Of a DNA stretch of 64,000 bases, positions 1 through 64,000 are shown piece after piece. The stretch is from an uncultured Bacilli bacterium (GTDB lineage: Bacteria > Bacillota_I > Bacilli_A > RF39 > UBA660). The position numbers and the translations under genes were made by a program. How positions within the stretch are numbered: the first letter of the stretch is position 1; every line of letters begins with the position of its first letter. The notes under the pieces are model-generated. The model saw only the letters and a list, made by a program, of their open reading frames with translations. It had not been told where the DNA came from and ran no database searches. The stretch is from contig CALVQQ010000001.1 of the NCBI GenBank assembly GCA_944358255.1, positions 3,295 to 67,294 of the forward strand, read 5' to 3'.

Positions 1-607
1 TTGTCCATACGTTAAGTACTAATTTGTCATAGTCCTCACTTTGTCCAACACGTGCAGGTTCTACTTCATAACTTACTCTTTCAATTGGACTGTATAATGA
101 ATCTATTGATATTACTCCTATTTCGTCTTTCTTTAATAACTTTTTATTTGTTTTAGCGTCAACATATCCTCTGCCATTAGATACTGTTAGTTCCATATCA
201 ATGCTTCCACCTTTAGATATTGTTGCAATTACTAAGTCTTCATTTACTATTTCAACATCTGCATCTTTTTCTATATCTTTTGCAGTGACTACACCTTCTT
301 TATCTTTCTTTAAGTGTAATACTTTGTCACTTTCAGAGTAATTTTTTACTACTAGATTTTTTAAGTTTAGAATTATTTCTGTTACGTCTTCTACAATACC
401 ATCTATTTTTTGGAATTCATGCATTACGCCTTCGATTTTGATACTTGTAACAGCGCTTCCTGGTAAGTTTGATAACATTACTCTTCTTAATGCATTTCCA
501 ATTGTTGTTCCAAAACCTTTTTCTAATGGTTCTAATTCAAATTTTCCATAAAAATTGTTTTCAACATATTCTACTACTTTGTATTCTGGTTTTTCAAATC
601 TTAACAT
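1..607 (-). CDS. rpoA: DNA-directed RNA polymerase alpha subunit, N-terminal part (partial, continues beyond window start)
   Basis: Minus-strand translation from ATG at 605-607 gives MLRFEKPEYKVVEYVENNFYGKFELEPLEKGFGTTIGNALRR..., the RpoA N-terminal domain. SD GGAAGGGGAAAG lies upstream. Position downstream of rpsK matches the conserved alpha operon. Confidence 0.85.
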   Translation of the reverse strand, partial: MLRFEKPEYKVVEYVENNFYGKFELEPLEKGFGTTIGNALRRVMLSNLPGSAVTSIKIEGVMHEFQKIDGIVEDVTEIILNLKNLVVKNYSESDKVLHLKKDKEGVVTAKDIEKDADVEIVNEDLVIATISKGGSIDMELTVSNGRGYVDAKTNKKLLKKDEIGVISIDSLYSPIERVSYEVEPARVGQSEDYDKLVLNVWT

Positions 608-626
608 TTTTCTTTCCCCTTCCTAA

Positions 627-1010
627 TTACATACGTCTTCTCTTAGGTGGTCTGCATCCATTATGTGGTATTGGTGTTACATCTGTAATCCCAGTTATCT
701 CAAGTCCTGCAGTTTGAAGTGATCTAATTGCAGTTTCTCTACCTGCACCAATTCCTTTTACAAAAACTTCTACCTTTTTCATTCCATTGTCTACTGCAAC
801 TCTACCTGCAGCTTCAGCGCTTTGTCCAGCAGCAAATGGTGTTTTCTTTTTGCTGCCTTTGTATCCAAGGTTTCCGGCAGATGACCAACTTACTACATTT
901 CCGTTTTCATCTGTTATTGTAACTATTGTGTTATTGAATGTTGCGTGTATGTGTGCTTGGCCAATTGTTACATCTTTCTTGACTTTTCTTTTTCTTCTAT
1001 TGTATGCCAT
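627..1010 (-). CDS. rpsK: 30S ribosomal protein S11
   Basis: 127 aa ORF ([34 protein letters not shown]...) with conserved order rpsM-rpsK-rpoA. Confidence 0.93.
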
Positions 1011-1023
1011 TATTTATTCCCTC

Positions 1024-1389
1024 CTATTTCTTCTTATTAGCTATTGTTTTAGGTTTACCTTTACGTGTTCTTGCATTTCTACTTGTTCTTTGTCCTCTAA
1101 CAGGTAATCCTTTTTTGTGTCTTGTACCTTGATATGAGTTGATTTCCATTTTTGTTTTAATGTTCATCTCAACTTCTCTTTTTAAGTCACCTGTTAATAC
1201 ATATTTGTCTGCTTCTGCTCTTAGTTTATTAACGTCTTCTACAGTAAGATCTTTTGCTCTTATGTCTTCGCTTATTCCTGCATCTTTACATATTTTCTTT
1301 GCACGGCTTGGACCTATACCATAAATATATGTAAGTGCTACAACGATTCTTTTGTCGTTTGGTAAATCTATATTTTTAATACGTGCCAT
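1024..1389 (-). CDS. rpsM: 30S ribosomal protein S13
   Basis: 121 aa [29 protein letters not shown]..., classic S13 N-terminus. Confidence 0.93.
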
Positions 1390-1397
1390 AAATCCTC

Positions 1398-1511
1398 CTA
1401 ACCTTGTCTTTGTTTGTGTTTTGGATTTTCACAAATAACCCTAACAACACCTTTTCTTTTAATTATTTTGCATTTGTCGCATATTTTTTTTACTGATGGT
1501 CTTACTTTCAT
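1398..1511 (-). CDS. rpmJ: 50S ribosomal protein L36
   Basis: Not in the ORF track (<60 aa). Manual minus-strand translation gives [37 protein letters not shown] (37 aa), located between infA and rpsM. Confidence 0.9.
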
Positions 1512-1523
1512 TTCTACCCTCCA

Positions 1524-1739
1524 TTATTTTCTATAAATTATTCGCCCACGTGTTAAATCACATGTTGGAATCTCGAGCAATACTGTATCGCCTGGAAAGA
1601 TACGGATAAGGTTTTGACGCATTTTTCCAGAAACGCGGGCTTCTACAATATGACCGTTCTCGAGTTTCACTTTGAAGTCTCCACCTGGGATAACTTCTAA
1701 TACTTTACCTTCAAGTTCAATATAACCTTCTTTTGCCAT
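1524..1739 (-). CDS. infA: translation initiation factor IF-1
   Basis: 71 aa [51 protein letters not shown]..., an S1-like IF-1. Confidence 0.92.
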
Positions 1740-1743
1740 TCTA

Positions 1744-2490
1744 TCACTCTCCTGTTAGTATTTTGTAACCTTCTTTGGTTACTGCTATGGTATGTTCAAA
1801 GTGTGCTGCTACACTTCCGTCTTGTGTAGTTATTGTCCATCCGTCTTCTAACATCCATATATATCTTTTCTTTAAACTAAACATTGGTTCAATGGCAAGT
1901 GTCATTCCTTCTTTTAATATTAACTCTGATTCGTCGTTATCATAATTAAATATGTATGGGTCTTCGTGTACTACTGTGCCAATTCCGTGTCCAGTTAATT
2001 CTCTTATGACTCCATATCCTTTTTCTTTTGCAACACTTTCTATTGCTTTGGATACTTCGTTTAATTTTATTCCCTCTTTAATTACACTTAATCCTTTATA
2101 AAGTGCTCTTTCTGTGTCTTCCACTAATGCCTTAATTTCATTAGTAGTTTTACCTACAATGTATGTTCTTGCAGAGTCAGCGTGATATCCTTTATAACAT
2201 GCTCCAACATCAACTTTTACTATATCCCCATTTTTAATCTTTCTTTTTCCTGGAATTCCGTGCACTACTTCATCGTTTATTGATATGCATACGCTTTTTG
2301 GATATCCATCATAGTTTAAAAATGACGGTGTGCATTTATTATCTCTTATGTATTTGTCAGCTATTTCATTTAGCTTTTCGGTTGTTATTCCAGGTTTTAT
2401 TGATGTTTTCATTAGTTCTAAAACGTTATATACTACTGTCCCTGCAATATTTATTTTTTCTATTTCTTCTTTTGTTTTTATACTAACCAT
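1744..2490 (-). CDS. map: methionine aminopeptidase type I
   Basis: 248 aa with pita-bread fold motifs and conserved adk-map-infA order. Confidence 0.88.
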
Positions 2491-3128
2491 TTTTCTATCT
2501 CTTTCATAGTAGAATCTGCATCTTGTGTTGAATCGATTTCAATTAAATTGTTTTTGCTTTTAAAGTATTCTATTATTGGTTTTGTTTCATTCATATATGT
2601 GTCATACCTGATGTTGTACGCTTCTTCGGTGTCATCAACTCTACTTTCTAGTTCTACTTTGCAATCGTCACAAATCCATTCAACTTTTGGCATATTGTAA
2701 CCTGTTAATTTGTTATATCCTTTTTTACACTTTGGACAAGTTAATCTTCCAAGCACTCTTTTTAAACCAGTTTCCTTATCTATTTTTAAATATATAACTT
2801 TGCCTATATTTAAACCTAGTTTTTCGAGAATCTCTTCGTAATCTTTTACTTGTTTAAGTGTTCTAGGATATCCATCCATTATAAATGGTGTATTTTTGCT
2901 AAGTGTTTTTAATTTGTTTAGTAACATTTTGTTGATTAATTCGTCGTTTACTAATTTGCCGCTTGACATTATTTCTGATAATTCTTTTCCAAGTTCAGAA
3001 CCACTTTTTACTTCTTCTCTTAATAAGTCTCCTGTGGATATGTGAACATACCCATATTTTTCTTTAATTAAATCTGAAAAAGTTCCTTTACCTGCTGCAG
3101 GTGGCGCTATAAATAATATATTATTCAT
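2478..3128 (-). CDS. adk: adenylate kinase (zinc-lid type)
   Basis: P-loop GKGT near the N-terminus and a CPKC...CDDC zinc lid. Sits downstream of secY. Confidence 0.9.
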   Translation of the reverse strand: MNNILFIAPPAAGKGTFSDLIKEKYGYVHISTGDLLREEVKSGSELGKELSEIMSSGKLVNDELINKMLLNKLKTLSKNTPFIMDGYPRTLKQVKDYEEILEKLGLNIGKVIYLKIDKETGLKRVLGRLTCPKCKKGYNKLTGYNMPKVEWICDDCKVELESRVDDTEEAYNIRYDTYMNETKPIIEYFKSKNNLIEIDSTQDADSTMKEIEKWLV

Positions 3129-3130
3129 TT

Positions 3131-4390
3131 TTACCTCCTATATGCTCGACTTGCAACTGAGCTTTCTATTTGTTTATATGTTTCTAATAATACTCCTACC
3201 ACGATTAAAATACTAGTTCCCCCAAGTGTTACTATGCTTGGCATATCTGATATCCAACTAAATATTATTGGTAATGCTGCAATTATTGCTAGGAATATTG
3301 CACCCATAAATGTGATTCTTGATAATACTTTACTTATATAATCACTTGTTTCTTTTCCTGGCCTTATTCCTGGAATGTATCCACCGTTTTTATTTAGGTT
3401 CTTTGATAAGTCCTCTGGGTTTACTGCAGCTAAGTATGTATAAAAGTATACAAATATAAATATTAGTATTATGTATATTATGAATCCAATCGGTGTAGTT
3501 GTTGTTAAATATTTTGTTACAAATAGTTGAAAGTTTTCACTTTTTATGAAATATGTTAGTGTTGTTGGTATTGCAAGTACTGCTGAAGCAAATATTACTG
3601 GTATTACTCCTGCTGAATTTAATCTTAATGGTAGATATGTTTGTCTTCCACCATATGCAGATACTGTTCTATTAGAATATTGTATAGGTACTCTTCTTTG
3701 AGCTTCTTGTACGTATATTACTCCTACTATTATCGCAATATATAGTATTATGTAAATTGCATAAGATAAAAGTCCTATATAAATGTTTGTGTTATTTCCA
3801 ATTAATGATCTATATGCTTCTATTAACATTGATGGTAGTGTTGTTACGATACCTGACATTATTATTAATGATATACCATTTCCTATTCCTTTGTTTGTTA
3901 TTTGGTCTCCTAACCATAATAGGAATGCTGTTCCTGCTGTTAATATAATGGCTATTTTAACATATTCTACTGGCTCTAGTCCTGCTGAACCCATAAACAT
4001 TGCTGTGTATATATAACTTTCTACAAAGGCAAATCCTATACCTATGTATCTAGTTATTTTGTTTATTTTTCTTCTTCCTTCTTCTCCCATTTCTCTAAGT
4101 TCTTTGAAGTATGGGATCCCCATTATATCCATTTGGAATAATTGAATTATGATTGATGCTGTGATATATGGTGTGATACCTAAAGCAAATATTGAAAATT
4201 GTTTTAGTCCTCCACCACTCATTGCATTTAATAGTTCTAGAAATCCTAAGTCTCCTGTAATTTCTTTCATTCCTGGTACAGTTATTGTGTTACCTAAACA
4301 AAATATTACTAAAGCACCTAATGTGTATAAGACTCTGTTTCTAAGATCTTTATTGGTTTTTTTAAATATTTGTCTAAATGTTTTAAACAC
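3131..4390 (-). CDS. secY: preprotein translocase subunit SecY
   Basis: 419 aa polytopic membrane protein between rplO and adk, with SecY-like TM pattern. Confidence 0.92.
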   Translation of the reverse strand: MFKTFRQIFKKTNKDLRNRVLYTLGALVIFCLGNTITVPGMKEITGDLGFLELLNAMSGGGLKQFSIFALGITPYITASIIIQLFQMDIMGIPYFKELREMGEEGRRKINKITRYIGIGFAFVESYIYTAMFMGSAGLEPVEYVKIAIILTAGTAFLLWLGDQITNKGIGNGISLIIMSGIVTTLPSMLIEAYRSLIGNNTNIYIGLLSYAIYIILYIAIIVGVIYVQEAQRRVPIQYSNRTVSAYGGRQTYLPLRLNSAGVIPVIFASAVLAIPTTLTYFIKSENFQLFVTKYLTTTTPIGFIIYIILIFIFVYFYTYLAAVNPEDLSKNLNKNGGYIPGIRPGKETSDYISKVLSRITFMGAIFLAIIAALPIIFSWISDMPSIVTLGGTSILIVVGVLLETYKQIESSVASRAYRR

Positions 4391-4834
4391 TTAGATCACC
4401 TCAGCTTTCCCACCTAACTCTTCTATTTTATTTATTGCTGTATTTGTAAATACGTTTGCTTTTACTGTTAATTTTTTAGTTAGTTCTCCGCTTCCTAATA
4501 TTTTTAAACCTTTTAATTCTTTTCCAATTAATCCGCTTTCTTTTAGTAATTCTTTTGTAACTACTGTTCCGTCTTCAAATCTATTTAAGTTTCCAACGTT
4601 AACAATGTTGTATCTAACTGTAAATCTTTTGTTATTAAATCCTCTTCTTGGTACCCTTTTGTATAGTGGATTTTGTCCACCTTCAAAATATACTGGAATG
4701 CTTGCACCAGAACGTGCTTTTTGTCCTTTTTCTCCACGCGTTGAAGTTTTTCCCATTCCGCTTCCTGGACCTCTTCCAACTATTTTTCTCTTATGAGTTG
4801 CTCCAACTTGTGTCTTTAGTTCATTTAACTTCAT
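4391..4834 (-). CDS. rplO: 50S ribosomal protein L15
   Basis: 147 aa MKLNELKTQVGATHKRKIVGRGPGSGMGKTSTRGEKGQKARSG... Confidence 0.92.
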   Translation of the reverse strand: MKLNELKTQVGATHKRKIVGRGPGSGMGKTSTRGEKGQKARSGASIPVYFEGGQNPLYKRVPRRGFNNKRFTVRYNIVNVGNLNRFEDGTVVTKELLKESGLIGKELKGLKILGSGELTKKLTVKANVFTNTAINKIEELGGKAEVI

Positions 4835-4836
4835 AA

Positions 4837-5373
4837 CTATATTTCCTCCACTTTTTTACCACGAAGATTTGCAATGTGTGCTCTACTTTTTTGTTTTTTT
4901 AGTGCATCCATTGTTGCTCTTGCAGTGTTTATTTGTGTGTTGCTTCCAAGGGATTTTGAAACTATGTCTTTTACTCCAGCTAGTTCTAGCACGTTACGTA
5001 CTGGTCCTCCAGCAACTATTCCACGTCCTTCTCTTGCTGGACGAATTAGTACTTTTGCAGCTCCACATACACCTGTTACTTCGTGTGAAAGTGTACGGTT
5101 ATCTACTAAGTCAACTTTAATTACATTTTTTTCTGCTGATTTTATTGCTTTGCTTATTGCTGCTTGTACTTCGTTTGCTTTCCCTGTTCCAAGTCCAACT
5201 CTTCCTTTTCTGTCTCCAACTGCAACTGTTGCTGAAAATCTCATTGAACGTCCGCCTTTTGTTGTTTTTGATACACGGCTTATTGAGATTACTTTTTCTT
5301 CGTATGGACTTTTCTTTTCATAATTTTTGTTGAATTCTTTTCTTGGTTTTCTTTCTTTATCGTTTTTTTCCAT
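4837..5373 (-). CDS. rpsE: 30S ribosomal protein S5 (with basic N-terminal extension)
   Basis: S5 dsRBD and C-terminal domains present. Directly abuts rplO, so no rpmD (L30) gene lies between them. Confidence 0.9.
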   Translation of the reverse strand: MEKNDKERKPRKEFNKNYEKKSPYEEKVISISRVSKTTKGGRSMRFSATVAVGDRKGRVGLGTGKANEVQAAISKAIKSAEKNVIKVDLVDNRTLSHEVTGVCGAAKVLIRPAREGRGIVAGGPVRNVLELAGVKDIVSKSLGSNTQINTARATMDALKKQKSRAHIANLRGKKVEEI

Positions 5374-5384
5374 GCTTACCTCCC

Positions 5385-5738
5385 TTAGAATTTTAATCCT
5401 GCTTCTCTAGCAGATTCTGCTAGGGCTTTTATACGTCCATGATATAAGTATCCACTTCTATCAAAAACTACTTCAGTTATTTTTGCATCTTTTGCTTTTT
5501 TTGCTATGCTTTCTCCAACTTTTTTAGCAGTTTCAATATTGTTTTTGTCTAACTTTAATTCTAGTGAAGAAGTGCTTACTAAAGTTTTACCTGTTTCATC
5601 ATCTATTATTTGCGCATACATGTTTGTATTGCTTCTAAATACATTTAGTCTTGGTAATTCTTTAGTACCGCTCAAGTTTTTTCTAATACGATTATGCCTT
5701 TTTATACGCATACTGTTTCTTGATTCTTTTTTTATCAT
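5385..5738 (-). CDS. rplR: 50S ribosomal protein L18
   Basis: 117 aa, [14 protein letters not shown]... with conserved position. Confidence 0.92.
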
Positions 5739-5748
5739 AATTTACCTC

Positions 5749-6285
5749 CTAAGCAGCTTTCTTTCCTTCCTTACGTCTAATATATTCATCTTTATAACGT
5801 ATTCCTTTTCCTTTATATGGTTCTGGTCCTCTTACTTTTCTAACTAATGCAGCAAATTCTGATACTCTTTGTTTGTCATATCCACTTATTGTTAATTCTG
5901 TTACTGATGGGCATTCTATTTTTAGTCCTTCAGGTACGTCCATTTTAACTGGATGTGAATAACCTGCACTTATTGTTAGTACGTTTCCTTGTGCTTGGAA
6001 TTTGTATCCAACTCCGACGATTTCTAGTTCTTTTTTGAATCCTTCACTTACTCCTTTTATCATGTTGTTTATAAGTGCATTTGTTGTACCATGTAATTGC
6101 TTTACTTGTTTTGTTTCGTTTAAACGTTTTGTAGTAACTTTATTATCGTTTATTTCTACTTTTATGCTTGGGTTAACGTTTAAGTTTAATGTTCCTAATT
6201 TTCCAGCAACGTTTACGTTGTTGTTATCAACTGTAACTGTTACTCCTTCAGGTATTGTTAATTCTCTATTTCCTATTCTACTCAT
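5749..6285 (-). CDS. rplF: 50S ribosomal protein L6
   Basis: MSRIGNRELTIPEGVTV... Start moved to the ATG at 6283-6285, which has an AAGGGGTG SD. The track ORF starts at an upstream GTG. Confidence 0.9.
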   Translation of the reverse strand: MSRIGNRELTIPEGVTVTVDNNNVNVAGKLGTLNLNVNPSIKVEINDNKVTTKRLNETKQVKQLHGTTNALINNMIKGVSEGFKKELEIVGVGYKFQAQGNVLTISAGYSHPVKMDVPEGLKIECPSVTELTISGYDKQRVSEFAALVRKVRGPEPYKGKGIRYKDEYIRRKEGKKAA

Positions 6286-6297
6286 AAATAGCACCCC

Positions 6298-6693
6298 TTA
6301 CCAAATGTATGCAAGAACTTCTCCACCTAAGTTTTGTTTTCTTGCTTCCTTATCTGTCATTAATCCTTTTGAAGTAGAAACTATAGCTATTCCAAGTCCG
6401 TTTAATACTTTTGGCATTTCATCAGATTTTACATATACTCTTAAACTTGGTTTGCTGATTCTTTTAAGTCCAGAGATTACCCTTTCTTTTTTTGAACCAT
6501 ATTTTAAAGTTAGTACTAGTATTTCACTACTTCCATTTTTAATACTTTCGTATTTTTCAATATATCCTTCATTTGTTAAAATTTCAGCAATTCCTTTTGT
6601 CATTTTTGATGCTGGAACTTCAACAGTTGCGTATTTCATACTATTTGCATTACGTATTCTCGTAAGCATATCAGCTATTGTATCATTTACCAT
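6298..6693 (-). CDS. rpsH: 30S ribosomal protein S8
   Basis: [17 protein letters not shown]..., canonical S8. Confidence 0.93.
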
Positions 6694-6711
6694 TACTATA
6701 GTCCTCCCTTC

Positions 6712-6897
6712 TTACCAACTTGACTTTTTAACGCCTGGTATTTGTCCTTTATATGCTAATTCTCTAAAACATATACGGCATAGTCCAAATTTTCTTAATA
6801 CTCCGTGTGGTCTTCCACATCTTTCGCATCTTGTGTATTCACGTACTTTGAACTTTGATCCTCTTTTTTGACTTACTATTTTACTTGTCTTTGCCAT
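6712..6897 (-). CDS. rpsN: 30S ribosomal protein S14 type Z (zinc-binding, 61 aa)
   Basis: [20 protein letters not shown] holds the four zinc-ligand cysteines. Lies between rplE and rpsH. Confidence 0.92.
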
Positions 6898-6906
6898 GCT
6901 ACCTCC

Positions 6907-7446
6907 TTATTTTCTAAAAGGTAACCCAAAACCACTTAGTAGTTCTAGTGCCTCTTCATTAGTTTTTGCTGTTGTTACAATTACTACGTCTAATCCTCTA
7001 ACTTTAATTACTTTATCGTAATCAACTTCTGGAAATACTAATTGTTCTTTAATTCCTAATGTGTAGTTTCCACGTCCATCAAAACTTCCTTTTGATATTC
7101 CACGAAAATCACGTACACGTGGTAAAGCAATTTTAATTAATTTTTCTAAGAAGATATACATTTTTTCTCCTCTTAAAGTTACTTTACAACCAATTTTATT
7201 TCCTTCACGCAATTTGAAACCTGCAATTGATTTTTTTGCTGTTGTTACAACTGGTTTTTGTCCGGCAATAACTTCTAGTTCTTTAACTGCAGCATCTATG
7301 TACTTCGCGTCTGATGCTCCATCTCCTACACCCATATTAAGTACTATTTTTTCTATTTTTGGTACTTGCATTTTTGAAGTGTATTTGAATTTTTCTATTA
7401 AATTAGGAACTATTTCTTTAACATATAATTCTTTTAATGTTTCCAT
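6907..7446 (-). CDS. rplE: 50S ribosomal protein L5
   Basis: 179 aa with conserved position and sequence. Confidence 0.92.
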
Positions 7447-7454
7447 ATGTTCAC

Positions 7455-7748
7455 CTACTTTTTACTTTCTTTTTTTGTTGTTTTCTTTGTCGTTGTTTTT
7501 TTGCTTGTTGTCTTTTTTTCTTCTTTTATTTCTTTTGATACTTTTACATTTGATATATGAATAGGAGCTTCTACTTCTAGTATTCCTCCTGTTTCGTTTT
7601 GTCCGTTAGGCTTAACATGTTTCTTTACTAAATTTACTCCTTCAATTACTACTCTATTTTCATCGCGAAGTATTTCTAGCACTTTCCCTTCTTTACCTTT
7701 GTTCGATCCAGTTATTACTTTAACTTTGTCTCCAACTTTAATTTTCAT
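7455..7748 (-). CDS. rplX: 50S ribosomal protein L24 (Lys-rich C-terminal tail)
   Basis: KOW-domain protein [23 protein letters not shown]... Confidence 0.9.
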
Positions 7749-7758
7749 GTATATCCTC

Positions 7759-8127
7759 CTATAATACTTCTGGCGCTAATGAAACTATTTTCATGAAATC
7801 TTTATCACGTAGTTCACGAGCGACTGGTCCTAGAACACGTGTTCCTACAGGACTGTTATCATCTTTTATTAAAACGCATGCGTTATCATCAAACTTGATA
7901 TGACTTCCATCTGGTCTTTTAACTCCTTGTACAGTTCTGACGATTACTGCTTTAACTACTTTTCCTTTTTTGATGTTTGAATTTGGAATTGCTTTTTTTA
8001 CTGTTCCAACTACTACATCACCTATATTTCCGCTTCTTACAAAACTTCCGCCTAATACTCTTATTACTAGTATTTCACGAGCACCTGAGTTATCGGCAAC
8101 TTTTAAACGGCTTTCTGGTTGTACCAT
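7759..8127 (-). CDS. rplN: 50S ribosomal protein L14
   Basis: [28 protein letters not shown]... Confidence 0.93.
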
Positions 8128-8142
8128 ATTATTGTCTCCCTC

Positions 8143-8400
8143 CTATAGTATGATAGCTTCTTCTACTATGCTATCTAACACGTATCTTTTTGTTTTTGAT
8201 AATGGACGCGCTGCTACAATTTTAACAGTGTCTCCAGTTTTTGCTTTGTTTTCTTCATCGTGTGCTTTATATTTCTTTGTGTATTTTATTCTTTTTTTGT
8301 ATAGTGGATGTTTTCTATATGTTTCTACAGCAACAACAATTGTTTTGTCCATTTTGTCGCTTACTACTTTTCCCACTAATTCTTGTTTAGCTTTTTCCAT
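8143..8400 (-). CDS. rpsQ: 30S ribosomal protein S17
   Basis: 85 aa ...[25 protein letters not shown]... Confidence 0.92.
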
Positions 8401-8401
8401 A

Positions 8402-8620
8402 TTACTCCACCATCTCTTTCTCGTTTTCTCTTTCTCTTAAGATTGTTTTACATCTTGCTACTGTATGTCTTAATTCTTTAATCTTATGAGGTTTTTCTAA
8501 AGATCCTGTTGCACGACTTAAACGTAAGTTGAATAATTCTTCTTTAGTTTCTTTTATTAATTTATTTATGTCTTCAGTGGTCATTTTTCTTATTTCACTA
8601 TTCTTCACTTTCTTCACCAC
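8402..8620 (-). CDS. rpmC: 50S ribosomal protein L29
   Basis: ...[35 protein letters not shown]... Overlaps the rplP end as usual. Confidence 0.88.
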
Positions 8621-9035
8621 TTTCTTCTTTTTTTATGAATTTTGTCTTGATAGGTAGCTTGTGTCCAGCTAAACGAAATGCTTCTCTTGCAACGTCTTCA
8701 GGTACATCAGCCATTTCAAACATGATTTTTCCTTCTTTAACTACTGCTACCCATTCTTCAACATTACCTTTTCCGCTTCCCATACGAACTTCCAAAGGTT
8801 TCTTTGTTCTAGCTAAGTGAGGGAATATGTTAATCCATACTTTTCCTCTTTTTGATTTTTTCATTTCCCTAGTCATTGCTATACGTGCTGCTTCGATTTG
8901 TCTTGCTGTTATGTATGATCCTTCTTTTGCAACTAATCCGTATTCTCCATAAGATAATTTGTTCTTTCCTTTACTTTTTCCTTCGTAACTAAGGCGATGA
9001 GGTTTTCTATATTTAGTTCTCTTTGGTATTAACAT
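8598..9035 (-). CDS. rplP: 50S ribosomal protein L16
   Basis: [23 protein letters not shown]... Confidence 0.93.
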
Positions 9036-9684
9036 TCTTTTTACCTCCTTCTTTAGCAGGTAGTATTTCTCCTTTATATATCCAAACTTTTACACCGATT
9101 TTTCCATATACTGTATCAGCTTCTTTGTGTGAATAATCAACATCACTTCTTAATGTGTGTAGTGGTACTGTTCCTTCTGTGTATCCTTCACTTCTTGCTA
9201 TTTCAGCACCATTTAAACGTCCAGATACTAAAGTTTTAATTCCTTTAGCTCCTGCTTTCATAGTGTTTCTTATGGCTCTTTTTTGAGCTACTCTATATGA
9301 AACTCTATTTTGTATTTGTGTTGCAATGTTTTCTGCAACTAATGCAGCATTTAAGTCTGGTTGTTTGATTTCAACTATTGAAATGTATATTTCTTCACCA
9401 GTTAGTTTTGATAATGCTTTTTTGTGCTTTTCTATTTCTTCTCCGCCACGTCCGATGACTACGCCTGGTTTTGAAGTGTTAATAATAACGTTAGTTCTTT
9501 TTTTGTTTCTTTCAATTACTATGTTAGCAACTGCACAATTCTTAAGAACTTTTTCTAGGTATTCACGAATTTTTATGTCTGTTAATAAGTTTTTCTTGAA
9601 GTCTTTGTTTGGTGCATACCATTTACTTTCCCAATCTTTATTAATTCCTATTCTTAATCCTATTGGATGTACTTTTTGTCCCAC
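9013..9684 (-). CDS. rpsC: 30S ribosomal protein S3
   Basis: 223 aa with KH domain, [13 protein letters not shown]... Confidence 0.93.
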
Positions 9685-9688
9685 AGCG

Positions 9689-10039
9689 TTAGTCCTCCTT
9701 TATTGTATTTAAGTCACTTACTTTTACATAGATGTGACTGCTTCTTTTGTCTCTTCTGTCTACGTTTCCACGAGATGCTATTTTTGATCTTTTTAATGTT
9801 GGCCCTTCGTTTATGTATGTTTCTTTAATATATAAGTTTTTTTCTTCTAAACCTAAATTATTAATAGCGTTTGCAATAGCACTTTCTAAAACTTTGCTTA
9901 TTAGTCGTGATGCTTTTGTGTTTGTTGTAGCTAATATTGCTCTTGCTTCTGCTACGCTTTTTCCTCTAACTAAATCTAGAGTCATTCTTGCTTTTCTAGG
10001 TGCGATTAATGCACCTTTATGTATTGCATATGCTTCCAT
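9689..10039 (-). CDS. rplV: 50S ribosomal protein L22
   Basis: 116 aa, conserved position. Confidence 0.92.
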
Positions 10040-10050
10040 ATATTACCCTC

Positions 10051-10317
10051 CTATTTGTTTTCGCCAGCGTGTCCACCAAACTTACGTGTTAAAGCGAATT
10101 CTCCTAGTTTGTGACCTACCATGTCTTCTGTTACATAAACTGGTATAAAATCTTTCCCGTTGTGTACAGCAAATGTGTGCCCTACAAAATCTGGATAAAT
10201 TGTTGAACGACGTGACCAAGTTTTTATAACTTCTTTTTTACCAGTTTCATTTAATGTACGTACTCTTTTTAGTAATCTATCAAATACATATGGTCCTTTT
10301 TTTAAACTTCTTGACAT
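10051..10317 (-). CDS. rpsS: 30S ribosomal protein S19
   Basis: [19 protein letters not shown]... Start placed at the second in-frame ATG to match the S19 N-terminus. Confidence 0.92.
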
Positions 10318-10332
10318 ACTCACAAATCCTTT

Positions 10333-11166
10333 CTATTTATTCTTTCTACGAGATATGATTAATTTCTCGCTTTGTTTTTTGCTTTTTCTTGTTTTTAATC
10401 CTAATGCTGGTTTACCCCAAGGTGTCATAGGTCCTTTACGTCCGATTGGCGCACGTCCTTCACCACCACCGTGTGGGTGATCGTTAGGGTTCATTACAGA
10501 TCCACGAACTGTTGGTCTGATTCCCATTTTTCTTTTCCTTCCAGCTTTTCCAAGATGTACAAGTTCATGGTCTAAGTTTCCAACTTCGCCGATTGTTGCT
10601 CTACATGTTCCTTGTATTTTTCTTGTTTCTCCGCTTTTTAATCTTATTAATACGTATTTATCTTCTCTTCCAAGTATTTGTGCACTGCTTCCAGCACTTC
10701 TTGCTAGGCTTCCACCTTTTCCTGGATGTAATTCAATATTATGAACCACTGTACCTACTGGTATGTTCATTATTGGTAATGAATTCCCAGTTTTTATATC
10801 TACGTTTTCTCCGCTTTCGATTTTATCTCCAACTTTAATGTTTAGTGGAGCAATAATATATCTTTTTTCTCCATCAGCGTAAGTAATTAATGCAATGTTT
10901 GCACTTCTATTTGGATCGTATTCTATAGCAGTAACGGTTCCAATTATACCGTCTTTATTTCTTTTGAAATCTATTACACGGTATTTTCTTTTTACTCCGC
11001 CTCCTCTATGTCTAACTGTTATTTTTCCTTGATTATTTCTTCCAGCTTTTTGATTTTTGCTAGAAAGTAGACTCTTTTCCGGAGTAGTTTTTGTTATTTC
11101 TTCGTTTACTAGAGTTGTCATGTGTCTAGTACCATTTGTTATTGGTTTATATTTTCTTATTGGCAT
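10333..11166 (-). CDS. rplB: 50S ribosomal protein L2
   Basis: 277 aa, ...[14 protein letters not shown]... motif. Confidence 0.94.
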
Positions 11167-11182
11167 TTCTTAACCCTCCTAA

Positions 11183-11455
11183 TTAAAACTCTATTTTAGA
11201 GCCTTCCATTAGTTTTACCATGGCTTTTTTGTATTGTTTAGTTGTTCCTGTGTAACGTCCTACTCTTCTTTTTTTGCCTTTGGTATTTAATGTTGTAATT
11301 TTTTCTACTTTTACGTTAAATTTTTTCTCAATTGCTTGTTTTATTTGTGTTTTATTTGCTTTTTTATCAACTTTAAAAACTATTACGTTATCTTGTGCTA
11401 GTTTTTGTGTCTTTTCAGTTATAACTGGTGCCTTAATTATATCGTAGTAATCCAT
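11183..11455 (-). CDS. rplW: 50S ribosomal protein L23
   Basis: 90 aa, conserved position between rplD and rplB. Confidence 0.9.
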
Positions 11456-12078
11456 TATTTAAGCACCTCCTCTATTTTTTTAACGCTATCAACATCTATA
11501 ACTAGGCTATTTGCATTAACTACGGCTAGTACGTTTATATTTGCCGGATTAATTGTTAATACATTTTCTAGATTTCTTGTTGCTAATAGTAATTTGTCGT
11601 CTTCTATATTAGTTACTATTAATGTTTTAGCATCTGCTTTTAATGTTTTTAAGCATCCTAATATTTCTTTTGTCTTGTTGCTTTCTATTTTTAAATTGTC
11701 AACTACAATTAATTCTTTGTTTTGGAATTTGTCTGAAAGAGCTGATTTTATTGCAATCTCTCTTTCTTTTTTGTTCATTTTTTTGTCATAACTTCTAGGT
11801 GTTGGCCCAAATACTGTTCCTCCACCTACCCATTGTGGACTTCTAATTGATCCTTGACGAGCACGGCCAGTTCCTTTTTGTCTCCAAGGTTTTCTTCCGC
11901 CACCGCTGACTTCGCTTCTGCCTTTTGTTTTAGCAGTTCCTTGTCTTAGTGATGATAATTGATTTTTTAATGCTGTTGATAATACTATTTCGTTTACTTC
12001 TGTATTCCATATAGTATCATTTAGTGTTAAATCACTTACTTTTTCACCTTTTAGATTTAATACGTCTATTTTTGCCAT
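11455..12078 (-). CDS. rplD: 50S ribosomal protein L4
   Basis: 207 aa, conserved position. Confidence 0.92.
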
Positions 12079-12080
12079 TA

Positions 12081-12860
12081 TTATTCACCGTCCTTTTGTG
12101 TAGTTTCTTCTTCGTTGTTCTCACTTGTCTCGGCTACTGGTTCATCGATTACTTCTTCAGTAACTACTTCTTCTTTAACTTCGTTTTCAGTAACTTCTTC
12201 TATTACATATGTAACTAGTTCTTTTGCTTCGTTTTTTCCGCCTTTGATTGCACTTCTAATTAATACATATCCTTTTTTAGGTCCTGGAACGTTACCTTGT
12301 ACTAGAATGCAATTATTTTCTAAATCAACACTTATTACTTCTAGATTTTGAATAGTAACTTGTTCATTTCCCATATGTCCTGGTAATTTTTTACCTTTAA
12401 GTACTCTCATTGGTCTCATAGGTCCTCTTGAACCTACAGCTCTATGATAATGTGAACCATGTGACATTGGTCCTCTTGAGAAATTATGTCTTTTTATTGT
12501 TCCTTGGAAACCTTTACCTTTGCTTGTTCCAGTTACATCTACTAATTCTCCTGCTTCAAAAATATCTCCTGCGATTACTTGCCCTACTTCATAGTTAGAA
12601 ACATCTATTCCTTTTATTTCTTTTAAGAAGCGCTTAGGCATTGTATTTGCTTTTTTTGCATGTCCAATTTCAGGTTTATTTGATACTTTTTCTTTTTTGT
12701 CAAATGTACCTAATTGGATACTGTTATACCCGTCTTTTTCAACTGTTTTAATTTGTGTTATTACGTTTTTTTCAACTTCAATTACAGTTACAGGTATTAA
12801 TTTTCCGTCAGTTGTGAATACTTGCGTCATTCCAACTTTACGTCCTAAGATTCCTTTCAT
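12081..12860 (-). CDS. rplC: 50S ribosomal protein L3 with a roughly 50 aa acidic C-terminal extension
   Basis: N-terminal 200 aa is canonical L3 ([16 protein letters not shown]...). The C-terminus [39 protein letters not shown] is low-complexity and acidic. Confidence 0.9.
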
Positions 12861-12879
12861 TTTTAACTCCTCCTAAATA

Positions 12880-13188
12880 TTATAATTTAATTTCGATATC
12901 TACTCCGCTTGGCAAGTCTAAGTGAGTTAGTGACTCGATAGTTTCCTTGCTTGGATTTTTAATATCAATTATTCTTTTGTGCGTACGCATTTCAAATTGT
13001 TCACGTGAATCTTTGTATTTGTGAACAGCTCTTAAAATTGTGATTTTGTCGATTTCTGTTGGTAGTGGAATTGGCCCACTTACTTCACCACCAGTTCTTT
13101 TTACAGTTTCAACAATTTTAGCTCCTGCTTGGTCTAAAATTCTGTGATCAAATGATTTAAGTCTGATACGAACTTTGTTATTTGACAT
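12880..13188 (-). CDS. rpsJ: 30S ribosomal protein S10
   Basis: [20 protein letters not shown]..., first gene of the S10 operon. Confidence 0.94.
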
Positions 13189-13322
13189 TTGTTTACCCTC
13201 CTTCGCCTATTTTTGTTTAATAGACTTGCTCGGCGCAAATTACCTGAATACTAATTAAGTATTTCACAACTTAACCGGGTGTATCAGCAACCTTGCGTGT
13301 CTTCGCCAGTCATACATAGTCA
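13189..13322 (-). promoter_or_regulatory. 5' leader of the S10 operon, markedly GC-enriched relative to the flanks (candidate structured ribosomal-protein leader)
   Basis: About 130 nt between the predicted -10 element and the rpsJ start are unusually GC-rich for this genome (gcctatttttgtttaatagacttgctcggcgcaaat..., ccgggtgtatcagcaaccttgcgtgtcttcgccag). Confidence 0.45.
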
Positions 13323-13351
13323 ATTATATGCTAAACATGCCAAAAAATCAA
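13323..13351 (-). promoter_or_regulatory. sigma-A type promoter of the S10 operon
   Basis: On the minus strand: TTGATT (13346-13351), a 17 nt spacer, then TATAAT (13323-13328). Confidence 0.6.
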
Positions 13352-13448
13352 GCATTTTTTTAATTTCTTTTAGCAATTTAAAAACACTATTTTGCCATTA
13401 TATTATAGTAAAAAATAGTGTTTTTAAGTTTGAAACTTTAATAATTTT

Positions 13449-14138
13449 TTAATTATCTTCTAATTCTTGTATTAATTCATATACACATTTGTATTCTTTT
13501 TTACTAATTTTTTTAACTTCATGAACTGCATTCGTTACACAGTTTCCTTTGTATTCTTTTATCATTTCTATATCTTGAGGTCCATCCCCTATTACCTCAA
13601 TTTTGTTGGGATTTTCTAATTTTTCTATGTATTTTATGGATTCGGCTTTATTTGTATTTTTATTTATAATCTCTACTTTTGGTAATTTACCTCTTCTGTT
13701 TATTAAGTAAGTATTCACTAAATTAGTTTTTTTAATTTTATTATATGTGCCTATCGCATCATCAATGTTTGTAAAGGTTAACATTATTTTATTTATTTTT
13801 CCATCAAACTTTTTGCTTCCGTAATAGTTTATTTTGCGGTTTTTTTCTTTGTTAATAAGTGTTAATATCTTGTTAACAATTTCTTTTTCAATAAAATTCG
13901 TGTTAATAACTTCATTTTTGCTGTTTATAATTGTGGCTCCGTGATTAGTTATTAAATAGTTTGGAATTAATCCTTGCATATCTTTTTTTAGTCTTTGCTT
14001 TATTGATATATATGATCTGCCAGTAGCTATTACAAAAATGTTCTTTTTCATAAACTTTTTAATATGTTTTAAGTTTTTTTCTTTTTCTATAGTTAATGTA
14101 TCATCGTAGTCAGATACAAGCATTATTTTATTTTTCAT
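13449..14138 (-). CDS. HAD-superfamily (Cof-like, IIB) hydrolase
   Basis: N-terminal motif LVSDYDDTL (DxD) and 229 aa length. Overlaps the gpmI stop. Confidence 0.7.
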   Translation of the reverse strand: MKNKIMLVSDYDDTLTIEKEKNLKHIKKFMKKNIFVIATGRSYISIKQRLKKDMQGLIPNYLITNHGATIINSKNEVINTNFIEKEIVNKILTLINKEKNRKINYYGSKKFDGKINKIMLTFTNIDDAIGTYNKIKKTNLVNTYLINRRGKLPKVEIINKNTNKAESIKYIEKLENPNKIEVIGDGPQDIEMIKEYKGNCVTNAVHEVKKISKKEYKCVYELIQELEDN

Positions 14139-15648
14139 CTTTTATAATTAAGCTTTCCCCAGTCATGTAATCTGGTTTTTTTATTTCGTACATGTCTATA
14201 ATTGTAGGCACTATATCTTTTAGTGTTCCTTCATTTTTTATTTTGTAATCTGTATTGCAAAGTATAAATGGAACTTTGTTATTTGTATGGCTTGTAACTA
14301 TGTTCCCATGTTTGTCTATCATTGTTTCTGCATTTCCATGATCTGCTGTTATTATTACATCGTAAAAGTATTCGTTTGCTTTTTCATATATTTTACCTAA
14401 ACAGAAATCACAAATTTCTACCGCGTCGACTGTTGCTTTAAAGTTTCCGGTATGCCCAACCATATCAGGATTTGCAAAGTTTACCAATATAAAGTCATAA
14501 TCTTCTTCTAATACTTTTAGTGTGGTTTCTGTAACTTCTCCTAAACTCATTTCTGGTTTTAAATCGTATGTTGCAACGTTAGGTGATGGTATCAAAAATT
14601 TGTCACAATTTGGTGATGTAAAATCTTCTCCACCGTCAAAGAAATATGTAACATGTGCATATTTTTCTGTCTCAGCTATTCTGGCTTGTTTGTATTCTAA
14701 TCCGTCTATGTATTTTCCAAATGTTGTTTCAATTTTTTCTAATTTGTATGCATATGATATTTTCTTATGTATTTCAAATATTGATGCCATTTTTACTTCA
14801 TTCAGTGGTTTTGTTTTAAACCCTTTGTAATTTGGAGATATAAGCGCGTCTATAAGTTGTGTCATTCTTTCTGGTCTAAAGTTAATGAAAATTACACCGT
14901 CTTTATCTGATATTGTTTGATTTCTATTTATTATGCTTGGATTTATAAACTCATCAGTTATATTTCTTTTATAATGTTCATTCATGCATGTTTCATAGTC
15001 TCTAAATTCATTGCCTATTCCATATACCATTGCATCGTATGCTTTTTTTGTTCTTTCTAAATTATTGTCTCTATCCATAGAAAAGTATCTTCCTGAAATT
15101 GTGCTTATAGTTCCTACATTTAACTTTTTTGCCTTTTCCATAAATTCTTTTAAAAAATTTAATCCGCTTGTGGGCAATGTGTCTCTCCCATCTGTTATAA
15201 AGTGAAAACAAACATTTTTTACTTTTTGTAATTTTGCTAATGCAAGTGTTGCATAAAAATGATTAGCACTTGAATGTACTCCACCATTTGATAATAAACC
15301 TACTATATGGAGTTTTGAATTGTTTTCTTTTACATGATTCATAACTTCTATAAGAGTTTCGTTGCTAAAGAATTCTTTGCTTTTTATTTTCTCATTTATA
15401 ATTGTCAATGGTTGTTTTATTGCTTTGCCGCATCCTATTGTCATGTGTCCAACTTCTGAGTTTCCCATCTGATTTTTTGGAAGCCCTACTTCTTCTCCAC
15501 TTGCCACTAACTCGGCACACGGAAAAGCACTTGTTAATTTATTAAATACTGGTGTATTCGCACTTTTAATTGCATTCCCTTGTTCAGGTGCATTTATTCC
15601 AAAACCATCTAAAATTATTAACATTATTTTTTTCATTTGTTTCACCAT
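14128..15648 (-). CDS. gpmI: 2,3-bisphosphoglycerate-independent phosphoglycerate mutase
   Basis: 506 aa with alkaline-phosphatase-like core (…ILDGFGI…, …ITADHGN…), typical iPGM length. Confidence 0.88.
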   Translation of the reverse strand: MVKQMKKIMLIILDGFGINAPEQGNAIKSANTPVFNKLTSAFPCAELVASGEEVGLPKNQMGNSEVGHMTIGCGKAIKQPLTIINEKIKSKEFFSNETLIEVMNHVKENNSKLHIVGLLSNGGVHSSANHFYATLALAKLQKVKNVCFHFITDGRDTLPTSGLNFLKEFMEKAKKLNVGTISTISGRYFSMDRDNNLERTKKAYDAMVYGIGNEFRDYETCMNEHYKRNITDEFINPSIINRNQTISDKDGVIFINFRPERMTQLIDALISPNYKGFKTKPLNEVKMASIFEIHKKISYAYKLEKIETTFGKYIDGLEYKQARIAETEKYAHVTYFFDGGEDFTSPNCDKFLIPSPNVATYDLKPEMSLGEVTETTLKVLEEDYDFILVNFANPDMVGHTGNFKATVDAVEICDFCLGKIYEKANEYFYDVIITADHGNAETMIDKHGNIVTSHTNNKVPFILCNTDYKIKNEGTLKDIVPTIIDMYEIKKPDYMTGESLIIKDEK

Positions 15649-15667
15649 TTTTATTTTAACATATATT

Positions 15668-15692
15668 AAAAAAAAGTTCTACTTAGAGAACT
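15668..15692 (-). terminator. rho-independent terminator downstream of spo0A
   Basis: Stem AGTTCT/AGAACT with 6 nt loop overlapping the spo0A stop codon, followed on the minus strand by a run of 8 U. Confidence 0.5.
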
Positions 15693-16455
15693 AACTAATT
15701 TTAAGCATTTCTAACCTTAATTTATCCGCTATCGTTACAATAAACTCTGAATTTGTTGGCTTAGCTTTGTCTATATCAACGCTGTGTCCGAATATTTCCT
15801 CCATTAGGCTCCAATCTCCACGATTCCAACTAACTTCTATTGCATGTCTTATTGCTCTTTCTACTCTTGATACTGAAGTTTTATATTTTTGGCCTATTTC
15901 TGGATATAATTCTTTTGTAATCCCTCCAATTAAATTGGGATTTGTGTATACCAATGAAATTGCTTCTCTTATGTATTGATATCCTTTTATGTGCGAAGGA
16001 ATTCCCAATTGATGCAATATTTTTGTTATTGATATTTGTATATTATGGTCATGTAGGTCTATTACTTGTGATTGCATTTTGTTTCCTTCAATTAGTTCTA
16101 AAATCTTTTTTTCAAATTCCTTAAAATCGAATGGTTTTAACATGAAATATCTTACACCATATTCACTGACTCTTCTTATTGTATCTGGTTCATTATAAGA
16201 AGTTAATACTATAATATTTTTTTGCTTTTTTGATTTCTTTAATTCTTCTAGCACATATAATCCATCTTTTTTGGGCATTATTAAATCTAATATTAGTAAA
16301 TCATATTTGTCTTCTTCATTGAAGATTTTATCTAATGCTTCTTCTCCATCATATGCTGTTAATGCTACTTCTATTTTACTGCTTTCACGAAAGTATTCTT
16401 TTATTAATTCTACCATCGCTACATTGTCATCTACTACTAGTAATTTTGTTTTCAT
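15691..16455 (-). CDS. spo0A: sporulation master regulator Spo0A (receiver domain plus Spo0A-specific DNA-binding domain)
   Basis: N-terminal receiver (LVVDDN…D…LDLIMP). C-terminal domain carries the Spo0A signature [12 protein letters not shown]…[18 protein letters not shown]…KPTNSEFI…ADKLRLE. Confidence 0.9.
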
Positions 16456-16539
16456 TTTTTCCCTCTCTATTCCAAAAATATTATAATATACAAATTATAT
16501 TTTTTTCCATAAGAGGTTTTATCTAGTTTTGTCTGTTTT

Positions 16540-16546
16540 TGTCGAA
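16540..16546 (+). promoter_or_regulatory. perfect 0A-box (TGTCGAA) about 90 nt upstream of spo0A
   Basis: Exact match to the Spo0A binding consensus TGNCGAA in the spo0A upstream region. A 7-mer could occur by chance. Confidence 0.35.
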
Positions 16547-16592
16547 ATTAAGTTTTATTTGTCATAAAGGTTAATTTTTATTATTTGTTATC

Positions 16593-17303
16593 TTAATTGT
16601 TTTGACTAATCTGATTAACTATTTTTTTCAATTCTTCTATATTTGCGCTTTTTTTACCAATTAGCACCCCATCTGAAATTTTTAATATTTCATTTATGTT
16701 TGTATTATCAACACTTCCGCCATAATATACTTCTATTTGAATTTCATATTTTTTTTCAAAATATTTTTTTATGTTTGTTATTATGTTTTCTATTTCTTCT
16801 ATCGCGGGTGTTTCGCCGCTTCCTATCGCCCAACTTGGTTCATAAGCTATCTTTAATTTGTTTAATTTGTCGTAATTAATTGATTTAATTAAATAATTTA
16901 ATTCTTTGTATATGTACTTAATTGGTTTTTTCATGTAGTCTAATTCGCCTACACATAAAATAGTCTCGAAACCAGCGTTTATGCTTTTAAATAATTTGTC
17001 TTTAATTTGTTCATAGTTATCTAATTTGTACTTTTTTCTCTCGCTATGGCCAATTAATGTGTAGTTTATATTCATACTTTTTAGAGATTCAAGATTTATT
17101 TCGCCGGTATATGATCCATAATTATAACTATAAAAATTTTGAGCGCCGATGTTTTTTATACCTTTGTATAATGCTATGTATGGTATTGATGGGAATGTTA
17201 CTAGTTCTATATTTTTTATTTTTATCTTCTTTAGTTCATCAATATATTTTATAGTTTCTTCATAACTTAAATAACTTTTGTGATTTAAAACTAATTTTTT
17301 CAT
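16593..17303 (-). CDS. tpiA: triosephosphate isomerase
   Basis: 236 aa TIM barrel; …IAYEPSWAIGSGETP… and …VYYGGSV… motifs. Directly downstream of pgk. Confidence 0.85.
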   Translation of the reverse strand: MKKLVLNHKSYLSYEETIKYIDELKKIKIKNIELVTFPSIPYIALYKGIKNIGAQNFYSYNYGSYTGEINLESLKSMNINYTLIGHSERKKYKLDNYEQIKDKLFKSINAGFETILCVGELDYMKKPIKYIYKELNYLIKSINYDKLNKLKIAYEPSWAIGSGETPAIEEIENIITNIKKYFEKKYEIQIEVYYGGSVDNTNINEILKISDGVLIGKKSANIEELKKIVNQISQNN

Positions 17304-17304
17304 T

Positions 17305-18444
17305 TTATTCTCCTAAAACTTCTAACCCCGGTAATTTGTCTCCGGATAGATACTCTAGTGATGCCCCACCGCCCGTTGAAATGTAATAAAAACCATATCC
17401 AAATTTTTTAACAGCATTTGCAGTGTCTCCTCCACAAACAACAGTTTTTATGTCATTTTCATACAAGCATTTTAACGTATATTTAGTTCCGTTTTCGTAT
17501 TTTTCATCCTCATACAGCCCCATTGTTCCATTTGTTAAAACAAGCGTCGCAGTAGAAAGATATTGATTAAATATTTTTATTGTCTCTGGTCCTATATCAT
17601 ATATTGTCTCATCATTATTTATTTGATTGATAGTTTTTTCTCCGTTTTCTGTTATTACGTCAATAGGTAAGATTATTTTGTTTTCATATTTTTTAATTAA
17701 ATCTGCTACATAATTACTTTTCTCGTCATCGACAAATGTTTTCCCTACGTTGTATCCTTTGACTTTTAAAAACGTCCCACACATTGCACCGCCAATTATT
17801 ACATGATCTGCAGTGCTAATCAAATTTTTTATTACACCAATTTTATCACTTACTTTGGCTCCGCCTAGTAACAATGTTTTATTTTCTGTTTTTATTTCAT
17901 TAAGTTTTTCAACTTCTTTTATGACCAAAAAGCCAGCTGCGCTTGGTAAGTATTTTGCAATTCCTACAGTCGATGCATGTGCTCGATGAGCTGATCCAAA
18001 TGCGTCCATAATAAAGATTTCTCCTAATGTGCTCCAGTATTTTGATAAACTTTCGTCACAAGTGCTTTCTAATTTATCTGGATAATCCATGTATCTTGTG
18101 TTTTCTAAAAGTAGAATTTCTCCGTTTTTTAGAAACTTAACTTTTTCTTCTAGTTTTTTACCCGTTAGTTCTTTTGAAAAAAGTATTTTTCGGTTTAATA
18201 ATTTTTCTAAAACTATTTTTACTGGTTCTAAAGTGTTTTTTTCTAAATCTTCTTTATTTTTAACTTTTCCTAAATGTGATAATAGTATTATTTTGCAATT
18301 TTTTTCTATTAAATAATTTATTGTTTTAAAACTTGCTGTAATTCTATTGTCATCTGTAACCATTCCTTCTTTAATAGGTATATTGTAGTCTACTCTCACT
18401 ATCACTGTTTTGTTTTCTAATTTTAAATCTGTTATTTTTTTCAT
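17305..18444 (-). CDS. pgk: phosphoglycerate kinase
   Basis: MKKITDLKLENKTVIVRVDYNIP... Start moved to the ATG at 18442-18444, which has SD GGTGA. The upstream ATG at 18471 lacks an RBS. Confidence 0.88.
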   Translation of the reverse strand: MKKITDLKLENKTVIVRVDYNIPIKEGMVTDDNRITASFKTINYLIEKNCKIILLSHLGKVKNKEDLEKNTLEPVKIVLEKLLNRKILFSKELTGKKLEEKVKFLKNGEILLLENTRYMDYPDKLESTCDESLSKYWSTLGEIFIMDAFGSAHRAHASTVGIAKYLPSAAGFLVIKEVEKLNEIKTENKTLLLGGAKVSDKIGVIKNLISTADHVIIGGAMCGTFLKVKGYNVGKTFVDDEKSNYVADLIKKYENKIILPIDVITENGEKTINQINNDETIYDIGPETIKIFNQYLSTATLVLTNGTMGLYEDEKYENGTKYTLKCLYENDIKTVVCGGDTANAVKKFGYGFYYISTGGGASLEYLSGDKLPGLEVLGE

Positions 18445-18491
18445 ATTTTCACCACTATTATTATAAATCATTGTTTATTTTTTTTCTATTT

Positions 18492-18674
18492 TTATTCTTG
18501 TTCGTTTAAATCATTTTTTATGTTTTTAATATCTTTGGATTTTAGTCCGGTTATTTCTTTTACCTCATCCACTTTCATTCCTAGCTTTAAAAGTTTTCTT
18601 GCAATTCTGACTTTTTCATTCATTTCTCCTAATTCAACTCCTTTTTCCAACCCTCTTTCAAATTCATCTTTCAT
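18492..18674 (-). CDS. small ORF resembling the C-terminal tail of Rpn/YhgA-like (PD-(D/E)XK) proteins; possible remnant
   Basis: 60 aa …EKGVELGEMNEKVRIARKLLKLGMKVDEVKEITGLKSKDI… matches the tail motif of that family. No upstream nuclease domain is present. Confidence 0.3.
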   Translation of the reverse strand: MKDEFERGLEKGVELGEMNEKVRIARKLLKLGMKVDEVKEITGLKSKDIKNIKNDLNEQE

Positions 18675-18930
18675 TAGAAACCTCCTTAAATTAGTTTTTA
18701 CTTTTTTTCATATTTTATTATTGTTTCTACTATTATTATTATCTAAATTTTTCATAAACTCTTTCAATAATGTACATTCCTTTACATTTTAGGTGTGTTT
18801 TCCAATAATATTACTTTTTTATATTTAATTACGGAGATTGTAAATATCGTATATTATATTCTTTTTTCAAAAATAAATAGTTTAAATATTATTTTCTAGT
18901 CATTGTAAAATGAATGTAAAGTAAACTTTT

Positions 18931-18960
18931 AAAGAAAAAACTATTGTTTATTCAATAGTT
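18931..18960 (-). terminator. rho-independent terminator downstream of gap
   Basis: Stem AACTATTG/CAATAGTT (8 bp) with loop TTTATT, followed on the minus strand by a U-run. Confidence 0.6.
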
Positions 18961-18969
18961 CGATTTTGT

Positions 18970-19965
18970 TCAGCAAATTTTAGAAATTGTTCTTATCATC
19001 TGTGCGGTATAACCAACTTCATTATCATACCACGCCACAACTTTTGCTAAAATTTTGCCATCTTTTTCTATAACATTTGTAAGCGCTGCATCCACTATTG
19101 CTCCAGCTTCATTTCCAATTACATCACTACTTACTATAGGGGCATTTGTTATTTTTATAGTTTCGTTCTGATTTTCTTTAAACATTTTATTTATTTCTTC
19201 TTTTGTAACTTTCGTTTTTAATTCTACAGTTAAATCAAGTAGTGAACCGTCTCCCACTGGGACTCTAAAGGCTACCCCATCTAATAAGTTATTAAGTTGA
19301 GGTATTACTTTTCCTATTTGGGAAGCCGCACCTGTTGATGTAGGTATTATGTTTAAAGATGCTGCCCTACCACGTCTACTTTCAATTCCTTTTTTATGAG
19401 ATATATCTAATGTTTCTTGATCATTTGTCATGGCATGTACTGTTGACATGAATCCTTTTTCTATTCCATAATTTTCGTTTAATAAGTATGCTACTGGTGC
19501 TAAACAGTTTGTTGTACATGAAGCGCAACTAATTACAGTGTCAGATTCATTTAATATGTCATCATTTACATTATATACTACTGTTTTTGCATCATCTTTA
19601 GCCGGTGCGCTTATTATTACTTTTTTTGCACCTGCATTAATATGTGCCTGACATTTTTCTTTAGATGTAAATACTCCCGTGCATTCTAAAACTATGTCAA
19701 TATCTAATTCTTTCCATGGTATATTTTCAGGCTCTCTTTCATTAAATACTCTTATTTTTTTATTATTTACAATTATGCAGTCATCTTCATAAGTTACATT
19801 ATCTTTATTGGTATGGTGTATTGAATCATATTTATACAGATATGCTAATTGCAGAGGATCACTTAAATCGTTTATTGCAACAATTTCCATATCACTCCTT
19901 TTTGATATTAATCTTAATGCAGTTCTTCCTATTCTCCCAAAACCATTAATAGCTATTCTTTTCAT
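18970..19965 (-). CDS. gap: glyceraldehyde-3-phosphate dehydrogenase
   Basis: 331 aa; NGFGRIGR Rossmann motif and catalytic SCTTNC. Confidence 0.92.
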   Translation of the reverse strand: MKRIAINGFGRIGRTALRLISKRSDMEIVAINDLSDPLQLAYLYKYDSIHHTNKDNVTYEDDCIIVNNKKIRVFNEREPENIPWKELDIDIVLECTGVFTSKEKCQAHINAGAKKVIISAPAKDDAKTVVYNVNDDILNESDTVISCASCTTNCLAPVAYLLNENYGIEKGFMSTVHAMTNDQETLDISHKKGIESRRGRAASLNIIPTSTGAASQIGKVIPQLNNLLDGVAFRVPVGDGSLLDLTVELKTKVTKEEINKMFKENQNETIKITNAPIVSSDVIGNEAGAIVDAALTNVIEKDGKILAKVVAWYDNEVGYTAQMIRTISKIC

Positions 19966-19974
19966 TATTACCTC

Positions 19975-21627
19975 CTATTCAAAATAACCATTACCTACAA
20001 ATTCTCTTAATACACTTGTGTTAGGCAATATATCTACTGGTATGTTAAAAAATCCTTTCAGAAAATTTATTAGTCTTAATGCTTCTTCATAACATTCGCT
20101 TTCAACTTTTACTGAATATAATAAAGGTATTGCATATGTCTTTAATATTCCTATTTCATATATTAATGCAGTATTGAAAACTATATCTGCTTCATTTTGA
20201 TATGGAAATACGTAACTTTCTTCAGCTTTTCTTACTATTCTCCAATTTTTTAATGTAGTTTCTGCATTATATCCTCTTTTTGAATTGTCTCTTACCATCC
20301 TTCTCAAAAGTCTCATATCTACGGTCGATATGTGATTATGTCGATCTATTCCTAATGGCGTAAAGGGACTAATGTATATTTTTAATTTATTTTCTCTTTC
20401 GATACTATTAGTTAGTCTTTCATTTAGTGTATGTAAACCTTCTATTATTATCATATCTCTATCTTTTAATGAAACGCTTTCATTTTTGTATTCTTTTTCT
20501 CCCGTAATGAAATTATATGATGGTATTTTTACACTTTCTCCATTTAATAATTTTTTTAAATGATTATTAAATAAGTCTATATCTATTGCTTCAATAATGT
20601 CGTATTCATAATTCCCATTACTATCTTTTGGCGTTTCATTTCTATCTAAAAAGTAATCATCTACAGATAGTATAAATGGATTTATTCCTCTAGCTTTTAA
20701 CTCTAATGCCATTTTTTTTGAAGTAGTTGTCTTTCCTGAACTTGATGGTCCACCAATAAGTATTAATTTTAGTTTGTTCTTATTTTTACTTATGTATTCA
20801 CCTATTTTTCTTAGGTCTTCGTTTTGTCTCATTTCGTTTAATTGTATAAATTCTTTTATTTTTCCTTTTATAATTATATTGTTTATATCGCTTAAATATC
20901 TTATATTAACTAGTTCACACCATTCGCGATACGTATTAAATTCATTAAGTACTGCTGGCACGTTATTATATTTTGGTATTTTATTATCTGTATCGATTGG
21001 GTATTGTAATATTATTCCATGAGAATTTATTTTTGTTAAGTCAAATTCTTTTAATATTCCAGTACTTATTGGCATGAAATAGTAAAAGTAGTTATAGTAA
21101 TCTAGTAATTCATATAAAGTTACAAAATCTGAACTCATTTGCTTGTAATTTTCTACTTTCTCGGTTTCATGTATGCTTTCAAAATATTTTATTGCACTTT
21201 TTCTTGATGTGCTAACTTTTTCTATTGGCAAATCTTTTTCTACTAATTCATGCATTTTTTCTTTTATTTCATCAATAGTTTCATCAGTTATGTCTTCCTT
21301 ATCTAAATATGTGTATATTCCTTTATCTATTGAATGTAATAATGATATAGTTGTGTCACTTCCATATAATTCTTTTATTGCAGTTATATAAAGATATTTT
21401 AATCCACTTATATATATTTTTCTTCCAATTCTATCATTTGTACTTATTAGTGTTATTGTAGTATCTTTTGTTAGCTCATATGAAAGTTCCACTACTTCTC
21501 CATTTATGAGAGCAGCAATAATATTTTCTGAGTCTTCAACTTGTTTTAGTAGTTCTTTTATAGTTGATTTTTCTTTTACAATAAATTTATCTAACCCATT
21601 AATAGTAATTATTATATTTTCTTTCAC
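19975..21627 (-). CDS. uridine-kinase-family P-loop nucleoside kinase fused to an N-terminal TGS/ThrRS-like domain
   Basis: 550 aa. C-terminal half has Walker A GGPSSSGKTT and uridine kinase/PRK-like motifs. N-terminal 250 aa is TGS-like. Confidence 0.55.
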   Translation of the reverse strand: MKENIIITINGLDKFIVKEKSTIKELLKQVEDSENIIAALINGEVVELSYELTKDTTITLISTNDRIGRKIYISGLKYLYITAIKELYGSDTTISLLHSIDKGIYTYLDKEDITDETIDEIKEKMHELVEKDLPIEKVSTSRKSAIKYFESIHETEKVENYKQMSSDFVTLYELLDYYNYFYYFMPISTGILKEFDLTKINSHGIILQYPIDTDNKIPKYNNVPAVLNEFNTYREWCELVNIRYLSDINNIIIKGKIKEFIQLNEMRQNEDLRKIGEYISKNKNKLKLILIGGPSSSGKTTTSKKMALELKARGINPFILSVDDYFLDRNETPKDSNGNYEYDIIEAIDIDLFNNHLKKLLNGESVKIPSYNFITGEKEYKNESVSLKDRDMIIIEGLHTLNERLTNSIERENKLKIYISPFTPLGIDRHNHISTVDMRLLRRMVRDNSKRGYNAETTLKNWRIVRKAEESYVFPYQNEADIVFNTALIYEIGILKTYAIPLLYSVKVESECYEEALRLINFLKGFFNIPVDILPNTSVLREFVGNGYFE

Positions 21628-21761
21628 TTACGCACCTTCTATTCTAATAGTATTTTATCATATATCCGTGTTTTAAAAAAGTCATAATTTGTAATAATTG
21701 TTATTTAATATATATGAATATTTTTCATTTTTTTGACCTATTATATTCTTAGGTGATTGAT

Positions 21762-22349
21762 TTGAATATTATTCCTACGGTTATTGAAAAGAGTAGTACT
21801 GGTGAAAAAGCATATGATTTGTATTCTAGACTTTTACAAGATAATATTATTTTATTGGATGGTGAAATTACTGATGATAAAGCCAATATTGTAATTGGTG
21901 AACTTTTGTATTTGAATAGTCAAAATTGTGATGATATTTATATGTATATTAATAGTCCTGGTGGTAGTGTTACTGCAGGGATGGCTATTTATGATACCAT
22001 GAATTTTATTGATAATGATGTGTGTACTATTTGTGTCGGTATGTGTGCTTCTATGGCTGCTTTTTTGCTTTCAAGTGGGGCAAAGGGTAAAAGATATGCA
22101 CTTCAAAATAGTGAGGTTATGATTCACCAACCTATAGGTGGAGCTCAAGGTCAAGCTACTGAAATTCAAATTGCTGCGGAACGTATTTTGAAATTAAAAG
22201 ATAAAATGAATAGGTTGCTTAGTAATAATACTAGACAAAGTTTATCTAAAATTAAAAGGGATACTGAAAGGGATTATTTTATGGACGCGGATGAAGCTTT
22301 GAATTATGGTATTGTTGATGAAATTTTGTCAAAGAAAAATAGTGATTAA
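21762..22349 (+). CDS. clpP: ATP-dependent Clp protease proteolytic subunit
   Basis: (M)[29 protein letters not shown]… TTG start at 21762 with SD AGGTGA 5 nt upstream; the track ORF begins at an upstream GTG. Catalytic Ser/His context is present. Confidence 0.9.
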
Positions 22350-23266
22350 TCTTTGTTCACTATTTCGCTTATTTTTCTAAATCTGTGATTTATTCCACTT
22401 TTTGTTATTGGTTTTCCTGTTTCACTGCTTATTATTTCTGCTAGTTCTTGCATAGAACTTTCTGGATATTTTTCTTTGTATATGCATACGTCTTTTATTC
22501 TTTCGTCTAGTAAATCAAAATCAACTTTTTCTTTTAATTTTCTTATGTTTTCTAGTTGTATGTTTGATGTGTTTATTATTTTTTCTATGTTTGCTTGTTC
22601 GCAGTTGTTTAATCTATTTGTCATGTTTTTGTGGTCTCTATAAATTCGTATGTCCTCAAAATAGAATAGGGAGTTTGTTGCATTTAGTAATTTTATAAAA
22701 TCACTTATGCTTTCCGCTTCTTTTATATAGACCATATAATGTTTTTCTCTTTTCAATATTCTACTATTGTAGTTTAATGATTTTAATAGTTCGGCAATAT
22801 ACTGTGCTGTTTTTTTGTCGTGTATTATAAATTCTGCATGGTATCTTGATGTTTTTGGATCATTTATGCTACCACATATCATAAAGGCACCTCTAAGGTA
22901 TGCTTTTTTTTCTTCGTCTGTATCTATTATATAGTTTTGTGGTTTGTGTAATCTTTTGCCATTTTCATCTATTATGCTTAAATCTTTTAATATAAAATCT
23001 TTTTTCTCATTAATTGATATTTCTATTAAATATTTTTTGCCTAATCTATTGATTATTGTTTTTGTCATTGAGGGCGTTATTCCATATATGTCTTTTATTA
23101 ATGTATATATTCTTCTTGATACACCTATGTTTTCTGTATAAACTTTTATATCTTTTTTTCCTATTTCTGCTTCAATATTAAGAATGGCCGATAGTTCGGC
23201 CATGTTTTCTTCTAGTGTGTAATAGTTATTAATTATTTCATTTTTTATATTTGTTGTGTATGACAT
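22346..23266 (-). CDS. whiA: DNA-binding sporulation/cell-division regulator WhiA
   Basis: [18 protein letters not shown]… with LAGLIDADG-like and C-terminal HTH domains. Start placed at the ATG at 23264-23266, which directly follows the stop of the upstream gene. Confidence 0.8.
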
Positions 23267-23267
23267 T

Positions 23268-24416
23268 CTACCACCTACTTGGGAAATATAAGTAATTTCT
23301 AGGATTTTGTGGTTGTATGTTAGTCCATCCTGTGTTAATTTCAAAGTGTAGGTGTGCCCCTGTTGTACATGCGTCATATCCGCCTTGTCTTTTGCCGGTC
23401 CATCCTCCACCACTATATCCAATTATTGTGTTTATTGTTACTGTGTCCCCTGTTGAAACTTCTATTGATGATAAGTGTAAGTATCTAGTTGTGTATTCTT
23501 TTCCATCTATTAGGTGTTTAACATATACTATATTTCCACCACAACTTGCTTTTCTAACTATTGTTCCTACTGTTCCAGATGCAGCGGCATATACTGGGTT
23601 CCAGTCTGCTAATGCTATATCTATTCCTTTATGGTATACATACCCTGCTCCTGTTAATGGGTCTACTCTATAACCGAATTCGCTTGTTACGATACCTGTT
23701 TTTACTGGAAGATAAAACCCTGAAGCATATGGTACGCCTAAACATACAGTTATGTCTTCATCCATGTCACAACCAGCATTTCTAAGATATTCTATTTCTT
23801 CTTCTAGTCCTTTTACTTGTGCTTCTTTATCTGTATACATGTCTGATAAATCTTCTATTTCCACATTTATTTGCGCAAGTAATTTGTTTTGTTCAGCTAT
23901 TGCTTTTTCTTCGTTTTTTGTCTCTATTTCTAGTTGTTTTTGTTCTTCTTCTAGTTTGACAATTAATTCGTTCATTTCTACTATTAATTCGTCGTTATGG
24001 TTACTTAGTTGCTCCACTATTGCTGTTCTAAATATGAAATCTGTGAAGTCTGTCGCACCAAATACGTATTCTAAATATACGTTTTCTCCATTTGTAATTT
24101 GCAAAAATGACAATAGTTCTTTTATTTCTTGTTCTTTTTCTTCTATTGTTTTTTGTGTTTCTTCAATTTCTTTTTTTGCTTCTTGTATTCTTAAACTGTA
24201 TTTTTCTATATTAGCATATTTTTCTGCTATTTCTTGTTCTTTTTCTTTTGCTCTTGCTTGTGCTTCTGCTCTTTCTTCATCGTAGTTTTCTAGTTCTTTT
24301 ATCATGTCTTCTACTTCTGTTATGTAATCTCTTAGTGTTTTTGCTTTAACATTTACTGTTGGAATTAGTAAGGTGAGTATTACGGTAATTATAACGAAAC
24401 TTATTTTTTTTCTCAT
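23268..24416 (-). CDS. M23 (LytM) peptidase with N-terminal signal anchor and long coiled-coil, EnvC/FtsX-partner-like
   Basis: Coiled-coil-rich N-terminal two thirds. C-terminal M23 motifs HKGIDIA… and …GAHLHFEI. Located immediately downstream of ftsE-ftsX. Confidence 0.75.
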   Translation of the reverse strand: MRKKISFVIITVILTLLIPTVNVKAKTLRDYITEVEDMIKELENYDEERAEAQARAKEKEQEIAEKYANIEKYSLRIQEAKKEIEETQKTIEEKEQEIKELLSFLQITNGENVYLEYVFGATDFTDFIFRTAIVEQLSNHNDELIVEMNELIVKLEEEQKQLEIETKNEEKAIAEQNKLLAQINVEIEDLSDMYTDKEAQVKGLEEEIEYLRNAGCDMDEDITVCLGVPYASGFYLPVKTGIVTSEFGYRVDPLTGAGYVYHKGIDIALADWNPVYAAASGTVGTIVRKASCGGNIVYVKHLIDGKEYTTRYLHLSSIEVSTGDTVTINTIIGYSGGGWTGKRQGGYDACTTGAHLHFEINTGWTNIQPQNPRNYLYFPSRW

Positions 24417-25342
24417 TATATTTTTAAATACCTCCTTACTGCTCGATAACTTCCTAATGCTCCTACAACTACACCTATTGTGATTACAAATATGATTATG
24501 TTAAATATGATTAAGTCTGGATTTACTAATTTGATTATTGGTGTGAATAATTGACCATTAAATCTTTCATATAAGTACATGTATCCATAGCAGCAAGCGA
24601 CTATTGGTATTATGCTTCCTAATGCTCCTAGTAGTAATCCTTCAAAGAAGAATGGGATTTTTATGAATGAGTTTGATGCACCAACTAGTCTCATTATTTC
24701 TATTTGTCTTTTTCTTGTTTGTATTGTTATTTTTATTGTGTTGCTTATTAAGAATGCTGTTACTAATACTAGTCCAATAACTACTATATATGTTATGTTT
24801 TTTACTACATCAAATACGTTAACTAGGTCTTCTACCATTCCTTCACCGTATTTTACTATGGAAACACCCTCGATATTTTCTATCTCTTCTGCAGTTTTTC
24901 CGATTGTTTCAATGTTTTCAACTTTTACTAAGTATGTGTCTTGTAATGGGTTTGTTTCTTCTGTGTATTGGTTAAGTATATTTTCTAAATCTGCGTTTTC
25001 TTCTTTCATTTCGTCTATTAATTGTTGTTTTGATTCAAACTCTATTGTAGCTATGTTATCTAAATTTGCTATTTTTGTCTTAATCTCATCTATTTGCTCT
25101 TGTGTCACTTCTTTATCTAAGAAAGCTACTATTGTTACATCTTTTTCTATATCACTTGTAAAACTGTTGACGTTATATGATAGGATAACTGATACTGCTA
25201 CTAGTATTAGTGTTATTGCAATACATGATATGCTTGCAATGCTTAATGAGGCATTTCTAAATACGCTTTTAAATGCTTCTTCTATTGAATGAAAAAATAT
25301 TCTAATCTTTTTCACTGAAGTATCCCCCCTTTTCTTTGTCAT
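24416..25342 (-). CDS. ftsX: cell division permease-like protein FtsX
   Basis: 308 aa, four-TM FtsX topology with a large extracellular loop. Adjacent to ftsE. Confidence 0.75.
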   Translation of the reverse strand: MTKKRGDTSVKKIRIFFHSIEEAFKSVFRNASLSIASISCIAITLILVAVSVILSYNVNSFTSDIEKDVTIVAFLDKEVTQEQIDEIKTKIANLDNIATIEFESKQQLIDEMKEENADLENILNQYTEETNPLQDTYLVKVENIETIGKTAEEIENIEGVSIVKYGEGMVEDLVNVFDVVKNITYIVVIGLVLVTAFLISNTIKITIQTRKRQIEIMRLVGASNSFIKIPFFFEGLLLGALGSIIPIVACCYGYMYLYERFNGQLFTPIIKLVNPDLIIFNIIIFVITIGVVVGALGSYRAVRRYLKI

Positions 25343-25997
25343 TTACAAGTATTCCTTTTTCTATTGTTATTACTCTTTTTCTATACTTGTTTACTATTTC
25401 TTTGTCGTGTGTTGCCATTATTACCGTTGTTCCTTCTTCATTGATTTTATTTATTATTTCCATTATTTCTAATGATGTTTTTGGATCCAAGTTTCCTGTT
25501 GGTTCATCACATATTAATATTTTTGGTTCGTTCACTATTGCTCTTGCTATTGAAACACGTTGTTGCTCACCACCAGATAGTTGATCTGGATAACTTTTGA
25601 ATTTTTCTTTTAGACCTACTTTTTCTAATGCTTTCATTACTTTTCGTCTTACTTCGTCCGATCTTAATCCATATATTTCTAACGCGAATGCAACGTTTTC
25701 ATATACTGTTAAATTAGGCAATAATTTGTAATCTTGGAATACTATTCCTAATTTTCTTCTTAATTTGTATACTTTTCTATTTTTTAATTTTGCTACGTTT
25801 ATTCCTCCTACAAAAACTCCGCCTTTGCTTGGTTTTTCTTGTCTATATAATAATTTTATAAGCGAACTTTTACCTGATGCTGTTTTACCTATTACAAATA
25901 CAAATTCTCCTTTGGCAATTTCAAGACTTACATCGCACAATGCTGTTACGCCGTTTGAATATTGTTTATATACGTTCTTTAACTCTATTAAATTCAT
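25302..25997 (-). CDS. ftsE: cell division ABC ATPase FtsE
   Basis: Walker A GKTASGKSS, ABC signature LSGGEQQR and Walker B ILICDEPT. Confidence 0.88.
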   Translation of the reverse strand: MNLIELKNVYKQYSNGVTALCDVSLEIAKGEFVFVIGKTASGKSSLIKLLYRQEKPSKGGVFVGGINVAKLKNRKVYKLRRKLGIVFQDYKLLPNLTVYENVAFALEIYGLRSDEVRRKVMKALEKVGLKEKFKSYPDQLSGGEQQRVSIARAIVNEPKILICDEPTGNLDPKTSLEIMEIINKINEEGTTVIMATHDKEIVNKYRKRVITIEKGILVNDKEKGGYFSEKD

Positions 25998-26021
25998 TTA
26001 AACCTCCACTTCAATTATACT

Positions 26022-26912
26022 TTATATCTTTTTGATTTTTATTGGTAATTTTTTCTTTTTTTTCGTACCTCCAAATACTTCATAGCAGTCACTGACTATT
26101 ATGAATACATATGGATCTATTTCTTTTATTTCTTCTTTTACTTTGTAGTAGTTATCAGTTCTTACAATGCACATTATTATGTCATGATTTTTGTTTGTAT
26201 ATCCACCTTTTCCATTTAGTAGTGTTATGCCACTTTCTACGCTTTTTAGTAAATATTTTTTCACTTCTTCTTCTTTTGTTGTGTTTATTAATAGCATTTT
26301 GCTATCTGATATACCCAATAGTATTTTATCAACAAATAGTGATTCGATGTATTTGATTATTATTGCGCTTATTAGTATTTCAAAACCAAATACGTATGTA
26401 CCAAAAATTATAATTATGCCATTTATGTATAACCCTGTTTGGCCTACTGGTTTTTTAAATTTTTCGTTAAAAATACTTACTAATACATCTGTTCCTCCAG
26501 AGGTAAAGTTTACTTTATATACTATTCCTGCACCTACTCCCATTGTTACTCCGGCACATAGTACGTAAAATACTGAACTATCAAAATTTAGTTTTATTAT
26601 TTCACTTATATTTCCTGTTAAATATACTGCTGCTGTAAATGTTATGGCTCCTACAATATTGTATATTGATTTTTTTGGGCCTAATATAGCTATGCTAAGT
26701 ACAATTAAAAATATGTTTCCAATCAATATGAATACGTTTGGACTTATTGGCGTAATTTCACCAAAGATTATTGATAAACCTGTTACTCCTCCTGTTACAT
26801 AGTTGTTCGGTACATAAAATAAATTGTAAGAAATGGCCATTATAGTTAAGCCTATAATGCATATAAAGTATCTATATAAAAAATCGCTCATTTTTTTGCG
26901 TATAGTTTTCAT
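26022..26912 (-). CDS. YitT-family membrane protein (DUF161/DUF2179)
   Basis: Polytopic N-terminus plus C-terminal DUF2179-like soluble domain. Confidence 0.55.
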   Translation of the reverse strand: MKTIRKKMSDFLYRYFICIIGLTIMAISYNLFYVPNNYVTGGVTGLSIIFGEITPISPNVFILIGNIFLIVLSIAILGPKKSIYNIVGAITFTAAVYLTGNISEIIKLNFDSSVFYVLCAGVTMGVGAGIVYKVNFTSGGTDVLVSIFNEKFKKPVGQTGLYINGIIIIFGTYVFGFEILISAIIIKYIESLFVDKILLGISDSKMLLINTTKEEEVKKYLLKSVESGITLLNGKGGYTNKNHDIIMCIVRTDNYYKVKEEIKEIDPYVFIIVSDCYEVFGGTKKKKKLPIKIKKI

Positions 26913-27040
26913 ATTTTCTTTACCTTTCCTTTAGTATTATAACATGTGAAGTTAATTTTGTAAAATGGACACTTAAGTGAATAACTTAAGTTTGACACTA
27001 ACTTTTTTAAAAAGTATACTTATATATTATAGAGGTATGT

Positions 27041-28270
27041 ATGAAGAATATTTTTTTGAAAACGTTTTTGATTTTATTTTTGTTTATTCCATTCTTGATT
27101 AGTGCTCTTGAAAACCCAACTTTGCATTCTAAATATTATGGTGTTTATGATTTAACTGATGATAAAATGCTTTTTTCTTTAAATAGTGATGTTAAAACTG
27201 AAATTGCATCTTTGACTAAAATTATGACGGTTTTGGTTGCAATTGAAAATGTTAGTGATTTAGATGATACTGTGACAATTACAAATAGTATTTTAAATAC
27301 TGTAAGTTGGGATGCGTCTGTAGCTGGTTTGGAAGTTGGTGATGTTGTTACTTATAGGGATTTACTTTATGCGACTATGCTTCCATCAGGAGCAGATGCG
27401 GCAAATGCTTTGGCAATTTCAATCGCTGGGTCTATAGATGGTTATGTTGAATTGATGAATGCTAAAGCCAAAAGTTTAGGTCTTAATAGTACTCATTATG
27501 AAAATGTAACGGGGCTTGATGAAGATAATCATTATAGTAGTGTTGATGACGTTATTAAATTGTTGAAATATTCTTTGAATAATGAGATTTTTAAAGAAAT
27601 TTATACTACTAGGAATTATACTTTAACTAATGGTTTGAAAGTTAGTGCTTCAGTTAATTTTTATAATAAGATTATGGATTTGGATACTTCTCTTATTTTG
27701 GGAAGTAAAACTGGTTTTACTGATGATGCTGGTTATTGTATTAGTATTTATTTTAAATCTGATGATCATGATTTAATTGCAGTTACTCTTAATGCTACAA
27801 GAGTTAATGATAATTATTATAATGTTAAGGATGCTGTTGATATTGTAGACTTTGTTAATGATAATTTTGGTTATCAGACTGTTTTAAATAAGAATGAAGC
27901 GGTTACTTCAATTCCTGTTTATTATAGTAATATTGATGAGTATGATGTTGTTACTAAAGATGCTGTTAAAGTTTTTTTGCCTGATGATTACGATGAAAAA
28001 TTAGTTTCTTTTAAATATAATGGATTAAATGAACTTAGTTATAAAAATAGTATTGATGAGAAATTGGGTACTGTGGATGTTTATTATGATGATGTTCTTT
28101 TAACTACCGTTGATGTGTTTTTGTTAAGTGAAATTAATGCAAATTATTTTAAAATTATATGGGCATATAAATGGTATATTATATTAGTTATTGTGGTTTT
28201 ATATATTATATTTAGTATTAATAAAAAATCAAAAAAAAGAAAAAAAGTTCGTAGAACTTTTAGTCGTTAA
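27041..28270 (+). CDS. dacA: D-alanyl-D-alanine carboxypeptidase (S11, PBP5-like) with C-terminal membrane anchor
   Basis: Signal peptide; SxxK (ASLTK) and KTG (SKTGFT) motifs; C-terminal TM plus basic tail. Confidence 0.8.
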   Translation: MKNIFLKTFLILFLFIPFLISALENPTLHSKYYGVYDLTDDKMLFSLNSDVKTEIASLTKIMTVLVAIENVSDLDDTVTITNSILNTVSWDASVAGLEVGDVVTYRDLLYATMLPSGADAANALAISIAGSIDGYVELMNAKAKSLGLNSTHYENVTGLDEDNHYSSVDDVIKLLKYSLNNEIFKEIYTTRNYTLTNGLKVSASVNFYNKIMDLDTSLILGSKTGFTDDAGYCISIYFKSDDHDLIAVTLNATRVNDNYYNVKDAVDIVDFVNDNFGYQTVLNKNEAVTSIPVYYSNIDEYDVVTKDAVKVFLPDDYDEKLVSFKYNGLNELSYKNSIDEKLGTVDVYYDDVLLTTVDVFLLSEINANYFKIIWAYKWYIILVIVVLYIIFSINKKSKKRKKVRRTFSR

Positions 28271-29744
28271 TGAATAGATCATTTGATTTGAATTCTGGAT
28301 CGCATGTGTAATTTATTTTTAGTTGCTTTAGTGGTTTTGCATCTCCATTTGTTAATATGTAAGTTGCATGTGCTTCACAGTTGTTTAGTTTATTTAAATT
28401 TTCTAACATTTTAGCTATTATTGGATTTGTCGCTGCGTTTATTGAAAGTGCTAATAATATTTCTTGTAAGTTTAAGACTTCGTTTTTGTGAAACAAGTCT
28501 TTTTTAATTTTTAACATTGGTTCGATTACTAGTGGAGATATAATGTATACATCTTCATCTAAGTTTGTGATGTATTTAAGGGCGTTTATTAATGTGCTCG
28601 CCGGTGCACTCATGATGTCTGTTGTACGTCCTGTTATGATTGTACCATCTTCTAATTCTATTGCCATTGCATGTGACTTTTTTTCCTCTTGTTTTTTGTG
28701 AGCATATTTTACTACTTTTCTTTTGTTAACATCTATGTTGAGTTCATTCATTAGTATTTTTATTCTTTCTGTGACTTCAATGGGTTGTTCCCCCATTTTG
28801 TACGAAACTAGACTTTTATAATATCTTCTAATTATTTCATCAATACAAGCATTTATTATTACTTTTTCATTTGTTATTGCAAAACCTATCATATTAATGC
28901 CCATGTCTGTAGGGCTATAGTAAATTTCTTCTTTTGTTATTTCTTTTAAAATTTTTCTTAAAATTGGAAATGTCTCTATGTCTCTGTTGTAGTTAACTGT
29001 TGTTTCACTATAATGTTCTAGATGAAATGGGTCTATCATGTTTACATCTTTTAAGTCTGCTGTTGCTACTTCATATGCAATATTAACTGGGTGTTTTAAT
29101 GGTAAATTCCAAACTGGGAATGTTTCAAATTTGGCGTACCCTGCTTTATTTTTTCTTTTGTATTCGTGATAGAGTTGTGATAAACATGTCGCTAGTTTTC
29201 CACTTCCTGGTCCTGGTGCTGTTACTACTACGAGTGGTCTTTCGGTAATTATGTATTCATTTTTTCCATAGCCATTTTCGCTGACAACTTTTTCTATATC
29301 TGCTGGATATCCTTCTGTGTAACTATGCATATATACTTTTATTCCGTTAAGTTCTAATTTGTTTTTTAGGTTGATGGCTGAACTTTCATTTTCAAATAGT
29401 GTTATTACAACAGAATTTACTTTTAATTCATTTTTTCTTATGTTGTCAATTAATCTCATTACATCTTTGTCATACGTTATATCATAATCTGCTCTTACTT
29501 TTCTTTTTTCTATATCTTTTGCACTTATACAAACAATTACTTCTGTTTTATCTTTTAATTCTTTTAATATTTCTATTTTACTATTGTATTTAAACCCTGG
29601 GAGAATTCTTGCAGCATGAAAGTCATCAAATAATTTTCCACCTATCTCCAGATATAGCTTGTTACTAAATTTTTTTAGTCTTTTGTTTATTTCTTCTTTT
29701 GTTAGTTCTCTATATTTTTTATCATCAAATCCTATTTTTTTCAT
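28260..29744 (-). CDS. DUF1846/UPF0371-family protein
   Basis: About 495 aa soluble protein with the length and composition of UPF0371 proteins. ATG at 29742-29744 with SD AAAGAGGTG overlaps the prfB stop by 1 nt (TAATG). Confidence 0.5.
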   Translation of the reverse strand: MKKIGFDDKKYRELTKEEINKRLKKFSNKLYLEIGGKLFDDFHAARILPGFKYNSKIEILKELKDKTEVIVCISAKDIEKRKVRADYDITYDKDVMRLIDNIRKNELKVNSVVITLFENESSAINLKNKLELNGIKVYMHSYTEGYPADIEKVVSENGYGKNEYIITERPLVVVTAPGPGSGKLATCLSQLYHEYKRKNKAGYAKFETFPVWNLPLKHPVNIAYEVATADLKDVNMIDPFHLEHYSETTVNYNRDIETFPILRKILKEITKEEIYYSPTDMGINMIGFAITNEKVIINACIDEIIRRYYKSLVSYKMGEQPIEVTERIKILMNELNIDVNKRKVVKYAHKKQEEKKSHAMAIELEDGTIITGRTTDIMSAPASTLINALKYITNLDEDVYIISPLVIEPMLKIKKDLFHKNEVLNLQEILLALSINAATNPIIAKMLENLNKLNNCEAHATYILTNGDAKPLKQLKINYTCDPEFKSNDLFIND

Positions 29745-30821
29745 TAACACCTCTTTAAATAACTTTCTATAAATATATCTATATCTCCATCTAATACTTT
29801 TTCTACATTAGATGTTTCTGTATTTGTTCTTAAATCTTTCACTAGTGAATAAGGGTGCATTACGTAGTTTCTTATTTGGCTTCCAAAATTGACATCCATT
29901 ACTGACCCTTTTAAATTGCTTAGTTGTTTATCGACTTTTTCTCTTTCTATTATATATAGTTTTTGTTTTAGTATGTCTATTGCTTTTTCTTTATTTTGAA
30001 TTTGACTTCTTTCATTTTGACAGGTCACTACAATACCAGTTGGTAAATGTGTTATTCTTACTGCTGAGTCTGTGGTATTAACGCTTTGTCCTCCAGCTCC
30101 GCTACTTCTGTAGACGTCTATTTTTAAGTCTTTTTCTTGTATGTTTATTTCTATATTTGTGTTTATTTCTGGTGTTACTAGAACTGAAGCAAATGATGTA
30201 TGCCTTCTTTTGTTTGAGTCAAATGGACTTATTCTAACTAATCTGTGAACTCCTGTTTCACTTTTTAAATATCCATAGGCGTTTTGTCCTTTTATTTTGA
30301 ATGTTACTCCTTTAATTCCTACTTCTTCTCCTGGTTGTTCGCTTATTATCTCGTATTTATAGCCTTTTTTTTCAAAATATCTAATATACATTCTTTTTAC
30401 CATGTTAGCCCAATCGTTGGACTCTGTTCCGCCTGCGCCTGAATGTATTTCCATATAAGCATTGTTGTGATCAAATTCACCATTTAATAATACTTCTATT
30501 TCAAACTTTTCTATTTTTGTTTTTATTTCTTTAATATTTTGTTTTAAGTCTTTTAACATATCCTCATCTAAGTCTATTTCGGTAAACTCAATCATGTTAT
30601 TTATTTCTTCTTTTAATTTTGTTACTTCTTCAATAGATTTTTTTATATTGCTAATTTCACTCATTATATCTTGTGAATCTGGTCTAGTCCAAAATTCTGG
30701 TGTTTCTGATTCTTTTTGTAAACTTTGTAATTTTGCTCTTTGACCATCTACGTCAAAGTGACCTCCATATTGTTTCTATTTCTTTGTTTAATTTTAATAA
30801 TTCATTTTTTGCTTCTTCCAT
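29744..30821 (-). CDS. prfB: peptide chain release factor 2, expressed via programmed +1 ribosomal frameshift
   Basis: Frame 0: ATG at 30819-30821 gives MEEAKNELLKLNKEIETIWRSL then UGA. Shift site GGAGG-TCA-CTT-TGA-C at 30752-30765. The +1 frame continues …DVDGQRAKLQSLQKESETPEFWTRPDSQDIMSEISN… through GGQ-containing RF2 (SPFDSNKRRHTSFASV…GAGGQ). Confidence 0.9.
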
Positions 30822-30822
30822 A

Positions 30823-31395
30823 TTATTCTCCTTTGATTATATCGACTATGTCTCCATTGTTTAATAAAAATGCATTTCCTTCGTCAGTGTCTAAGTGCAA
30901 TTCAAATGTGTATGTGTCTTTAGCTTTTATTTTTACATTGTTTATAATTCCACCTTTTATCCCATCGATTTTTATTCTTACGACTTCACCGTTTTGTAAT
31001 CCATATTGTTCTAGTTCGTTAGTGTTTATGTGTATATGTCTTTCAGCAATTATTGTGCTTTCTTTTGCAATGACGCTTCCTTCTGGCCCGATTATTTCTA
31101 CTGTTTCTGCATCTTTTAAATTACCACTTTCTCTAACTGGTGGGTTTATCCCTAATTTGTAAGCATCTGTTCTGCTAATTTCTACTTGTGTATAATTTCT
31201 GACTGGGCCTAAAACTCTTACGTTATCTATTGTCGCTTTGTCTGTTTTTATGCTTACTGTTTCGACTGATGCGTATTCTCCGATTTGGCTCAATGGTTTT
31301 TTGATAGTTAATGCGTAATCCTTGCCAAATAAACTTATTAAATCTTCTTCTTTTAAATGTACGTGTCTATTACTTATTCCAACTTTTATTTTCAT
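30823..31395 (-). CDS. pduL: PduL/EutD-type phosphate acyltransferase (phosphotransacetylase-like)
   Basis: 190 aa with two PduL repeats (ISNRHVHLKEEDL…, …ERHIHINTNELE…). Its stop TAA is 1 nt from the prfB ATG. Confidence 0.65.
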   Translation of the reverse strand: MKIKVGISNRHVHLKEEDLISLFGKDYALTIKKPLSQIGEYASVETVSIKTDKATIDNVRVLGPVRNYTQVEISRTDAYKLGINPPVRESGNLKDAETVEIIGPEGSVIAKESTIIAERHIHINTNELEQYGLQNGEVVRIKIDGIKGGIINNVKIKAKDTYTFELHLDTDEGNAFLLNNGDIVDIIKGE

Positions 31396-31479
31396 GTTAT
31401 CACCTATTAAATATTATAACATTAAGAAAACATATTTTTAAAGATTAAGCATATATTTTTTTAGAAAAGGAGTGATTTT

Positions 31480-31806
31480 ATGAACGGAAGTTATTATAAA
31501 AATGCTATGTATAATGCAGATTTTGACCATATTAGGCCTGCTGATAATTTTGGTGGTGATGATTTGCCTATGGAACAAAGTTATATTGAAAATATTTTAA
31601 GACTTAATAAAGGAAAAAAAGTTAATGTTTATATGTCATATAGTGATTCTGTAGAATGGCGTGATAAAATGTACACTGGTATTATCGAACAAGCGGGACG
31701 TGATCATTTGATTATTAGTGATCCATCTACTGGTAAATGGTATTTGCTTTTGATGATTTATTTGGATTATATAGAGTTTAATGAAAAAATAAATTATAAA
31801 TTATAA
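31480..31806 (+). CDS. spore coat protein GerQ-like
   Basis: 108 aa; C-terminal GIIEQAGRDHLIISDPSTGKWYLLLMIYLDYIEF resembles the GerQ (YwdL) family. Good SD AAAGGAG. Confidence 0.45.
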   Translation: MNGSYYKNAMYNADFDHIRPADNFGGDDLPMEQSYIENILRLNKGKKVNVYMSYSDSVEWRDKMYTGIIEQAGRDHLIISDPSTGKWYLLLMIYLDYIEFNEKINYKL

Positions 31807-31857
31807 GCTGTATTTTTAATTAGTTTTATGATAGAATAACAATATAAGGAGTAAGGT

Positions 31858-32403
31858 ATGTATATATTGGAAGTTTTATTAGTTTTGGCAATAGTTACTT
31901 TAGTTTTGTGTATTATAGCTATGTTTATTGTTATTAATTATAATTCTATAATCGAAGTTTTATATAAGGTTAATGTAAGTGAAAAGAAAATTACTGAGAC
32001 TTTAAAGACTAAACAGGATTTGTTAAGTCGTGCGATTAATATTATTGAGAAACAGTTAAAAATTGATACAAAAGTTTTTGACGAATTTAAGAAGATTAAT
32101 AGCAATAATTTGAAGAATAATGAAAAGGATTTGATTTTAAGTAATACTTTTAATGAAGTTAAAAAGATAACTGAAGATTATAGTGAACTTAATGAAGTTA
32201 AAAGTTATGAGGGAATTATTAATGATATAGAGGAATGTGATTGTTTGTTAGGTGGAATTAAAACTATGAATAATAAATATGTTGCAATTTACAATAAGTA
32301 TTTAAAATCGTTCCCTAAAAATATTATTTCAAAGTTTAAAAGGTTTAAATCTAAAAGTTTGTATGATATAACAATTAAAAAAGAAGCAGAGGTTATAATC
32401 TAA
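31858..32403 (+). CDS. LemA-family-like membrane protein
   Basis: N-terminal TM helix followed by a roughly 150 aa helical domain; weak similarity to LemA. Confidence 0.4.
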   Translation: MYILEVLLVLAIVTLVLCIIAMFIVINYNSIIEVLYKVNVSEKKITETLKTKQDLLSRAINIIEKQLKIDTKVFDEFKKINSNNLKNNEKDLILSNTFNEVKKITEDYSELNEVKSYEGIINDIEECDCLLGGIKTMNNKYVAIYNKYLKSFPKNIISKFKRFKSKSLYDITIKKEAEVII

Positions 32404-33052
32404 AATCTACTTCTTTTATTTTGTTTGCTTTTAAAAATTTGTTTGTTTTTGAAAATGGTTTGCTGCCAAAAAATCCGTTGTATGCGGAAAGTGGTGATGG
32501 ATGTGCACTTTCAATTATTAAATGTTTAGGGTTTGTTATTAATGTCTTTTTGCTTCTTGCAAATGATCCCCATAAAATAAATACTATTGGTGTGTCTTTT
32601 TGATTTAATATTTTTATTATGTGATCTGTTAATAATTGCCAGCCATAATCTTTGTGTGAAAGTGGTTTGCTTTTTTCTACAGTTAATATACTATTTAGTA
32701 ATAATACTCCTTCTTTTGCCCATTTTGTTAAATCTCCATTTTCTGAAATTGGTATTCCTAAGTCATCTTTTAATTCTTTGAATATGTTTTGTAAACTCGG
32801 TGGTTTTGCAATTCCTTTTTGAACTGAAAATGAAAGTCCATGCGCTTGTCCTTCTCCATGGTAAGGGTCTTGACCTATTATTATAACTTTTACTTTTTCG
32901 TACGGTGTCATTTTTAGTGCACTAAATATGTTCTCATATGCTGGATAACATGTTTTTGTCTTGTATTCGTGTTTTATTTTTTCCATAAATTTTTTAAATC
33001 CTGGACTTTCCCATACTACTTTTAGTTTTTCATCCCAATCATTGCCTATCAT
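32393..33052 (-). CDS. ung: uracil-DNA glycosylase (family 1)
   Basis: GQDPYHG water-activating motif and …HPSPLSA… His motif. Confidence 0.9.
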   Translation of the reverse strand: MIGNDWDEKLKVVWESPGFKKFMEKIKHEYKTKTCYPAYENIFSALKMTPYEKVKVIIIGQDPYHGEGQAHGLSFSVQKGIAKPPSLQNIFKELKDDLGIPISENGDLTKWAKEGVLLLNSILTVEKSKPLSHKDYGWQLLTDHIIKILNQKDTPIVFILWGSFARSKKTLITNPKHLIIESAHPSPLSAYNGFFGSKPFSKTNKFLKANKIKEVDFRL

Positions 33053-34229
33053 TTACTTCTCCTTTTAACTTATTGATTGCATAGCCATTTAGTACTATTA
33101 TTATAAACAGTATGCTATCTATTAGCAACCATATAATGTTGTTTTGTATTAGTAATCCTATTATACTTGATGTAAGCATTGTTATTTTGATAATATTGTT
33201 TATTGTTTTGTTTTCAGTGAAGTATTTTATTATACTTGTTCCCATATAAAATCCACTTAGTATAGTTGTTATAGAGAATAATATTATTTCAATAATTAGA
33301 ATTAATTCACCATATTCTCCTAAGTGATAATTAAAGACATTTAATAGTAATTCGTTATAGGAGTTAAATGTGTTTAAGTTGTAGTTGTTGTATATTAGAA
33401 TTATATATGCTGTTAGTGTGCAAATTATAAAACTTATGAAATACATTCCTAATATCTGGGTGTATGCAACTGATTCACTTTTTTCATTGCTTATACCACT
33501 TGCAACTGCCGTTGTTCCTACTAGTAATTCGCTTTGAAATATGCTTCTTTTTATTCCAACTATTAGTCCTACTGTTATGCCTTTATAACTAAAGGCTTCT
33601 ATTATTATTGTTTTGGTGATATCTAATATGATTGCTGTATTGTTTATTATTATAAATATTCCTATTAAAATGTATATTAAGCACATAATTGGTACAATTT
33701 TATTTAATATTTTTAGTATTTCTTTTGTATTTAAAATGATTGTTGTTAATAAAAAAAGGATAGAAATTATTATTATGTATATGTTGTTATCCATAATTTC
33801 TGTTATTGTGTTTGTTTGTATCATTAAAAAAAAGTGTGAATATGCTAGTATTAGTAGTATTGTTATAATAATTGATAATTTATTTTTATTTAAACCTTTT
33901 TTTATATAGAAATATGGGCCACTTATGTTATTTTTTTTGTCTTTGTACTTGTTTCCTAAGTAACTTTCTGCATATATGATGCTTGAAAATATTATTGTGA
34001 ATATCCAAATCCAAAATAATGATCCTGCTCCACCTATTAGTATGCTTGATGCAGTACCAATTATTGACCCTACGCCTATTTTTGTTCCTAATGACATAAA
34101 AAGTCCGTCTTTATCAATTTTTTTTGATATTTTTTTTATTTTTAAATTGTTAAAATGTATTTGTTTAGCAATTGATAAACCTAGATATGATAAAAATATT
34201 ATTGTAATTGTCCATATTAAATTTAACAT
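33039..34229 (-). CDS. sodium:amino-acid (alanine) symporter, AGCS family
   Basis: Polytopic; N-terminal SLGTKIGVGSIIGTASSILIGGAGSLFWIW resembles the AGCS signature. Confidence 0.55.
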   Translation of the reverse strand: MLNLIWTITIIFLSYLGLSIAKQIHFNNLKIKKISKKIDKDGLFMSLGTKIGVGSIIGTASSILIGGAGSLFWIWIFTIIFSSIIYAESYLGNKYKDKKNNISGPYFYIKKGLNKNKLSIIITILLILAYSHFFLMIQTNTITEIMDNNIYIIIISILFLLTTIILNTKEILKILNKIVPIMCLIYILIGIFIIINNTAIILDITKTIIIEAFSYKGITVGLIVGIKRSIFQSELLVGTTAVASGISNEKSESVAYTQILGMYFISFIICTLTAYIILIYNNYNLNTFNSYNELLLNVFNYHLGEYGELILIIEIILFSITTILSGFYMGTSIIKYFTENKTINNIIKITMLTSSIIGLLIQNNIIWLLIDSILFIIIVLNGYAINKLKGEVNDRQ

Positions 34230-34270
34230 GTTATAATATATGTTTTTGTTTGATTATTATGTTTTAGGTG

Positions 34271-35905
34271 TTAATAATTTTCTTTTTCTATCGCGTCCAT
34301 TATGTATGGGGCAATTTGAATTTTTCTAGAAACTATATCTTTTAAATGTATGACTTCATAGATTTCTTCTAAATTGAAACTATTTTGTATTATGTTTTCG
34401 CTCGCTTTATTATATAAACAGTATGAAGCGTTGTCAAATATGTCAGTTACAAATAGTGTTAATACTTTGTAATTTTCTTTTTTTGCTACTTCGTCTAAAT
34501 ATTCTATTATATTATTTTTCTTGTTTTTTATAAGATTAATATCAGTTGTAAAAATTTGCCCGATTCCAATCATTGATTCGTTTATTTTGTATGATTTGAA
34601 ATCTTTATATAACATTTCTTCGTTTGTTAATCCTTTAATACTCATGCCACTTTTTAATAGTTCTATTCCATAGTTTTTGTATTTTATTTTAGCTGTTTTT
34701 GATAAATTTATTAATGCTTTTTTATCTCTCTCTGTAGTTGTTGGTGATGTGAGTAATAATGTATCAGATATAATTGCAGATGCCATTATTCCTGCTATAT
34801 CTCTAGGTATTTTTATATTATTTTCTTTGTATAGTTCATAAATTATTGTGTTTACACTTCCAACTCTTGCATTTCTAAAATTAATGGGACTTTTTGTTAT
34901 TACATTTCCTATATTATGGTGATCTATTATTTCCATTATTTCTGCTTCTTCAAGACCATCCACACTTTGTGATATGTTATTGTGGTCTACTAGTATTACT
35001 TGTTTTTTTTGTACTTCATTACAATCTGTTAATGTTAATAGACCTTTACATTCTTTTTTACTGTTTAAGATTGGGTAATTGGTATGTTTTAATTTCTTGC
35101 TTTCTTCTAGAAAATCAGAGAGATAATCTAATTCATTAAATGTCACTGATTCTTCTTTTCTAATGACATCTTTTATGTAATTGGAAAAGGAAATTATTTT
35201 GCTAACTTCATAAGAATTTAATGGCGTAGATATTATATTTACTTTATTCTTTTTTGCTTTATTTATTATATCTTTAGGTAATTCTACACTGGCAATATTA
35301 ATGAGTAATTTCACTTTGCTTTCGATTGCATACTCTATTATTGTTTTTCTATCCCCTACAACTAAAATGTACGTGCTATCAAGTGAAATCTTTTTCATAA
35401 ATGTTTCTTTTGCATAACTGGCAACTAATACTTGTCCTGAAATTTCTTTGTCAAATTTTAAAATTTCTTTCCCATTTAAGACATTTATTAAGTTGGTATA
35501 TGAGGTATTTATTTTGTGATAATCGCCATTTATGATTTCCTTTGATAGTTCTTTTAATGAAACATATCCGTAATATTTGTTTTTATTTTCTACTACCGGA
35601 ATACCTGTTAATGAGTATTTATCCATGTAGTCAAATGCTTCTTTTATTGGCTTATTCTTGTTAATAAAACAATCTTTATGATATGAAACGTCTTTAATTT
35701 GTAACTTTACGTCGTTTATGTGATATGGATTTTTTATATTAAAATAATTTAATGCAAATCTTGTTTCTGGGTTTATTTCACCTAAAGTGGCAGGTATTGT
35801 GTTGTTACCTAATTTGTTTTTTAAATATGATAATGCTATTGATGCACATATTGAATCTGTGTCTGGATTTTTGTGCCCAAATATATAGGTTATTTTTTCG
35901 TTCAT
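34271..35905 (-). CDS. ppaC: family II (DHH) inorganic pyrophosphatase with CBS-domain insertion
   Basis: N-terminal HKNPDTDS DHH motif, central CBS pair, C-terminal DHHA2. Confidence 0.75.
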   Translation of the reverse strand: MNEKITYIFGHKNPDTDSICASIALSYLKNKLGNNTIPATLGEINPETRFALNYFNIKNPYHINDVKLQIKDVSYHKDCFINKNKPIKEAFDYMDKYSLTGIPVVENKNKYYGYVSLKELSKEIINGDYHKINTSYTNLINVLNGKEILKFDKEISGQVLVASYAKETFMKKISLDSTYILVVGDRKTIIEYAIESKVKLLINIASVELPKDIINKAKKNKVNIISTPLNSYEVSKIISFSNYIKDVIRKEESVTFNELDYLSDFLEESKKLKHTNYPILNSKKECKGLLTLTDCNEVQKKQVILVDHNNISQSVDGLEEAEIMEIIDHHNIGNVITKSPINFRNARVGSVNTIIYELYKENNIKIPRDIAGIMASAIISDTLLLTSPTTTERDKKALINLSKTAKIKYKNYGIELLKSGMSIKGLTNEEMLYKDFKSYKINESMIGIGQIFTTDINLIKNKKNNIIEYLDEVAKKENYKVLTLFVTDIFDNASYCLYNKASENIIQNSFNLEEIYEVIHLKDIVSRKIQIAPYIMDAIEKENY

Positions 35906-36097
35906 TTTTTCACCTCTTTAAAAACTCTCGTTAAATATTACCACGTTTTTAGCAAAAAATGAAGTTTTTTTATTTTAAAAGTTTTTTATTTTATCAATGT
36001 CAAAATATGTATATTTAAATTTTATTTTTAATATTTATTTATATTTTTCTTGTGTTTTTGATATATTTATATTGGTATATTGTTTATAGGAGGATTT

Positions 36098-37477
36098 ATG
36101 ATTAATATTAAAACTGATTCTAGAAAAGTCGTTAAAGGTGATACTTTTGTTGCAATTAAGGGTAATACTGTTGATGGCCATGACTTTATTGATTCAGCAA
36201 TTGAAAATGGTGCCGAAAAAATTATTTGTGAGCATGGGCATTATTCGGTACCTACTATTGTTGTTCCAAATACTAGTGAATATTTGGCTGAGTATTTAAA
36301 AGATAATTACAGCAGCGGTTTAGATAAATTAAAAATTATTGGTGTTACTGGGACTAATGGAAAAACGACTACTTGTTACTTGTTGTATAATGCTTTGCTA
36401 GAACTCGGTAAAAAAGCAGCTTATATTGGCACTATTGGCTTTTATTTAAATGGCGAGATGGTTAAAGAATTGCCTAACACAACTCCTGAAGTATTGGAAA
36501 TTTATAATTTGTTACATGAATGTGTAAATAATGATGTAGAATATGTGGCTATGGAAGTAAGTAGTCATTCTTTGTCATTAAATAGATTATCAGGGATAAA
36601 TTTTGATGTTGCGTTGTTTACTAATTTAACTAAAGATCATTTGGATTATCACAAAACTTTTGAGGCTTATGCAGATGCAAAAAGTATTTTGTTCACAAAA
36701 TTAAAAAATGATAAGATTGCTATTATTAATAATGATGCTGATTATAAGGAAAAAATGATAAAAAATGGTAATAAAAATGTTACTTATGGTTTTGCCGATA
36801 GCGATTATACAATTACTGGTTTTAAAACAGATAGTAAATCAACTGTGTTTAGCTTTAAATATAATGGTGCCAACTATGACGTTAAGAGTAATTTATCCGG
36901 CAAGCATAATGTGTATAATGTTTTGTCTATGATAATAATTTTGAATGAATTGCATTTTGATTTAAATAGTGTTATTAAAGTCACTTTAGAATTAGAAGCC
37001 CCTAGTGGAAGAATGGAAAAAATATATTATAATAGTAATACAATTATAATTGATTATGCCCATACTCCAGACGCTGAGCTAAATATTATAAATGCTGCAA
37101 AAGAATTTGCTAAAGGTAAAATAATTACTTTGATTGGTTGTGGTGGTGATAGGGATAAGACAAAAAGACCTGAAATGGCTAAAATAGCTACAGAATTATC
37201 TGATTTTTCTATATTTACTAGTGATAATCCCAGAACCGAAGATCCAAATGATATTTTGAATGATATGATTGTTGGTGTAGTCAATGATAAGTATATAAAA
37301 ATTGTTGATAGAAAAGAAGCCATTAAATATGGAATAGATATTTTGACTGAAAACGATATCCTTTTGCTTTTGGGTAAAGGGCATGAAAATTACCAAGTAA
37401 TTGGTCACGAAAAAATACATATGAGTGATAAGGAAATAGCTACGGAATATATTAGTTCTAAATTAAAAAGCAACTAG
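36098..37477 (+). CDS. murE: UDP-N-acetylmuramoyl-L-alanyl-D-glutamate--2,6-diaminopimelate/L-lysine ligase
   Basis: Mur ligase P-loop GVTGTNGKTTT and central/C-terminal domains. Start at ATG 36098 with SD AGGAGGA; the track ORF begins at an upstream TTG. Confidence 0.85.
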   Translation: MINIKTDSRKVVKGDTFVAIKGNTVDGHDFIDSAIENGAEKIICEHGHYSVPTIVVPNTSEYLAEYLKDNYSSGLDKLKIIGVTGTNGKTTTCYLLYNALLELGKKAAYIGTIGFYLNGEMVKELPNTTPEVLEIYNLLHECVNNDVEYVAMEVSSHSLSLNRLSGINFDVALFTNLTKDHLDYHKTFEAYADAKSILFTKLKNDKIAIINNDADYKEKMIKNGNKNVTYGFADSDYTITGFKTDSKSTVFSFKYNGANYDVKSNLSGKHNVYNVLSMIIILNELHFDLNSVIKVTLELEAPSGRMEKIYYNSNTIIIDYAHTPDAELNIINAAKEFAKGKIITLIGCGGDRDKTKRPEMAKIATELSDFSIFTSDNPRTEDPNDILNDMIVGVVNDKYIKIVDRKEAIKYGIDILTENDILLLLGKGHENYQVIGHEKIHMSDKEIATEYISSKLKSN

Positions 37478-37500
37478 TTTGAGTACTAGTTGTCTTTATT
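37471..37500. terminator. bidirectional rho-independent terminator between convergent murE and rlmH
   Basis: CAACTAGT-ttgagt-ACTAGTTG perfect 8 bp stem flanked by A/T runs. Confidence 0.6.
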
Positions 37501-37933
37501 TGTGATATTTTTCATTATTAATTATTTTCATTGATCTATATATTTGTTCTAATAATATTGCCCTAAAAAATCCATGAGGAAATGTTAAATTTGAAAATGA
37601 TATGAGTTCATCAAATTCTCTCTTTGTTTTTTCTAAAATGCCATCTGAACCGCCAATTATAAAACATATTGAAGATTTTCCTTGGTTAAATTGATGTAAT
37701 ATTTTATCTTTAAATTGTATTGAATCTATGCTTTTACCTTTTATATCTAATCCTATTATATAGTCGTATTTTTTAATTTGTTTTGATATTAAGTTTCCTT
37801 CTTCTTCTATGTTACTATCTTTTAATTCAACAATATCTAGTTTGTGATATTTGTTTATTCTTGTTTTATAGTCATCGCACATTTTTGTTAAATATTCTTC
37901 TTTAAGTTTTCCTATACAAATAATTGTTATCAT
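37496..37933 (-). CDS. rlmH: 23S rRNA (pseudouridine1915-N3)-methyltransferase RlmH (SPOUT)
   Basis: 145 aa MITIICIGKLKEEYL…; RlmH-like length and motifs. Confidence 0.8.
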   Translation of the reverse strand: MITIICIGKLKEEYLTKMCDDYKTRINKYHKLDIVELKDSNIEEEGNLISKQIKKYDYIIGLDIKGKSIDSIQFKDKILHQFNQGKSSICFIIGGSDGILEKTKREFDELISFSNLTFPHGFFRAILLEQIYRSMKIINNEKYHK

Positions 37934-38688
37934 TTTATTATCACCATTTCACGTTGATTGGCACATTCTATGTTATTAAAAGTTATTTCATTTTCTTTTA
38001 ATATTTTCATTGTTGTCTCTAATGCTATTTTTGGGTCGTTGTTAGTTTCACTTAAATGTATTAAAATTATTTTTTTTGTTTTATTTCCAATAATTTTTGA
38101 TAAATATGTCCCGCAAAATTCATTTGATAGGTGTCCTTTGTCACTAAGTATTCTTCGTTGTAGATGTGGCGGATAAGGTCCATTAATTAGTAGTTCTGTG
38201 TCATGGTTGCTTTCAATTAGATAGTATGTTTTATTCTTTATTTTTGGTAATAATTTGTGATTTATATACCCAGTGTCGGCTATGTATACTATTGATTCTT
38301 CGTTACTTTCCATTAAAAATCCTACTGGATCAACTGCATCATGAGAAAGTTGTAAAATTGTTATTTTAATTCCATCTATATCTTGCTCTTCTTCAAGAAA
38401 TTGTACCTTGTTGTATTCATGTTCTTCATATAATGTGTTGTAAAGTTTTTCTTTTACTAAAAGTAGTGGTTTTACTCTTTTTAAAAATACGTTTAAGCCA
38501 TATATATGATCGGTGTGTTCATGGGTTAGTAGTAAATAATCTATTTCTTTTGGATCAATTTTAATTTCTTCTAATTTTTCTTTTATGTATTTATAAGAAA
38601 ACCCAACATCTATTAATATTTTCTTATTATTTATTTCTATTAATGTTGAGTTTCCTTTTGATCCACTTCCTAAAACACTTATTTTCAT
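37930..38688 (-). CDS. MBL-fold metallo-hydrolase (WalJ/YycJ-like)
   Basis: HxHxDH motif (THEHTDH). Sits immediately upstream of rlmH, as walJ does in Bacillus. Confidence 0.75.
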   Translation of the reverse strand: MKISVLGSGSKGNSTLIEINNKKILIDVGFSYKYIKEKLEEIKIDPKEIDYLLLTHEHTDHIYGLNVFLKRVKPLLLVKEKLYNTLYEEHEYNKVQFLEEEQDIDGIKITILQLSHDAVDPVGFLMESNEESIVYIADTGYINHKLLPKIKNKTYYLIESNHDTELLINGPYPPHLQRRILSDKGHLSNEFCGTYLSKIIGNKTKKIILIHLSETNNDPKIALETTMKILKENEITFNNIECANQREMVIIK

Positions 38689-40154
38689 TATTCCATATTA
38701 TATAGGTCTAACGGATTTATTATTTCTGCTCCAGAACTATATGGATATCCACCTACCCATACACTCAAGTGTAAGTGTGTTCCAGTACTTCTACCAGTTG
38801 TTCCCATTCCCCCTATCTGTTGACCTTTTAGTACAGTCGAACCCTTTTTAAGTCCCTCTTGATGAAATGCTAAATGCATATATACTGATATATAACCGTT
38901 TTGATGGTCTATATATACATAGTTACCCATAGTACTATTATAACCCATTGATATTACAACCCCACTTTGGATTGAATAAATTGGCGATCCATGTCCAGTA
39001 CCGGCTATGTCTACACCGTTATGGTAACTTCCCCAACGCCATCCTACACGTGATGTAATAACATATGGCTGAATTGTTGGCCATGCCCAATATTCTGGAT
39101 CTCCAGCATAATTTATACTTAATCCACCTTTAACTATAATTGCATCAACCGCTGGTTTTATAGTTTCTGAACTAATTCTAACTGCGCTTAAATCTTCTCC
39201 ATTTACTGTTTCAATTTGGAAAGTCGCCTTGCTTTCCCCATTTATTCCTTGTTGTTTTGTGTATGTTGTCCCTACTGTCATTTTCTCATCATATTCAACA
39301 TCAGTTGTAAATGCAACTTCTTGAATTGATGTTACAATTCTCTCTACAACAACGCTTATTTTTGGATCAATAAGTCCAATATTAACTTCAGTTCCGGGAA
39401 ATAATAATTGATATTCACTAATTATATCTGGGTTTGCTATCAAAAATTCTATAGGGTTTAAACTGTTTTTGTTTGAAATATCTATAACTGTATCTCCAGG
39501 CATTACTGTATATGTCTTTTGATTTTCCATTGTCCCAAATAATAAATATCTTGTTAAATCGTTAGAATCTGTAAAAATGTATTCATTTGAAGGAATATAC
39601 GTATCTTTTATAGTTATATCTTCTTTAATGTAAATATTTTTGATAGTTTCTCCTTCATCTACAATTTCTGGTTGATTATTATCTCTGTATGCTTCTAATG
39701 TTTCTTCATCAATAAATGCTTTTATTGTATTATCAATGGCTGTTTCCAAATCTTCTTCATGTAATATGTAAAATGATTCACTTTCTTCATCTTTTTTAAT
39801 AGTTATTTCATATCCTTCAATTGTAAAATTATCTAGGTCTTTTATTTTGTCATATATTTCTTCCACTGTATTTATAGAAGTATTGTATGTATTTACGCTT
39901 ACTAACTCTAATCCTTCTGGCGGATAAATACTTTCAACATCATATTCTTTTTTTAATGATTCTTGTTCTTTATCAATTAATTTGTATAATTCGTCTTTGT
40001 CTTCAACTACCCCGATTATTTTTCCATTTAAGTACACTTGATATACTTCTATAGGATAGTTTTCAAAAGTTTCTCTATCAAATCCTAATATAAATATTAG
40101 TCCAGACATTAATACTGTAAATATTAACCCTAAACATGTACCTTTTTTAGTCAT
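38688..40154 (-). CDS. membrane-anchored M23 peptidase with LysM-like domain
   Basis: N-terminal TM. LysM-like YTVMPGDTVIDIS… and C-terminal M23 motifs HNGVDIAG… and …GTHLHLSVW. Start overlaps the dnaB stop. Confidence 0.7.
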   Translation of the reverse strand: MTKKGTCLGLIFTVLMSGLIFILGFDRETFENYPIEVYQVYLNGKIIGVVEDKDELYKLIDKEQESLKKEYDVESIYPPEGLELVSVNTYNTSINTVEEIYDKIKDLDNFTIEGYEITIKKDEESESFYILHEEDLETAIDNTIKAFIDEETLEAYRDNNQPEIVDEGETIKNIYIKEDITIKDTYIPSNEYIFTDSNDLTRYLLFGTMENQKTYTVMPGDTVIDISNKNSLNPIEFLIANPDIISEYQLLFPGTEVNIGLIDPKISVVVERIVTSIQEVAFTTDVEYDEKMTVGTTYTKQQGINGESKATFQIETVNGEDLSAVRISSETIKPAVDAIIVKGGLSINYAGDPEYWAWPTIQPYVITSRVGWRWGSYHNGVDIAGTGHGSPIYSIQSGVVISMGYNSTMGNYVYIDHQNGYISVYMHLAFHQEGLKKGSTVLKGQQIGGMGTTGRSTGTHLHLSVWVGGYPYSSGAEIINPLDLYNME

Positions 40155-41494
40155 TATTCTTCCTCACTCTTTTTATAATTTTTAAAACTTAGTGTGTTTC
40201 TTTCGAACATTAAATCAACTGTTCCTGTAGATCCACTTCTATGTTTTGCTATTATTAATTCAATTGGAGATAAATTTGGCCTATCTTTCGCCTTGAAATT
40301 GTAGTAGTCGTCACAGTATAGGAACATAACTATGTCCGCATCTTGTTCGATTGAACCGCTTTCTTTTAAGTCACTCATTATCGGTCTTTTATTTTCTCGC
40401 ATTTCTACGCTTCTTGATAATTGAGCTAATGCGATGACCGGAACATTTAATTCCATCGCTAATTTTTTCAAATCACGTGAAATTTCACTTACCTCTTGTG
40501 TTCTTTGACCACTATATTTATTAGAACTACTTATTAACTGTAAGTAGTCAATAACAATTGCGTCTAATCCTTTTTCACTATTTTTTAGTCTTCTACATTT
40601 ACTTCTTATTTCACTTACTGTTATTCCAGGAGTATCATCTATAAAAATATTTGTATTAGCTAGCACACTAATTGCTTCATCTAATTTTTTCCAATCATTG
40701 TGTTCAAACCTTCCTGTCCTTAATTTTTGTGCATCAAGTTGTCCTACTGATGCAAACATTCTATTTACTATTTGTTCTGCTCCCATTTCTAAATTAAACA
40801 TTGCTACTGTTTTTTTGCTGTTTATCGCCATGTTAGTAACTATGTTAGAAACGATAGCACTTTTTCCCATACCTGGTCTACCAGCAATTATTATTAACTC
40901 GTTTTCATGGAAACCTGTTGTTTTATTGTCTAAATCATAATATCCACTAGGTATACCAGTAATATCGCTTCCATTTTTAGCTAACAATTCTATTTCTTCC
41001 TGCGCTTTAGTTATAATATCTTGTATTCCGCGAATTTCTTTTGTCATGCGATTACTATTAATACTAAGTATTTGTTTTTCAGCTGTTTCGACTATCTCTT
41101 GAAGTTCTTTTTTTTCATCATAGCAATCATTTATTATTTCTGTTGATTTATTAATTAATTCTCTTAAAATGTACTTAGTGTATATTATATTTATATAATA
41201 ATCTAAATTTGCTGTTGTTGCCACACTGTTTATAACTTCTGTCAAGTATTCTATTCCGCCAATATTGCCTAACTGTTTATTCTTTTCAAGTTCGTTTGAA
41301 ACAGTTGTTATGTCTACTGCAATATCATTTTTATGCAAATATTTTAAAGTTTCAAATATTACTTTGTTTTTCTCAGAATAAAACATTTCACCGCTAAGTT
41401 CTTCAACGACTTTGTCTAATGATGACTTACTTAAAAATGCGCATCCCAACGTATTTATTTCTGCTTCAATGTTGTTTGGTTCTACTCTAGCCAT
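40154..41494 (-). CDS. dnaB: replicative DNA helicase
   Basis: 446 aa with Walker A GRPGMGKSA and DnaB N- and C-terminal domains. Confidence 0.9.
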   Translation of the reverse strand: MARVEPNNIEAEINTLGCAFLSKSSLDKVVEELSGEMFYSEKNKVIFETLKYLHKNDIAVDITTVSNELEKNKQLGNIGGIEYLTEVINSVATTANLDYYINIIYTKYILRELINKSTEIINDCYDEKKELQEIVETAEKQILSINSNRMTKEIRGIQDIITKAQEEIELLAKNGSDITGIPSGYYDLDNKTTGFHENELIIIAGRPGMGKSAIVSNIVTNMAINSKKTVAMFNLEMGAEQIVNRMFASVGQLDAQKLRTGRFEHNDWKKLDEAISVLANTNIFIDDTPGITVSEIRSKCRRLKNSEKGLDAIVIDYLQLISSSNKYSGQRTQEVSEISRDLKKLAMELNVPVIALAQLSRSVEMRENKRPIMSDLKESGSIEQDADIVMFLYCDDYYNFKAKDRPNLSPIELIIAKHRSGSTGTVDLMFERNTLSFKNYKKSEEE

Positions 41495-41937
41495 TATTTT
41501 TCACCTTCTAGGATTACTTGTAGATTAGCTTTTACATTTTTATACAAGTCTATTTCTACGTGATGAACACCTAATGTATTTATTTCAGTTGTTACTTTTA
41601 TTTTCTTTTTATCAATATTGATCCCTAGATTTTTAAGTTCTTCGCTTATTTGTTTATTGCTTATACTTCCAAAGACTTTATCTTGTTTTCCAGTTTTAAC
41701 TTTAAAACAACATTTAACATTTTCTATTTTATGTTTAAGCTCATTTGCACGTTTTATTTCATTATTTTCTTGTTCTTGTCTTGCTTTTTGATCCCTGTTT
41801 AAAATTTCTTTGCTTTTCGGTGTATATAAAACTGCTAAATTATTTGTGATTAGATATTTCCCGTATCCGTCTTTTACATCTAATATTTCATCTTTTTTAC
41901 CAGTTTTTTTAACATCTTCAATGAGTATTACTTTCAT
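41494..41937 (-). CDS. rplI: 50S ribosomal protein L9
   Basis: MKVILIEDVKKTGKKDEILDVKDGYGKYL… Start placed at the internal ATG that matches the L9 N-terminus. Confidence 0.85.
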   Translation of the reverse strand: MKVILIEDVKKTGKKDEILDVKDGYGKYLITNNLAVLYTPKSKEILNRDQKARQEQENNEIKRANELKHKIENVKCCFKVKTGKQDKVFGSISNKQISEELKNLGINIDKKKIKVTTEINTLGVHHVEIDLYKNVKANLQVILEGEK

Positions 41938-41972
41938 AAATCCTCCGTTTGATAATTGTAGCATATTAAAAA

Positions 41973-42001
41973 ATATTTGTCAAAAAATGGCGAACAAGTT
42001 T
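41973..42001 (-). promoter_or_regulatory. sigma-A promoter for the rplI-dnaB operon
   Basis: On the minus strand: TTGACA (41996-42001), a 17 nt spacer, then TACAAT (41973-41978), about 30 nt upstream of the rplI RBS. Confidence 0.6.
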
Positions 42002-42115
42002 ACGCTTTCTTTGCCAAATAAAAAAATATTATCTCTTTAATAATATTTATAAAATTTAATTGATATTTGTAATTTTGATTATAGATTTTTATTTATAATA
42101 TGTTATAATCATAAT

Positions 42116-42199
42116 AGAAAGAGTGAACAAATAAAGATTAATAAATATGTAAGGGTTTTTATTATCTTAATTTACAATGAATGCTAATTCACTCTTTCT
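42116..42199 (+). promoter_or_regulatory. long-range perfect inverted repeat (12 bp arms 60 nt apart) forming a candidate 5' leader hairpin or sRNA
   Basis: AGAAAGAGTGAA (42116-42127) and TTCACTCTTTCT (42188-42199) are exact reverse complements. An inner complementary pair (aagattaataa / ttattatctt) gives a roughly 84 nt stem-loop. A TATAAT lies at 42104-42109. Confidence 0.4.
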
Positions 42200-42259
42200 G
42201 TGTAGTAAAAATGTCGGAATTTGTTATTTTTACTAACAATTTCATTATACCTTTTGTCA

Positions 42260-42278
42260 TTGTTATTGTCAATAACAA
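42260..42278. promoter_or_regulatory. 19 bp palindromic operator candidate upstream of the XRE repressor gene
   Basis: TTGTTATTG-t-CAATAACAA is a perfect 9 bp inverted repeat, about 45 bp upstream of the ATG at 42324. Confidence 0.5.
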
Positions 42279-42323
42279 ACGATGTTTATTTTTAGCATTC
42301 TAATTTCTGACGGAGGAATATAT

Positions 42324-42620
42324 ATGGATAAAACATTAAATGAGCAAGATAGGCTTAACCAAATAATTGGAAGAAATATCAAATTTTACAGGGAGTTATA
42401 TAATATTAATAATAAGGAGAAAATGACTCAGGCAAGACTTGCAAAAATTATAGGAGTTTCAACTCCTCTGATAGGATCTTTAGAAAGCGATAATACAACA
42501 CAGGGAATAAGCACTTATAATCTTTATAAAATCAGCAAAGCTTTAAAAGTTCCAATAGAAAAATTTTATGATATTCCAATTATGGAAACAATTGTGGATG
42601 AGTTAGAAAAAGTAGAATAA
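42324..42620 (+). CDS. XRE-family helix-turn-helix transcriptional regulator
   Basis: MDKTLNEQDRLNQIIGRNIKFYRE…QARLAKIIGVSTPLIGSLE… HTH_3. ATG with SD GGAGGA; the track ORF begins further upstream. Confidence 0.75.
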   Translation: MDKTLNEQDRLNQIIGRNIKFYRELYNINNKEKMTQARLAKIIGVSTPLIGSLESDNTTQGISTYNLYKISKALKVPIEKFYDIPIMETIVDELEKVE

Positions 42621-42655
42621 AACCCAAAATTTTTGGGTTTTACTTTATTTTTATG
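42620..42655 (+). terminator. rho-independent terminator after the XRE gene
   Basis: AAACCCAAAA / TTTTGGGTTT stem followed by a T-run. Confidence 0.65.
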
Positions 42656-42799
42656 TAAACATTTACAAAAATAAGTGATTTTTTATTTTCTTACTTTTAT
42701 TTCAGTTATTGCTTGCATAATTCAGTTTAGTTTTTTTAAAAATAAATAATTTTTATTGATTTTTCGTTCTTTTTATGCGTTATATGTAAAATATTTACA

Positions 42800-43870
42800 T
42801 TATTTTGCTGTATCAGTGTATTTTGTTTTTTCACCATCAACAACTAAATTATAAGTTGCGTTTTTAATTGTAGAATCACTTATTATTAAAGTAGAGAAAT
42901 CTTCATTTGCTTCAAAGGTTATTATTTCTTCTCCGTCTTCATCTTTAAGTGTAATAATTGAGTTTTTTGATATTTTATTGTTTATATTGAAACAGACTGA
43001 TTTTTGCTTTGATGTTATTTCTGGCTTTTCTAGCATATCAGATCCTAATGCTATAACTGTTCCACCGTTTTTTACGAATCCTGAGTCGGTATCAATTCCA
43101 GCATCTCCTCCAACGGAAGAACCTATTGCATAAATATATCCACCATTTATAACTAGATTTTTGTTTGAGTCAATTCCGTCTCCATTAGCTTTGATATATA
43201 TTTTTCCGTCATTTATCGTTATTAATCCACCGTCTCCACCAGCATTTATACCATCGTCTTCACTTTCTATATTTATAACTCCTCCATTTATGGTGATGTC
43301 TTTTGTTTCTGTTGCAATGCCTTCACCTTCTAACTGATTTCCATAAACATTAAGTGTTCCTTTCCCTTCAATGGTTAAATCGCCTAATGAGTAAATGCAT
43401 GCATCATATTCACTGGAACCTCCGTCTGACAATGTATTTGTTGTACTATCTATTAGATTTATAATTAAATCATTAGTTGATATATTAGCTATTGCAGCAG
43501 TCACATTATTTTTTATTGATACTCCATTTAAATTTAATGTTACTTTATCTTTTGCATTTATCAAGATTGTATATTCAAATTCTCCTGTTATGGTGTAGTC
43601 TCCCGCTTCTGTAATTGTTATATTTGATGAATAGTCGTTTAAATTGATGTCTTTGTCCTTTATTAATATTCCGCTTTCAATGTCTTCTGCTGTTGTTTCT
43701 TTTTCTATTGTCTCTTCTTGAGATGGTGCCATTCCAAAATTTCCTGTTCGGTCATTGCTTCTTCCAATATTTTTATTTTTCATTTCGTTTACTGTTAGTA
43801 TGATTAGTATAGCTAGAACGATGATTAATATTATTATAATTATACACTCTATTATTGTTCTTTTCTTCAT
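42800..43870 (-). CDS. membrane-anchored extracellular parallel beta-helix repeat protein (Cthe_2159-like carbohydrate-binding domain protein)
   Basis: N-terminal TM anchor, then repetitive G-rich turns (…INGGVINIESEDDGINAGGDGGLITINDGKIYIKANGDGIDSNKNLVINGGYIYAIGSSVGGDAGIDTDSG…). Confidence 0.5.
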   Translation of the reverse strand: MKKRTIIECIIIIILIIVLAILIILTVNEMKNKNIGRSNDRTGNFGMAPSQEETIEKETTAEDIESGILIKDKDINLNDYSSNITITEAGDYTITGEFEYTILINAKDKVTLNLNGVSIKNNVTAAIANISTNDLIINLIDSTTNTLSDGGSSEYDACIYSLGDLTIEGKGTLNVYGNQLEGEGIATETKDITINGGVINIESEDDGINAGGDGGLITINDGKIYIKANGDGIDSNKNLVINGGYIYAIGSSVGGDAGIDTDSGFVKNGGTVIALGSDMLEKPEITSKQKSVCFNINNKISKNSIITLKDEDGEEIITFEANEDFSTLIISDSTIKNATYNLVVDGEKTKYTDTAK

Positions 43871-43910
43871 ATTTTACTCCTTTCTTCAAGTCCGTTTTTG
43901 TGTTAATTAT

Positions 43911-44120
43911 TTATGGTTCTGCTTTAAAATTTTCATCAGGCTTTTCAGGTGGCTCTTCGCCAAAATTTATTTCTGGTTTCATTTGATTGTTATTTTCCAT
44001 TTGCATATTATTTATGGATTCATTATTAGGTATTGTTTTAAAATAAATTAAAAATCCAGCCGTTGTAATAATTGATCCTAATAAAGCTCCTACTATTAAA
44101 AAAATAATCTTGTCTTTCAT
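43911..44120 (-). CDS. small single-TM protein with acidic/Pro-rich tail
   Basis: 69 aa with hydrophobic helix IIFLIVGALLGSIITTAGFLIYF. Co-directional with, and immediately upstream of, the beta-helix gene. Confidence 0.35.
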   Translation of the reverse strand: MKDKIIFLIVGALLGSIITTAGFLIYFKTIPNNESINNMQMENNNQMKPEINFGEEPPEKPDENFKAEP

Positions 44121-44249
44121 TATTCTCTCCTTTCAGTTTCATTGTTATTATACTTTTGTAACATTAAAAATAAATTAAAATATTATAATTTTTGTAAAAT
44201 TTATATGTTAATACATAAAAAAATTATCATTAACTGATAATTTTATTTT

Positions 44250-45326
44250 TTAAAATTTTTTTAATGCAAAATTTACTAAGTCTTTCACAGAATATCTATT
44301 TATGATTTTTGATTGATTTTTTGTCATTGTTTCTTGCATATTTTTATCTTTTAATAACTTCAATGTGTTTTTTACTACTTCTTCAACATCGTTTGATATT
44401 AAACTAAGTCCGTTTTTATAAAAAAACTCTGCATTATAACTTTCTACTCCAGGTATTGGCATTAGATGAATCATAGGTTTTCTTATCACTGCAACTTCAG
44501 TACTTGTGAGACCGCCAGGTTTGGTTAATACAATTTTGCTTGCTTGTATATATTCATTTATGTTGTTTACGTATCCTTTAACTATAAGGTTCGGATTGTT
44601 TATCCTTTTCAATATGGAATATAATTTATCATTATTTCCGCATATTGCTACTACGTAAGTTTCTGGAATATTTTTTAATATTGCTTCAACTATTTCTTTC
44701 ATTTTTCCAAATCCCATACTGCCTGATGTAATTAGAATAATGTATTTGTCTGTTGGTAAATTTATGCTGCTTTTTATTTCATGAAAAGAAGTTGAAACAG
44801 ATATGCCAAAATCTAACAGTACTTCTTCTTTAAAACCTTTTTTTATAAATTCTTCTTTTAATGTTTTATGTGGTATAACAAAATAGTCTGGATTTGTTTC
44901 TTCCCAAAATGGTATAGCACGGTAATCTGTCGCTACATTTATAAGTTTTATGTCTTTCCCTTCTTTTTTTAATGCGGTTATTGCCATTGAGGGAAATAAG
45001 TGTGGGCATATTACTATGTCATAGTCGTTGTCTTTTACATATTTATAAACTTTTCTTTTACCCAGTTTATTTAGGGTATATACTGGGCTAATTATTCCTG
45101 TTTTGCTATAGGTTTCTCCTAATTTATAAGCAATTTTAAATAAATCTCCATTTCCTTTCGTAGAATCTAAATATATTTTTTCTACTCTTTTTTTTGCTTT
45201 TGGACCTATAATATCAAAGTAGTCCGCAAATTTAATTTCTACATTGTTTTTTTAAATTCTCTTTCTATATAGTGTCCACAAGCATTGTGTCCGCCACCAG
45301 TACTGCAAGATAATATTAATATTTTC
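44250..45326 (-). CDS. UgtP/MGDG-synthase-like (GT28) glycosyltransferase, interrupted by a frameshift in an A7 homopolymer
   Basis: N-terminus from ATG 45324-45326 reads MKILILSCSTGGGHNACGHYIEREFKK then TM*. The run ttttttt at 45247-45253 (minus-strand A7) breaks the frame. With one extra A the frame continues NVEIKFADYFDIIGPKAKKRVEKIYLDSTKGNGDLFKIAYKLGETYSK… into the track ORF 44250..44987, which holds the GT28 C-terminal domain. Confidence 0.6.
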
Positions 45327-45681
45327 ATGGTTTCACTTCCCATTATTAAATATTTCTTATACTTAAAGTAATAACTAATATTAAAAATCTAGTTAAGTAA
45401 ATTTATTAATTTTTAATCTTTCTTTCAATTTATAAATATTATGCTTTTATTTATAGTAATAATACTAAGAATACTAAAATAAAAATACTGAAAAAATAAA
45501 CAACTTTATATATTAAAATAGTTAATCTATATAAATGATAAAGTTGTTCTATCATTTTGTAATATTTTTTTGATATTTGTATTATATTACAAATTTATGA
45601 ATTCTAAATGAACTTTGTTAACATAATCATATTTAGCTTAACTCTTATGAACATCTCTGCTTTATTTAAAAGATTTTTTAT

Positions 45682-46335
45682 TTATCTAATTGTAGGTTTA
45701 ACTATTTCAAACGTTCCAAAATGTTCATACCGGTCTTCTAGAATTTTAGAAAATACAGTGATTTGCGGCTTTATATAATAACCATTTTTATGAGACCAAG
45801 TTCCATCACTATTTTGACGTATAAAATGGAAGTCTTGAATTACTCCATTCGTAAGTGAAAGATAAACAGCAATTTTATATCCACCATGCGTATTCGCACT
45901 TTGTTCATCTGTCTCATAAGTTTGAATATTTAATGCTTGTATATCTTTTAAAAAACAATTTAAAAAAGCATTTTTGTCTTTTACAATAGTATAATAAGAA
46001 ATAGAATTAATAAAGCCAACGTTAAAAGGGAAAACATCTGTAATTTCTAATGCGCAATATTTTTTGATTAAATAATCTAAACTTGGTAAGCCTAATGCGT
46101 AGGTATAGCAATTTCCTAAAAAATATTTTGTTAAATCATCTTGAAAGTTCATATCATTACGACTTAATTTCACTAATTCTTTTAATGCTTGTAAATATAT
46201 TATTTCTATTTCAGCACTGCTTTTACATAAACTCGCTTTTTTATATAATTGAATTAGCCTAGCTTTCGCCGCAGCTTCCTTAAATAAATCTATATTAATT
46301 TTTATTTCCCCTTTCGATAAAAAATAATATAACAA
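45682..46335 (-). CDS. hypothetical protein, possible papain-fold (NlpC/P60-superfamily-like) Cys/His hydrolase
   Basis: 217 aa with …GNCYTYALGL… (Cys), roughly 50 aa later …HGGYKIAVY… (His), then a further His (…WSHKNGYY…). Spacing resembles Cys-His-His/polar triads. No detectable signal peptide. Isolated in an AT-rich gene-poor tract. Confidence 0.3.
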   Translation of the reverse strand: MLYYFLSKGEIKINIDLFKEAAAKARLIQLYKKASLCKSSAEIEIIYLQALKELVKLSRNDMNFQDDLTKYFLGNCYTYALGLPSLDYLIKKYCALEITDVFPFNVGFINSISYYTIVKDKNAFLNCFLKDIQALNIQTYETDEQSANTHGGYKIAVYLSLTNGVIQDFHFIRQNSDGTWSHKNGYYIKPQITVFSKILEDRYEHFGTFEIVKPTIR

Positions 46336-47386
46336 AACAAAAATTTAAAGTCAAGAAATATGTTTTAAATATCATTTAATACTTATTATGAAAACTGTAT
46401 ATAACCATAATTCTAAAAAAATAAAAATGTATACAGTCAAATATAACGCTTTTATATATGTTAAATAACTAATTGTTCAGTTGTGTATATAAATATTCTT
46501 GTATATATCATCAATGACTTTTAACAAGTTTTTAAAATTAAAGAATTTTCTTTTGGGGTTTAATGTATTGCCGCATGAGTTAATAAAATATATTTTATAT
46601 TTTTAATATTCTTATTTTATTAAATGATTAATTTGCTATTTTTAAATTTTGAAGTTTGTTAACGCTTTTAATTCTTTTTATACCTCTATTTTATTGCATA
46701 AGTTTATTATAAATTACAAGTTTTTTTAAAATTATTAAAATTCAGTTGTTCTACACTTTTTTGCAAAAATATTTGGAATATATAAGTTTTAATTTATAGT
46801 TTCTAATTTCGTACAATTTTGATGACAATATTTTATTCTTTTTTATAAAATCAAGTAATTTTTTAGTAATTCGATATTGTCTTCTATTTTTTTCTTTTGT
46901 TGATTACAATTGATTTCCATTTTCATCAGTAATTTGAAAACTATGAACTATTTTATTTCTAAATATTAACTAGTTCATTAAATATAATAGATATTTTATC
47001 ATTTTGTGTAACACTTGTGATTATTTCATCTATCACCGAAAGTAAATTCTTAAAAGTTTTATTAATTAAGTCTAGTTTATTATAATTTTTACTATCTATT
47101 TTCAAAATATTTTCAATAATAAATAAGTTGCTACTATTAAGCGTACACAAAGCAATTCCAAATAATTCTCTATATTTTTTACTAGGTAATGCTTGTTTGC
47201 TATATTCTTCATATATAATTAAAATTTTTCTTCCCTTTAATATTTAAATTATTGACTAAATATAAAACACATTACATAAAAAGGATGTCAACATTATAAA
47301 TATTTTTAACATCCTTTATTCATTGCATATTTTAAATTTCACTCGAACAAGTTATAATGGTTTTATATTTGTCATTATTAATTTTT

Positions 47387-47440
47387 CCTTATTTTATGCT
47401 ACTTTCCGCAGCAATTCTTGTATTTTTTCCCCGAACCACA
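47387..47440. repeat. imperfect direct repeat copy of the secA 3' terminus (attachment-site remnant)
   Basis: ccttattttatgctactttccgcagcaattcttgtattttttccccgaaccaca aligns at about 80% identity with 52478-52533. Reverse translation gives CGSGKKYKNCCGK* , the SecA C-terminal zinc-finger end. Confidence 0.7.
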
Positions 47441-47710
47441 TGAAAATCCCAAGACAGTATTTTCAGTATTATAAGTATTATCATAATTACCATTATTTCC
47501 TTATTTTACGGACATCGAGGGACTAGTACTATCAGTATTATTAGTACTATAATCAACATATATTATTCAATAAATGTGGTCAAAATGTGGTCAAATCTAT
47601 CAAACGATCTATTTAAACTATCTTGCTCACATCATAATTATACTACAATTAACTTATTTAGTAAATCAGTTGAATATAATAAAAACTCTATGTTTCAAAC
47701 ACAGAGTTTA

Positions 47711-48963
47711 TTAAGTATTAAATTTAATAGTTTCACTAATTGTATCAGATGATACCAATCTATTCATCTTATCAATAGCTTGTCTAATTTCTTCGTTTAA
47801 AGCGCTTACATAGCTTCTTTCCGTAACTTTAGTACTAGCATGACCTAATATAGCAGCAATATCCTTTAGAACCACGCCATCATGCGCTGTACGAGTGGCG
47901 AAGGTTCCTCGTAAATCATAAAAACGACAATTAGTATTTAATAGTTCCTTAATAATACTATTTGGGTCTTTAATCATATCAGTACCAGAATACGTTCCAT
48001 CTTTTCTCGTAAATACTATTTTTACTCTATTATGTTTAGAAGTATTTTCTACAACCTTATATTCTATTAACTTACCATACTTATTTCTTACTTCTTCTAA
48101 TACATATTGTTTATACTTCTTTCCATACTCTTTTTTGTACTTATTTTGTAATTTTTTATAATTACACAGTACTAAATACAGAGTGTCACAAATATAAACT
48201 TCTCTACAACTTCCAACTGTTTTAGTTGTACCTAAATACCATCTACCTTTTTTCTCGTTATCTTTGGCATATACAGTTTTATTTATTTTTATAATTCTAT
48301 TCTCTAAATCAATATCATCCCAGGTTAACGCAAATACCTCTCCTGTTCTCATTCCTGTATAACAAGCAGTAAGAAATGCACATATAAACACTTTATTATC
48401 TTTAAATCTATTCAAGATAATTTTTATTTCTTCATTAGTATAAATGTGACCTATATCATTTTTTTTAATTCAAATGATAATACTCTAGGTATTTGTAAGT
48501 CACCCGCTGGATTATTTTTAATAAATCCAAAATAATAAGTTGCATCTCTTAAAGAACTTTTAATTACTTTTTGATAATTTCTTAATGCCTCTTTCTTATT
48601 GGATGTTTGATACAATTTTAATAATGCTTGATTAAGAATATATAATGTTAATTTTGATAATTTATAATTACCTAATTCTTTTTTAATATTACTAAAAGAT
48701 TCTCTATACCTTTTTGCTGTAGAATATTTATAATTTACTTCAAAATATTCTTTCATCCAATAATCTAAATATTCAGAATATAACATTTCATATTCATTTA
48801 CTTTTTCTCCATTTATAAATTCATCATAGGCTTTTTGTCCTGCTAAATATGCTTCGTTTTTAGTTTTAAAACCTGATTTAGTAATTTGTTTTCTTTTTCC
48901 ATTTACTTTTCCTGCTTCAAAACAATACTGATATACATTTCCTCTTTTCCTAATATTGATCAT
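47711..48963 (-). pseudogene. int: phage-type tyrosine integrase, split by a frameshift at an A8 homopolymer
   Basis: N-terminal part (48451..48963) MINIRKRGNVYQYCFEAGKVNGKRKQITKSGFKTKNEAYLAG… is an arm-binding/SAM-like domain. C-terminal part (47711..48415) carries catalytic R…HxxR…Y (…LGHASTKVTERSYV…). The frames overlap at tttttttt 48459-48466; one extra A gives continuous …LKKNDIGHIYTNEEIKIILNRFKDNKVF…. Confidence 0.8.
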
Positions 48964-49004
48964 CTTATCATCTTCCTTTCTCTTTGATCATTATTATTTT
49001 ATAC

Positions 49005-49040
49005 GAAAAAACAGTAGCACCTTAAATCTACTGTTTTAAC
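49005..49040. terminator. bidirectional rho-independent terminator
   Basis: AACAGTAG / CTACTGTT stem flanked by an A-run and a T-run, between the integrase and ORF 49042..49263. Confidence 0.5.
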
Positions 49041-49041
49041 C

Positions 49042-49263
49042 TTATATTAATTTTGATAATATTTCATTTTTTTCTAATACATCTTTTGGTACTAAGTTCC
49101 CATTTTCTATTTTTATAAATTCCATTATCTGTACATTTTGTTCAACATATTTTCCTACAAATATGTATGCTAAACTACATTTTGAGATACTATTTTCTTT
49201 TAAAAACAAATTATAACTATCATCAACAGATGAGAAGTATAAATTCTTTTCCACAGGATTCAT
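49042..49263 (-). CDS. hypothetical protein (73 aa)
   Basis: ORF only; no recognisable motif. Confidence 0.25.
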   Translation of the reverse strand: MNPVEKNLYFSSVDDSYNLFLKENSISKCSLAYIFVGKYVEQNVQIMEFIKIENGNLVPKDVLEKNEILSKLI

Positions 49264-49517
49264 CTTTTTTATTCATTATTTAAAATTTTACCGGAACTTA
49301 AACGTAAATGAGCTTTTTAATAATTTTTAATTTACTATTGATAATTAAATATTTGCACTTAAAATACCAATTAAATTTAATATCTATACTAGTATAAAAC
49401 AAAATTCAACATCTTAAAAATAAAGCTATATTTACAACTTTTCAATATTCTATATTTTTAACTTAGTATTTTATGCATGAATATTTATATTTGGTGTATA
49501 ATATTTTTGAAAGGAAA

Positions 49518-50822
49518 ATGAATATGAAAAGGTTTTTAAATTTATTTTTGGTATTATTTTTATTAAGTGGGTGTAATGAAAAAGAAGTAGTTAAAGATGT
49601 TCAAGAAGATACATTGAATTATGCTTTTGTTATTGGTAAAAATGATGAGTTTCTTTTAATTCAAGATAATAAAGGAATTATATATGAAAAAAATATATCT
49701 GGTTTAAATCCTGGTGATATGATAAAAACTTATGATGATATTAGTAATTTAAATGATTATGAAATTATTTCTGATGATGATTTTCCGTTAGCTTTTAATG
49801 ATAATGGGATTTTTAAAGATTATTATAATATTTCTTATCAAAAAGTAAAAAATATGAGTTTGGATGAGAAAATTGGACAAATTTTACTTGTTAGATATCC
49901 ATCCGAAAATCAGACCGATGTTTTAGAAAAATATCAATTTGGTGGTTATGTGTTTTATGCGAAAGATTTTAATGATAAAACTAAAGATGAAGTTATTAAA
50001 ATGATTAATGATAATCAAAATGTGGCTAAAACGCCTATTTTAACTGCAGTAGATGAAGAAGGTGGTAAGGTTAATAGAATTAGTACTAATTCTAACTTAG
50101 CTAATGAACCTTTTAAATCCCCTAGGGAACTTTATTTATCTGGTGGTTTTGATTTAATCAAGGAAGATACTATTAAAAAAAGTAAATTACTTTATGAACT
50201 TGGTATTAATTTGAATTTAGCGCCTGTTGCTGATGTATCTACTAACCCTAATGACTATATGTATTCAAGAACACTTGGTGAAAACACTGATAAGACTAGC
50301 GAATATGTTAAAACGGTTATTAAATCTAGTAATGGTTTGGGTGTTACTTATACTTTGAAACATTTTCCTGGTTATGGTAATAATACTGATACTCACCAAG
50401 GAACTTCTTTGGATAATAGAAGTTATGATGATATTTTAAATAATGATTTACCTCCTTTTAAAGTTGGTATTGATGAAGGGGCTTTATCTATTTTAGTTAG
50501 TCATAATATAGTGAGTAGTATAGATTCTGATTTACCTTCTTCTTTATCTTATAAGGTTCATAATTTGCTTAGGGATAATCTTAATTTTACGGGCATAGTT
50601 ATAACTGATGATTTAGATATGGGGGCAATCGGTGATGTTAAATCATCTACTGTTAAAGCTGTTTTAAGCGGGAATGATTTAATTATTACTACTGATTATG
50701 AAAGCAGTATAAATGCAATTAAAGAAGCTATTAATAATGGTGAAATTTCTGATAAATTAATTGATAAGACTGCTACTAGAGTAATCGCTTTTAAATATTA
50801 TAAAGGCATGATAAAAGGATAA
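49518..50822 (+). CDS. glycoside hydrolase family 3 N-terminal-domain lipoprotein (NagZ/YbbD-like beta-N-acetylhexosaminidase)
   Basis: Signal peptide with lipobox LLSGC. GH3 motifs …GQILLVRYP…, …KTPILTAVDEEGGKVNRI…, …KHFPGYGNNTDTHQG…. SD AAAGGAAAA. Confidence 0.7.
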   Translation: MNMKRFLNLFLVLFLLSGCNEKEVVKDVQEDTLNYAFVIGKNDEFLLIQDNKGIIYEKNISGLNPGDMIKTYDDISNLNDYEIISDDDFPLAFNDNGIFKDYYNISYQKVKNMSLDEKIGQILLVRYPSENQTDVLEKYQFGGYVFYAKDFNDKTKDEVIKMINDNQNVAKTPILTAVDEEGGKVNRISTNSNLANEPFKSPRELYLSGGFDLIKEDTIKKSKLLYELGINLNLAPVADVSTNPNDYMYSRTLGENTDKTSEYVKTVIKSSNGLGVTYTLKHFPGYGNNTDTHQGTSLDNRSYDDILNNDLPPFKVGIDEGALSILVSHNIVSSIDSDLPSSLSYKVHNLLRDNLNFTGIVITDDLDMGAIGDVKSSTVKAVLSGNDLIITTDYESSINAIKEAINNGEISDKLIDKTATRVIAFKYYKGMIKG

Positions 50823-50838
50823 TTTTTGAGTTATCCTT

Positions 50839-51225
50839 TTAAATTTCACCAATATATTCTAATAATTTTAAGAACATTCTGATAAATTTCTTATCTAAAC
50901 CTAACTTGCCTAATTTTCTTATAGCAATTCTTTTTTTCTTAATTGGTTCTTCTCCAAATAATATTTCGTCTATTTTTTCTTTCATCTTTAATTCATTACT
51001 ACCTGTAGCAATATTATATAATTCATCTATTCTCGTAATAAGATGATTAATTAAAATCATTACTATGATAAGGATAACCATATAATAAAAGCTAAACATA
51101 AAACTACCAAATACTGCAAAATGTACAACTAATAGAAGGATTTCTGGTAATAATAAAAATCCTATAACAAACATTATTAATAATTCTTTTTCATTTAATT
51201 TTTTCTTAATTATCATAAATATCAA
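50839..51225 (-). CDS. hypothetical membrane protein
   Basis: 128 aa with 2 predicted TM helices. Separated from the next ORF only by an in-frame TGA. Confidence 0.35.
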   Translation of the reverse strand: MIFMIIKKKLNEKELLIMFVIGFLLLPEILLLVVHFAVFGSFMFSFYYMVILIIVMILINHLITRIDELYNIATGSNELKMKEKIDEILFGEEPIKKKRIAIRKLGKLGLDKKFIRMFLKLLEYIGEI

Positions 51226-51459
51226 TCAAAAAATAAGCATTATAATCATTACATTATATACATCGGTAATTAAATATATAATCATATTCACATTAAATAT
51301 TGTTACTCCAGATAAATATATAATACTTTGAGTAATTAATAATACAAATATAAATAGAGAAAACATTAATATAAATATCCTTAACACCTTTAATAGATTA
51401 GATATTTTATGATATGTTTGCATTCTTTTATTATTTCCTTCATCTTTCCAGTACTCCAT
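51226..51459 (-). CDS. hypothetical membrane protein
   Basis: About 77 aa from MEYWKDEGNNKRMQ… with 2 TM helices. The upstream part of the track ORF overlaps the istB remnant on the other strand, so the internal Met was chosen. Confidence 0.3.
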   Translation of the reverse strand: MEYWKDEGNNKRMQTYHKISNLLKVLRIFILMFSLFIFVLLITQSIIYLSGVTIFNVNMIIYLITDVYNVMIIMLIF

Positions 51460-51485
51460 AGCACTACTATCATATAAGTCTTTAT

Positions 51486-51940
51486 ATAACTGCTGGAGTT
51501 GGTAAAACACATTTAGCAGTTTCTTTAGGGATAGAAGCAGCTAAACATAGAAAAAGTGTTTACTTTATTACTTGTCATAATCTTATGACAAAATTAAATA
51601 AAGCACAAAAAGAAAATAGATTAGATAAGCAATTGCAACATTTAGCACAGTATAAATTGTTAATAATAGATGAAATTGGTTATTTACCTGTAGACCATCA
51701 AGGATCTAATTTATTATTTCAATTAATTGCTAAAAGATATATGACTAAATCTACAATTGTAACAACAAATATGCCGTTTTCAAGATGGGGGGGGAAGTAT
51801 TTAGTGATAATACTTTAGCAAGTGCAGTATTAGATAGGTTACTTCATTATTCACATATTATAAGAATTACAGGTAATTTTTATAGAATTAAAGATAAAAT
51901 TGTAGAATCTGACTCAAGAACAAATAAATATAATGAATAA
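51486..51940 (+). pseudogene. istB: IS21-family IstB (ATP-binding helper) remnant, 5'-truncated and frameshifted at a G8 run
   Basis: Begins at Walker A ITAGVGKTHLAVSLGIEAAKHRKSVYF…IIDEIGYLPVDHQGSNLLFQLIAKRY…NMPFSRWGG. Frame breaks at gggggggg 51787-51794, then continues EVFSDNTLASAVLDRLLHYSHIIRITGNFYRIK… No IstB N-terminus or istA is present. Confidence 0.7.
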
Positions 51941-52148
51941 AATTCTTTGTTTCTTTCTTATAAGAAAGAAAGCCTATCGGCGAGATAGACTTATAACACT
52001 GCTGGTTTCTTGTTTTACTTCTTTTTCATAAAAGAAGTAAAGCCACCGGCAGGTAGAAATATAATTTTCCTTAAATATTGAGAATGTGCTAGTAATAAAA
52101 ATTATAAGTTTTTAACTTTGACATATTTTTAAGTTTTGATGTTGACAT

Positions 52149-52259
52149 TTACATTTTAAATCCAGATTTACTTTTGAATTTTCTTTTCCCACCTTGGGGA
52201 GCAATTTCAAACTTATACTGAAATACCTTTCCTCTTTTTACTACATTTACTTTTCTCAT
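52149..52259 (-). pseudogene. second tyrosine-integrase N-terminal stub (36 aa), paralogous to the integrase at 48963
   Basis: MRKVNVVKRGKVFQYKFEIAPQGGKRKFKSKSGFKM* parallels MINIRKRGNVYQYCFEAGKVNGKRKQITKSGFKTK… and terminates prematurely. Lies about 230 nt downstream of the secA stop. Confidence 0.55.
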
Positions 52260-52477
52260 TACACAATTCCTTACTTTATGTAAACGGAGTTATCTTTAAC
52301 AAAAAAGTTAGCAAATGAATGCTAACTTTTTTGTTTCCAAAATTGTTTCCAAAAATTTTTCCCTTATTTTATAAGGCTTTTCAGAGGTTTTGGTAACATC
52401 TTTTTTAATTTTGGAAACAAAATGGAAACAAATCGACTATTTTTTATGATTTTTTGATTTTTAAAACCTTCGCAAAC

Positions 52478-52533
52478 CCTTATTTTATAAGCTATTTACC
52501 ACAGCAATTCTTATACTTTTTCCCTGAGCCACA
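52478..52533. repeat. secA 3' terminus copy (att site at the intact gene)
   Basis: Partner of 47387-47440; spans the secA stop codon at 52492-52494. Confidence 0.7.
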
Positions 52534-54984
52534 AGGACATGGTTCATTTCTGCCAATTTTTTTTGATACTCTTTTAGGAGCTTTTTTTGTTTCTTCTTTT
52601 GTATCATTGGTTTTTATATTTTTGTTTTCATGTCTCTCTAGGTTTTGACGTACTTCAGCTTTTAATAAAAAGGTAGTAATTTCTCTATTAATTTGAGCTA
52701 ACATGTTATCAAATAATTCAAATCCTTCTAAAGCATATGCTTGTAATGGATTAGTTTGAGCATAACCTCTTAATCCAATTCCCTCTTTTAAATGTTCCAT
52801 TGCGTCTAATTGATCCATCCAGTTTTTATCGAGTATTCTTAAAGTTATTGCTTTTTCAAAATCATTTTGTATTTCTACTGGAATATCTTTTAATTTTTCT
52901 TCATAATCTTTAACTACTATTTTGTATATATAGTCAATTATTTCATCAACTGTCTTACTTTCTAATTCCTTTTTATTTAATTTTTTGCTCTTTAATAAAT
53001 TAGCATTAAATCTCTCGATTATATTATCAATATCATTTATTGTTAATTTGTCCTCTGGCGGTATGTGACTCTTTACTTCTTGAGAAACGTACTCTTTAAA
53101 TGTTTCTAATATTCTGTCTCGTATGCTTTCTTGATCAAGAATCTCATTTCTTCTTTCATAAATTATTTCTCTTTGTCTACTTATAACATTGTCATAATCC
53201 AATAGGGCTTTTCTTCTATCATAATTGAATCCTTCAACTCTTTTCTGCGCACTTTCTATATTTTTGGATAACATTTTATGAGTAATTGGTTGGTCTTCTT
53301 TTATTCCAAATGTTGTCATTATTGCCTTCATTCTATCTGACCCAAACCTTGCCATTAAATCATCTTCCATTGATATATAAAATCTTGTTATACCAGGGTC
53401 TCCTTGTCTGCCACTTCTTCCTCTTAATTGGTTATCAATTCTTCTTGAATCATGTCTTTCAGAACCAAGTACCATTAAACCGCCTAATTCTTTTACACCT
53501 TCTCCAAGTTTTATGTCTGTTCCACGACCGGCCATATTAGTTGCAATCGTAACAGCTCCTTTTTGCCCAGCGTTTTTAATGATTTCTGCTTCTCTTTCAT
53601 GATTTTTAGCATTTAATAATTCGTGCTTTATTCCTCTCTTTTTTAATAGTGAACTTAATAATTCTGAACTTTCAATTGAAGCTGTACCCACCAAAATTGG
53701 TTGGCCTGTTTTATGCACGGTTTCAATAGTATTTGCTAATGCATTGTATTTACCTTTTATATTTATATATACTAAATCGTTCATGTCTTCTCTGATAACA
53801 GGCTTGTTTGTTGGAATTTCAATTACGTACATATTATATATATTTCTAAACTCTTCTTCTTCAGTCTTGGCTGTTCCTGTCATACCAGATAGTTTATTGT
53901 ACATTCTAAATAAATTTTGGAAAGTTATTGTTGCCAGTGTTTTTGTTTCACTATTTATTGTTACTCCCTCTTTTGCTTCTAAAGCTTGATGCAATCCATC
54001 TGAATATTGTCTTCCATGCATTAATCTGCCTGTAAATGCGTCTACTATTATAATTTTATCGTTGTCTACAACATAGTCGACATCTTTTTTAAATGCATAA
54101 TTTGCTGTTAATGCTTTATCTAAATTGTGTACTAACATTGCATTATTAATATCATATAGATTATCTACTTTTAAAAGTTTTTCTGATTTTTTAACTCCTT
54201 CTTCAGTTAATGTTACTTTCTTTGTCTTCTCATCTATTACATAATCATCTAATGTAAGACTTTTTGCAGCTTTATCTGCTAATATATATAAGTCCGCACT
54301 TTTACTTACGCCACCTGAGATGATTAGTGGAGTTCTCGCTTCGTCTATTAATATTGAATCGACCTCGTCAATAATTGCAAAATTCAAGCCCCTTTGGACT
54401 CTATTCTCACTTCTTACAACCATATTATCTCTAAGATAGTCAAATCCAAGTTCATTATTCGTAGTATATGTAATATCTTGATCATATGCTTGTTTCTTTT
54501 CTTGCGGCGTTAGTTCTTTTTTATTTATTCCTACGGTCACACCTAATAATTCATAAATTTTTCCCATCCACTCAGCATCACGGCAAGTTAAATATTCATT
54601 TACCGTAATAATGTGGACGCCTTTACCTTCTAGTGCGTTTAAATAAGCCGGCATTGTAGATGTTAATGTTTTTCCTTCACCAGTTTTCATTTCGGCTATA
54701 TTGCCAAAATGTATTGCTAGTCCTCCGATTATTTGAACTTTAAATGGCTTTTCTTTTAATACCCTCCATGATGCTTCTCTAACTAGTGCAAATGCTTCAA
54801 CTATTAAGTCATCTAAAGTTTCCCCATTAGATAGTCTCTTTTTAAATTCTTCTGTCTTTTCTCTAAAATCTGTGTCTTTTAATTTAGACATTTCTTCTTC
54901 TTTTTCTATTATTTCATCTGCTAATTTTTCAAATTTTTTTAGTTCTCTATTTTCATGATTAAATATGTTACTTAAAAATCCCAT
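52492..54984 (-). CDS. secA: preprotein translocase ATPase SecA
   Basis: 830 aa with DEAD-like motor domains and C-terminal zinc finger CPCGSGKKYKNCCGK. Confidence 0.93.
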   Translation of the reverse strand: MGFLSNIFNHENRELKKFEKLADEIIEKEEEMSKLKDTDFREKTEEFKKRLSNGETLDDLIVEAFALVREASWRVLKEKPFKVQIIGGLAIHFGNIAEMKTGEGKTLTSTMPAYLNALEGKGVHIITVNEYLTCRDAEWMGKIYELLGVTVGINKKELTPQEKKQAYDQDITYTTNNELGFDYLRDNMVVRSENRVQRGLNFAIIDEVDSILIDEARTPLIISGGVSKSADLYILADKAAKSLTLDDYVIDEKTKKVTLTEEGVKKSEKLLKVDNLYDINNAMLVHNLDKALTANYAFKKDVDYVVDNDKIIIVDAFTGRLMHGRQYSDGLHQALEAKEGVTINSETKTLATITFQNLFRMYNKLSGMTGTAKTEEEEFRNIYNMYVIEIPTNKPVIREDMNDLVYINIKGKYNALANTIETVHKTGQPILVGTASIESSELLSSLLKKRGIKHELLNAKNHEREAEIIKNAGQKGAVTIATNMAGRGTDIKLGEGVKELGGLMVLGSERHDSRRIDNQLRGRSGRQGDPGITRFYISMEDDLMARFGSDRMKAIMTTFGIKEDQPITHKMLSKNIESAQKRVEGFNYDRRKALLDYDNVISRQREIIYERRNEILDQESIRDRILETFKEYVSQEVKSHIPPEDKLTINDIDNIIERFNANLLKSKKLNKKELESKTVDEIIDYIYKIVVKDYEEKLKDIPVEIQNDFEKAITLRILDKNWMDQLDAMEHLKEGIGLRGYAQTNPLQAYALEGFELFDNMLAQINREITTFLLKAEVRQNLERHENKNIKTNDTKEETKKAPKRVSKKIGRNEPCPCGSGKKYKNCCGK

Positions 54985-55025
54985 GTCATCACATCCTTAA
55001 TGTTTATTTTAACATATTACTTGAT

Positions 55026-55050
55026 TTAAAAAAAGCACTTTTCAGTGCTA
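55026..55050 (-). terminator. rho-independent terminator downstream of hpf
   Basis: AGCACT-gaaa-AGTGCT stem (on the minus strand) overlapping the stop, followed by a U-run. Confidence 0.55.
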
Positions 55051-55566
55051 GTTCGTTTCAATTAGACCGTAGTTTCCGTCATGCCTTTTATAAATGACAC
55101 ATATTGTATCTGTTTCTATATTCTTAAATACAAAGAATGTATGCCCTAATAATTCCATTTGCATGATAGCTTCTTCTTCATCCATTGGTTTCAAATATAT
55201 TTTTTTTCTTTTTACAATTTCTTCTTCTATTGTTTCGTCTATATCAAAATTGTCTTTTATATTTTCTTGTCTAGATTTATCTATTAATTTTGTCTTATAT
55301 TTTCTAAATTGCCTTTCTAATTTATCTATTATTAAGTCAATTGCAGCATATAAATCACTATGTGCTTCTTCTGCTCTTAAAAAATAACCTTTTGTCTGTA
55401 TAGTAACTTCTACTCTTTGCTCTACACCATTAACTTTTATCAAAATTTTTGCTTCAACGTTTTCTGGATTATCTAAGTATTTATCCATCTTTGATAGTTT
55501 TTCTTCTATGTAGTCTTTTATTGAATCTGTTACTTGAATTTTTTCTCCACGAATTAAATATCTCAT
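55048..55566 (-). CDS. hpf: ribosome hibernation promoting factor (long form)
   Basis: 172 aa MRYLIRGEKIQVTDSIKDYIEEKLSKMDKYL… Conserved position upstream of secA. Confidence 0.85.
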   Translation of the reverse strand: MRYLIRGEKIQVTDSIKDYIEEKLSKMDKYLDNPENVEAKILIKVNGVEQRVEVTIQTKGYFLRAEEAHSDLYAAIDLIIDKLERQFRKYKTKLIDKSRQENIKDNFDIDETIEEEIVKRKKIYLKPMDEEEAIMQMELLGHTFFVFKNIETDTICVIYKRHDGNYGLIETN

Positions 55567-55601
55567 AATAATACCTCCTAATATAATATTATCACATCAG
55601 A

Positions 55602-55628
55602 TAAAAAAAAACTACTATACAGTAGTTA
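55602..55628 (-). terminator. rho-independent terminator downstream of the cold-shock gene
   Basis: AACTACT / AGTAGTT stem followed on the minus strand by a U-run. Confidence 0.5.
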
Positions 55629-55836
55629 ATTTGACTTCTTTTACATTAATTGCTTGTCTACCTTTTGCTGTTTTGATTAATGTAAATTCAACTATGTCGC
55701 CTTCTTTTAATGACTTATAGCCCTCACACTCAATAGCAGAATAATGCACGAATACATCTTCATTTAATGCTTCTCCTGTTTCAATAAATCCATATCCCTT
55801 TTCATTATTGAACCATTTAACTCTGCCCTTGTTCAT
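55615..55836 (-). CDS. cold-shock protein (CspA family)
   Basis: [35 protein letters not shown]… with RNP1/RNP2 motifs. ATG with SD AAGAGGTGG; the track ORF begins at an upstream GTG. Confidence 0.88.
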
Positions 55837-55967
55837 ACTATCCACCTCTTTTCATATAAGCCTATCTTAAACTACCACTAAAAACATATCAAGATTTTCC
55901 GATCGTCAAAATCCGACATTTATACCGCAATTTTATTTTAATATATTTGTATTATATTATTTTTAAT

Positions 55968-55997
55968 TTAGTTTCTTTTTGTAATTTTTTAGTCTGT
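55968..55997 (+). promoter_or_regulatory. candidate LytTR (AgrA-type) direct-repeat site upstream of agrB
   Basis: TTAGTTTCT (55968-55976) and TTAGTCTGT (55989-55997) are 9 bp direct repeats at 21 bp periodicity (9 bp plus 12 bp spacer), about 125 nt upstream of agrB. Confidence 0.3.
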
Positions 55998-56118
55998 ATT
56001 TCATTTTTATTTTTTTTTATAAGATTTTTGTCGTTTTATACACTTTTTTTATTTTGTTATGCTTTTTTCACTCTCCAATTTAAAAATCTTGTTATATTAT
56101 TTTACGTAAGGAGGAATT

Positions 56119-56721
56119 GTGAAAGATGTATTTGTAAATTCTTTAATGTATAGTGTTAATAAATATAAAGATTTTGATGATGTAAAACTGAAAGAAATTA
56201 AATATGGGATTGAATCTTTGTATTTGGCCGTATCAAAGACTATTGTGATTTTTTCTTTGGCTTTGTTACTGGGTTTATTTAAAAGCTTGTTGCATTTAAT
56301 GATAGCTTATACACTTTTACGATTAAATGGTTTTGGATTGCATGCAAAAAAAAGTTGGCAATGTTGGGCCGGATCTATTTTTCTGTTTTTACCAATAGCC
56401 TATTTATGTTCGACTATTTATATTGAAAAGGAAATACAATTGATTTTGTCTAGTTTTTGTTTAGTTCTAATAGGAAAGTACGCGCCAGCTGATACAGAAA
56501 AAAGACCACTGATTAATATGTCAAAGCGTAGATTGCACAAAATTTTATGTGTTATTACAACTTTGATGTATATCATAGTTATAGCCAGCTTAAAAAATAA
56601 TTATTATTGTAACATCTTGTTCTCGGCAATAGTTATTCAGACAATGTTAGTTTTACCAATTAGTTATAAAATATTTAAGTTAAGATATAACAATTATAAA
56701 TCATATATTAAACAAAATTAG
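56119..56721 (+). CDS. agrB: AgrB-family membrane peptidase (autoinducing-peptide maturation)
   Basis: 200 aa. …LRLNGFGLHAKKSWQCWAGSIFLFLPIAYL… and …GKYAPADTEKRPLINMSKRRLHKI… align with AgrB catalytic His/Cys regions and the YAPA…K(K/R)P motif. GTG start with SD GGAGGA. Confidence 0.7.
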   Translation: MKDVFVNSLMYSVNKYKDFDDVKLKEIKYGIESLYLAVSKTIVIFSLALLLGLFKSLLHLMIAYTLLRLNGFGLHAKKSWQCWAGSIFLFLPIAYLCSTIYIEKEIQLILSSFCLVLIGKYAPADTEKRPLINMSKRRLHKILCVITTLMYIIVIASLKNNYYCNILFSAIVIQTMLVLPISYKIFKLRYNNYKSYIKQN

Positions 56722-56760
56722 TAATTAACTTAAATATTTTTATAAAAGAAAAGGAGGTAT

Positions 56761-56883
56761 ATGATGAGAGTTTTTGCAAGCATAGTTTCAGCTTTAGGTA
56801 CTTTTTTTGCTCTAACAACTAGTGGTGCTTCTTGGCTTGGTTGGTTTGATGAAGCTGAAATGCCTGAAAGTTTAATTAAATAA
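56761..56883 (+). CDS. agrD: AgrD-like autoinducing peptide precursor (40 aa, no cysteine)
   Basis: Not in the ORF track (<60 aa). SD AAAGGAGGT then MMRVFASIVSALGTFFALTTSGASWLGWFDEAEMPESLIK: amphipathic N-terminal helix, hydrophobic core SWLGWF and acidic recognition tail DEAEMPESL. Lies 40 nt after agrB. Confidence 0.55.
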   Translation: MMRVFASIVSALGTFFALTTSGASWLGWFDEAEMPESLIK

Positions 56884-56904
56884 TATTTAACGTATTATTA
56901 GTTG

Positions 56905-56935
56905 AAATGGCCATAAAAATGGCCATTTTTATTGT
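56905..56935 (+). terminator. rho-independent terminator after agrBD
   Basis: AAATGGCCAT-aaaa-ATGGCCATTT 10 bp stem followed by a T-run. Confidence 0.7.
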
Positions 56936-56979
56936 ACTTGATTAGTGGATTTGATAAATAATTAAAAAAATAAGATGTT

Positions 56980-58293
56980 TTACGTATGGTTATTTCTTAT
57001 TTTTAATTTTGTTACAAAATTTTTACTTTTGTTTATATATTGTTCATACTCAATTGTTGTAGAGGATCTTTTTAATTTCTGTGCTATAAATAACCCTATC
57101 CCTCTATTTTTCCCTTTTGTAGAATAATATTTTTCGTTAATGAGATTAATATTTACCTTATTACTAAAACTATTTTCTATATAAAAAACAATAAAATTAT
57201 TTTCCATGTAAATATCTAATATGATCATCTTTTGATCGCTTTTATTTGCAGCTTCTATTGCATTATCTAAGAAAATATTTAACAATCTACATAATTTAGA
57301 ATAATCTTTGGTGTTTCTTTCGTTAAGTAGATTATTTAAATTTTTTATACAATTAAATGTAAAATTTATATTATTTTTTTCGATAATGTTTATTTTGTAA
57401 TATAATATTCCTTTTATACCTGCAGGTAAATAGCCTATATTCCTGTATTCTGTTTTATAAGATGTAGAATAGTTATTTATCAGTTCTTTTAAAAGTTTCT
57501 TAAATTCTATACTATTTTTGTCCTCATAACTATTTAATAGGACTAGATTATTTAGCATTTCGTGTTTGTTAATTCTATATTTATCAATCAAGAATTCATA
57601 TTTCTTCATGTATTCTAAAATTATTTTTTGATTTTCTTCTACGTCTATAATTTTGTTTTTATATTTTATTAATATAGTCATGCAACTTAAAATGATAATA
57701 CTAGAGACTAAATTGTTATAGTAATTTTTGATATTTATGTTAATTGTATAGATTATTATTATATATATTATAAACAAATAAAAAATGATTAGTAAGATTC
57801 TAACTATTACAGCTTGCTTATCTATAATTAAATATAAAATTTTATTTAAAAACTTTTTTGTGCTTTTTATGGATAATGTCAATATTAAATTTAAAACGAC
57901 TAATATTGAAAACAAGTTTCTTATGACTAATGAGTTTATGCTAGTTATAATGTAACTATTAGAATTAACAATCAAAAATATAAATGAATATACCAATTCA
58001 AATAATATTTCTACACTATATAGTAATAAAACTGTTATAAATATATTTTTAAAATTATCTCTATAAATTGTTGTTATAAAAACGACATTTAAAAATAAAT
58101 TTATAAATATTTTATACTCATTAAATTCAGATAAGCCAATATATATTTGTATTAATGAAAATAGTAATATTAATAATATATGATTTAATTCAATTTTTTC
58201 TTTTTGTCTTTTTGTTAATATTTTATAACCATAATATATTGCAAATACGCCAAAGCAAACACATAAATATGCAAATATATAGTTAATATCCAT
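56980..58293 (-). CDS. agrC: AgrC-like (HPK10) sensor histidine kinase
   Basis: Six or more N-terminal TM helices. H-box …RINKHEML…, N-box …LLNIFLDNAIEA…, G-box …STKGKNRGIGL…. Confidence 0.75.
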   Translation of the reverse strand: MDINYIFAYLCVCFGVFAIYYGYKILTKRQKEKIELNHILLILLFSLIQIYIGLSEFNEYKIFINLFLNVVFITTIYRDNFKNIFITVLLLYSVEILFELVYSFIFLIVNSNSYIITSINSLVIRNLFSILVVLNLILTLSIKSTKKFLNKILYLIIDKQAVIVRILLIIFYLFIIYIIIIYTININIKNYYNNLVSSIIILSCMTILIKYKNKIIDVEENQKIILEYMKKYEFLIDKYRINKHEMLNNLVLLNSYEDKNSIEFKKLLKELINNYSTSYKTEYRNIGYLPAGIKGILYYKINIIEKNNINFTFNCIKNLNNLLNERNTKDYSKLCRLLNIFLDNAIEAANKSDQKMIILDIYMENNFIVFYIENSFSNKVNINLINEKYYSTKGKNRGIGLFIAQKLKRSSTTIEYEQYINKSKNFVTKLKIRNNHT

Positions 58294-58999
58294 TTGCCAT
58301 TAGTTCCTTTTTGTGAGTTTTAGATAAAAAATATATCTCTTCACCTGTTTCAAATATTATCTTATTATCTTTCCATACAAAAGCTTCGACTTTATCTAAA
58401 TTAACCAAGCAAGCTTTATGCGTAAATTTAAATCTACCGTCTAATTTTTGTGCTAAATCGGATATGTTCATTATAACTTTATATTTTTTGTCATTTATAG
58501 TATTTATAATGCATTTTCTCTCAACAGTATCTCTATAAATATATAGTATTTTGTTTATATCAATGTTATAATCAATGCCTTTATATTTAAACTTTAATGT
58601 TTTTCTACTAGCAATTTGTTTTAAACATATATCAAATAGTTCAAATAAATTTTTCTCTGCTTCATACTGTTTGTTAACAAAGTCTAATATTTGTAATCTT
58701 TGCTTAAAAGTATCATATGCCATGCCACCATTTACAGTAAATATTATAATTGGGCTTGTCCAATCTGTTTCACGAACTTTTCTTGACAGATCTATTGCAT
58801 TTGTATTTGGTAGTTCAAAATCAAATATATAAATATTGTTATTTTCTGATGTTGAAATTAAAATATCTAGCTCTTGCGTTCTTTTTTCAAATTCAATTAT
58901 GTCAAACTCCATTTTGTTTTTCATCATATAATTTAATATTATATTTTTTATTTTCTTTCGATGAATTTTATTATCTTCGACAACCACAAAATTTATCAT
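58283..58999 (-). CDS. agrA: AgrA-like LytTR-family response regulator
   Basis: N-terminal receiver (VVVEDN…) and C-terminal LytTR domain (…KYKVIMNISDLAQKLDGRFKFTHKACLVNLDKVE…). Confidence 0.8.
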   Translation of the reverse strand: MINFVVVEDNKIHRKKIKNIILNYMMKNKMEFDIIEFEKRTQELDILISTSENNNIYIFDFELPNTNAIDLSRKVRETDWTSPIIIFTVNGGMAYDTFKQRLQILDFVNKQYEAEKNLFELFDICLKQIASRKTLKFKYKGIDYNIDINKILYIYRDTVERKCIINTINDKKYKVIMNISDLAQKLDGRFKFTHKACLVNLDKVEAFVWKDNKIIFETGEEIYFLSKTHKKELMANGY

Positions 59000-59087
59000 T
59001 TATATCCCCTTTACCTTAATTTTACGGTATATAATATAACATATTTTTATTTAAAAATAAAGGATTTATGATACCATTTAAACATAA

Positions 59088-59360
59088 TCAAGTATGTGAC
59101 TTTTTCAAACTTAAATATTTTTTTCTTGTAGATTCTCCACCTCTAATATGTCTTAAATAAATATGTTTTTTTAGAATTTTATCTACTGATAAAAATAGGT
59201 CTGCGTCTATATCTTTTAATCTACCTTGTAAGTCTTTGTGAACAGTACTTTTGCTTACATTATATTTTTTGGCAATTTCCCTGATTGTTAATTCTGTCTT
59301 CAATATATATTTTGCTTCGTTTTTTACTCTTTCTTGTATTTCTTTTTTTATTTTAAACAC
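59088..59360 (-). CDS. spoIIID: stage III sporulation transcriptional regulator SpoIIID
   Basis: 90 aa …IREIAKKYNVSKSTVHKDLQGRL…HIYLRHIRGGESTRKKY… matches SpoIIID HTH and the C-terminal basic region. Confidence 0.8.
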   Translation of the reverse strand: MFKIKKEIQERVKNEAKYILKTELTIREIAKKYNVSKSTVHKDLQGRLKDIDADLFLSVDKILKKHIYLRHIRGGESTRKKYLSLKKSHT

Positions 59361-59397
59361 CCCTAGTTAATTTTATTGTTATTAATAAAAAAAAGAC

Positions 59398-60021
59398 CTA
59401 TAGGTCTGCAATGTTTAATGTATAAAAATTTTCTGGATCCATTAGTTCTCCGTTATAATAAACTTCGAAATGCAATGATGTTGTGTAATTGGTATTTATT
59501 TTTGATGTTCCACTTGTCCCAATTATTGTTCCTTGATTAATTGTACTGCCTTCTTTTAAATCAATATTGTCAATTCCCTGATATACTGTTATTAAATTTT
59601 TGTCATGTTTTAATTTTACAATATTTCCTAGTGTGGGATCAGTTTCCACTGATATTACTTCTCCGTCTAATACTGCCACAACATCAAAGACTGTGTCACT
59701 TACGTAATCTACGCCTGAGTTTTGCATATATGTGTTTTCATAAAATATTATGCTATTTTGTTGTCTTTCTTCATCTGCTTCAAAGTCATAAAAATATTTT
59801 CCTACTTTAACATCCTCGGATAGAAATGGCTTGATTATAGTTGTTTGCGTTTCAACTACCGGTACGATGTTTTCAAATTGTGCATCTACAGCATAATTAT
59901 AATCTTTTGGTATCGTTAAGTATTTGTTAATACTTGATATAACTAATAAAATGCTTGCTACTATTAAAACCACTGCAGATATGTAGATTGATGGTATTAT
60001 CATTTTCTTTGCTTTAATCAT
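59398..60021 (-). CDS. spoIIQ: membrane-anchored degenerate LytM (M23) domain protein, SpoIIQ-like
   Basis: N-terminal TM. M23-like domain lacks the full HxH (…TSLHFEVYYNG…). Gene order spoIID, M23, spoIIID matches clostridial spoIIQ loci. Confidence 0.5.
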   Translation of the reverse strand: MIKAKKMIIPSIYISAVVLIVASILLVISSINKYLTIPKDYNYAVDAQFENIVPVVETQTTIIKPFLSEDVKVGKYFYDFEADEERQQNSIIFYENTYMQNSGVDYVSDTVFDVVAVLDGEVISVETDPTLGNIVKLKHDKNLITVYQGIDNIDLKEGSTINQGTIIGTSGTSKINTNYTTSLHFEVYYNGELMDPENFYTLNIADL

Positions 60022-60072
60022 TGTTTCACTCTCCTACTTATAAGTGTGAACAATTTTTTGTTATTTATGCAT

Positions 60073-60987
60073 TTATTTTATTAGTTCTATTCCTGTATAG
60101 TAATGTTTTAATATTTCTTCGTAGTTATAGCCAAGTTTTGCTAGTTCATTAGATCCATATTGGCTCATTCCTACTCCGTGTCCGTATCCTTTTGTAGTAA
60201 TTTTTACTGTGTATTCGTTGATTGTAATTTCAAAATCTGTAGATCTTAAATTGAGTAGTGTTCTTATTTCTGTTCCTTTAAATTTACGGTCATTAATTGT
60301 TATTTCATCAATTCTATTTGTTTCATTTTTGATAATATTGGTAATTTTTATTTCTTTTGTTTCTGGTAAATTTAATTTTTTTAAAAAATCACTTTTAGTA
60401 ATTTCTATTGTTTTATTAAATTGAGTGGTATTTTTGTCGTAGTTAGAATCGACACTAACTAAATAATCTAATTTTTCACCAAACACATTTTCTACGTTTT
60501 CTGTTTTTCCATTTGATGTGGAAAAATAAAGCGCTTTTATGATTTCTCCATTATATGTCATATACTCGTCTTTTGTTTCTTTTACTGCTTTTTCAATTTT
60601 ACTCTTATATTCATTATAATTATTTCCCCATTTTTCTTTTAGTTCGTTTTCATCACTATAGCATTGGTCATTTGTTGTTGATGAGATAATGTAATTTTCA
60701 TTATTTTCTAATTTGTTTAACAAATATGTTCTTGCTGCTACAGCTCCCGCTTTTAAAGCTTCTTCTTCAAATAGTGCTGGCATTTCACATCCAACTACTC
60801 CTATTAAATATTCTTCAATATTCATTTCGTATATGTTAGTGTCTTTGTTGACTTTTACTACTTTACTTGTTTCTGTACTTGTATAAATTTTTTCGACTTT
60901 TACTTCACTACCTTTTTGAAAGCACAATAAAATAAGTAGTACTATTATGGTAAAAGAAAAGAATATATATATATGTTTTGATTTCAT
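60073..60987 (-). CDS. spoIID: stage II sporulation protein D (SpoIID lytic transglycosylase)
   Basis: …EEALKAGAVAARTYLL… and C-terminal …GYGHGVGMSQYGSNELAKLGYNYEEILKHYYTG… signature. Confidence 0.85.
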   Translation of the reverse strand: MKSKHIYIFFSFTIIVLLILLCFQKGSEVKVEKIYTSTETSKVVKVNKDTNIYEMNIEEYLIGVVGCEMPALFEEEALKAGAVAARTYLLNKLENNENYIISSTTNDQCYSDENELKEKWGNNYNEYKSKIEKAVKETKDEYMTYNGEIIKALYFSTSNGKTENVENVFGEKLDYLVSVDSNYDKNTTQFNKTIEITKSDFLKKLNLPETKEIKITNIIKNETNRIDEITINDRKFKGTEIRTLLNLRSTDFEITINEYTVKITTKGYGHGVGMSQYGSNELAKLGYNYEEILKHYYTGIELIK

Positions 60988-61001
60988 ATATTTATATATT
61001 C

Positions 61002-61457
61002 TTATTTTTTTGTTTTAGAACAATTTTTTTCTAATTTTTGTATTTTTTTTATTCTATTGTCGTAGTTTGGTTGATTTAGAAATTCAGTTTGCATGAATTT
61101 ATCTACCATATCTTTTATAATTAGCATGCTTTTTTTGGCACTAAAACTTATTACATTTGCATTGTTGTGTGCTTTTGCATAGTATGCATCTTCTTCGTTA
61201 TCAATTTTAGCGCACATTATTCCTTTGATTTTATTTGCTGCTATGCTCATTCCTATTCCTGTGCCACAGATTAAAATTCCAAAATCTAATTTATCTTTTT
61301 TTATACCTTTACATAATAATTCTGCATAATCTACATAGTCTACTATTACTCCTGAATCTGTTCCATAATCTATAACTTCATTTTTTTTGTTTAGATATTT
61401 AATAAGTTTCTTCTTTACTTCGTATCCTCTGTGATCACTTGCAATTCCTATTTTCAT
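61002..61457 (-). CDS. rpiB: ribose-5-phosphate isomerase B (RpiB/LacA/LacB family)
   Basis: MKIGIASDHRGYEVKKKL…ILICGTGIGMSIAANK…. Confidence 0.85.
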   Translation of the reverse strand: MKIGIASDHRGYEVKKKLIKYLNKKNEVIDYGTDSGVIVDYVDYAELLCKGIKKDKLDFGILICGTGIGMSIAANKIKGIMCAKIDNEEDAYYAKAHNNANVISFSAKKSMLIIKDMVDKFMQTEFLNQPNYDNRIKKIQKLEKNCSKTKK

Positions 61458-61522
61458 TTTACCACCAATTTTATTATATCATTTACTATTATTATTTAAA
61501 ATAAAAAAAGACTTATTTGCCT

Positions 61523-61720
61523 TTATTTTATTCCATATTTATCTTTAAATTTTTGAACATTTCCTGTTTTTGCTGTCATGTGTTTTCCAGTATAAAATGA
61601 ATGACATTTTGGACATGTTTCTAATTGTATCTCCTCTAGCGTTGATTTTGTTGTAAATTCATATCCGCATGCACATTTTACTTTGCATTCTTTTAGTTCT
61701 GGATGAATTCCTTTTTTCAT
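61523..61720 (-). CDS. rpmE: 50S ribosomal protein L31 (zinc-binding type A)
   Basis: MKKGIHPE…CACG…CPKCH… Start at the second ATG, which has better SD spacing (AAAGGAGA). Confidence 0.9.
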   Translation of the reverse strand: MKKGIHPELKECKVKCACGYEFTTKSTLEEIQLETCPKCHSFYTGKHMTAKTGNVQKFKDKYGIK

Positions 61721-61804
61721 TTTCATTCTCCTTTCGCCATAGTTAATGTTAACTATAGAAACTCTTTATGTATCATATCATTTTTTGGCAATTTGTCAAT
61801 GTTT

Positions 61805-62551
61805 TTATATGATATTTTCTTTTTCTATTAGTTTTATGATTTCGTTTGATATTAAGTTATATCCTTCTAATGATGGAAATACGTTATTTTTGTTTGGTAA
61901 ATATTGAGTTTTGTTTTTGAATATTTGATATATATCTACGTAATATATGTTTTTGTCTAATAATTCGTTAAATTTTAGGTCTATGTAATTAAATATTGAA
62001 TCCATTGTAGTTTCATTCGTTTGGGAAAATGGTATTGGGTTATAGTATCCAACTAAAATAATGGGCTTTTTATTATACTTTCTAATTGTAGTAATTAGGT
62101 TGTCCATGTCAATAAACATTTGATCTATATATTCAATTATTTTTTGTTTATTTCCTATTTTTATTTTATCGTTGTATTGCTTTAGTTTGTAAAAAAGTTC
62201 GTCACTTCCTATAGAAATTGTAATTAAGTCTGCTTGCTTAAGCATGTGTGTTATTGTTAAATTTTCTTCTGTTTTTGTTGTCTCTATGTTATTAATATCA
62301 TTTATTAAATCTGTTATTCTGTAATCTGATTTGGTAAATGTTTTATAATTTGTGTTTGTTTCTTCTTTCTTCGATAGATATTTGTAAATGTAATCGGTGT
62401 AACTTTCTCCAAATGTATCAAATGGAGTTTGTCCTTTTGCGGTTCCATCTCCTAATGCTAAATAGGTTATGCTGCTGTTTGAAGTTATTTGATATATTGT
62501 AAAAATTATTATTGCGCTTATAAAAAAAATTACAAATTTAATGTATTTCAT
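61805..62551 (-). CDS. membrane-anchored SGNH/GDSL-hydrolase-like protein (nucleophile position reads GDG)
   Basis: N-terminal TM, then …YLALGDGTAKG… where GDS(L) is expected. Overall SGNH-like block spacing. Confidence 0.35.
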   Translation of the reverse strand: MKYIKFVIFFISAIIIFTIYQITSNSSITYLALGDGTAKGQTPFDTFGESYTDYIYKYLSKKEETNTNYKTFTKSDYRITDLINDINNIETTKTEENLTITHMLKQADLITISIGSDELFYKLKQYNDKIKIGNKQKIIEYIDQMFIDMDNLITTIRKYNKKPIILVGYYNPIPFSQTNETTMDSIFNYIDLKFNELLDKNIYYVDIYQIFKNKTQYLPNKNNVFPSLEGYNLISNEIIKLIEKENII

Positions 62552-62579
62552 ATTATCATTTCCTTTGTAATAATTTTAT

Positions 62580-63827
62580 TTATATTTCTTCTATTTTAGC
62601 ACCAACTTTTTGTAGTTTTGTTACTATGTCTTCATAACCCCTTAATATATGTTCTGTATTATCTATTATTGTTGTTCCTTTTGCAATCAATCCTGCTAAA
62701 ACTAGGCTTGCTCCACCTCTTAAATCACTTGCATATATTTCTTTTCCAATTAATTCTGTTTTTCCTGTTATTGTTAAAGTGTTCCCATTATATTCTGTTT
62801 TAGCTCCCATCATGTTTAAATATTCTGTATTTTTAAACCTACTTTCGTATATTGTTTCAGTAATAATTGAAGTTCCTTCTGCTTGCGTTAATAATGTGGT
62901 GAATGGTTGTTGAGCATCTGTAGGAAATCCTGGATATACAAGCGTTTTTATGTTAGATGGTTTTACTTTTTTTATTTTTGATATTGAAATCTTGTTATTA
63001 TCTATTTTATAGGTTGCTCCTACTTCTACAAGTTTGTCTAATACTGCGTTTATGTGCTCTTTAATTACGCCATCAATAGTTAAATTTTTTCCTATTAAAG
63101 CTCCAGCAATTAAATATGTTGATGCTTCTATTCTATCGGGAAATACTTCTATAATACCTTTGTCTAGTTCTTTCGTCCCTTCTATTGTTATGGTACTTGT
63201 TCCTGCACCTGTTATATGTGCTCCCATATTTATTAGAAAGGCTGCAATATTAACGATTTCTGGTTCTTTTGCAGCATTTTCTATTATAGTTGTTCCATTT
63301 GCTCCTATAGCTGCAAGCATCAAGTTTATTGTTGCACCAACACTAGCAAAGTCTAAATATATTTTTGCACCTATTAGTTCTTTTGCTGTAAGTGTGTATT
63401 TGTTTTTTTCTTGTTTTATTTTAACTCCTAATTTTTGAAAACCTTTTAAATGTAAATCTATTGGTCTATTTCCTATTTTGCATCCACCAGGAAATGATAT
63501 TTCTGCTTTTTTGAATTTTGCTAACATTGCTCCCATATAATAATATGACGCTCTCATCATTTGGCTTAATTCTTCTGGTATTTGATGATATTTTATTTTT
63601 GATGTGTCTATAGATATAGTATTATCCTCAATTGTTATTCTACAGTTTAATAACTTCATTATTTCGATTAAATATTTTATGTCATTTATTTTTGGCACAT
63701 TTAATATTGTACTGCTTGTTTTTGCCAGTATTGCAGCTGGTATTAATGCAACAGCACTATTTTTTGCTCCACTTATTTTTATAGTTCCAGTTAATTCATG
63801 TCCTCCTTCAATTTTTAATTTAGACAT
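62580..63827 (-). CDS. murA: UDP-N-acetylglucosamine 1-carboxyvinyltransferase
   Basis: MSKLKIEGGHELTGTIKISGAKNSAVALIPAAILA… Start at ATG 63825-63827 with SD GGGAGGT; the track ORF begins further upstream. Confidence 0.9.
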   Translation of the reverse strand: MSKLKIEGGHELTGTIKISGAKNSAVALIPAAILAKTSSTILNVPKINDIKYLIEIMKLLNCRITIEDNTISIDTSKIKYHQIPEELSQMMRASYYYMGAMLAKFKKAEISFPGGCKIGNRPIDLHLKGFQKLGVKIKQEKNKYTLTAKELIGAKIYLDFASVGATINLMLAAIGANGTTIIENAAKEPEIVNIAAFLINMGAHITGAGTSTITIEGTKELDKGIIEVFPDRIEASTYLIAGALIGKNLTIDGVIKEHINAVLDKLVEVGATYKIDNNKISISKIKKVKPSNIKTLVYPGFPTDAQQPFTTLLTQAEGTSIITETIYESRFKNTEYLNMMGAKTEYNGNTLTITGKTELIGKEIYASDLRGGASLVLAGLIAKGTTIIDNTEHILRGYEDIVTKLQKVGAKIEEI

Positions 63828-63840
63828 TTTAAACCTCCCT

Positions 63841-64000
63841 TTATGCTTTGTTGTTACTTCCAAATACATGTATTAAATTTGATACAACTTTTTTTATCTC
63901 TACTCCTGTTGATTTTATTATGAAAACTGGGTCTGTTTCGTTTGGATTATCATTTAAAAATTTTCTTATTGATTTAGTCCAAGCTTGCTTGAGTTCAGTA
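63841..64000 (-). CDS. hypothetical protein, C-terminal 52 aa (partial, continues beyond window end)
   Basis: Open minus-strand frame …TELKQAWTKSIRKFLNDNPNETDPVFIIKSTGVEIKKVVSNLIHVFGSNNKA* ending 14 nt upstream of murA. Confidence 0.3.
   Translation of the reverse strand, partial: TELKQAWTKSIRKFLNDNPNETDPVFIIKSTGVEIKKVVSNLIHVFGSNNKA

Follow-up and report, generated by a model that had tools for sequence, protein, structure and literature searches.

Three genes in a 64,000 nt stretch of DNA (the window; one strand, positions counted from its start) are interrupted inside homopolymer runs, and all three interruptions are real lesions, probably produced by replication slippage in those runs; each would be a separate instance of decay in dispensable DNA, unconnected with the other two. 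The affected genes are a UgtP-like glycosyltransferase (GT), the tyrosine integrase of an integrative island, and an IS21 istB remnant within the same island. At the DNA level, we recommend regarding both the GT and the integrase copy in the window as non-functional.

Homopolymer runs and frame breaks

The frame breaks lie exactly at the A7, A8 and G8 runs to which the initial annotation had assigned them (Table 1). As assembled, the GT reads MKIL...EFKKTM* and the integrase ...SFELKKMI*, and in each of the three genes a long ORF is regained by adding one base or, equally, by removing two. The location of the breaks in homopolymers is non-random: runs of at least 7 bases make up 1.5% of the window, and with uniform indel placement the probability of 3/3 breaks falling inside such runs is ~3e-6. 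The breaks are also grouped in a 6.8 kb accessory segment, which holds 11 of all 131 such runs in the window (P = 4.5e-4). The initial annotation is partly confirmed by these results. Its coordinates and frame breaks stand, and its statement that all three genes need one extra base is true arithmetically (3/3). Biologically, only the GT and integrase have lost a base, while the istB G8 is an expansion by two of an in-frame G6, so the three changes do not share the single direction that had been claimed for them.

We compared assembled consensus run lengths across SPAdes NODE_ contigs, MEGAHIT k119_ contigs, SPIRE-style scaffolds, Logan contigs, and one NCBI MAG, taking the sequencing platform from contig naming and the SPIRE paper. 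The GT tract was 7 bases long in 10/10 sequences (window, L001-L004, L021-L025) and the integrase tract was 8 bases long in 15/16 (window, L001, L010-L019, L021, L117, and L118). Among these, L021 represents a second strain of the species, from another sample and a separate SPAdes assembly; it was 99.6% identical to the window, with 40 mismatches over 10.8 kb, and had the same T7, T8, and G8 (+ strand letters). Length heterogeneity below the consensus is compatible with the assembled consensus lengths, which is a point against the preferred reading.

The initial annotation leaned towards systematic under-calling of long homopolymers by the sequencing chemistry, such that the true genome would have GT A8, integrase A9, and istB G9. 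All three breaks do occur in runs of 7-8 bases mended arithmetically by one base, and an integrase A9 is present on one contig (L020). However, under-calling predicts hits regardless of gene essentiality, length differences between assemblies of the same organism, and contractions alone, and the data depart from each prediction. Lengths were identical in many independent assemblies from differing samples and assemblers, including the distinct strain. A count of other long homopolymers, which the initial annotation had suggested and which we ran within the window, found 70 runs of 7 bases and ~22 of 8 (~92 in total) inside uninterrupted long ORFs, dnaB and secA among them; runs in core genes were intact and the breaks were all in accessory genes. 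The istB G8 would have to be an over-call relative to the in-frame G6, and in a sister lineage the same GT gene contains a T7-to-T8 insertion. The contig names are of short-read type, and SPIRE uses Illumina reads only, assembled with MEGAHIT (PMC10767986). We consider under-calling a very improbable explanation, and on the compared assemblies the lesions are genuine DNA-level features. Genuine decay, an alternative also raised in the initial annotation, is supported for all three genes.

Table 1 Features of the accessory segment and adjoining secA, in window coordinates.
Feature	Position	Strand	Remarks
UgtP-like GT28 glycosyltransferase, apparent pseudogene	44250..45328	-	ATG 45328, stop 44250; 359 aa if one A is added
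A7 tract, GT frame break (T7 on + strand)	45247..45253	-	Homologues; length in 10 sequences
217-aa ORF between GT and island, degenerate stretch	45682..46335	-	Kept in same-species strains
Left att repeat, displaced original secA 3' end	47392..47447	.	Encodes ...CGSGKKYKNCCGK* on - strand
Tyrosine integrase, split	47711..48963	-	417 aa with A9
A8 tract (T8 on + strand), linker between core-binding and catalytic domains	48459..48466	-	1-base loss from in-frame A9
73-aa ORF upstream of integrase	49042..49263	-	Present in every island copy
Cargo: GH3 beta-N-acetylhexosaminidase-like protein, lipoprotein-type N-terminus	49473..50822	+	Pfam Glyco_hydro_3, 1e-57
Membrane-protein ORF of island	50839..51510	-	In-frame TGA 51226-51228 in window
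IS21 istB remnant, 5'-truncated	51486..51940 (start approximate)	+	Without istA; first ~100 residues gone
Hypervariable G tract, G8 in window	51787..51794	+	+2 relative to in-frame G6
36-aa ORF, N-terminal remnant of second, destroyed integrase, adjoins right att repeat	52149..52259	-	Repeat D4
Right att repeat, overlaps functional secA 3' end (SEC-C zinc-finger codons)	52485..52540	.	Repeat D2
secA, host target gene	52492..54984	-	Intact, 830 aa; ORF list, Pfam in related loci

Ancestral states of the interrupted genes

The restored GT contained the Pfam domains MGDG_synth, Glyco_tran_28_C, and Glycos_transf_1, and scored 163 bits against the NCBIfam diglucosyl-DAG synthase model NF010135, which has a cut-off of 500 bits. 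We refer to it as UgtP-like and not as a confirmed UgtP/YpfP equivalog. Since homologues read EFKENNV, EFRENNV, or EFKANNV at the tract, the form with one additional base is the ancestral state, and the A7 is a true 1-base loss (A8 to A7) in a tract that was ancestrally AAA GAA AA. The exact restored protein was absent from the sequence collection searched, and no intact GT of >81% identity was found among 5.8e9 protein clusters, the nearest intact relative being 81% identical. GT forms on record were frameshifted only, as 245-aa and 29-aa pieces, with the 29-aa N-terminal fragment found on 10 contigs. In the sister species (L010, L013, and L016) GT residues 127-359 alone remain, and the T7-to-T8 insertion noted above occurs in L010 and L016. 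The GT appears to be a pseudogene in every examined sequence of the species and more degraded in the sister species. The window GT departed from 4/106 otherwise invariant columns (homologue median 0), and this only modest extra divergence suggests a recent inactivation. The 217-aa ORF next to the GT had no Pfam or NCBIfam match and may be a relic of a previous insertion into this site.

The integrase belongs to a 5.1 kb integrative island (~47392-52540) that entered the 3' end of secA via site-specific recombination. A 56 nt direct repeat (D2, two copies 79% identical, spacing 5093 nt) duplicates the 3' end of the target, and identity to other hosts changes at the left att repeat. L020 was 99.8% identical to the window up to 52521 and ~91% beyond, and the recombination junction lies near this position. 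Across five or more host lineages the island was 98.9-99.8% identical (~99%) within divergent flanks, with secA identities of only 68-91%. The T8 run in secA (52557-52564) leaves its frame unbroken. The cargo protein scored 135 bits against the NCBIfam beta-N-acetylhexosaminidase model, under the cut-off. At the site of the TGA in the membrane-protein ORF the other 11 copies have GGA, and the ORF there is 175-206 aa long. The 36-aa ORF was called in all island copies, and repeat D4 matches the part that encodes the integrase N-terminus (48916-48948) at 85% identity. The 73-aa ORF had no family match in Pfam or NCBIfam and could act in excision or regulation.

The Pfam domains of the integrase (Arm-DNA-bind_4, Phage_int_SAM_3, Phage_integrase) are all present in the window, but in two frames instead of a single polypeptide: an N-terminal ORF of 170 aa (48451-48963) and a C-terminal ORF of 234 aa (47711-48415). 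A YDLRG motif replaces HxLRH, a family variant common to all close relatives. An intact 417-aa integrase (P0001), 100% identical, was encoded on one contig, L020, by an A9 allele, and sibling integrases with 76-78% identity (L032, L033, L035) also keep A9 in frame. Because homologues read ELKKN[DN]I and L020 has A9, the form with one additional base is the ancestral state, and A8 is a true 1-base loss. By contig, the alleles were A8 in 117, A7 in 4, and A9 in 1, with no A10 to A12 in this count. Other integrase copies had different lesions: L017 carries a nonsense mutation (S30*), and P0268 and P0271 are frameshifted at two further A-rich sites. SNPs among the A8 copies were 5 nonsynonymous to 5 synonymous, compared with a neutral expectation of ~4:1 (binomial P ~0.03, n=10), a weak hint of recent constraint on the coding sequence. 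Should A8 instead be ancestral, the island must have spread while its integrase was broken, either aided in trans or in cis or through residual expression; this too counts against the preferred reading.

The istB remnant covers positions 101-235 of 238 in Pfam IstB_IS21 and 99-231 of 232 in NCBIfam IS21_help_AAA (187 bits, below the 200-bit cut-off). It was found in all island copies and was truncated in each, and the window ORF list has no istA adjacent to it, leaving a partial IstB and not a complete IS21 (istA/istB) element. Its G tract was G8 in the window and L021, G7 in L010, L015, and L016, and G6 in L011-L014 and L017, with the variants GGGGGA in L018 and GGTGGG in L020. In five loci G6 is in frame and encodes FSRWGEVF; as this is the in-frame state of the related copies, the window G8 is a gain of two bases and not a loss of one.

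Decay, switching, and recoding

The host genome has 28% G+C, and replication slippage in its homopolymers would produce frame breaks of this kind. In the GT, a G-to-A change (Glu to Lys) probably turned AAA GAA AA into A8, which then lost one base to give A7. In the integrase, the in-frame A9, which active sibling islands retain, would be a mutational hot spot that contracted to A8, so that the DNA-binding and catalytic halves became uncoupled and the island was locked in place. Thereafter the island would resemble a decayed, possibly cis-mobilisable element. The istB would be a dead IS21 remnant inside it, with a G tract that drifts freely (G5A, G6, G7, G8).

Phase variation, to which the initial annotation had also pointed, would make the A tracts reversible ON/OFF switches via slipped-strand mispairing. 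In the integrase, OFF would correspond to A8 (island locked) and ON to A9 (island mobile), and a rare, transient ON state would explain spread despite A8. Three tract lengths, A7, A8, and A9, are on record for an integrase that is identical in all other respects, A8 and A9 copies occur within the same host species (group B), and both the near-identity of the island across divergent hosts and the hint of constraint in the integrase SNPs fit this reading. Yet the 117:4:1 allele ratio, with nothing beyond A9, resembles a one-way contraction ratchet, other copies were killed by unrelated lesions, and the A9 of the lone contig may be an error of assembly. Most characterised phase-variable tracts are also longer than 8-9 A. 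For the GT, where neither a length polymorphism nor an in-frame ON allele was seen in the 10 sequences, the suggestion is not supported; for the integrase it is weakly possible, given that the alleles exist but are biased towards contraction. Overall we judge phase variation decidedly unlikely.

The lesions could also be real and yet partly bypassed, with the A8 integrase, and perhaps the A7 GT, still giving some full-length protein and the integrase a deliberately low dose. The route could be backward slippage of RNA polymerase, by which the transcript gains one A, or a -1 ribosomal frameshift on A_AAA_AAA. The A8 0-frame reads TT[A AAA AAA] ATG ATA TAG with the catalytic domain in the -1 frame, so a -1 shift or a transcript with one extra A would recreate the exact A9 protein. 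In transcription, single-base insertions dominate at A/T runs, with an exponential increase as the run lengthens (PMC5574713). The wide occurrence of A8 across hosts and the weak purifying signal also fit a partly expressed integrase. Against this, no significant stimulatory RNA structure was predicted downstream of the A8 tract (z = -0.5, +0.3), and in E. coli heptamers without stimulators exceed a ~0.05% background only ~2-10-fold (PMC4066793). The GT tract reads T_AAA_AAA, which is not a canonical slippery heptamer. Sibling islands hold the tract in frame with A9, and A7 alleles, nonsense mutations, and further frameshifts are present as well. The searched portion of the Atkins 2016 recoding review mentions neither 'integrase' nor 'recombinase', and in Buchnera, Traverse and Ochman found no pseudogene reading frame restored by transcription. 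We find such rescue unlikely. Low-level slippage rescue or a reversible switch is possible for the integrase only, and decay by replication slippage is our preferred reading of the three lesions.

Comparison with known systems

Phase-variable homopolymer genes include Neisseria lgt, Haemophilus lic, and the poly-G/C genes of Campylobacter and Helicobacter. Like phase-variable glycosyltransferases, the window GT is interrupted in a homopolymer near its 5' end. Unlike them, its tract has 7 A only and is invariant in the independent sequences, no intact allele is on record, and the sister-species orthologue is degraded by deletion.

Programmed -1 frameshifting or transcriptional slippage is known from the IS1, IS3, and IS630 transposases and from dnaX. 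The integrase resembles this group in its place in a mobile element, in an A_AAA_AAA in the 0 frame followed two codons on by a 0-frame stop, and in having its catalytic domain in the -1 frame. It differs from all of them in having no stimulator, in a family default of an in-frame A9, and in the unrelated lesions of other copies.

The decay of poly(A) tracts in Buchnera and Blochmannia is closer. In these A+T-rich genomes the A/T bias yields long runs, in which slippage adds or removes a base and leaves frameshifted genes (PMC5574713). Homopolymer slippage would be the common process, and the GT tract here was itself probably created by a G-to-A change before it lost a base. The host here is a free-living gut Clostridia MAG and not an endosymbiont, and breaks in the window affect accessory genes only, the other long runs being intact.

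The island resembles CIMEs and the ICESt1 family (reviewed in PMC5704250, where 'secA' is unmentioned) in its att direct repeats duplicating the 3' end of the target and in its defective integrase. It has no transfer genes, and mobilisation is a candidate property. CIMEs are by definition without integration genes, whereas this integrase is complete but for one base and an intact allele exists. The 36-aa integrase stub and an extra SEC-C remnant recall the tandem accretion described for the ICESt1 family, as do L012 and L013, in which other islands lie between secA and this island; in L012 this island also abuts an element that encodes integrases and a Mob_Pre relaxase.

Three frame breaks and their reality

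The window has a G+C content of 28.1%, with most genes on the minus strand. In translation, the UgtP-like glycosyltransferase (GT) stops as ...EFKKTM, the N-terminal integrase ORF stops as ...SFELKKMI, and the istB-like gene switches frame at its G run. We inserted or deleted one or two bases in each homopolymer run of the whole window and scanned for fusions; +1 (or -2) joined long ORFs at T7, T8 and G8, and the tract coordinates in the initial annotation were exact. The remaining fusions flagged by the scan were normal boundaries of neighboring genes, and Pfam resolved the flagged whiA/M23-peptidase overlap as two distinct genes. The third gene matched IstB_IS21 at profile positions 101–235 of 238 only, making istB a 5'-truncated remnant at any G-run length. 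Runs of ≥7 bases constitute only 1.5% of the window, so three of three breaks in such runs far exceeds chance, but this excess cannot alone tell chemistry from biology.

Coordinates and contents of the window features discussed in the text
Feature	Position	Strand	Content
whiA/M23-peptidase overlap	23268–23422		
GT pseudogene	44250–45328	-	Pfam MGDG_synth, Glyco_tran_28_C
GT tract	45247–45253		T7 on plus strand
Segment between GT and island	45329–47391		~2 kb, nearly ORF-free save a 217-aa ORF without family match; ends in displaced secA terminus
Left direct repeat	47392–47447		56 nt
Left-end short repeats	47456–47553		AGTATTAT-type, three copies, just inside island
Integrase	47711–48963	-	Pfam Arm-DNA-bind_4, Phage_int_SAM_3, Phage_integrase
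Integrase tract	48459–48466		T8 on plus strand
Region near GH3 start	49473–49540		SNPs 49493, 49494, 49540
Membrane-protein ORF	50839–51510	-	
In-frame TGA	51226–51228	-	Private to window
istB remnant	51486–51940	+	
istB tract	51787–51794		G8
Second-integrase stub	52149–52259	-	36-aa ORF adjoining secA, N-terminal; 85% DNA match to 48916–48948
Right-end short repeats	52330–52433		TTGTTTCCAAAA twice plus inverted TGGAAACAAAA copies, just inside island
Right direct repeat	52485–52540		56 nt
secA	52492–54984	-	

The same locus was collected from public assemblies using exact-protein look-ups. Nine Logan/ENA contigs (L001–L009), found via a neighboring 356-aa protein, were 99.6–100% identical to the window, with T7 in every one covering the GT tract. 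Contigs L021–L025 were found via a variant of the GT fragment. One of these, the 35 kb contig L021, assembled with SPAdes from a different sample, had 40 differences from the window over 10.8 kb and was thus a distinct strain; it carries T7, T8, and G8, as in the window. The integrase C-terminal fragment was recorded in 125 blocks of the collection, and T8 was present in 10/10 inspected loci (L010–L019) plus L001, L021, and the metagenome contigs L117 and L118. Going by contig names, these assemblies are of SPAdes, MEGAHIT, and SPIRE type, from which we infer the platform; SPIRE comprises only Illumina data assembled with MEGAHIT (PMC10767986).

The initial annotation had raised systematic homopolymer under-calling as one reading of the three breaks, and had proposed counting other long runs that interrupt genes. 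Within the window, long ORFs without interruption (dnaB and secA among them) hold 70 7-base runs and ~22 8-base runs. The window has 131 long runs, and the three breaks sit among just the 11 that lie in the 45.2–52 kb accessory segment (hypergeometric P = 4.5e-4). A chemistry error is blind to gene dispensability, and the confinement of the breaks to accessory DNA therefore led us to reject under-calling, with the recurrence of the same lengths across independent assemblies likewise counting against it. A sequencing or assembly artefact is highly improbable. Long homopolymers in the window assembly are reliable, and the value for quality control is that the assembly is right and the genes are broken. 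Chemistry can be parted from biology without reads by comparing the tract across independent assemblies, counting long runs within intact core genes, and inferring the ancestral tract length from homologues.

Ancestral tract lengths and the glycosyltransferase

At the tract site, fifty GT homologues (64–81% identity) have EFKENNV, EFRENNV, or EFKANNV, which gives AAA GAA AAT as the ancestral DNA; a G-to-A change created an A8 run, and loss of one A followed. Integrase relatives read ELKKN[DN]I, and A9 is in frame in L020 and in the sibling integrases of L032, L033, and L035, so the A8 of the integrase is a 1-base loss. The istB tract is an in-frame G6 (FSRWGEVF) in the related island copies L011–L014 and L017, making the G8 common to the window and L021 a +2 expansion; elsewhere it is G7 (L010, L015, L016), GGGGGA (L018), or GGTGGG (L020). 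The earlier observation that one extra base restores each gene thus holds arithmetically at all three tracts, as does removal of two, but fails as a shared direction: GT and the integrase each lost one base while istB expanded, and the apparent three-of-three agreement was coincidental.

No intact GT closer than 81% identity was found among 5.8 billion protein clusters, and an exact look-up of the restored protein found it absent from the collection. GT was pseudogenised in every examined sequence of the window's species, and a 29-aa N-terminal stub occurred on 10 contigs. In the sister species (L010, L013, and L016; secA 91% identical) GT was reduced to residues 127–359, with the first 126 codons gone, and two of the three loci (L010 and L016) had an additional T7-to-T8 insertion elsewhere in the gene (12095–12165; deletion region 11600–12300). 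Decay of the sister-species orthologue was independent, and its homopolymer gained a base instead of losing one. The restored window GT deviates at 4/106 columns invariant in the homologues (homologue median 0, maximum 5) and at 11/200 columns at the 90% conservation level (median 3). The missing restored form, the truncated sister orthologue, and the changed invariant columns bear out genuine decay, one of the options in the initial annotation, and indicate that GT is a young but genuine pseudogene in a clade losing the gene. Both GT and the window's integrase copy should be annotated as pseudogenes, without "repair".

Only three GT SNPs separated the strains, too few for dN/dS. The protein is UgtP-like but scored far under the NCBIfam equivalog cut-off. 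Scanning GTDB genomes for the restored GT returned only relatives of ≤78% identity, all uncultured Clostridia or Bacilli MAGs, and did not retrieve the window's own species. The segment between GT and the island resembles what would be left by erosion of earlier insertions at the same site.

A secA-targeting integrative island

Island limits were set by comparison with L010–L021, the loci carrying related copies. The 5.1 kb island was 98.9–99.8% identical in all of these, and adjoining secA identity was 99% in group A, ~90–92% in groups B and C, and 68–70% in groups D and E. The right direct repeat is the working secA 3' end, encoding the SEC-C zinc finger, and the left is the original end, now displaced, encoding ...CGSGKKYKNCCGK followed by a stop. 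Identity to L020 falls from 99.8% to ~91% at 52521. Together the direct repeat, the divergent flanks, and the sharp identity drop define a site-specific integrative island in the secA 3' end. Besides the integrase, it carries a 73-aa ORF, a lipoprotein resembling GH3 hexosaminidase, a membrane protein, the IS21 remnant, and the second-integrase stub. Sibling islands at the same site have intact integrases (P0002, P0005, and P0006) and varied cargo: Fic, a protein kinase, and genes like MqsR or SocA, some of it toxin-like. The family of secA-3'-end islands spans L010–L021 and L027–L036, and the GH3 island occurs in five or more host groups with secA identities of 68–91%. Searches of viral contigs and of phage and plasmid records did not turn up the island, and neither the GH3 protein nor SecA had an exact match on look-up.

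The TGA in the membrane-protein ORF is a substitution that lengthens an A run without an indel; 11/11 other copies, including that of the same-species strain L021, have GGA. A code reading TGA as Trp was rejected, given those 11 copies and the dominance of long table-11 ORFs. The second integrase appears to have been destroyed by the IS21 insertion, with IS21 later partly deleted to its present remnant. The short repeats at both island ends, where one 11-nt copy of the right-hand set is deleted in L011 and L014, are candidate arm-binding sites of the integrase. The GH3 protein has 449 aa in the window, L014, and L020, and 432 aa in most other copies; copies differ in their start or signal peptide, likely through the SNPs near the start. 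Positions 1–5606 of L012, between the secA position (outside this contig) and the GH3 island, hold an element encoding two integrases, two DNA methylases, and a Mob_Pre relaxase. At 4008–5715 of L013, between secA and the GH3 island, are a SHOCT-domain protein and a DUF4238 protein that has a SEC-C-like tail of its own. These extra elements point to tandem accretion at one att site.

Fate of the integrase and likeness to known systems

The integrase break sits in the linker joining the core-binding and catalytic domains, and a linker 5 aa shorter is tolerated in P0002. Exact look-ups of the product predicted for each tract length gave A8 on 117 contigs, A7 on 4, A9 on 1, and A6, A10, A11, and A12 on none. 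The L017 integrase has a nonsense codon at S30, and the variants P0268 and P0271 have frameshifts at two other A-rich sites. The pattern is one of recurrent decay, biased toward contraction, in an integrase that becomes dispensable after integration, and plain decay is probably the overall explanation. The secA islands are a small natural example of mobile-island fixation in A+T-rich gut Clostridia, with integrases repeatedly lost at A-rich hot spots. The ELKKRYTNEE linker of P0002/P0009, considered as a compensatory deletion of the A8 allele, proved a different in-frame linker in the DNA (A7 then CGATAC) and was uninformative.

Two alternatives to plain decay would keep the integrase usable. 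Phase variation, suggested in the initial annotation, stands insofar as A7, A8, and A9 are all on record, but the alleles are skewed 4:117:1 without A10–A12, and a reversible switch of tract length seems very unlikely. Slippage could instead rescue full-length integrase from the A8 allele, whose tract is a perfect A_AAA_AAA heptamer in frame, the catalytic domain lying in the -1 frame; single-base insertions in A/T runs are the dominant transcription error (PMC5574713). Either would suit an island that is near-identical in hosts down to 68% secA identity with nearly all copies A8, and integrase SNPs among A8 copies at 5 nonsynonymous:5 synonymous vs ~4:1 expected (n = 10, P ~0.03). Against rescue, no stimulatory structure was seen, folding downstream of both A tracts being not above shuffled controls, and bare heptamers in E. 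coli shift well below 1% of the time (PMC4066793). Sibling islands also keep the tract in frame, and A7 and other dead alleles are on record, leaving rescue unlikely. There is a small chance that A8 is the normal "parked" state, with full-length integrase made only via rare RNA-polymerase or ribosome slippage or A9 reversion. If so, it would be a built-in mobility switch of very low frequency and would account for a ~99% identical island with a "broken" integrase in hosts of 68–91% secA identity.

Plain decay also has close parallels. It is well documented that elements sharing an att site can decay, accrete in tandem, and be mobilised in cis (PMC5704250); neighboring elements are visible at the island's site, one of them with the Mob_Pre relaxase in L012. 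The term "secA" is absent from that review of integrative elements. What the window shows is pseudogenisation driven by homopolymers in an A+T-rich genome, combined with a decaying integrative island; both are known kinds, and this family of islands, with its secA attachment site, adds to them.

What the first reader, a model, noticed from the sequence alone, without database searches (positions are those of the whole stretch)
47387..52533. Degenerate integrative element(s) targeting the 3' end of secA, with the SecA zinc-finger terminus duplicated as an att repeat
A roughly 55 nt imperfect direct repeat (47387-47440 versus 52478-52533, about 80% identity) reproduces the last 13 codons plus stop of secA (CGSGKKYKNCCGK*) about 5 kb from the real gene end. 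This is the hallmark of site-specific integration into a gene 3' end with target restoration. A frameshifted full-length tyrosine integrase (47711-48963) lies inside. A 36 aa stub of a paralogous integrase N-terminus sits 230 nt from the true secA stop. These point to successive tandem insertions at the same att site, since decayed. Cargo: a GH3 NagZ/YbbD-like lipoprotein, two small membrane proteins and an IS21 istB fragment. The usual secA-prfB linkage is broken; prfB is 22 kb away.
Basis: seen in the sequence. Interest (0 to 1): 0.65.

Follow-up and report, generated by a model that had tools for sequence, protein, structure and literature searches.

The report
Mobile island inserted at secA's end
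A 5.1-kb mobile DNA island sits inside the last 13 codons of the essential secA gene and carries its own spare copy of those codons, so the gene stays whole; this island and many others use the same spot across a group of uncultured gut bacteria.

Summary
Window 47399-47440 repeats the last 13 codons plus stop of secA (52492-52533). It matches 35 of 42 bases, all 7 differences are synonymous, and simulations never exceeded 28 matches.

- Of 53 related secA loci with at least 1.5 kb downstream, 27 carry a related tyrosine integrase and/or a duplicated secA end there.
- One relative (L009) has secA abutting prfB, which is an empty site.
- The same island (integrase stub, membrane protein, GH3, 73-aa ORF, integrase) is at least 97% identical in four host lineages whose SecA is only 64-67% identical. 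It is therefore one recently mobile unit, not debris made in this genome.
- Junction polymorphism places the crossover at TGTGG plus 7 nt, at the 5' edge of the repeat.
- The 36-aa stub is the remnant of a second integrase gene and is inherited with the island. The IS21 piece is a 605-bp later insertion.
- The integrase "frameshift" lies in a poly-A run (A8 here) that varies from A7 to A10 between copies. A8 with an otherwise intact gene recurs in five lineages, and an A9 copy gives an intact 417-aa protein.

This is a new target gene for a known kind of element. Whether the poly-A run acts as a switch is untested.

The parts
52492..54984 (-). secA (830 aa), the target gene. Its last 19 residues are the SEC-C zinc-binding motif.
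52478..52533 (-). attL copy of the repeat. It comprises the last 13 codons of secA (52495-52533), the stop (52492-52494) and the half-palindrome CTTATAAAATAAGG (52478-52491), which mimics the loop of the native secA terminator.
52522..52533 (-). Inferred crossover region at attL: TGTGG (52529-52533) plus the variable 7-mer CTCAGGG (52522-52528). To the secA side the sequence is host-specific. From 52521 downward it is identical in all copies of the island.
   Evidence: Window versus L081: the last of many secA differences is at 52522, then 9 differences in 5085 bp. L054 identity starts at 52524. Junction tables.
52260..52477 (-). P' arm (the secA-proximal end of the island). It holds four TTGTTTCCA motifs (52331, 52343, 52412-52420, 52423-52431; two direct and two inverted), the full palindrome CCTTATAAAATAAGG at 52362-52376, and a hairpin at 52301-52332.
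   Evidence: 4 of the 5 TTGTTTCCA copies in the window lie here..
52149..52259 (-). 36-aa integrase stub (arm-binding domain start). It is the remnant of a second, paralogous integrase gene and a conserved part of the island.
   Evidence: Pfam Arm-DNA-bind_4 E=0.0015. 99.3% identical in L054. The exact peptide is on 367 contigs. Decay series of 30 to 155 aa.
51490..52094 (+). IS21 remnant (the C-terminal part of istB plus the IS end). It is a 605-bp insertion absent from the L054, L087, L090 and L092 copies of the island. It carries a further indel in a G-run in this window.
50839..51510 (-). Membrane protein gene (175 or 206 aa in other copies). Here it is cut by TGG-to-TGA at 51226-51228, a change private to this window.
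   Evidence: No family match.
49473..50822 (+). GH3-family glycosidase cargo gene with a lipoprotein signal (LLSGC). It is NagZ-like but scores below the equivalog cut-off.
   Evidence: Pfam Glyco_hydro_3 1e-57. NCBIfam beta-N-acetylhexosaminidase 134.6 bits against a cut-off of 207.
49042..49263 (-). 73-aa orphan ORF just upstream of int, at the position where neighbouring elements have an HTH_17 excisionase. Its function is unknown.
47711..48963 (-). Tyrosine integrase. The gene is intact except for a -1 frame change in a poly-A run (T8 on the + strand, 48459-48466). With A9 it encodes the 417-aa protein P0001.
47441..47710 (-). P arm (the distal end of the island). It holds two TTGACCAC motifs (47576-47583, 47587-47594), ATAATACT-type repeats (47456-47553) and GAAAATAC (47457-47464) 16 nt from TGTGG.
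   Evidence: GAWAATAY-N16-TGTGG is also seen in the P arms of L002, L048, L052, L078 and L092.
47387..47440 (-). attR copy of the repeat: TGTGG (47436-47440), the 7-mer TTCGGGG (47429-47435), pseudo-codons down to the stop at 47399-47401, and ATAAAATAAGG (47387-47397).
44954..47386 (-). Probable remnant of a further cassette behind the island. Its first ~110 nt after the repeat (47279-47386; the 160-nt blast match includes the repeat itself) resemble the secA-proximal leader of cassettes in L006, L051, L061 and L078. It contains the 63-aa and 217-aa orphan ORFs and has no distal repeat.

Best explanation
Window 47429-52528 (about 5.1 kb) is a small integrative island that entered the chromosome by tyrosine-integrase recombination. 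The partners were its attP and an attB formed by the last 13 codons of secA.

attP contains a secA-like end. It runs TGTGG, a 7-nt overlap, about 10 synonymous codons, a stop, and a mimic of the terminator loop. Integration therefore swaps the real end of secA for the island's copy and leaves the SecA zinc finger intact. The previous end is pushed 5.1 kb downstream, where it forms attR.

The island is a composite that moves as one unit. Its parts, in order, are a left arm with the stub of a dead integrase, a later IS21 remnant, a membrane protein, a GH3 lipoprotein, a 73-aa ORF, and a working-type integrase next to attR. It belongs to a set of unrelated islands and integrase-less cassettes that pile up in tandem at this site in a clade of uncultured gut Bacilli.

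In this genome the copy is probably locked. Its integrase is out of frame at a hypermutable poly-A run (A8), and one cargo gene has a nonsense mutation.

Shown here: the repeat, the family-wide site use, the recent transfer between hosts, and the boundaries to within about 12 nt. Inferred: the exact cleavage positions, tolerance of mismatched overlaps, and the present inactivity.
For: 1. Repeat. It matches 35 of 42 bases, 7 of 7 differences are synonymous, and it lies more than 10 SD above chance.

2. Site use. Integrase relatives lie downstream of secA in about 20 of 80 loci. Duplicated CGSGKKYK.CCGK* ends occur in 12 loci, with three copies in L078. Of 53 loci with at least 1.5 kb downstream, 27 are occupied.

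3. Empty site. In L009 the secA stop is followed after 1 nt by the prfB start. prfB lies +0.3 to +8.5 kb from secA in ten loci. In L052 the same island lies exactly between secA and prfB, flanked by the repeat.

4. Mobility. Window 47894-51489 is 97% identical to L052 and L054. The window is 99.8% identical to L081 over 5085 bp. The island occurs in four SecA groups that are 64-67% identical. The exact stub and the 73-aa peptide are on about 365 contigs.

5. Boundaries. The P arm is constant up to TGTGG. P' is constant from AAAAAGTATAAG. The 7-mer between them varies independently of both sides.

6. Enzyme. Pfam finds arm-binding, SAM-like and catalytic domains. R, K, R, H and the nucleophile Y align with Tn1549 Int. 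dN/dS is 0.10-0.43 in both halves.
Against: - No excised circle or attP junction was found. The pattern scans of JGI metagenomes and IMG/VR gave 0 hits.
- No empty site was found in the very same species. Contigs of that species all carry the island.
- The 33 nt between the 7-mer and the terminator mimic exist in three versions at attL, in L086/L089 and in L087. A single fixed crossover does not explain this without later gene conversion.
- The core shows no clear inverted repeat.
- The two arms carry different repeated motifs, so it is unclear whether the resident integrase can act on both ends.
- No excisionase was identified.
Confidence: 0.9

Rival explanations
1. Two separate elements inserted one after the other into this genome's secA end and then decayed in place. 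On this view the stub is what is left of the first one.
For: The stub sits where many relatives have a full integrase, 230-280 nt after the secA stop. Tandem arrays are common at this site. A decay series of the stub exists.
Against: The stub, with the same 36 codons, is joined to the same cargo and integrase at 97-99.8% identity in four divergent hosts. It is on 367 contigs. No internal att copy separates the stub from the cargo. The fusion therefore predates arrival in this genome.
Confidence: 0.07
2. The integrase frameshift is a reversible mutational switch, or simply the first and most likely lesion. The poly-A run slips during DNA replication. A9 is ON, A8 is OFF, and integrated copies are mostly seen OFF because that state stabilises them.
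For: Run lengths A7, A8, A9 and A10 all occur. L086 and L088 share their other lesions but differ A8 versus A10. An A9 copy only 9 differences away from the window gives an intact 417-aa protein. In-frame relatives exist. A P0002-type allele looks like an A7 put back in frame by a 13-nt deletion. Some A8 copies have further lesions.
Against: A8 with an otherwise intact gene recurs in five lineages down to 68% nt identity. It dominates by contig count, 117 contigs against 1 for the exact alleles. No A7-only or A10-only allele was seen, although a free random walk should produce them.
Confidence: 0.5
3. The A8 allele is functional through recoding. A -1 ribosomal slip on A_AAA_AAA, or insertion of one A by RNA polymerase, makes full-length integrase at a low rate. 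The 170-aa DNA-binding N-terminal product is the default, as with IS3 OrfA and OrfAB.
For: The C-terminal frame is exactly -1, and the run contains the classical slippery heptamer. The zero-frame stop follows two codons later in all A8 lineages. Both halves are under purifying selection, with dN/dS 0.10-0.43 at dS 0.5-1.3. The island carrying A8 is found in several host backgrounds and array positions.
Against: There is no conserved stimulatory structure after the site. The consensus fold is -4.7 kcal/mol and starts about 37 nt away. There is no Shine-Dalgarno-like stimulator upstream. A7 alleles would need a different shift. In-frame alleles and a compensatory deletion show that being in frame is selected. 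Transfer could also rely on integrases of neighbouring elements acting in trans. No paper on this was found.
Confidence: 0.25
4. The repeat is chance similarity in AT-rich DNA, or a leftover of a secA paralogue or a local duplication, and is unrelated to integration.
For: AT-rich windows give many short repeat families.
Against: The match is 35 of 42 against a simulated maximum of 28. Only synonymous differences are present. The same boundary at TGTGG is seen in 12 of the first 80 related loci and again in the loci fetched later, next to integrases. Only 13 codons are copied.
Confidence: 0.01

Closest known systems
ICESt1/ICESt3 of Streptococcus thermophilus (integration into the 3' end of fda) and their CIME accretion arrays. 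This comparison is from established knowledge and was not tested here.
   Same: A tyrosine integrase targets the 3' end of a housekeeping protein gene. Direct repeats keep the coding end intact. Elements accumulate in tandem, including ones without an integrase that could be moved in trans.
   Different: The target is secA, not fda. The island is only 4.5-5.1 kb and has no conjugation or mobilisation genes that I could detect. The hosts are uncultured gut Bacilli. No excision has been shown.
tRNA- and tmRNA-targeting phages and genomic islands that carry the 3' part of the target gene in attP (for example mycobacteriophage L5 and P4-type islands). This comparison is from established knowledge.
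   Same: attP carries a copy of the target's 3' end, so integration restores the gene. The displaced end marks the far junction. A highly conserved target sequence allows a broad host range.
   Different: Here the target is protein-coding, so the spare end is kept by synonymous-only change (7 of 7 differences). It also includes a mimic of the terminator loop.
Tn916/Tn1549-type integrases (the closest solved structure is Tn1549 Int, PDB 6EN0/6EMY)
   Same: The domain order is the same: an arm-binding N-terminus, a core-binding domain and a catalytic domain. R, K, R, H and Y align. A variable 7-mer at the junctions would fit tolerance of mismatched overlaps, which is known for that family.
   Different: The relationship is very distant (E=3.6e-6). 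The closest phage integrases are at most 32% identical. This enzyme is site-specific for one gene end. The first His of HxxR is Tyr.
IS3-family transposase OrfA/OrfAB -1 frameshifting at A6G/A7, and homopolymer contingency loci. This comparison is from established knowledge.
   Same: A slippery A-run lies between a DNA-binding N-terminal part and the catalytic part. The downstream frame is -1, and a stop follows closely in the zero frame.
   Different: The enzyme class is different. Run length is not fixed (A7 to A10). There is no stimulatory structure. No product has been shown.

Membership tests
Tyrosine recombinase / phage integrase family | A catalytic domain matching PF00589, with N-terminal arm-binding and SAM-like core-binding domains | tested here: met
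   Phage_integrase 2.7e-15, Arm-DNA-bind_4 1.2e-7 and Phage_int_SAM_3 1.3e-5, all above the curated cut-offs. PHROG integrase 3.7e-58.
Tyrosine recombinase / phage integrase family | Catalytic residues R, K, H-x-x-R, H/W and the nucleophile Y | tested here: met
   The alignment to Tn1549 Int gives GMRTGE (R), TTKT (K), YDLR (R present, the His replaced by Tyr), LGH (H) and RSY (Y). The His-to-Tyr change is shared by all clade members read.
Tyrosine recombinase / phage integrase family | An uninterrupted reading frame in this window | tested here: not met
   The A8 run at 48459-48466 shifts the frame by -1, and the N-terminal frame stops two codons later. The gene is intact if the run is A9, as in L081.
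Site-specific integrative element that restores its target (Campbell type) | Direct repeats of the target's end flank the element, with the integrase inside | tested here: met
Site-specific integrative element that restores its target (Campbell type) | An unoccupied site exists in relatives | tested here: met
   In L009, secA abuts prfB. L001 (SecA 94%) has a native-looking terminator and no copy within 3.4 kb. No empty site was found in the same species.
Site-specific integrative element that restores its target (Campbell type) | The same element sits at the same site in unrelated hosts | tested here: met
   Four SecA groups 64-67% identical carry the island at 97% nt identity or more.
Site-specific integrative element that restores its target (Campbell type) | An excised circular form or attP junction is observed | tested here: inconclusive
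   Pattern scans of JGI metagenomes and IMG/VR gave 0 hits, but those collections may hold few of these gut lineages. attP-like junctions were seen only inside tandem arrays (L084).
Site-specific integrative element that restores its target (Campbell type) | A recombination directionality factor (excisionase) is present | tested here: not met
   The 73-aa ORF at the expected position has no family match. It shows no similarity to the HTH_17 proteins of neighbouring elements and is an orphan.
Programmed -1 frameshift (IS3-like recoding) | A slippery X_XXY_YYZ heptamer with the downstream ORF in the -1 frame | tested here: met
   A_AAA_AAA is present. The C-terminal frame starts one base back.
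Programmed -1 frameshift (IS3-like recoding) | The shift configuration is conserved across diverged homologues | tested here: inconclusive
   A8 occurs in five lineages down to 68% nt identity, but A7, A9 and A10 also occur.
Programmed -1 frameshift (IS3-like recoding) | A stimulatory element (downstream structure or upstream SD-like sequence) | tested here: not met
   The consensus fold is -4.7 kcal/mol and starts about 37 nt after the site. Reading one search shows no SD-like sequence upstream.
Programmed -1 frameshift (IS3-like recoding) | A trans-frame protein product | not testable with these tools
   This needs a reporter assay, RNA-seq or proteomics.
IS21 (IstA/IstB) | A complete istA and istB with terminal inverted repeats | tested here: not met
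   Only IstB profile positions 133-235 of 238 are present and there is no istA. It is a 605-bp insertion relative to L054.
NagZ beta-N-acetylhexosaminidase (GH3) | Scores above the NCBIfam equivalog cut-off | tested here: not met
   134.6 bits against a cut-off of 207. The Pfam GH3 N-terminal domain is clearly met, at 196 bits.

The most novel reading that the evidence does not exclude
Two linked ideas remain open.

(a) The poly-A run in this integrase clade could be a built-in switch. The default product would be a 170-aa arm- and core-binding protein. Full-length integrase would be made only after a -1 slip (by the ribosome or RNA polymerase) or an A8-to-A9 mutation. That would be an IS3-like OrfA/OrfAB logic not described for tyrosine integrases.

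(b) The secA tail could serve as an integron-like platform. Short integrase-less cassettes, each ending in a spare SecA terminus, would be stacked there and moved in trans by integrases of neighbouring elements. Cassettes seen here carry restriction-modification systems, DUF3644/EC042_2821, radical SAM and SDR genes.
Probability: 0.2. Interest if true: 0.75.

Novelty: new member of a known kind. Interest (0 to 1): 0.5.

Why it matters
secA has not, as far as five full-text searches show, been described as an attachment site. Here it is occupied in about half of the genomes of a whole clade of uncultured gut Bacilli, often by several stacked elements.

The case shows how an element can use a protein-coding target as safely as a tRNA gene. 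It carries a synonymous spare copy of a near-invariant zinc-finger motif together with a mimic of the terminator.

For people annotating gut MAGs, a duplicated CGSGKKYK.CCGK* downstream of secA is a simple marker of island boundaries. It also marks a hotspot for defence and glycan-use cargo.

The hypermutable poly-A run in the integrase gives a testable example of how such islands may be kept quiet.

Tried and rejected
- TGA read as Trp (genetic code 4), to explain the split membrane gene. Rejected, because TGA ends several housekeeping genes and every other copy has TGG.
- Sequencing error as the cause of the integrase frameshift. Rejected, because the exact frameshifted N-terminal product is on 117 contigs from many assemblies and A8 is seen in independent Illumina MAGs.
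- The crossover lies at the ATAAAATAAGG motif after the stop. Rejected, because the attR sites of L052, L083 and L085 lack that motif.
- A third secA-end copy further downstream in the window. None was found.
- Homology between the window region 39-47.4 kb and the surroundings of secA in 80 relatives. None was found.
- Excised circles or attP junctions in JGI metagenomes and IMG/VR. 0 hits.
- Close integrase relatives in IMG/VR. None.
- The 73-aa ORF as an excisionase. No support.
- A conserved RNA structure after the slip site. None.
- Literature on secA as an att site, or on frameshifting in tyrosine integrases. Nothing relevant; the two candidate papers concerned SecA2.

Full report
**What is in the window.** secA lies on the minus strand (52492-54984) and ends ...CPCGSGKKYKNCCGK*. 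Its last 19 residues are a Pfam SEC-C motif. A second copy of the last 13 codons plus stop lies 5093 bp downstream on the same strand (47399-47440), followed by the shared motif ATAAAATAAGG. Over the 42 coding bases, 35 match, and all seven differences are synonymous third-position changes. The next best match in the window is 24 of 42. Two hundred Markov simulations never exceeded 28.

**Genes between the copies**, listed in secA orientation:
- a 36-aa arm-binding stub (52149-52259);
- an IstB fragment;
- a membrane protein gene cut by one stop codon;
- a GH3 lipoprotein on the other strand (NagZ-like but below the equivalog cut-off);
- a 73-aa orphan ORF;
- a tyrosine integrase split into 170-aa and 234-aa parts.

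**The host.** A scan of one genome per species with SecA returned 80 loci. All are uncultured gut Bacilli or 'Tenericutes'-labelled MAGs, with SecA 63-94% identical. The window has 28% G+C and uses TGA as a stop codon.

**Is secA's end an attachment site?**
- Relatives of the integrase lie downstream of secA, on the same strand, in about 20 of these loci. Many start 230-280 nt after the stop, and several loci hold two copies.
- A second, and in L078 a third, in-frame CGSGKKYK(N/Q)CCGK* lies 1-9 kb downstream of secA in 12 of these loci. The homology always starts at the same TGTGG.
- Of the 53 loci with at least 1.5 kb of downstream sequence, 27 have an integrase relative and/or a duplicated end.
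- L009 shows the unoccupied state. The secA stop is followed after one base by the start of prfB, which has its usual CTT TGA C frameshift site.
- prfB lies +0.3 to +8.5 kb from secA in ten loci. In L052 the island described here sits exactly between the two genes, bounded by the repeat.
- In the window prfB is 21.8 kb away. Housekeeping genes (rplI, dnaB and others) lie between, so that distance is not the island's doing alone.

**One unit, recently mobile.**
- Window 47894-51489 is 97% identical to L052 and L054, whose SecA is only 64-65% identical to the window's.
- Window 52095-52524, which includes the stub, is 99.3% identical to L054. There it abuts the membrane gene directly, so 51490-52094 (the IS21 remnant) is a later 605-bp insertion.
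- A contig from another metagenome (L081) differs from the window at 5-15% of positions along secA up to 52522. It then differs at only 9 positions in the next 5085 bp.
- Ten further contexts of the stub show the same gene order in four SecA groups that are 64-67% identical to one another. The island is either first after secA or second behind another element or cassette.
- The exact stub and the 73-aa peptide are each on about 365 contigs in public assemblies.
- The stub, cargo and integrase therefore travel together, and the stub did not decay in this genome.
- The stub is nevertheless a remnant. Proteins with the same first 35 residues exist in 30, 36, 71, 97 and 155-aa versions, and the longest runs through the arm-binding and core-binding regions of an integrase.
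- The island is best read as an old fusion of two elements that now moves as one.

**Where the exchange happens.**
- In attR junctions of the island in different hosts, the island side (...GGGATTTTCA TGTGG) is constant. Host- or neighbour-specific sequence starts right after TGTGG.
- In attL or internal junctions, the left side varies up to TGTGG plus 7 nt. The island side is constant from AAAAAGTATAAG onward.
- The 7-mer takes several forms (TTCGGGT, CTCAGGG, GAGTGGA, TTCGGGG, TTCTGGA) independently of both sides. This is what a 7-bp overlap that tolerates mismatches would leave.
- This places the crossover at window 52522-52533 and 47429-47440. It is an inference from polymorphism, not a mapped cleavage.
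- Three versions of the next 33 nt at attL need later gene conversion or variable resolution, and I could not settle which.
- The motif CCTTATAAAATAAGG is a palindrome that forms the loop of native secA terminators in several relatives. Its core, CCTTATTTTA on the plus strand, occurs only four times in the window, all in the att regions.
- The two arms carry different repeats. TTGTTTCCA occurs four times near the stub and TTGACCAC twice near the integrase.
- Several different elements have GAWAATAY exactly 16 nt before TGTGG.

**The integrase and its frameshift.**
- The protein has arm-binding, SAM-like and catalytic domains. R, K, R, H and the nucleophile Tyr align with Tn1549 Int, the closest solved structure, at a remote E=3.6e-6. 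Phage integrases are at most 32% identical.
- The frame change lies in GAATT-A8-TGATATAGG. The downstream frame is -1, and A9 restores a 417-aa protein. That protein exists as such in L081.
- The same site is A8 in L054, L078, L061 and L002, which are 97, 84, 82 and 68% identical in DNA. In each of these the rest of the gene is intact.
- The site is A7 in L052, L003, L006 and L089, all with further lesions. It is A10 in L088, which shares its other lesions with the A8 copy L086.
- Both halves are under purifying selection, with dN/dS 0.10-0.43.
- The exact 170-aa truncated product is on 117 contigs, against 1 contig for the intact protein.
- In-frame relatives also exist. One type looks like an A7 allele repaired by a 13-nt deletion.
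- No conserved structure follows the site.
- The run is therefore hypermutable. I rate a reversible or first-hit mutational OFF state as most likely, and recoding as possible. I cannot separate the two with these tools.
- Lesions private to this window are the TGG-to-TGA change at 51226-51228 and an indel in the IstB remnant.

**Beyond the island.**
- The window and L083 (SecA 97%) align through the island to 47400 and again from 44953. The 2.4 kb in between is unique to the window's species, and L083 has a 0.58-kb remnant of another cassette instead.
- The first ~110 nt after the window's attR resemble the secA-proximal leader of cassettes in L006, L051, L061 and L078.
- So 44954-47386 is probably the remnant of a further cassette without a distal repeat.
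- Elsewhere, short integrase-less cassettes bounded by secA-end copies carry a CfrBI restriction-modification pair, DUF3644/EC042_2821, a radical-SAM protein and an SDR. L092 has a type I system.

**Comparison and novelty.** The principle is well known from tRNA-targeting phages and islands and from ICESt1/fda with its accretion arrays (established knowledge): a target's 3' end carried in attP, restoration of the gene, and tandem accretion. What is new is the target, the last 13 codons of secA, and its heavy use in this clade. Five full-text searches found no description of secA as an attachment site or of frameshift control in tyrosine integrases. Absence from that library is not proof. I file it as a new member of a known kind, with the poly-A switch and the cassette array as the parts that could turn out to be new variants.

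Noticed in passing
L040, L046, L030, L033, L064, L076, L080, L041, L047, and the first cassettes of L054, L090, L091 and L092 (downstream of secA): Short islands of 1-2.8 kb lie between secA-end copies. They have no integrase and hold 1-3 genes, all on the secA strand. Cargo includes a CfrBI R-M pair, a type I R-M system, DUF3644/EC042_2821, radical SAM with pentapeptide repeats, and an SDR. The arrangement looks like a cassette array at the secA tail.
   Followed up: partly
window 44954-47386: This segment is unique to this species compared with L083. It starts with a leader similar to cassettes in L006, L051, L061 and L078. It includes a hairpin around 47271-47320 whose stem differs by paired changes in relatives. 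It holds orphan ORFs of 63 and 217 aa.
   Followed up: partly
window 44250-44987 and 45239-45343: An MGDG-synthase-like glycosyltransferase (family 28) is split into an N-terminal 34-aa piece and a 245-aa C-terminal ORF. L083 and L091 keep only the C-terminal part. It is a decaying gene next to the island hotspot.
   Followed up: partly
window 47484-47528 (the P arm of the island): Five independent metagenome assemblies of this same species end their contigs inside this AT-rich repeat region. This suggests that the arm is shared by several elements in those samples, or that the junction is heterogeneous.
   Followed up: no
L084 1124-7453 and L089 4356-7433: Larger elements sit ahead of the GH3 island in tandem arrays. 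They carry a resolvase, a DnaB_C-like protein, sigma-70 region 4, an HTH_17 excisionase and a 419-423-aa integrase. Their distal arm is the same as the window island's P arm.
   Followed up: no
window 56119-58999: An agr-like quorum-sensing set (AgrB, a small peptide ORF, a histidine kinase and a LytTR regulator) lies just upstream of cspA-hpf-secA. It varies between the related strains L083, L086 and L088.
   Followed up: no
L054, L090, L091 and L078 (third copy): sequence just before the internal secA-end copies: A second type of distal arm has CTCCCAAAA-like repeats. A third type (L033, L047) has GGYTGTTTTAAT. At least three unrelated element families therefore share the same secA-end site.
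   Followed up: no
window 29744-30664 and L009 12494 onward: prfB shows its usual +1 frameshift site (CTT TGA C after an AGGGGG) in L009. The window's prfB ORF likewise lacks its first exon-like part in the ORF list, as expected for this gene.
   Followed up: no

Follow-up and report, generated by a model that had tools for sequence, protein, structure and literature searches.

A probable agr-type peptide quorum-sensing module in two convergent units in an uncultured Bacilli lineage

The window analyzed here, a 64-kb stretch of DNA from an uncultured bacterium, contains agrB, agrD, agrC, and agrA, and a check of the open reading frames placed all four genes at exactly the coordinates given in a preliminary description of this DNA. 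agrB and agrD form an agrBD unit on the plus strand (56119-56883), which is convergent with an agrAC unit on the minus strand (56980-58999), in which the regulator gene precedes the kinase gene and the two genes overlap by 11 nt. The genes and the elements between and next to them are as follows:

56119-56721, plus strand: agrB, membrane peptidase/cyclase for AgrD (Pfam AgrB PF04647, NF002210)
56761-56883, plus strand: agrD, autoinducer precursor of 39-40 aa (TIGR04223)
56830-56847, plus strand: predicted AgrD core SWLGWF, followed by the recognition tail DEAEMPESLIK
56904-56929, no strand: hairpin terminator common to agrBD and agrAC, an 11-pair stem followed by TTTTTATT
56980-58293, minus strand: agrC, polytopic sensor histidine kinase and autoinducing peptide (AIP) receptor (PF14501 HATPase_c_5, structure alignment)
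58283-58999, minus strand: agrA, response regulator with a LytTR DNA-binding domain (PF00072 and PF04397)
59088-59360, minus strand: spoIIID, upstream of and co-directional with agrA (PF12116, 1.3e-25)

The closest labelled relatives of the window are metagenome-assembled genomes (MAGs) named "Bacilli bacterium" or "Tenericutes bacterium." The host belongs to an uncultured lineage of low-GC gut bacteria with Bacilli/"Tenericutes" labels and is not a Clostridium, so the clostridial framing of the preliminary description is abandoned. In all 16 conspecific contigs, which were fetched by an exact SpoIIID protein match and therefore represent a biased sample, the four genes are full-length, 99.8-100% identical, and of the same allele, i.e., a single allele is seen within the species. 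The convergent layout of agrBD and agrAC is kept in five sister lineages and in three more distant ones; thus, a single co-directional agrBDCA operon is found neither in the window nor in these eight lineages.

Profile searches returned matches to AgrB, AgrD, HATPase_c_5, and Response_reg plus LytTR, so that all four proteins pass profile tests and the earlier claim that all four agr functions are present is upheld. AgrB scores 103 bits against PF04647 (cutoff 23; 1.5e-29) and 119 bits against NF002210, and has about four hydrophobic segments; a search of solved structures found no relative of AgrB. His75 and Cys82 of AgrB, which are spaced by 7 residues, are invariant among 17 homologues down to 44% identity. 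AgrC scores 47.5 bits against PF14501 (1.8e-12), and its only matches among solved structures are S. aureus AgrC (4BXI and 6E52), to which the H-box with His244 (KHEMLNNL versus RHDYVNIL), the N-box, and the G-box align, while residues 1-181 contain five to six hydrophobic segments. AgrA scores 35.7 bits against Response_reg and 42.1 bits against LytTR, carries Asp60 in the receiver, and has ComE (4CBV) as its closest solved structure. AgrA and AgrC are family members and not orthologue-level matches to the S. aureus proteins, because their scores lie far under the staphylococcal equivalog cutoffs (AgrA, 43 bits against its top NCBIfam match, AgrA NF046049, with a cutoff of 400; AgrC, 16.5 bits against NF046015, with a cutoff of 500). 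These data demonstrate the identities of the four genes and the conservation of their catalytic and signalling residues.

According to gene callers and homologues, agrD starts at 56764, one codon after 56761. AgrD scores 21.6 bits against TIGR04223 (cutoff 19), while no AgrD family match was obtained in Pfam. In an alignment of 16 AgrD homologues, the leader and the acidic, Pro-containing tail of the agr type do not vary, whereas the core does, and the cyclizing Ser is exchanged for Cys only. At least nine distinct cores occur in the clade, including SWLGWF, SWILWF, SWIGFF, SWIWWF, and CWISWF. The distance from the cyclizing Ser to the conserved Pro is +11, one more than the canonical +10 (Ser25 to Pro35; PMC5322536). 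Because the cyclizing residue lies 11 and not 10 residues before this Pro, the AgrD ring is most likely a lactone of six residues (SWLGWF), and 6-residue macrocycles have been reported in agr systems (PMC12312760). Alternatively, the ring may comprise five residues with a shifted AgrB cleavage site. Based on standard residue masses, a tail-less SWLGWF ring (lactone or lactam) would have an [M+H]+ of about 777.37 and a SWLGW ring one of about 630.30, to which the residues of any N-terminal tail (…GA) would add their mass.

The two units face each other over the hairpin at 56904-56929, which has fold z-scores of −2.6 on the plus strand and −3.6 on the minus strand, where chance alone would give 0.4 terminator-like sites over the region scanned. 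An A/T-flanked hairpin lies between agrD and agrC in five of five lineages, and the stem sequences are unrelated. The strong terminator 3′ of agrD and the split, convergent arrangement around it, both proposed previously, are thus borne out by the open reading frames, the hairpin, and the relatives. Overall, the sequence data argue that the locus is probably a complete agr-type peptide quorum-sensing module consisting of two convergent units with one common hairpin terminator.

The hypervariability of the locus is seen between sister lineages, in which the flanks are 80-96% identical, AgrA 81-98%, AgrB 60-93%, and AgrC 34-51%. At the DNA level, the mean pairwise identity among five lineages is 0.85-0.95 in the flanks and 0.25-0.8 in the hypervariable block; it rebounds sharply at the agrC/agrA junction, and the kinase half of agrC is also divergent (0.60-0.68). 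We infer from this pattern that agrB-agrD-agrC diversified into distinct alleles (pherotypes) while agrA and the flanks were conserved. This block and the candidate regulatory elements around the two units are as follows:

55950-58300, no strand: hypervariable (pherotype) block, comprising the agrB upstream region, agrB, agrD, the terminator, and agrC
55968-55976, plus strand: direct repeat 1, TTAGTTTCT, candidate AgrA/LytTR half-site with a conserved core
55989-55997, plus strand: direct repeat 2, TTAGTCTGT, 21 bp 3′ of repeat 1 (cross-lineage offset scan)
56090-56098, plus strand: extended −10-like element TGTTATATT before agrB, with TGnTATAnT conserved in five lineages
59033-59041, minus strand: extended −10-like element TGTTATATT before agrA, conserved, candidate agrAC promoter
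59054-59066: conserved block AATCCTTTATTTT over the −35 region of the agrA element
59394-59407: conserved hairpin and T8 ending spoIIQ, upstream of spoIIID

The LytTR direct repeats proposed upstream of agrB exist as a degenerate pair (TTAGTTTCT/TTAGTCTGT; 7 of 9 positions identical) with a 21-bp period, but are at chance level within the window alone, in which the degenerate pattern has 1 match versus 0.69 expected and at least one match in 50 of 100 shuffles. Support for the candidate site therefore comes from the cross-lineage comparison only. The repeat core T[A/T]GT[T/C]T is conserved in five lineages, L019, L025, and L027 each have a repeat with a 21-bp period some 155 nt before the agrB start, and in L025 the perfect 13-mer TTTTTGTCATAAA occurs twice upstream of agrB. 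In a scan of the regions upstream of agrB in seven lineages, offset 21 scored 72 and the other offsets from 10 to 40 scored 49-60; the score at offset 21 was equalled by none of 500 shuffles. Allowing one mismatch, the pattern occurs 19 times in the window versus 17.6 expected and thus added no candidate targets of AgrA; an inspection by eye of the region before agrA gave no acceptable repeats of this type.

The TGTTATATT element before agrB, which we suggest is a promoter element, stands 11 nt before the Shine-Dalgarno sequence of agrB and is the sole conserved −10-like element before this gene. The repeats lie ~95 nt upstream of it; thus, either autoinduction uses another promoter or the geometry is unlike that of S. 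aureus P2. Every lineage examined also keeps a promoter-like element before agrA; in L025 and L027, it is the equivalent element TGGTATTAT, which is located downstream of a terminator-like hairpin that precedes agrA. A promoter consensus scan gave 38 sites versus 35 expected and is uninformative in AT-rich DNA. A candidate Spo0A box (TGTCGAA) upstream of agrB reads TGTCGTT in the window, is found there only, and was rejected as unconserved.

In the proposed mechanism, AgrB would use His75 and Cys82 to cut the DEAEMPESLIK tail off AgrD and would close the core via Ser24 to give a lactone, or a thiolactone in the Cys-bearing relatives; should leader cleavage follow SGA, the product may have no N-terminal tail. 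AgrC (His244), the polytopic kinase, would sense the exported peptide and phosphorylate AgrA at Asp60. Phosphorylated AgrA would then bind the direct repeats with the 21-bp period, which lie about 150 nt before agrB, and autoinduce agrBD; agrAC would have a conserved extended −10 promoter of its own and may also be reached by read-through from spoIIID.

The last point touches on the suggestion, made in the preliminary description based on gene adjacency, that quorum sensing controls sporulation in this organism. The neighbors are as described: profiles confirm spoIIID, spoIIQ (an M23 protein with 154 bits against NF053738, under the cutoff of 250), and spoIID (301 bits against TIGR02870), and agrAC lies directly downstream of spoIIID. 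The adjacency of spoIIID and agrA is kept in five lineages. Their 88-nt spacer folds like shuffled sequences (z of −0.4 in the window and −1.05 in L007), i.e., it has no terminator-like fold, and the two terminators bracket spoIIID, agrA, and agrC; because there is no terminator between spoIIID and agrA, read-through from spoIIID into agrA is possible. Moreover, effects of agr on sporulation are known from C. acetobutylicum and R. cellulolyticum (PMC8748961, PMC8251862), and acetogens are reported to have an agr locus beside a spo0E-like gene (PMC8748961). These observations would fit an agr receptor pair wired into sporulation, in which a single mother-cell transcript carries spoIIID and agrAC and quorum gates or synchronizes sporulation. 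However, in three distant relatives (AgrB identity 45-51%), a convergent agr locus is present at the same site between csp and a SpoIIQ-like gene, and this site is without spoIIID in all three and also without spoIID in two. In addition, agrA follows a terminator in L025 and L027 and has a conserved promoter-like element of its own in all lineages examined, inspection by eye of the surroundings of the agr genes revealed neither a sporulation-sigma promoter nor a Spo0A box, and adjacency by itself is no proof of regulation. As to the earlier remark that mreB/mbl usually follow spoIIID in clostridia, a scan of the genome collection with SpoIID recovered two loci only; L008, the one outgroup retrieved, is not syntenic and has rplS, lepB, ylqF, and rnhB after spoIID. 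Because the distant relatives keep the agr site without spoIIID and agrA has its own promoter-like element, the position of agr beside sporulation genes is better explained by inherited synteny than by a functional link, and we consider wiring into sporulation unlikely. Still more doubtful is a more specific scenario, in which the terminator-bracketed spoIIID-agrA-agrC arrangement in a spore-former lets mother-cell read-through boost the receptor during sporulation, so that the pherotype signal, a 6-residue lactone or a rearranged head-to-tail cyclic hexapeptide, would be coupled to the commitment to sporulate among sister lineages sharing the gut.

Two other explanations concern the origin and the identity of the locus. 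The agr genes could be a recently acquired mobile cassette, e.g., phage-derived, instead of a native chromosomal system: agr genes carried by phages are known (PMC3901668), integrases and strain-variable DNA are found a few kb away beyond secA, and agrC has a GC content of 16-20% versus 25-31% in the flanks. However, csp, hpf, and secA on one side and spoIIQ and rpiB on the other flank agr in every one of the eight lineages, even where AgrB is 45% identical; secA separates agr from the variable integrase-bearing DNA, and the low GC content coincides with a hydrophobic, fast-evolving sensor domain. Because the same housekeeping flanks are present in all eight lineages, the agr position is ancestral; the GC dip being limited to agrC, a foreign origin of the block based on GC content was rejected, and recent acquisition is very improbable. 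Least probable of all is that these genes are a bacteriocin-pheromone system with a LytTR regulator of the ComDE/Blp type, or an unrelated membrane protein next to an orphan two-component system, as might be read from the match of AgrA to ComE rather than S. aureus AgrA as the best solved relative, the sub-equivalog scores of AgrA and AgrC, and the lack of a Pfam match for AgrD, given that a 103-bit AgrB with the catalytic His/Cys lies directly 5′ of a peptide gene that passes TIGR04223, the peptide has the agr-type tail, the kinase matches only S. aureus AgrC among solved structures, and the gene lists of the locus contain neither a double-glycine leader nor an ABC exporter.

Read as an agr module, the locus would add an uncultured, widely sampled, metagenome-only, low-GC Bacilli/"Tenericutes"-labelled lineage to the known range of agr signalling, including the pherotype diversification familiar from staphylococci. 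The sister lineages provide a natural variant series in which at least nine peptide cores and receptors of 34-51% identity occur on a backbone of 80-96% identity, and this AgrD/AgrB/AgrC series is usable for studies of receptor-ligand co-evolution and of the probable 6-residue lactone ring; reporter platforms in B. subtilis are available (PMC13151043). The sporulation link is attractive but unsupported by the comparison of relatives.

Compared with known systems, the locus encodes the same four protein functions as S. aureus agrBDCA: the AgrC kinase core aligns to 4BXI/6E52, the catalytic His and Cys of AgrB (His77 and Cys84 in S. aureus) are 7 residues apart in both, both have a LytTR regulator, and the candidate direct repeats upstream of agrB resemble those of S. 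aureus in their period of about 21 bp. As in S. aureus, where hypervariable agrB-agrD-agrC sets the specificity groups, agrA is conserved (PMC10482373, PMC12312760); unlike in S. aureus, the divergence spans all of AgrC including the kinase half and not the sensor half alone. Two convergent units replace the single agrBDCA operon, and the clade has a Ser (predicted lactone) instead of a Cys and a core longer by one residue. Moreover, RNAIII and a divergent P3 are absent; the divergent neighbor is a cold-shock protein gene, and in an Rfam scan of the whole 64-kb window, no family reached the gathering threshold, i.e., no RNAIII-like or other known RNA was detected.

The convergent split had been described as unusual; the split stands, but its unusualness was overstated, as agr loci with other gene orders or with agrBD and agrCA in different operons are on record, among them clostridial systems such as that of C. 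acetobutylicum, for which two transcription units, agrBD and agrCA, are predicted (PMC12312760, PMC3754575). Our literature search returned nothing specific on convergent agrBD/agrCA or on agr in Erysipelotrichia-like taxa, which is absence of evidence only. Because a division into agrBD and agrCA operons, lactones formed through Ser, and rings of six residues all have published precedents, the locus is a fresh example of a well-known system and reveals no new mechanism. Clostridial agr systems, including C. difficile agr2 (agrACDB), resemble it in having no RNAIII and in their reported sporulation links, and some form 6-residue macrocycles (PMC12312760), as predicted here. As far as described, however, their units are co-directional, whereas those analyzed here face each other over a common terminator, have the order agrA-agrC, and belong to a Bacilli/"Tenericutes"-labelled host and not to Clostridia. 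Enterococcus faecalis fsr likewise lacks RNAIII, and its pheromone GBAP is a Ser-derived lactone with a macrocycle of more than five residues (PMC12312760), as the product of this locus would be, but the GBAP ring has nine residues versus the six predicted here, and fsr is co-directional with another gene order. Finally, the AgrD pentapeptide of Clostridium (Hungateiclostridium) thermocellum is, like the product proposed here, a Ser-lactone, predicted to give a tail-less AIP after a signal-peptidase-like cut before the cyclizing residue (PMC5322536), which corresponds to SGA|S here. AIPs without a tail can rearrange into head-to-tail cyclopeptides, and Ruminiclostridium cellulolyticum sporulates under the control of its Rc-AIP1 (PMC8251862). 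C. thermocellum has an orphan agrD with a spacing of +10 to the conserved Pro, whereas the locus described here combines a spacing of +11 with a full set of agrB, agrC, and agrA.

Profile searches detected all four agr functions, and the four ORFs had exactly the coordinates proposed in the preliminary description:

56119-56721, plus strand: agrB (PF04647, 103 bits, E = 1.5e-29)
56761-56883, plus strand: agrD (TIGR04223, 21.6 bits versus a cutoff of 19)
56904-56929, between agrD and agrC: hairpin (11 pairs) followed by a T-run
56980-58293, minus strand: agrC (PF14501, HATPase_c_5)
58283-58999, minus strand: agrA (receiver and LytTR domains)

A Pfam search of AgrD gave no match. In AgrB, His75 and Cys82, which are seven residues apart, are invariant in 17 homologues with identities down to 44%; the catalytic pair of Staphylococcus aureus AgrB, His77/Cys84, has the same spacing. 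HATPase_c_5 is a GHKL domain typical of AgrC-type kinases, and the only solved structures matched by AgrC are two S. aureus AgrC entries (4BXI and 6E52). The AgrC H-box KHEMLNNL aligns with S. aureus RHDYVNIL (the His being His244), as do the N-box (LDNAIEA) and the G-box (STKG..RG.GL) with their counterparts, and residues 1-181 contain five to six hydrophobic segments. The solved structure closest to AgrA is ComE (4CBV), another LytTR quorum regulator. AgrA and AgrC both fall well short of the staphylococcal equivalog cutoffs and are, therefore, family members rather than close orthologues. Their genes share an 11-nt overlap. Based on profile searches, the neighbours on the agrBD side are csp, hpf, and secA, and those on the agrAC side are spoIIID, a gene for a SpoIIQ-like M23 protein, and spoIID.

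The arrangement in which secA-hpf-csp is followed by agrB and agrD, with these two facing agrC-agrA-spoIIID-spoIIQ-spoIID, is common to five sister lineages (the window and contigs L007, L019, L021/22, and L023/24), and the convergent layout also occurs in three remoter lineages (contigs L025/26, L027, and L028; AgrB 45-51% identical). The strong terminator proposed after agrBD was supported, as the hairpin folds significantly better than shuffled sequences on both strands. An A/T-flanked hairpin occurs in the agrD-agrC spacer of every sister lineage, with unrelated stem sequences (GGCCAT, GTCACGAT, CTCGC, ACTACAAAA, and CTCCTAA). Such conservation of structure, not sequence, is what a functional bidirectional terminator would be expected to show. 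The spacer is 234 nt long in L023 (L023:6961-7176) and 47-114 nt in the others; in the L023 spacer, a TTG comes after a Shine-Dalgarno-like AAGGAGGTG, which may point to an additional small ORF or to an inserted element.

Among the five sister lineages, protein identities are 79-99% for Hpf, Csp, SpoIIQ, and SpoIID, 69-91% for SpoIIID, 81-98% for AgrA, 60-93% for AgrB, 80-87% for AgrD, and 34-51% for AgrC. In a sliding DNA-identity profile, the variable block spans ~55950-58300: identity starts to drop within the agrB upstream region, is lowest (0.25-0.5) around the terminator and over the sensor half of agrC, stays low through the AgrC kinase half, and recovers abruptly to 0.83-0.87 precisely where agrC meets agrA. 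Among 16 AgrD homologues, the leader (…FFALTTSGA) and the tail (DEAEMPESLIK) are almost invariant, while the cores vary (SWLGWF, SWIGFF, SWIGFL, SWIWWF, SWMLWF, SWWGWL, SWILWF, CWISWF, and CWISFI). Staphylococci show the same agr "specificity group" pattern (PMC10482373, PMC12312760), which is seen here between sister lineages. In the window's own species, a single allele was seen (99.8-100% identity across 16 contigs, a sample biased by retrieval through exact protein matches). The most useful by-product is this natural series of AgrB/AgrD/AgrC variants.

GC content across agrC (57200-58600) is 16-20%, with the minimum over the sensor-domain half, and 25-31% in the flanks; the low-GC stretch coincides with the most divergent segment. 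The metagenome contig L018 (ena:ERZ28614392 scaffold_6245; L018:1-4400, corresponding to ~58000-61500) is a mosaic: its spoIID segment (~450-1600) matches the L021 lineage at ~100% identity, and the DNA on either side, with the entire agr block, matches the window at 100%. This reflects either homologous recombination between lineages or a metagenome assembly chimera.

The cyclising residue is identified as the one AgrD position at which Ser is exchanged only for Cys; it is found six residues ahead of the tail DE, with the conserved Pro at +11. In Clostridium thermocellum AgrD, for which the lactone was verified by MS, Ser25, Phe29, and Pro35 give a Pro spacing of +10 (PMC5322536), one residue less than here. 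Remote Cys-bearing relatives share the extra core residue (C-VIIYV-DEPE, C-IVVYL-DEPE, and C-IAIIL-DEPE), which thus characterises the family. The most parsimonious prediction is an autoinducer peptide (AIP) with a 6-residue macrocycle, a class known to exist (PMC12312760, a 2025 primer), although a shifted AgrB cut may instead give a 5-residue ring. The SGA/S junction resembles a signal-peptidase site, and cleavage there would yield a tail-less AIP. Tail-less AIPs can rearrange into head-to-tail cyclopeptides (PMC8251862), and the AIP here might do likewise.

The DNA upstream of agrB and agrA contains the following elements:

55968-55976, upstream of agrB: repeat 1, TTAGTTTCT
55989-55997, upstream of agrB: repeat 2, TTAGTCTGT
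56090-56098, just upstream of agrB: conserved extended -10-like motif TGnTATAnT
59033-59041, just upstream of agrA: conserved extended -10-like motif TGnTATAnT

The repeats had been proposed as a LytTR direct-repeat site. In the window alone, the pattern is no better than chance (1 match versus 0.69 expected); it is the comparison across lineages that upholds the repeats and their 21-bp period. Each of the five sister lineages keeps the cores and the period despite a diverging spacer, and distant relatives have much clearer repeats (two copies of TTTTTGTCATAAA in L025 and of TTTTGTCAT in L027) at the same distance from agrB, about −155. In an offset scan of seven lineages, offset 21 scored 72, a value reached by none of 500 shuffles, and all other offsets from 10 to 40 scored 49-60. 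The 21-bp-period direct repeat is thus a genuine feature of this agr family and is consistent with a candidate LytTR site. The repeats are ~95 nt upstream of the agrB -10-like motif, so the autoinduced promoter can be placed only tentatively. L007 (~14900-14990) and L021 have an apparent third unit (TAGTTGTTT or TAGTTGTAT) 21 bp downstream of the second, which would bring the number of phased half-sites from two to three. Upstream of the cold-shock gene, ~100 nt (55846-55945; leader and promoter, minus strand) are almost invariant in the five lineages, exceeding most nearby coding DNA in conservation, and matched no Rfam family.

The adjacency to a sporulation cluster had been taken to suggest quorum control of sporulation. 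The adjacency is real, and agr could possibly be tied to sporulation in this spore-forming clade by read-through from spoIIID into agrA: the 88-nt spoIIID-agrA spacer has no terminator-like fold (z −0.4; L007, z −1.05), a conserved hairpin plus T8 closes spoIIQ just upstream so that spoIIID-agrA-agrC is bracketed by terminators, and several clostridia have agr systems that influence sporulation (PMC8251862, PMC8748961). However, by tblastn, L025/26, L027, and L028 have convergent agr at the same site and lack spoIIID, and L025/26 and L027 also lack spoIID. Between the SpoIIQ-like gene and agrA, L025 and L027 have a terminator-like hairpin with a T-run and, after it, a TGGTATTAT element belonging to agrA, and the promoter-like element of agrA is conserved in every lineage examined. 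That agr is kept where the adjoining sporulation genes are lost favours inherited synteny as the explanation of the adjacency and speaks for an agr function independent of spoIIID.

The spoIIID-less sites (L025:8748-9990, L027:8845-10480, and L028:4848-6560; SecA ~78% and AgrB 45-51% identical) retain a SpoIIQ-like M23 gene (42-46% identical), a pattern suggesting that related "Bacilli/Tenericutes bacterium" MAG lineages have been losing sporulation genes step by step. In the window region 59361-59410 (minus strand), the conserved hairpin AGACCTATAGGTCT plus T8 overlaps the spoIIQ stop and lies only ~30 nt from the spoIIID GTG start; the spoIIID promoter must, therefore, overlap the spoIIQ 3' end or the hairpin.

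A Clostridium host was not borne out. The exact window proteins are known on metagenome contigs only, and among species-representative genomes the nearest is a MAG whose title reads "uncultured Bacilli bacterium" (91% identity in SpoIID). The label "Bacilli bacterium" is also borne by AgrB homologues at 48-50% identity, SecA homologues at 77-78% are labelled "Tenericutes bacterium" or "Bacilli bacterium", and none of the 120 SecA matches listed (all with at least 74% identity) carries a cultured species name. The window GC content is 28%. Past secA (below 52492), the DNA differs between strains, and several contigs (L001-L004, L019, and L027) contain integrases. The window integrase (47711-48963, minus strand) is split into two ORFs and is probably a decayed integrated element adjoining a GH3 gene:

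48451-48963, minus strand: integrase ORF, Arm-DNA-bind_4 and SAM-like domains
47711-48415, minus strand: integrase ORF, catalytic domain

The locus is not of the staphylococcal type, a single operon with RNAIII: its genes do not form one operon, an Rfam scan of the whole window found no RNAIII, and its similarity is below equivalog level. We found no description of the convergent orientation specifically in the literature, while variable gene order, separate agrBD and agrCA operons, Ser-lactones, and 6-residue rings have been described (PMC3754575, PMC12312760, PMC5322536). All four proteins (4/4) have the characteristics of their agr families, and, judged by these, the locus is a member of the agr family and is predicted to work like one.

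Follow-up and report, generated by a model that had tools for sequence, protein, structure and literature searches.

A predicted six-residue serine lactone autoinducing peptide encoded by an agr-type locus of an uncultured gut Firmicute

Organization of the agr-type locus

We analyzed a 64,000-nucleotide stretch of DNA, hereafter called the window, whose host is an uncultured gut Firmicute with sporulation genes. The ORF list and domain searches of the window revealed agrB and agrD on the plus strand, convergent with an operon on the minus strand that encodes a response regulator (RR) and a histidine kinase (HK). The features of the locus are the following.

55969..55995, plus strand: imperfect direct repeat upstream of agrB, candidate binding site of the LytTR regulator
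56119..56721, plus strand: agrB, 200 aa, GTG start with GGAGG at 56110-56114; membrane cysteine peptidase/cyclase (PF04647)
56753..56757, plus strand: GGAGG, Shine-Dalgarno sequence of agrD as read from the sequence
56764..56883, plus strand: agrD, 39 aa from the second ATG (based on TIGR04223, homologue lengths, alignment, and pN/pS)
56764-56829, plus strand: agrD leader in the 39-aa form
56830-56847, plus strand: agrD core, S-W-L-G-W-F
56830..56832, plus strand: TCT, encoding the Ser predicted to close the ring (Ser23 in the 39-aa form, Ser24 in the 40-aa form)
56848-56880, plus strand: agrD acidic follower, DEAEMPESLIK, with the stop codon at 56881-56883
56904..56929, plus strand: intrinsic terminator of the agrBD transcript between the convergent operons, an 11-pair stem followed by a T run
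56980..58293, minus strand: AgrC-like sensor histidine kinase, 437 aa (PF14501), with a polytopic N-terminal sensor, an H-box, and a GHKL ATPase domain
58283..58999, minus strand: AgrA-like response regulator, 238 aa, with receiver and LytTR domains; first gene of the RR-HK operon

By its gene content, the locus is a complete agr-type quorum-sensing system in which agrB and agrD face an agrA-like and agrC-like pair. The window has 28% GC and is transcribed nearly entirely from the minus strand, agrBD being among its few plus-strand units, and spoIIID, spoIID, and an M23 peptidase gene directly adjoin the agr locus. The gap between agrB and agrD on their common strand is 42 nt, and both in the window and in every close relative agrB begins with GTG preceded by AGGAGG. 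The terminator hairpin, in which 4 of the 11 pairs are GC pairs, starts 21 nt past the agrD stop; our terminator search found two such sites against 0.3 expected in shuffles. Scanning the whole window at Rfam gathering scores detected no family, with no RNAIII-like or other known RNA nearby.

AgrB matched PF04647 with an E value of 1.5e-29 over model positions 8-181 of 185 and contains at least four strongly hydrophobic segments. Its motif GLHAKKSWQCW presents a His and a Cys 7 residues apart, like H77 and C84 of Staphylococcus aureus AgrB, and we placed the catalytic dyad by this motif spacing together with the literature (PMC10482373). Both residues are kept at 28 of 28 loci and the full motif at 27 of 28 (HATKSWIC at L018), a count to be read with the fact that AKKSWQCW was itself one of the patterns used to find the loci. 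A PDB sequence search with AgrB returned no solved relative, only chance Kelch matches at an E value of about 0.8.

The kinase matched PF14501 (HATPase_c_5; E value of 1.8e-12), has an H-box, KHEMLN, at residue 244, and contains five to six hydrophobic segments within residues 1-181. Its full-length match to the NCBIfam AgrC model NF046015 was weak, at 16.5 versus an equivalog cutoff of 500. The regulator contains PF00072 and PF04397 domains, and its best NCBIfam model was quorum_RR_AgrA (E value of 3.8e-11; 43 versus an equivalog cutoff of 400). Because neither protein reaches the respective equivalog cutoff, we describe the pair as AgrC- and AgrA-like rather than as staphylococcal equivalogs.

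The AgrD precursor and its predicted ring-closing residue

The original prediction placed a cysteine-free AgrD precursor of 40 aa at 56761..56883, and this plus-strand frame indeed translates to MMRVFASIVSALGTFFALTTSGASWLGWFDEAEMPESLIK, 40 aa in length and without Cys. The reading frame stands, but the start at 56761 appears to be misplaced, with a second ATG at 56764 (39 aa, MRVF...) being the likelier one. The GGAGG lies 6 nt from the ATG at 56764 but only 3 nt from that at 56761. The start of each of 16 close homologues, and of the AgrD ORFs at 25 related loci, coincides with the second ATG; these products begin with MKLF or MRLF and are mostly 39 aa long, and gene callers reported a 39-aa AgrD product on four other contigs with an identical AgrB. 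These homologue starts and lengths, gene calls, and GGAGG spacing together indicate that the true start of agrD is probably the second ATG. One relative (L005, 833-1030, protein P0013) exposes an annotation trap for this family: its AgrD frame stays open on the upstream side and runs back into the end of agrB, so that the precursor of 39 aa is reported as a 65-aa protein by ORF finders and in public gene calls alike.

The assignment as AgrD held, with a match of 21.6 bits to NCBIfam TIGR04223 (quorum_AgrD; cutoff of 19; E value of 1.8e-4) covering residues 5-40, adjacency to agrB, and the register of the tail described below. A Pfam scan of the 40-aa peptide returned no family at an E value of ≤1, including the staphylococcal AgrD model PF05931, and a precomputed PF05931 match is present on some close relatives of the peptide. 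Public records of these AgrD peptides are mostly unnamed, with a few labeled "cyclic lactone autoinducer peptide."

Whether this frame is translated at all had been raised as a point on which the prediction could fail. Across eight orthologues, pN/pS over agrD is 0.28 (pS 0.50, pN 0.14), with values of 0.18 in the leader and 0.39 in both the core and the tail, and AAGGAGGT is kept 5-9 nt upstream of the agrD start in orthologous loci. Because synonymous differences far exceed nonsynonymous ones and AAGGAGGT is kept upstream, we conclude that agrD is translated and under purifying selection. The leader, MRVFASIVSALGTFFALTTSGA, combines hydrophobicity with a basic N terminus, is conserved (pN/pS of 0.18), and may serve as an amphipathic, membrane-targeting segment.

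An AgrD-like ORF lies downstream of agrB in 25 of the 25 related loci with sequence there, near-identical AgrD peptides occur in many independent assemblies, and the identical cassette occurs on 18 contigs. Querying GTDB species representatives with AgrB yielded 26 loci; almost all of these come from gut metagenome-assembled genomes (MAGs) of humans, rabbits, and ruminants that are labeled uncultured Bacilli or Clostridia. The prediction could also have failed on a rival small ORF with a Cys-containing core between agrB and the terminator, and we found none. The only other ORF in that interval is an antisense TTG ORF (56708..56818, 36 aa), which is unsupported.

We aligned 27 locus-linked precursors, an alignment that is ungapped through core and follower. 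At the column of the predicted nucleophile, 7 of these AgrB-linked precursors have Ser and the other 20 have Cys, with no other residue occurring there, and the column sits six residues before an invariant [DE]-E. A profile search with the AgrD alignment yielded 1942 matches at an E value of ≤1, and of the best 120 of these, 101 carry Cys and 19 carry Ser in the same column. Synteny provides the most direct comparison. Locus L027 has the gene order of the window (SecA-HPF-CSD-agrB-agrD-HK-RR-M23-SpoIID, with SpoIIID also called in its twin L028), and its precursor ...SGACWISWFDEAEMPESLIK aligns to ...SGASWLGWFDEAEMPESLIK of the window. GACWISWF in L027 is matched by GASWLGWF in the window, with the codons TGC and TCT, respectively.

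The follower places the other end of the ring. Aligning the tail motif against AgrD, a check that the prediction had proposed, showed the acidic follower in exact register with that of S. aureus AgrD-I. Follower residues D30, E31, P35, and L38 (40-aa numbering) correspond to S. aureus D33, E34, P38, and L41 at a constant offset of 3. Among the 27 sequences, E31 is invariant, L38 is conserved in at least 90%, and P35 is shared by the window and most others, with A or S replacing it in DEPEAD-type loci. In S. aureus, E34 and L41 are needed for AgrB processing, and cleavage occurs at M32|D33 via the H77/C84 dyad (PMC10482373). Because the follower register matches that of S. aureus AgrD, we predict that AgrB cuts at F|D to leave a six-residue ring, S-W-L-G-W-F. 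The six-residue ring from the Ser of SWLGWF that was originally proposed is thus upheld by a column restricted to Ser and Cys, a Cys at this position in L027, and the S. aureus tail register. In many related precursors, a Cys lies in the follower just before the conserved Pro (EEPECPKSL and DEEECPESL; L006, L007, L009, L011, L014, L015, and L016), with that of L007 two residues earlier (EECDTPESL), and the clade of the window has Met or Thr before the follower Pro.

The choice of Ser24 (40-aa numbering) as nucleophile is supported, but the statement that it is the only candidate does not hold, as S7, S10, T14, T19, T20, S21, and S37 are also present. Ser24 is singled out among these hydroxyl residues by alignment with the Cys-bearing orthologues. 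Use of Ser21, giving a nine-residue [SGASWLGWF] ring like that of the Enterococcus faecalis peptide GBAP, or of Thr19 or Thr20, giving a larger one, would have a precedent in the GBAP ring of nine residues from Ser to the C-terminal Met and would fit the frequent S or T at the -3 position. T19, T20, and S21 also occur in Cys-type relatives, however, and the same S/T-x-[AG] precedes an obvious Cys nucleophile there. The -3 residue is moreover Ala in L015 (GANMC), fitting a small-residue protease site better than a nucleophile, so that we consider closure through another hydroxyl very unlikely. Small residues are conserved at both -1 and -3 (SGA|S, SGA|C, TNA|C, and SSA|C), a pattern that would fit a protease cut directly before the nucleophile.

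The original prediction had also allowed for a linear signal, in which AgrB would only trim the follower, and perhaps export the peptide, with no ring being formed since the thiol is missing. The precursor does lack Cys, and S. aureus AgrB cannot cyclize a Ser substrate (PMC10482373). Linear AIPs are, however, inactive in tested systems, and AgrB/FsrB homologues elsewhere make Ser lactones. The AgrB His/Cys dyad is intact in the window, and a position that is only Ser or Cys in the 27 linked precursors and in the best 120 of the 1942 profile matches has the pattern of a required nucleophile, with Ser as strictly conserved as Cys is elsewhere. This alternative is disfavored, and we regard it as very improbable relative to closure of a ring by Ser24.

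Divergence of the agrB-agrD-sensor cassette

Protein identities between the window and its close relatives differ strongly along the locus. SecA, HPF, and CSD are 88-97% identical (SecA 92-97% where the sensor was compared) and the response regulator 81-88%, versus 57-63% for AgrB, 45-61% for the catalytic half of the kinase, and 30-53% for its sensor domain. agrB, agrD, and the sensor constitute a hypervariable cassette between conserved housekeeping genes. In staphylococci, a hypervariable agrB-agrD-agrC pattern defines specificity groups.

Metagenome contig L033 was compared with positions 52461-59000 of the window. The two agree completely over a segment that opens at the 5' end of secA, spans HPF, CSD, and agrBD, and takes in the kinase and regulator genes (100% identity), but they are only 80-96% identical over the rest of secA, with a sharp breakpoint at about 54,860-55,060. 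Either the agr segment was transferred by recombination from one diverged lineage to another, or the assembly is chimeric. Separately, 233 nt past the secA stop, the window contains a remnant of a tyrosine-integrase N terminus of the Arm-DNA-binding type (52149-52259, minus strand, extending down to about 52096), with a stop codon after 36 codons. At the corresponding position L027 carries an integrase gene of full length, 426 aa, to which the remnant is 56% identical in aa over 48 residues and 76% identical in nt over 99 nt; this suggests that the remnant is a decayed integrated element beside secA.

A neighbor-joining tree of AgrB built without bootstrap places the two Cys-type loci whose cores read GACW within the Ser-type loci. 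L007 (TGGSFLGWF), also of the Ser type, has a Cys-type locus as its sister, and its Ser codon is AGT, in contrast to the TCT or TCA of the main Ser clade. Because L007 groups with a Cys-type locus and uses the AGT codon, the Ser state has arisen at least twice. Ser-type rings comprise SWLGWF, SWIGWF, SWIGFF, SWMLWF, SWIWWF, SWILWF, SWWGWL, and SWWFWM, and Cys-type rings among relatives comprise CWISWF and CWISFI.

These data also bear on whether the Cys-to-Ser change could be an inactivating mutation in a decaying agr system, for which the failure of S. aureus AgrB1 and AgrB2 to process Ser-containing AgrD (PMC10482373) might be cited. Decay is, however, difficult to reconcile with the retention of Ser across at least 17 distinct clusters at 90%, whose ring sequences are diverse, and with an independent origin of Ser through a different codon family. 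It also conflicts with intact AgrB, HK, and RR ORFs, the pN/pS of agrD, and the cassette being identical on 18 contigs, leaving it an extremely improbable explanation beside that of a functional Ser-type signal.

Because S. aureus AgrB1 and AgrB2 reject Ser-containing AgrD, use of Ser would need a permissive AgrB, yet no column of our AgrB alignment separates Ser-type from Cys-type loci. Because Cys types nest within the Ser clade at one locus and no AgrB residue tracks the switch, we tentatively suggest, as a rather doubtful proposition, that AgrB in the lineage of the window accepts either nucleophile, so that the ring-closing atom itself would vary between signaling types. If this were true and the peptides were tail-free, Cys types would be expected to proceed from thiolactone to lactam, as other tail-free thiolactone AIPs do, and Ser lactones would rearrange only over many hours; the Ser/Cys switch would then determine which chemical form the signal takes and how long it lasts, in addition to its sequence.

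Proposed signal biogenesis and comparison with known peptides

The model that we favor, and consider likely as a whole, is an agr locus that makes a six-residue Ser lactone, [SWLGWF]. AgrB would bind the 39-aa AgrD precursor through its acidic follower, DEAEMPESLIK, and the AgrB active-site Cys would attack the F28-D29 bond (F29-D30 in the 40-aa ORF), releasing the follower and leaving an acyl-enzyme. The hydroxyl of Ser23 (Ser24 in the 40-aa ORF) would then resolve the acyl-enzyme to yield a six-residue cyclic depsipeptide lactone, and a second protease would remove the leader, most likely right after SGA, to give a tail-free ring. The predicted [M+H]+ values for SWLGWF are 777.372 for the cyclic and 795.382 for the linear peptide. 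The polytopic kinase would sense this peptide and phosphorylate the LytTR regulator, which would probably activate agrBD via a direct repeat 150 nt upstream.

That repeat, TAGTTT-N15-TAGTCT at 55969-55995, has a 21-nt periodicity and lies about 150 nt upstream of agrB in an otherwise poorly conserved AT-rich spacer. A 21-nt repeat spacing is typical of LytTR regulators such as AgrA. The pattern TWGTYT-N15-TWGTCT, which was derived post hoc, matches once in the 64-kb window against a chance expectation of 0.45, and it has a sole match in each of five species-level relatives, L001, L002, L004, L005, and L027, always 151 nt before agrB. A repeat search of the spacers upstream of agrB and the RR gene detected no direct repeats at the thresholds used, only AT-rich palindromes, and an unbiased search for 11-mer pairs spaced 20-22 nt apart was overwhelmed by AT-rich noise. 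We consider the repeat at 55969-55995 a candidate LytTR site for agrBD autoinduction and only a lead.

The species that is sensed could be a lactam rather than the lactone, since a tail-free lactone can hydrolyze or undergo an O-to-N acyl shift. The same precursor and ring would then give homodetic cyclo(SWLGWF), a lactam of the cAIP type, as the sensed form. The SGA|S site suggests the absence of an exocyclic tail, as such a rearrangement would presuppose, but the N-terminal cut site in the AgrD of the window is itself a prediction. Tail-free clostridial thiolactone AIPs do rearrange to lactams, and the fate of tail-free Ser lactones was explicitly posed as open (PMC8251862). In the case of a Listeria AIP analogue, a lactone without a tail, 48% had rearranged and 36% had hydrolyzed after 22 h at 37°C and pH 7 (PMC11297923). 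The O-to-N shift in that study took many hours, however, so that a lactone could be sensed within signaling time, and the product of Clostridium thermocellum was reported as a lactone (PMC5322536). We hold a lactam as the sensed form to be fairly unlikely and retain the lactone as the preferred one.

The original prediction had called either a Ser lactone or a linear peptide an unusual AIP chemistry. This was overstated, as Ser lactones and six-residue rings are each already documented. Ser lactone AIPs are described for Staphylococcus intermedius/pseudintermedius, E. faecalis (GBAP), Clostridioides difficile (agr2), and C. thermocellum, and tail-free six-residue rings for Clostridium acetobutylicum ([CVLVTL]) and R. 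cellulolyticum (CWFWSY). All clostridial AIPs that have been detected are tail-free (PMC8251862, PMC5322536).

The AIP of C. acetobutylicum resembles the predicted product of the window in its six-residue ring without an exocyclic tail and in the placement of agrBD in one operon and of the two-component genes in another, a known clostridial arrangement. It differs in being a Cys thiolactone that goes on to a lactam, whereas a Ser nucleophile is predicted in the window, where in addition the operons converge on a shared terminator region and the regulator gene comes first. AgrD of Acetivibrio (Clostridium/Hungateiclostridium) thermocellum (Clo1313_2818) shares the Ser nucleophile and the conserved follower Pro, and its leader was predicted to be cut at A24|S25, directly before the Ser, as we predict for the window (PMC5322536). 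Its tail-free S25-F29 lactone was confirmed by LC-MS/MS (PMC5322536), but this ring has five residues and its agrD is an orphan without adjacent agrB, agrC, or agrA, unlike the complete locus of the window.

In S. intermedius/pseudintermedius, Ser likewise replaces the ring-closing Cys of a working agr signal, a change thought to stem from a point mutation, but the operon is a canonical agrBDCA one, and the phylum-level lineage and the precursor family are different. The ring of the S. intermedius AIP comprises five residues and its exocyclic tail four, and that system includes RNAIII. The likeness to intermedius-type AIPs that was originally drawn holds for the lactone chemistry, but not for the ring size. 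In E. faecalis, FsrD gives rise to GBAP, QN[SPNIFGQWM], also a Ser lactone that an AgrB homologue produces and an AgrC/AgrA-type pair detects, but with a nine-residue ring and a two-residue tail; fsrD is read in frame with fsrB. The C. difficile agr2 peptide, NSA[SSWVA], shares a Ser at the ring-closing position, a Trp-containing hydrophobic ring, and a full agrBDCA-type locus, but it has a five-residue ring, as does S25-F29 of C. thermocellum, and a predicted NSA tail.

Full-text literature searches with six ring sequences of this AgrD family found no paper containing them, and we found no description of Ser combined with a six-residue ring in the literature searched. The AgrD of the window is a recombination of known features and not a new mechanism. 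These findings add a well-supported, Ser-type AgrD family with a six-residue ring from uncultured gut bacteria to the few lactone AIPs. Ser and Cys types interleave in this family with no change in AgrB that follows the switch, whereas S. aureus AgrB cannot process a Ser precursor. The natural Ser/Cys pairs at one syntenic locus, with diverged AgrB proteins and sensors, form a set for probing how AgrB accepts Ser, and the same pairs are suited to asking if Ser lactones that lack a tail are stable or undergo rearrangement, the question posed in PMC8251862.
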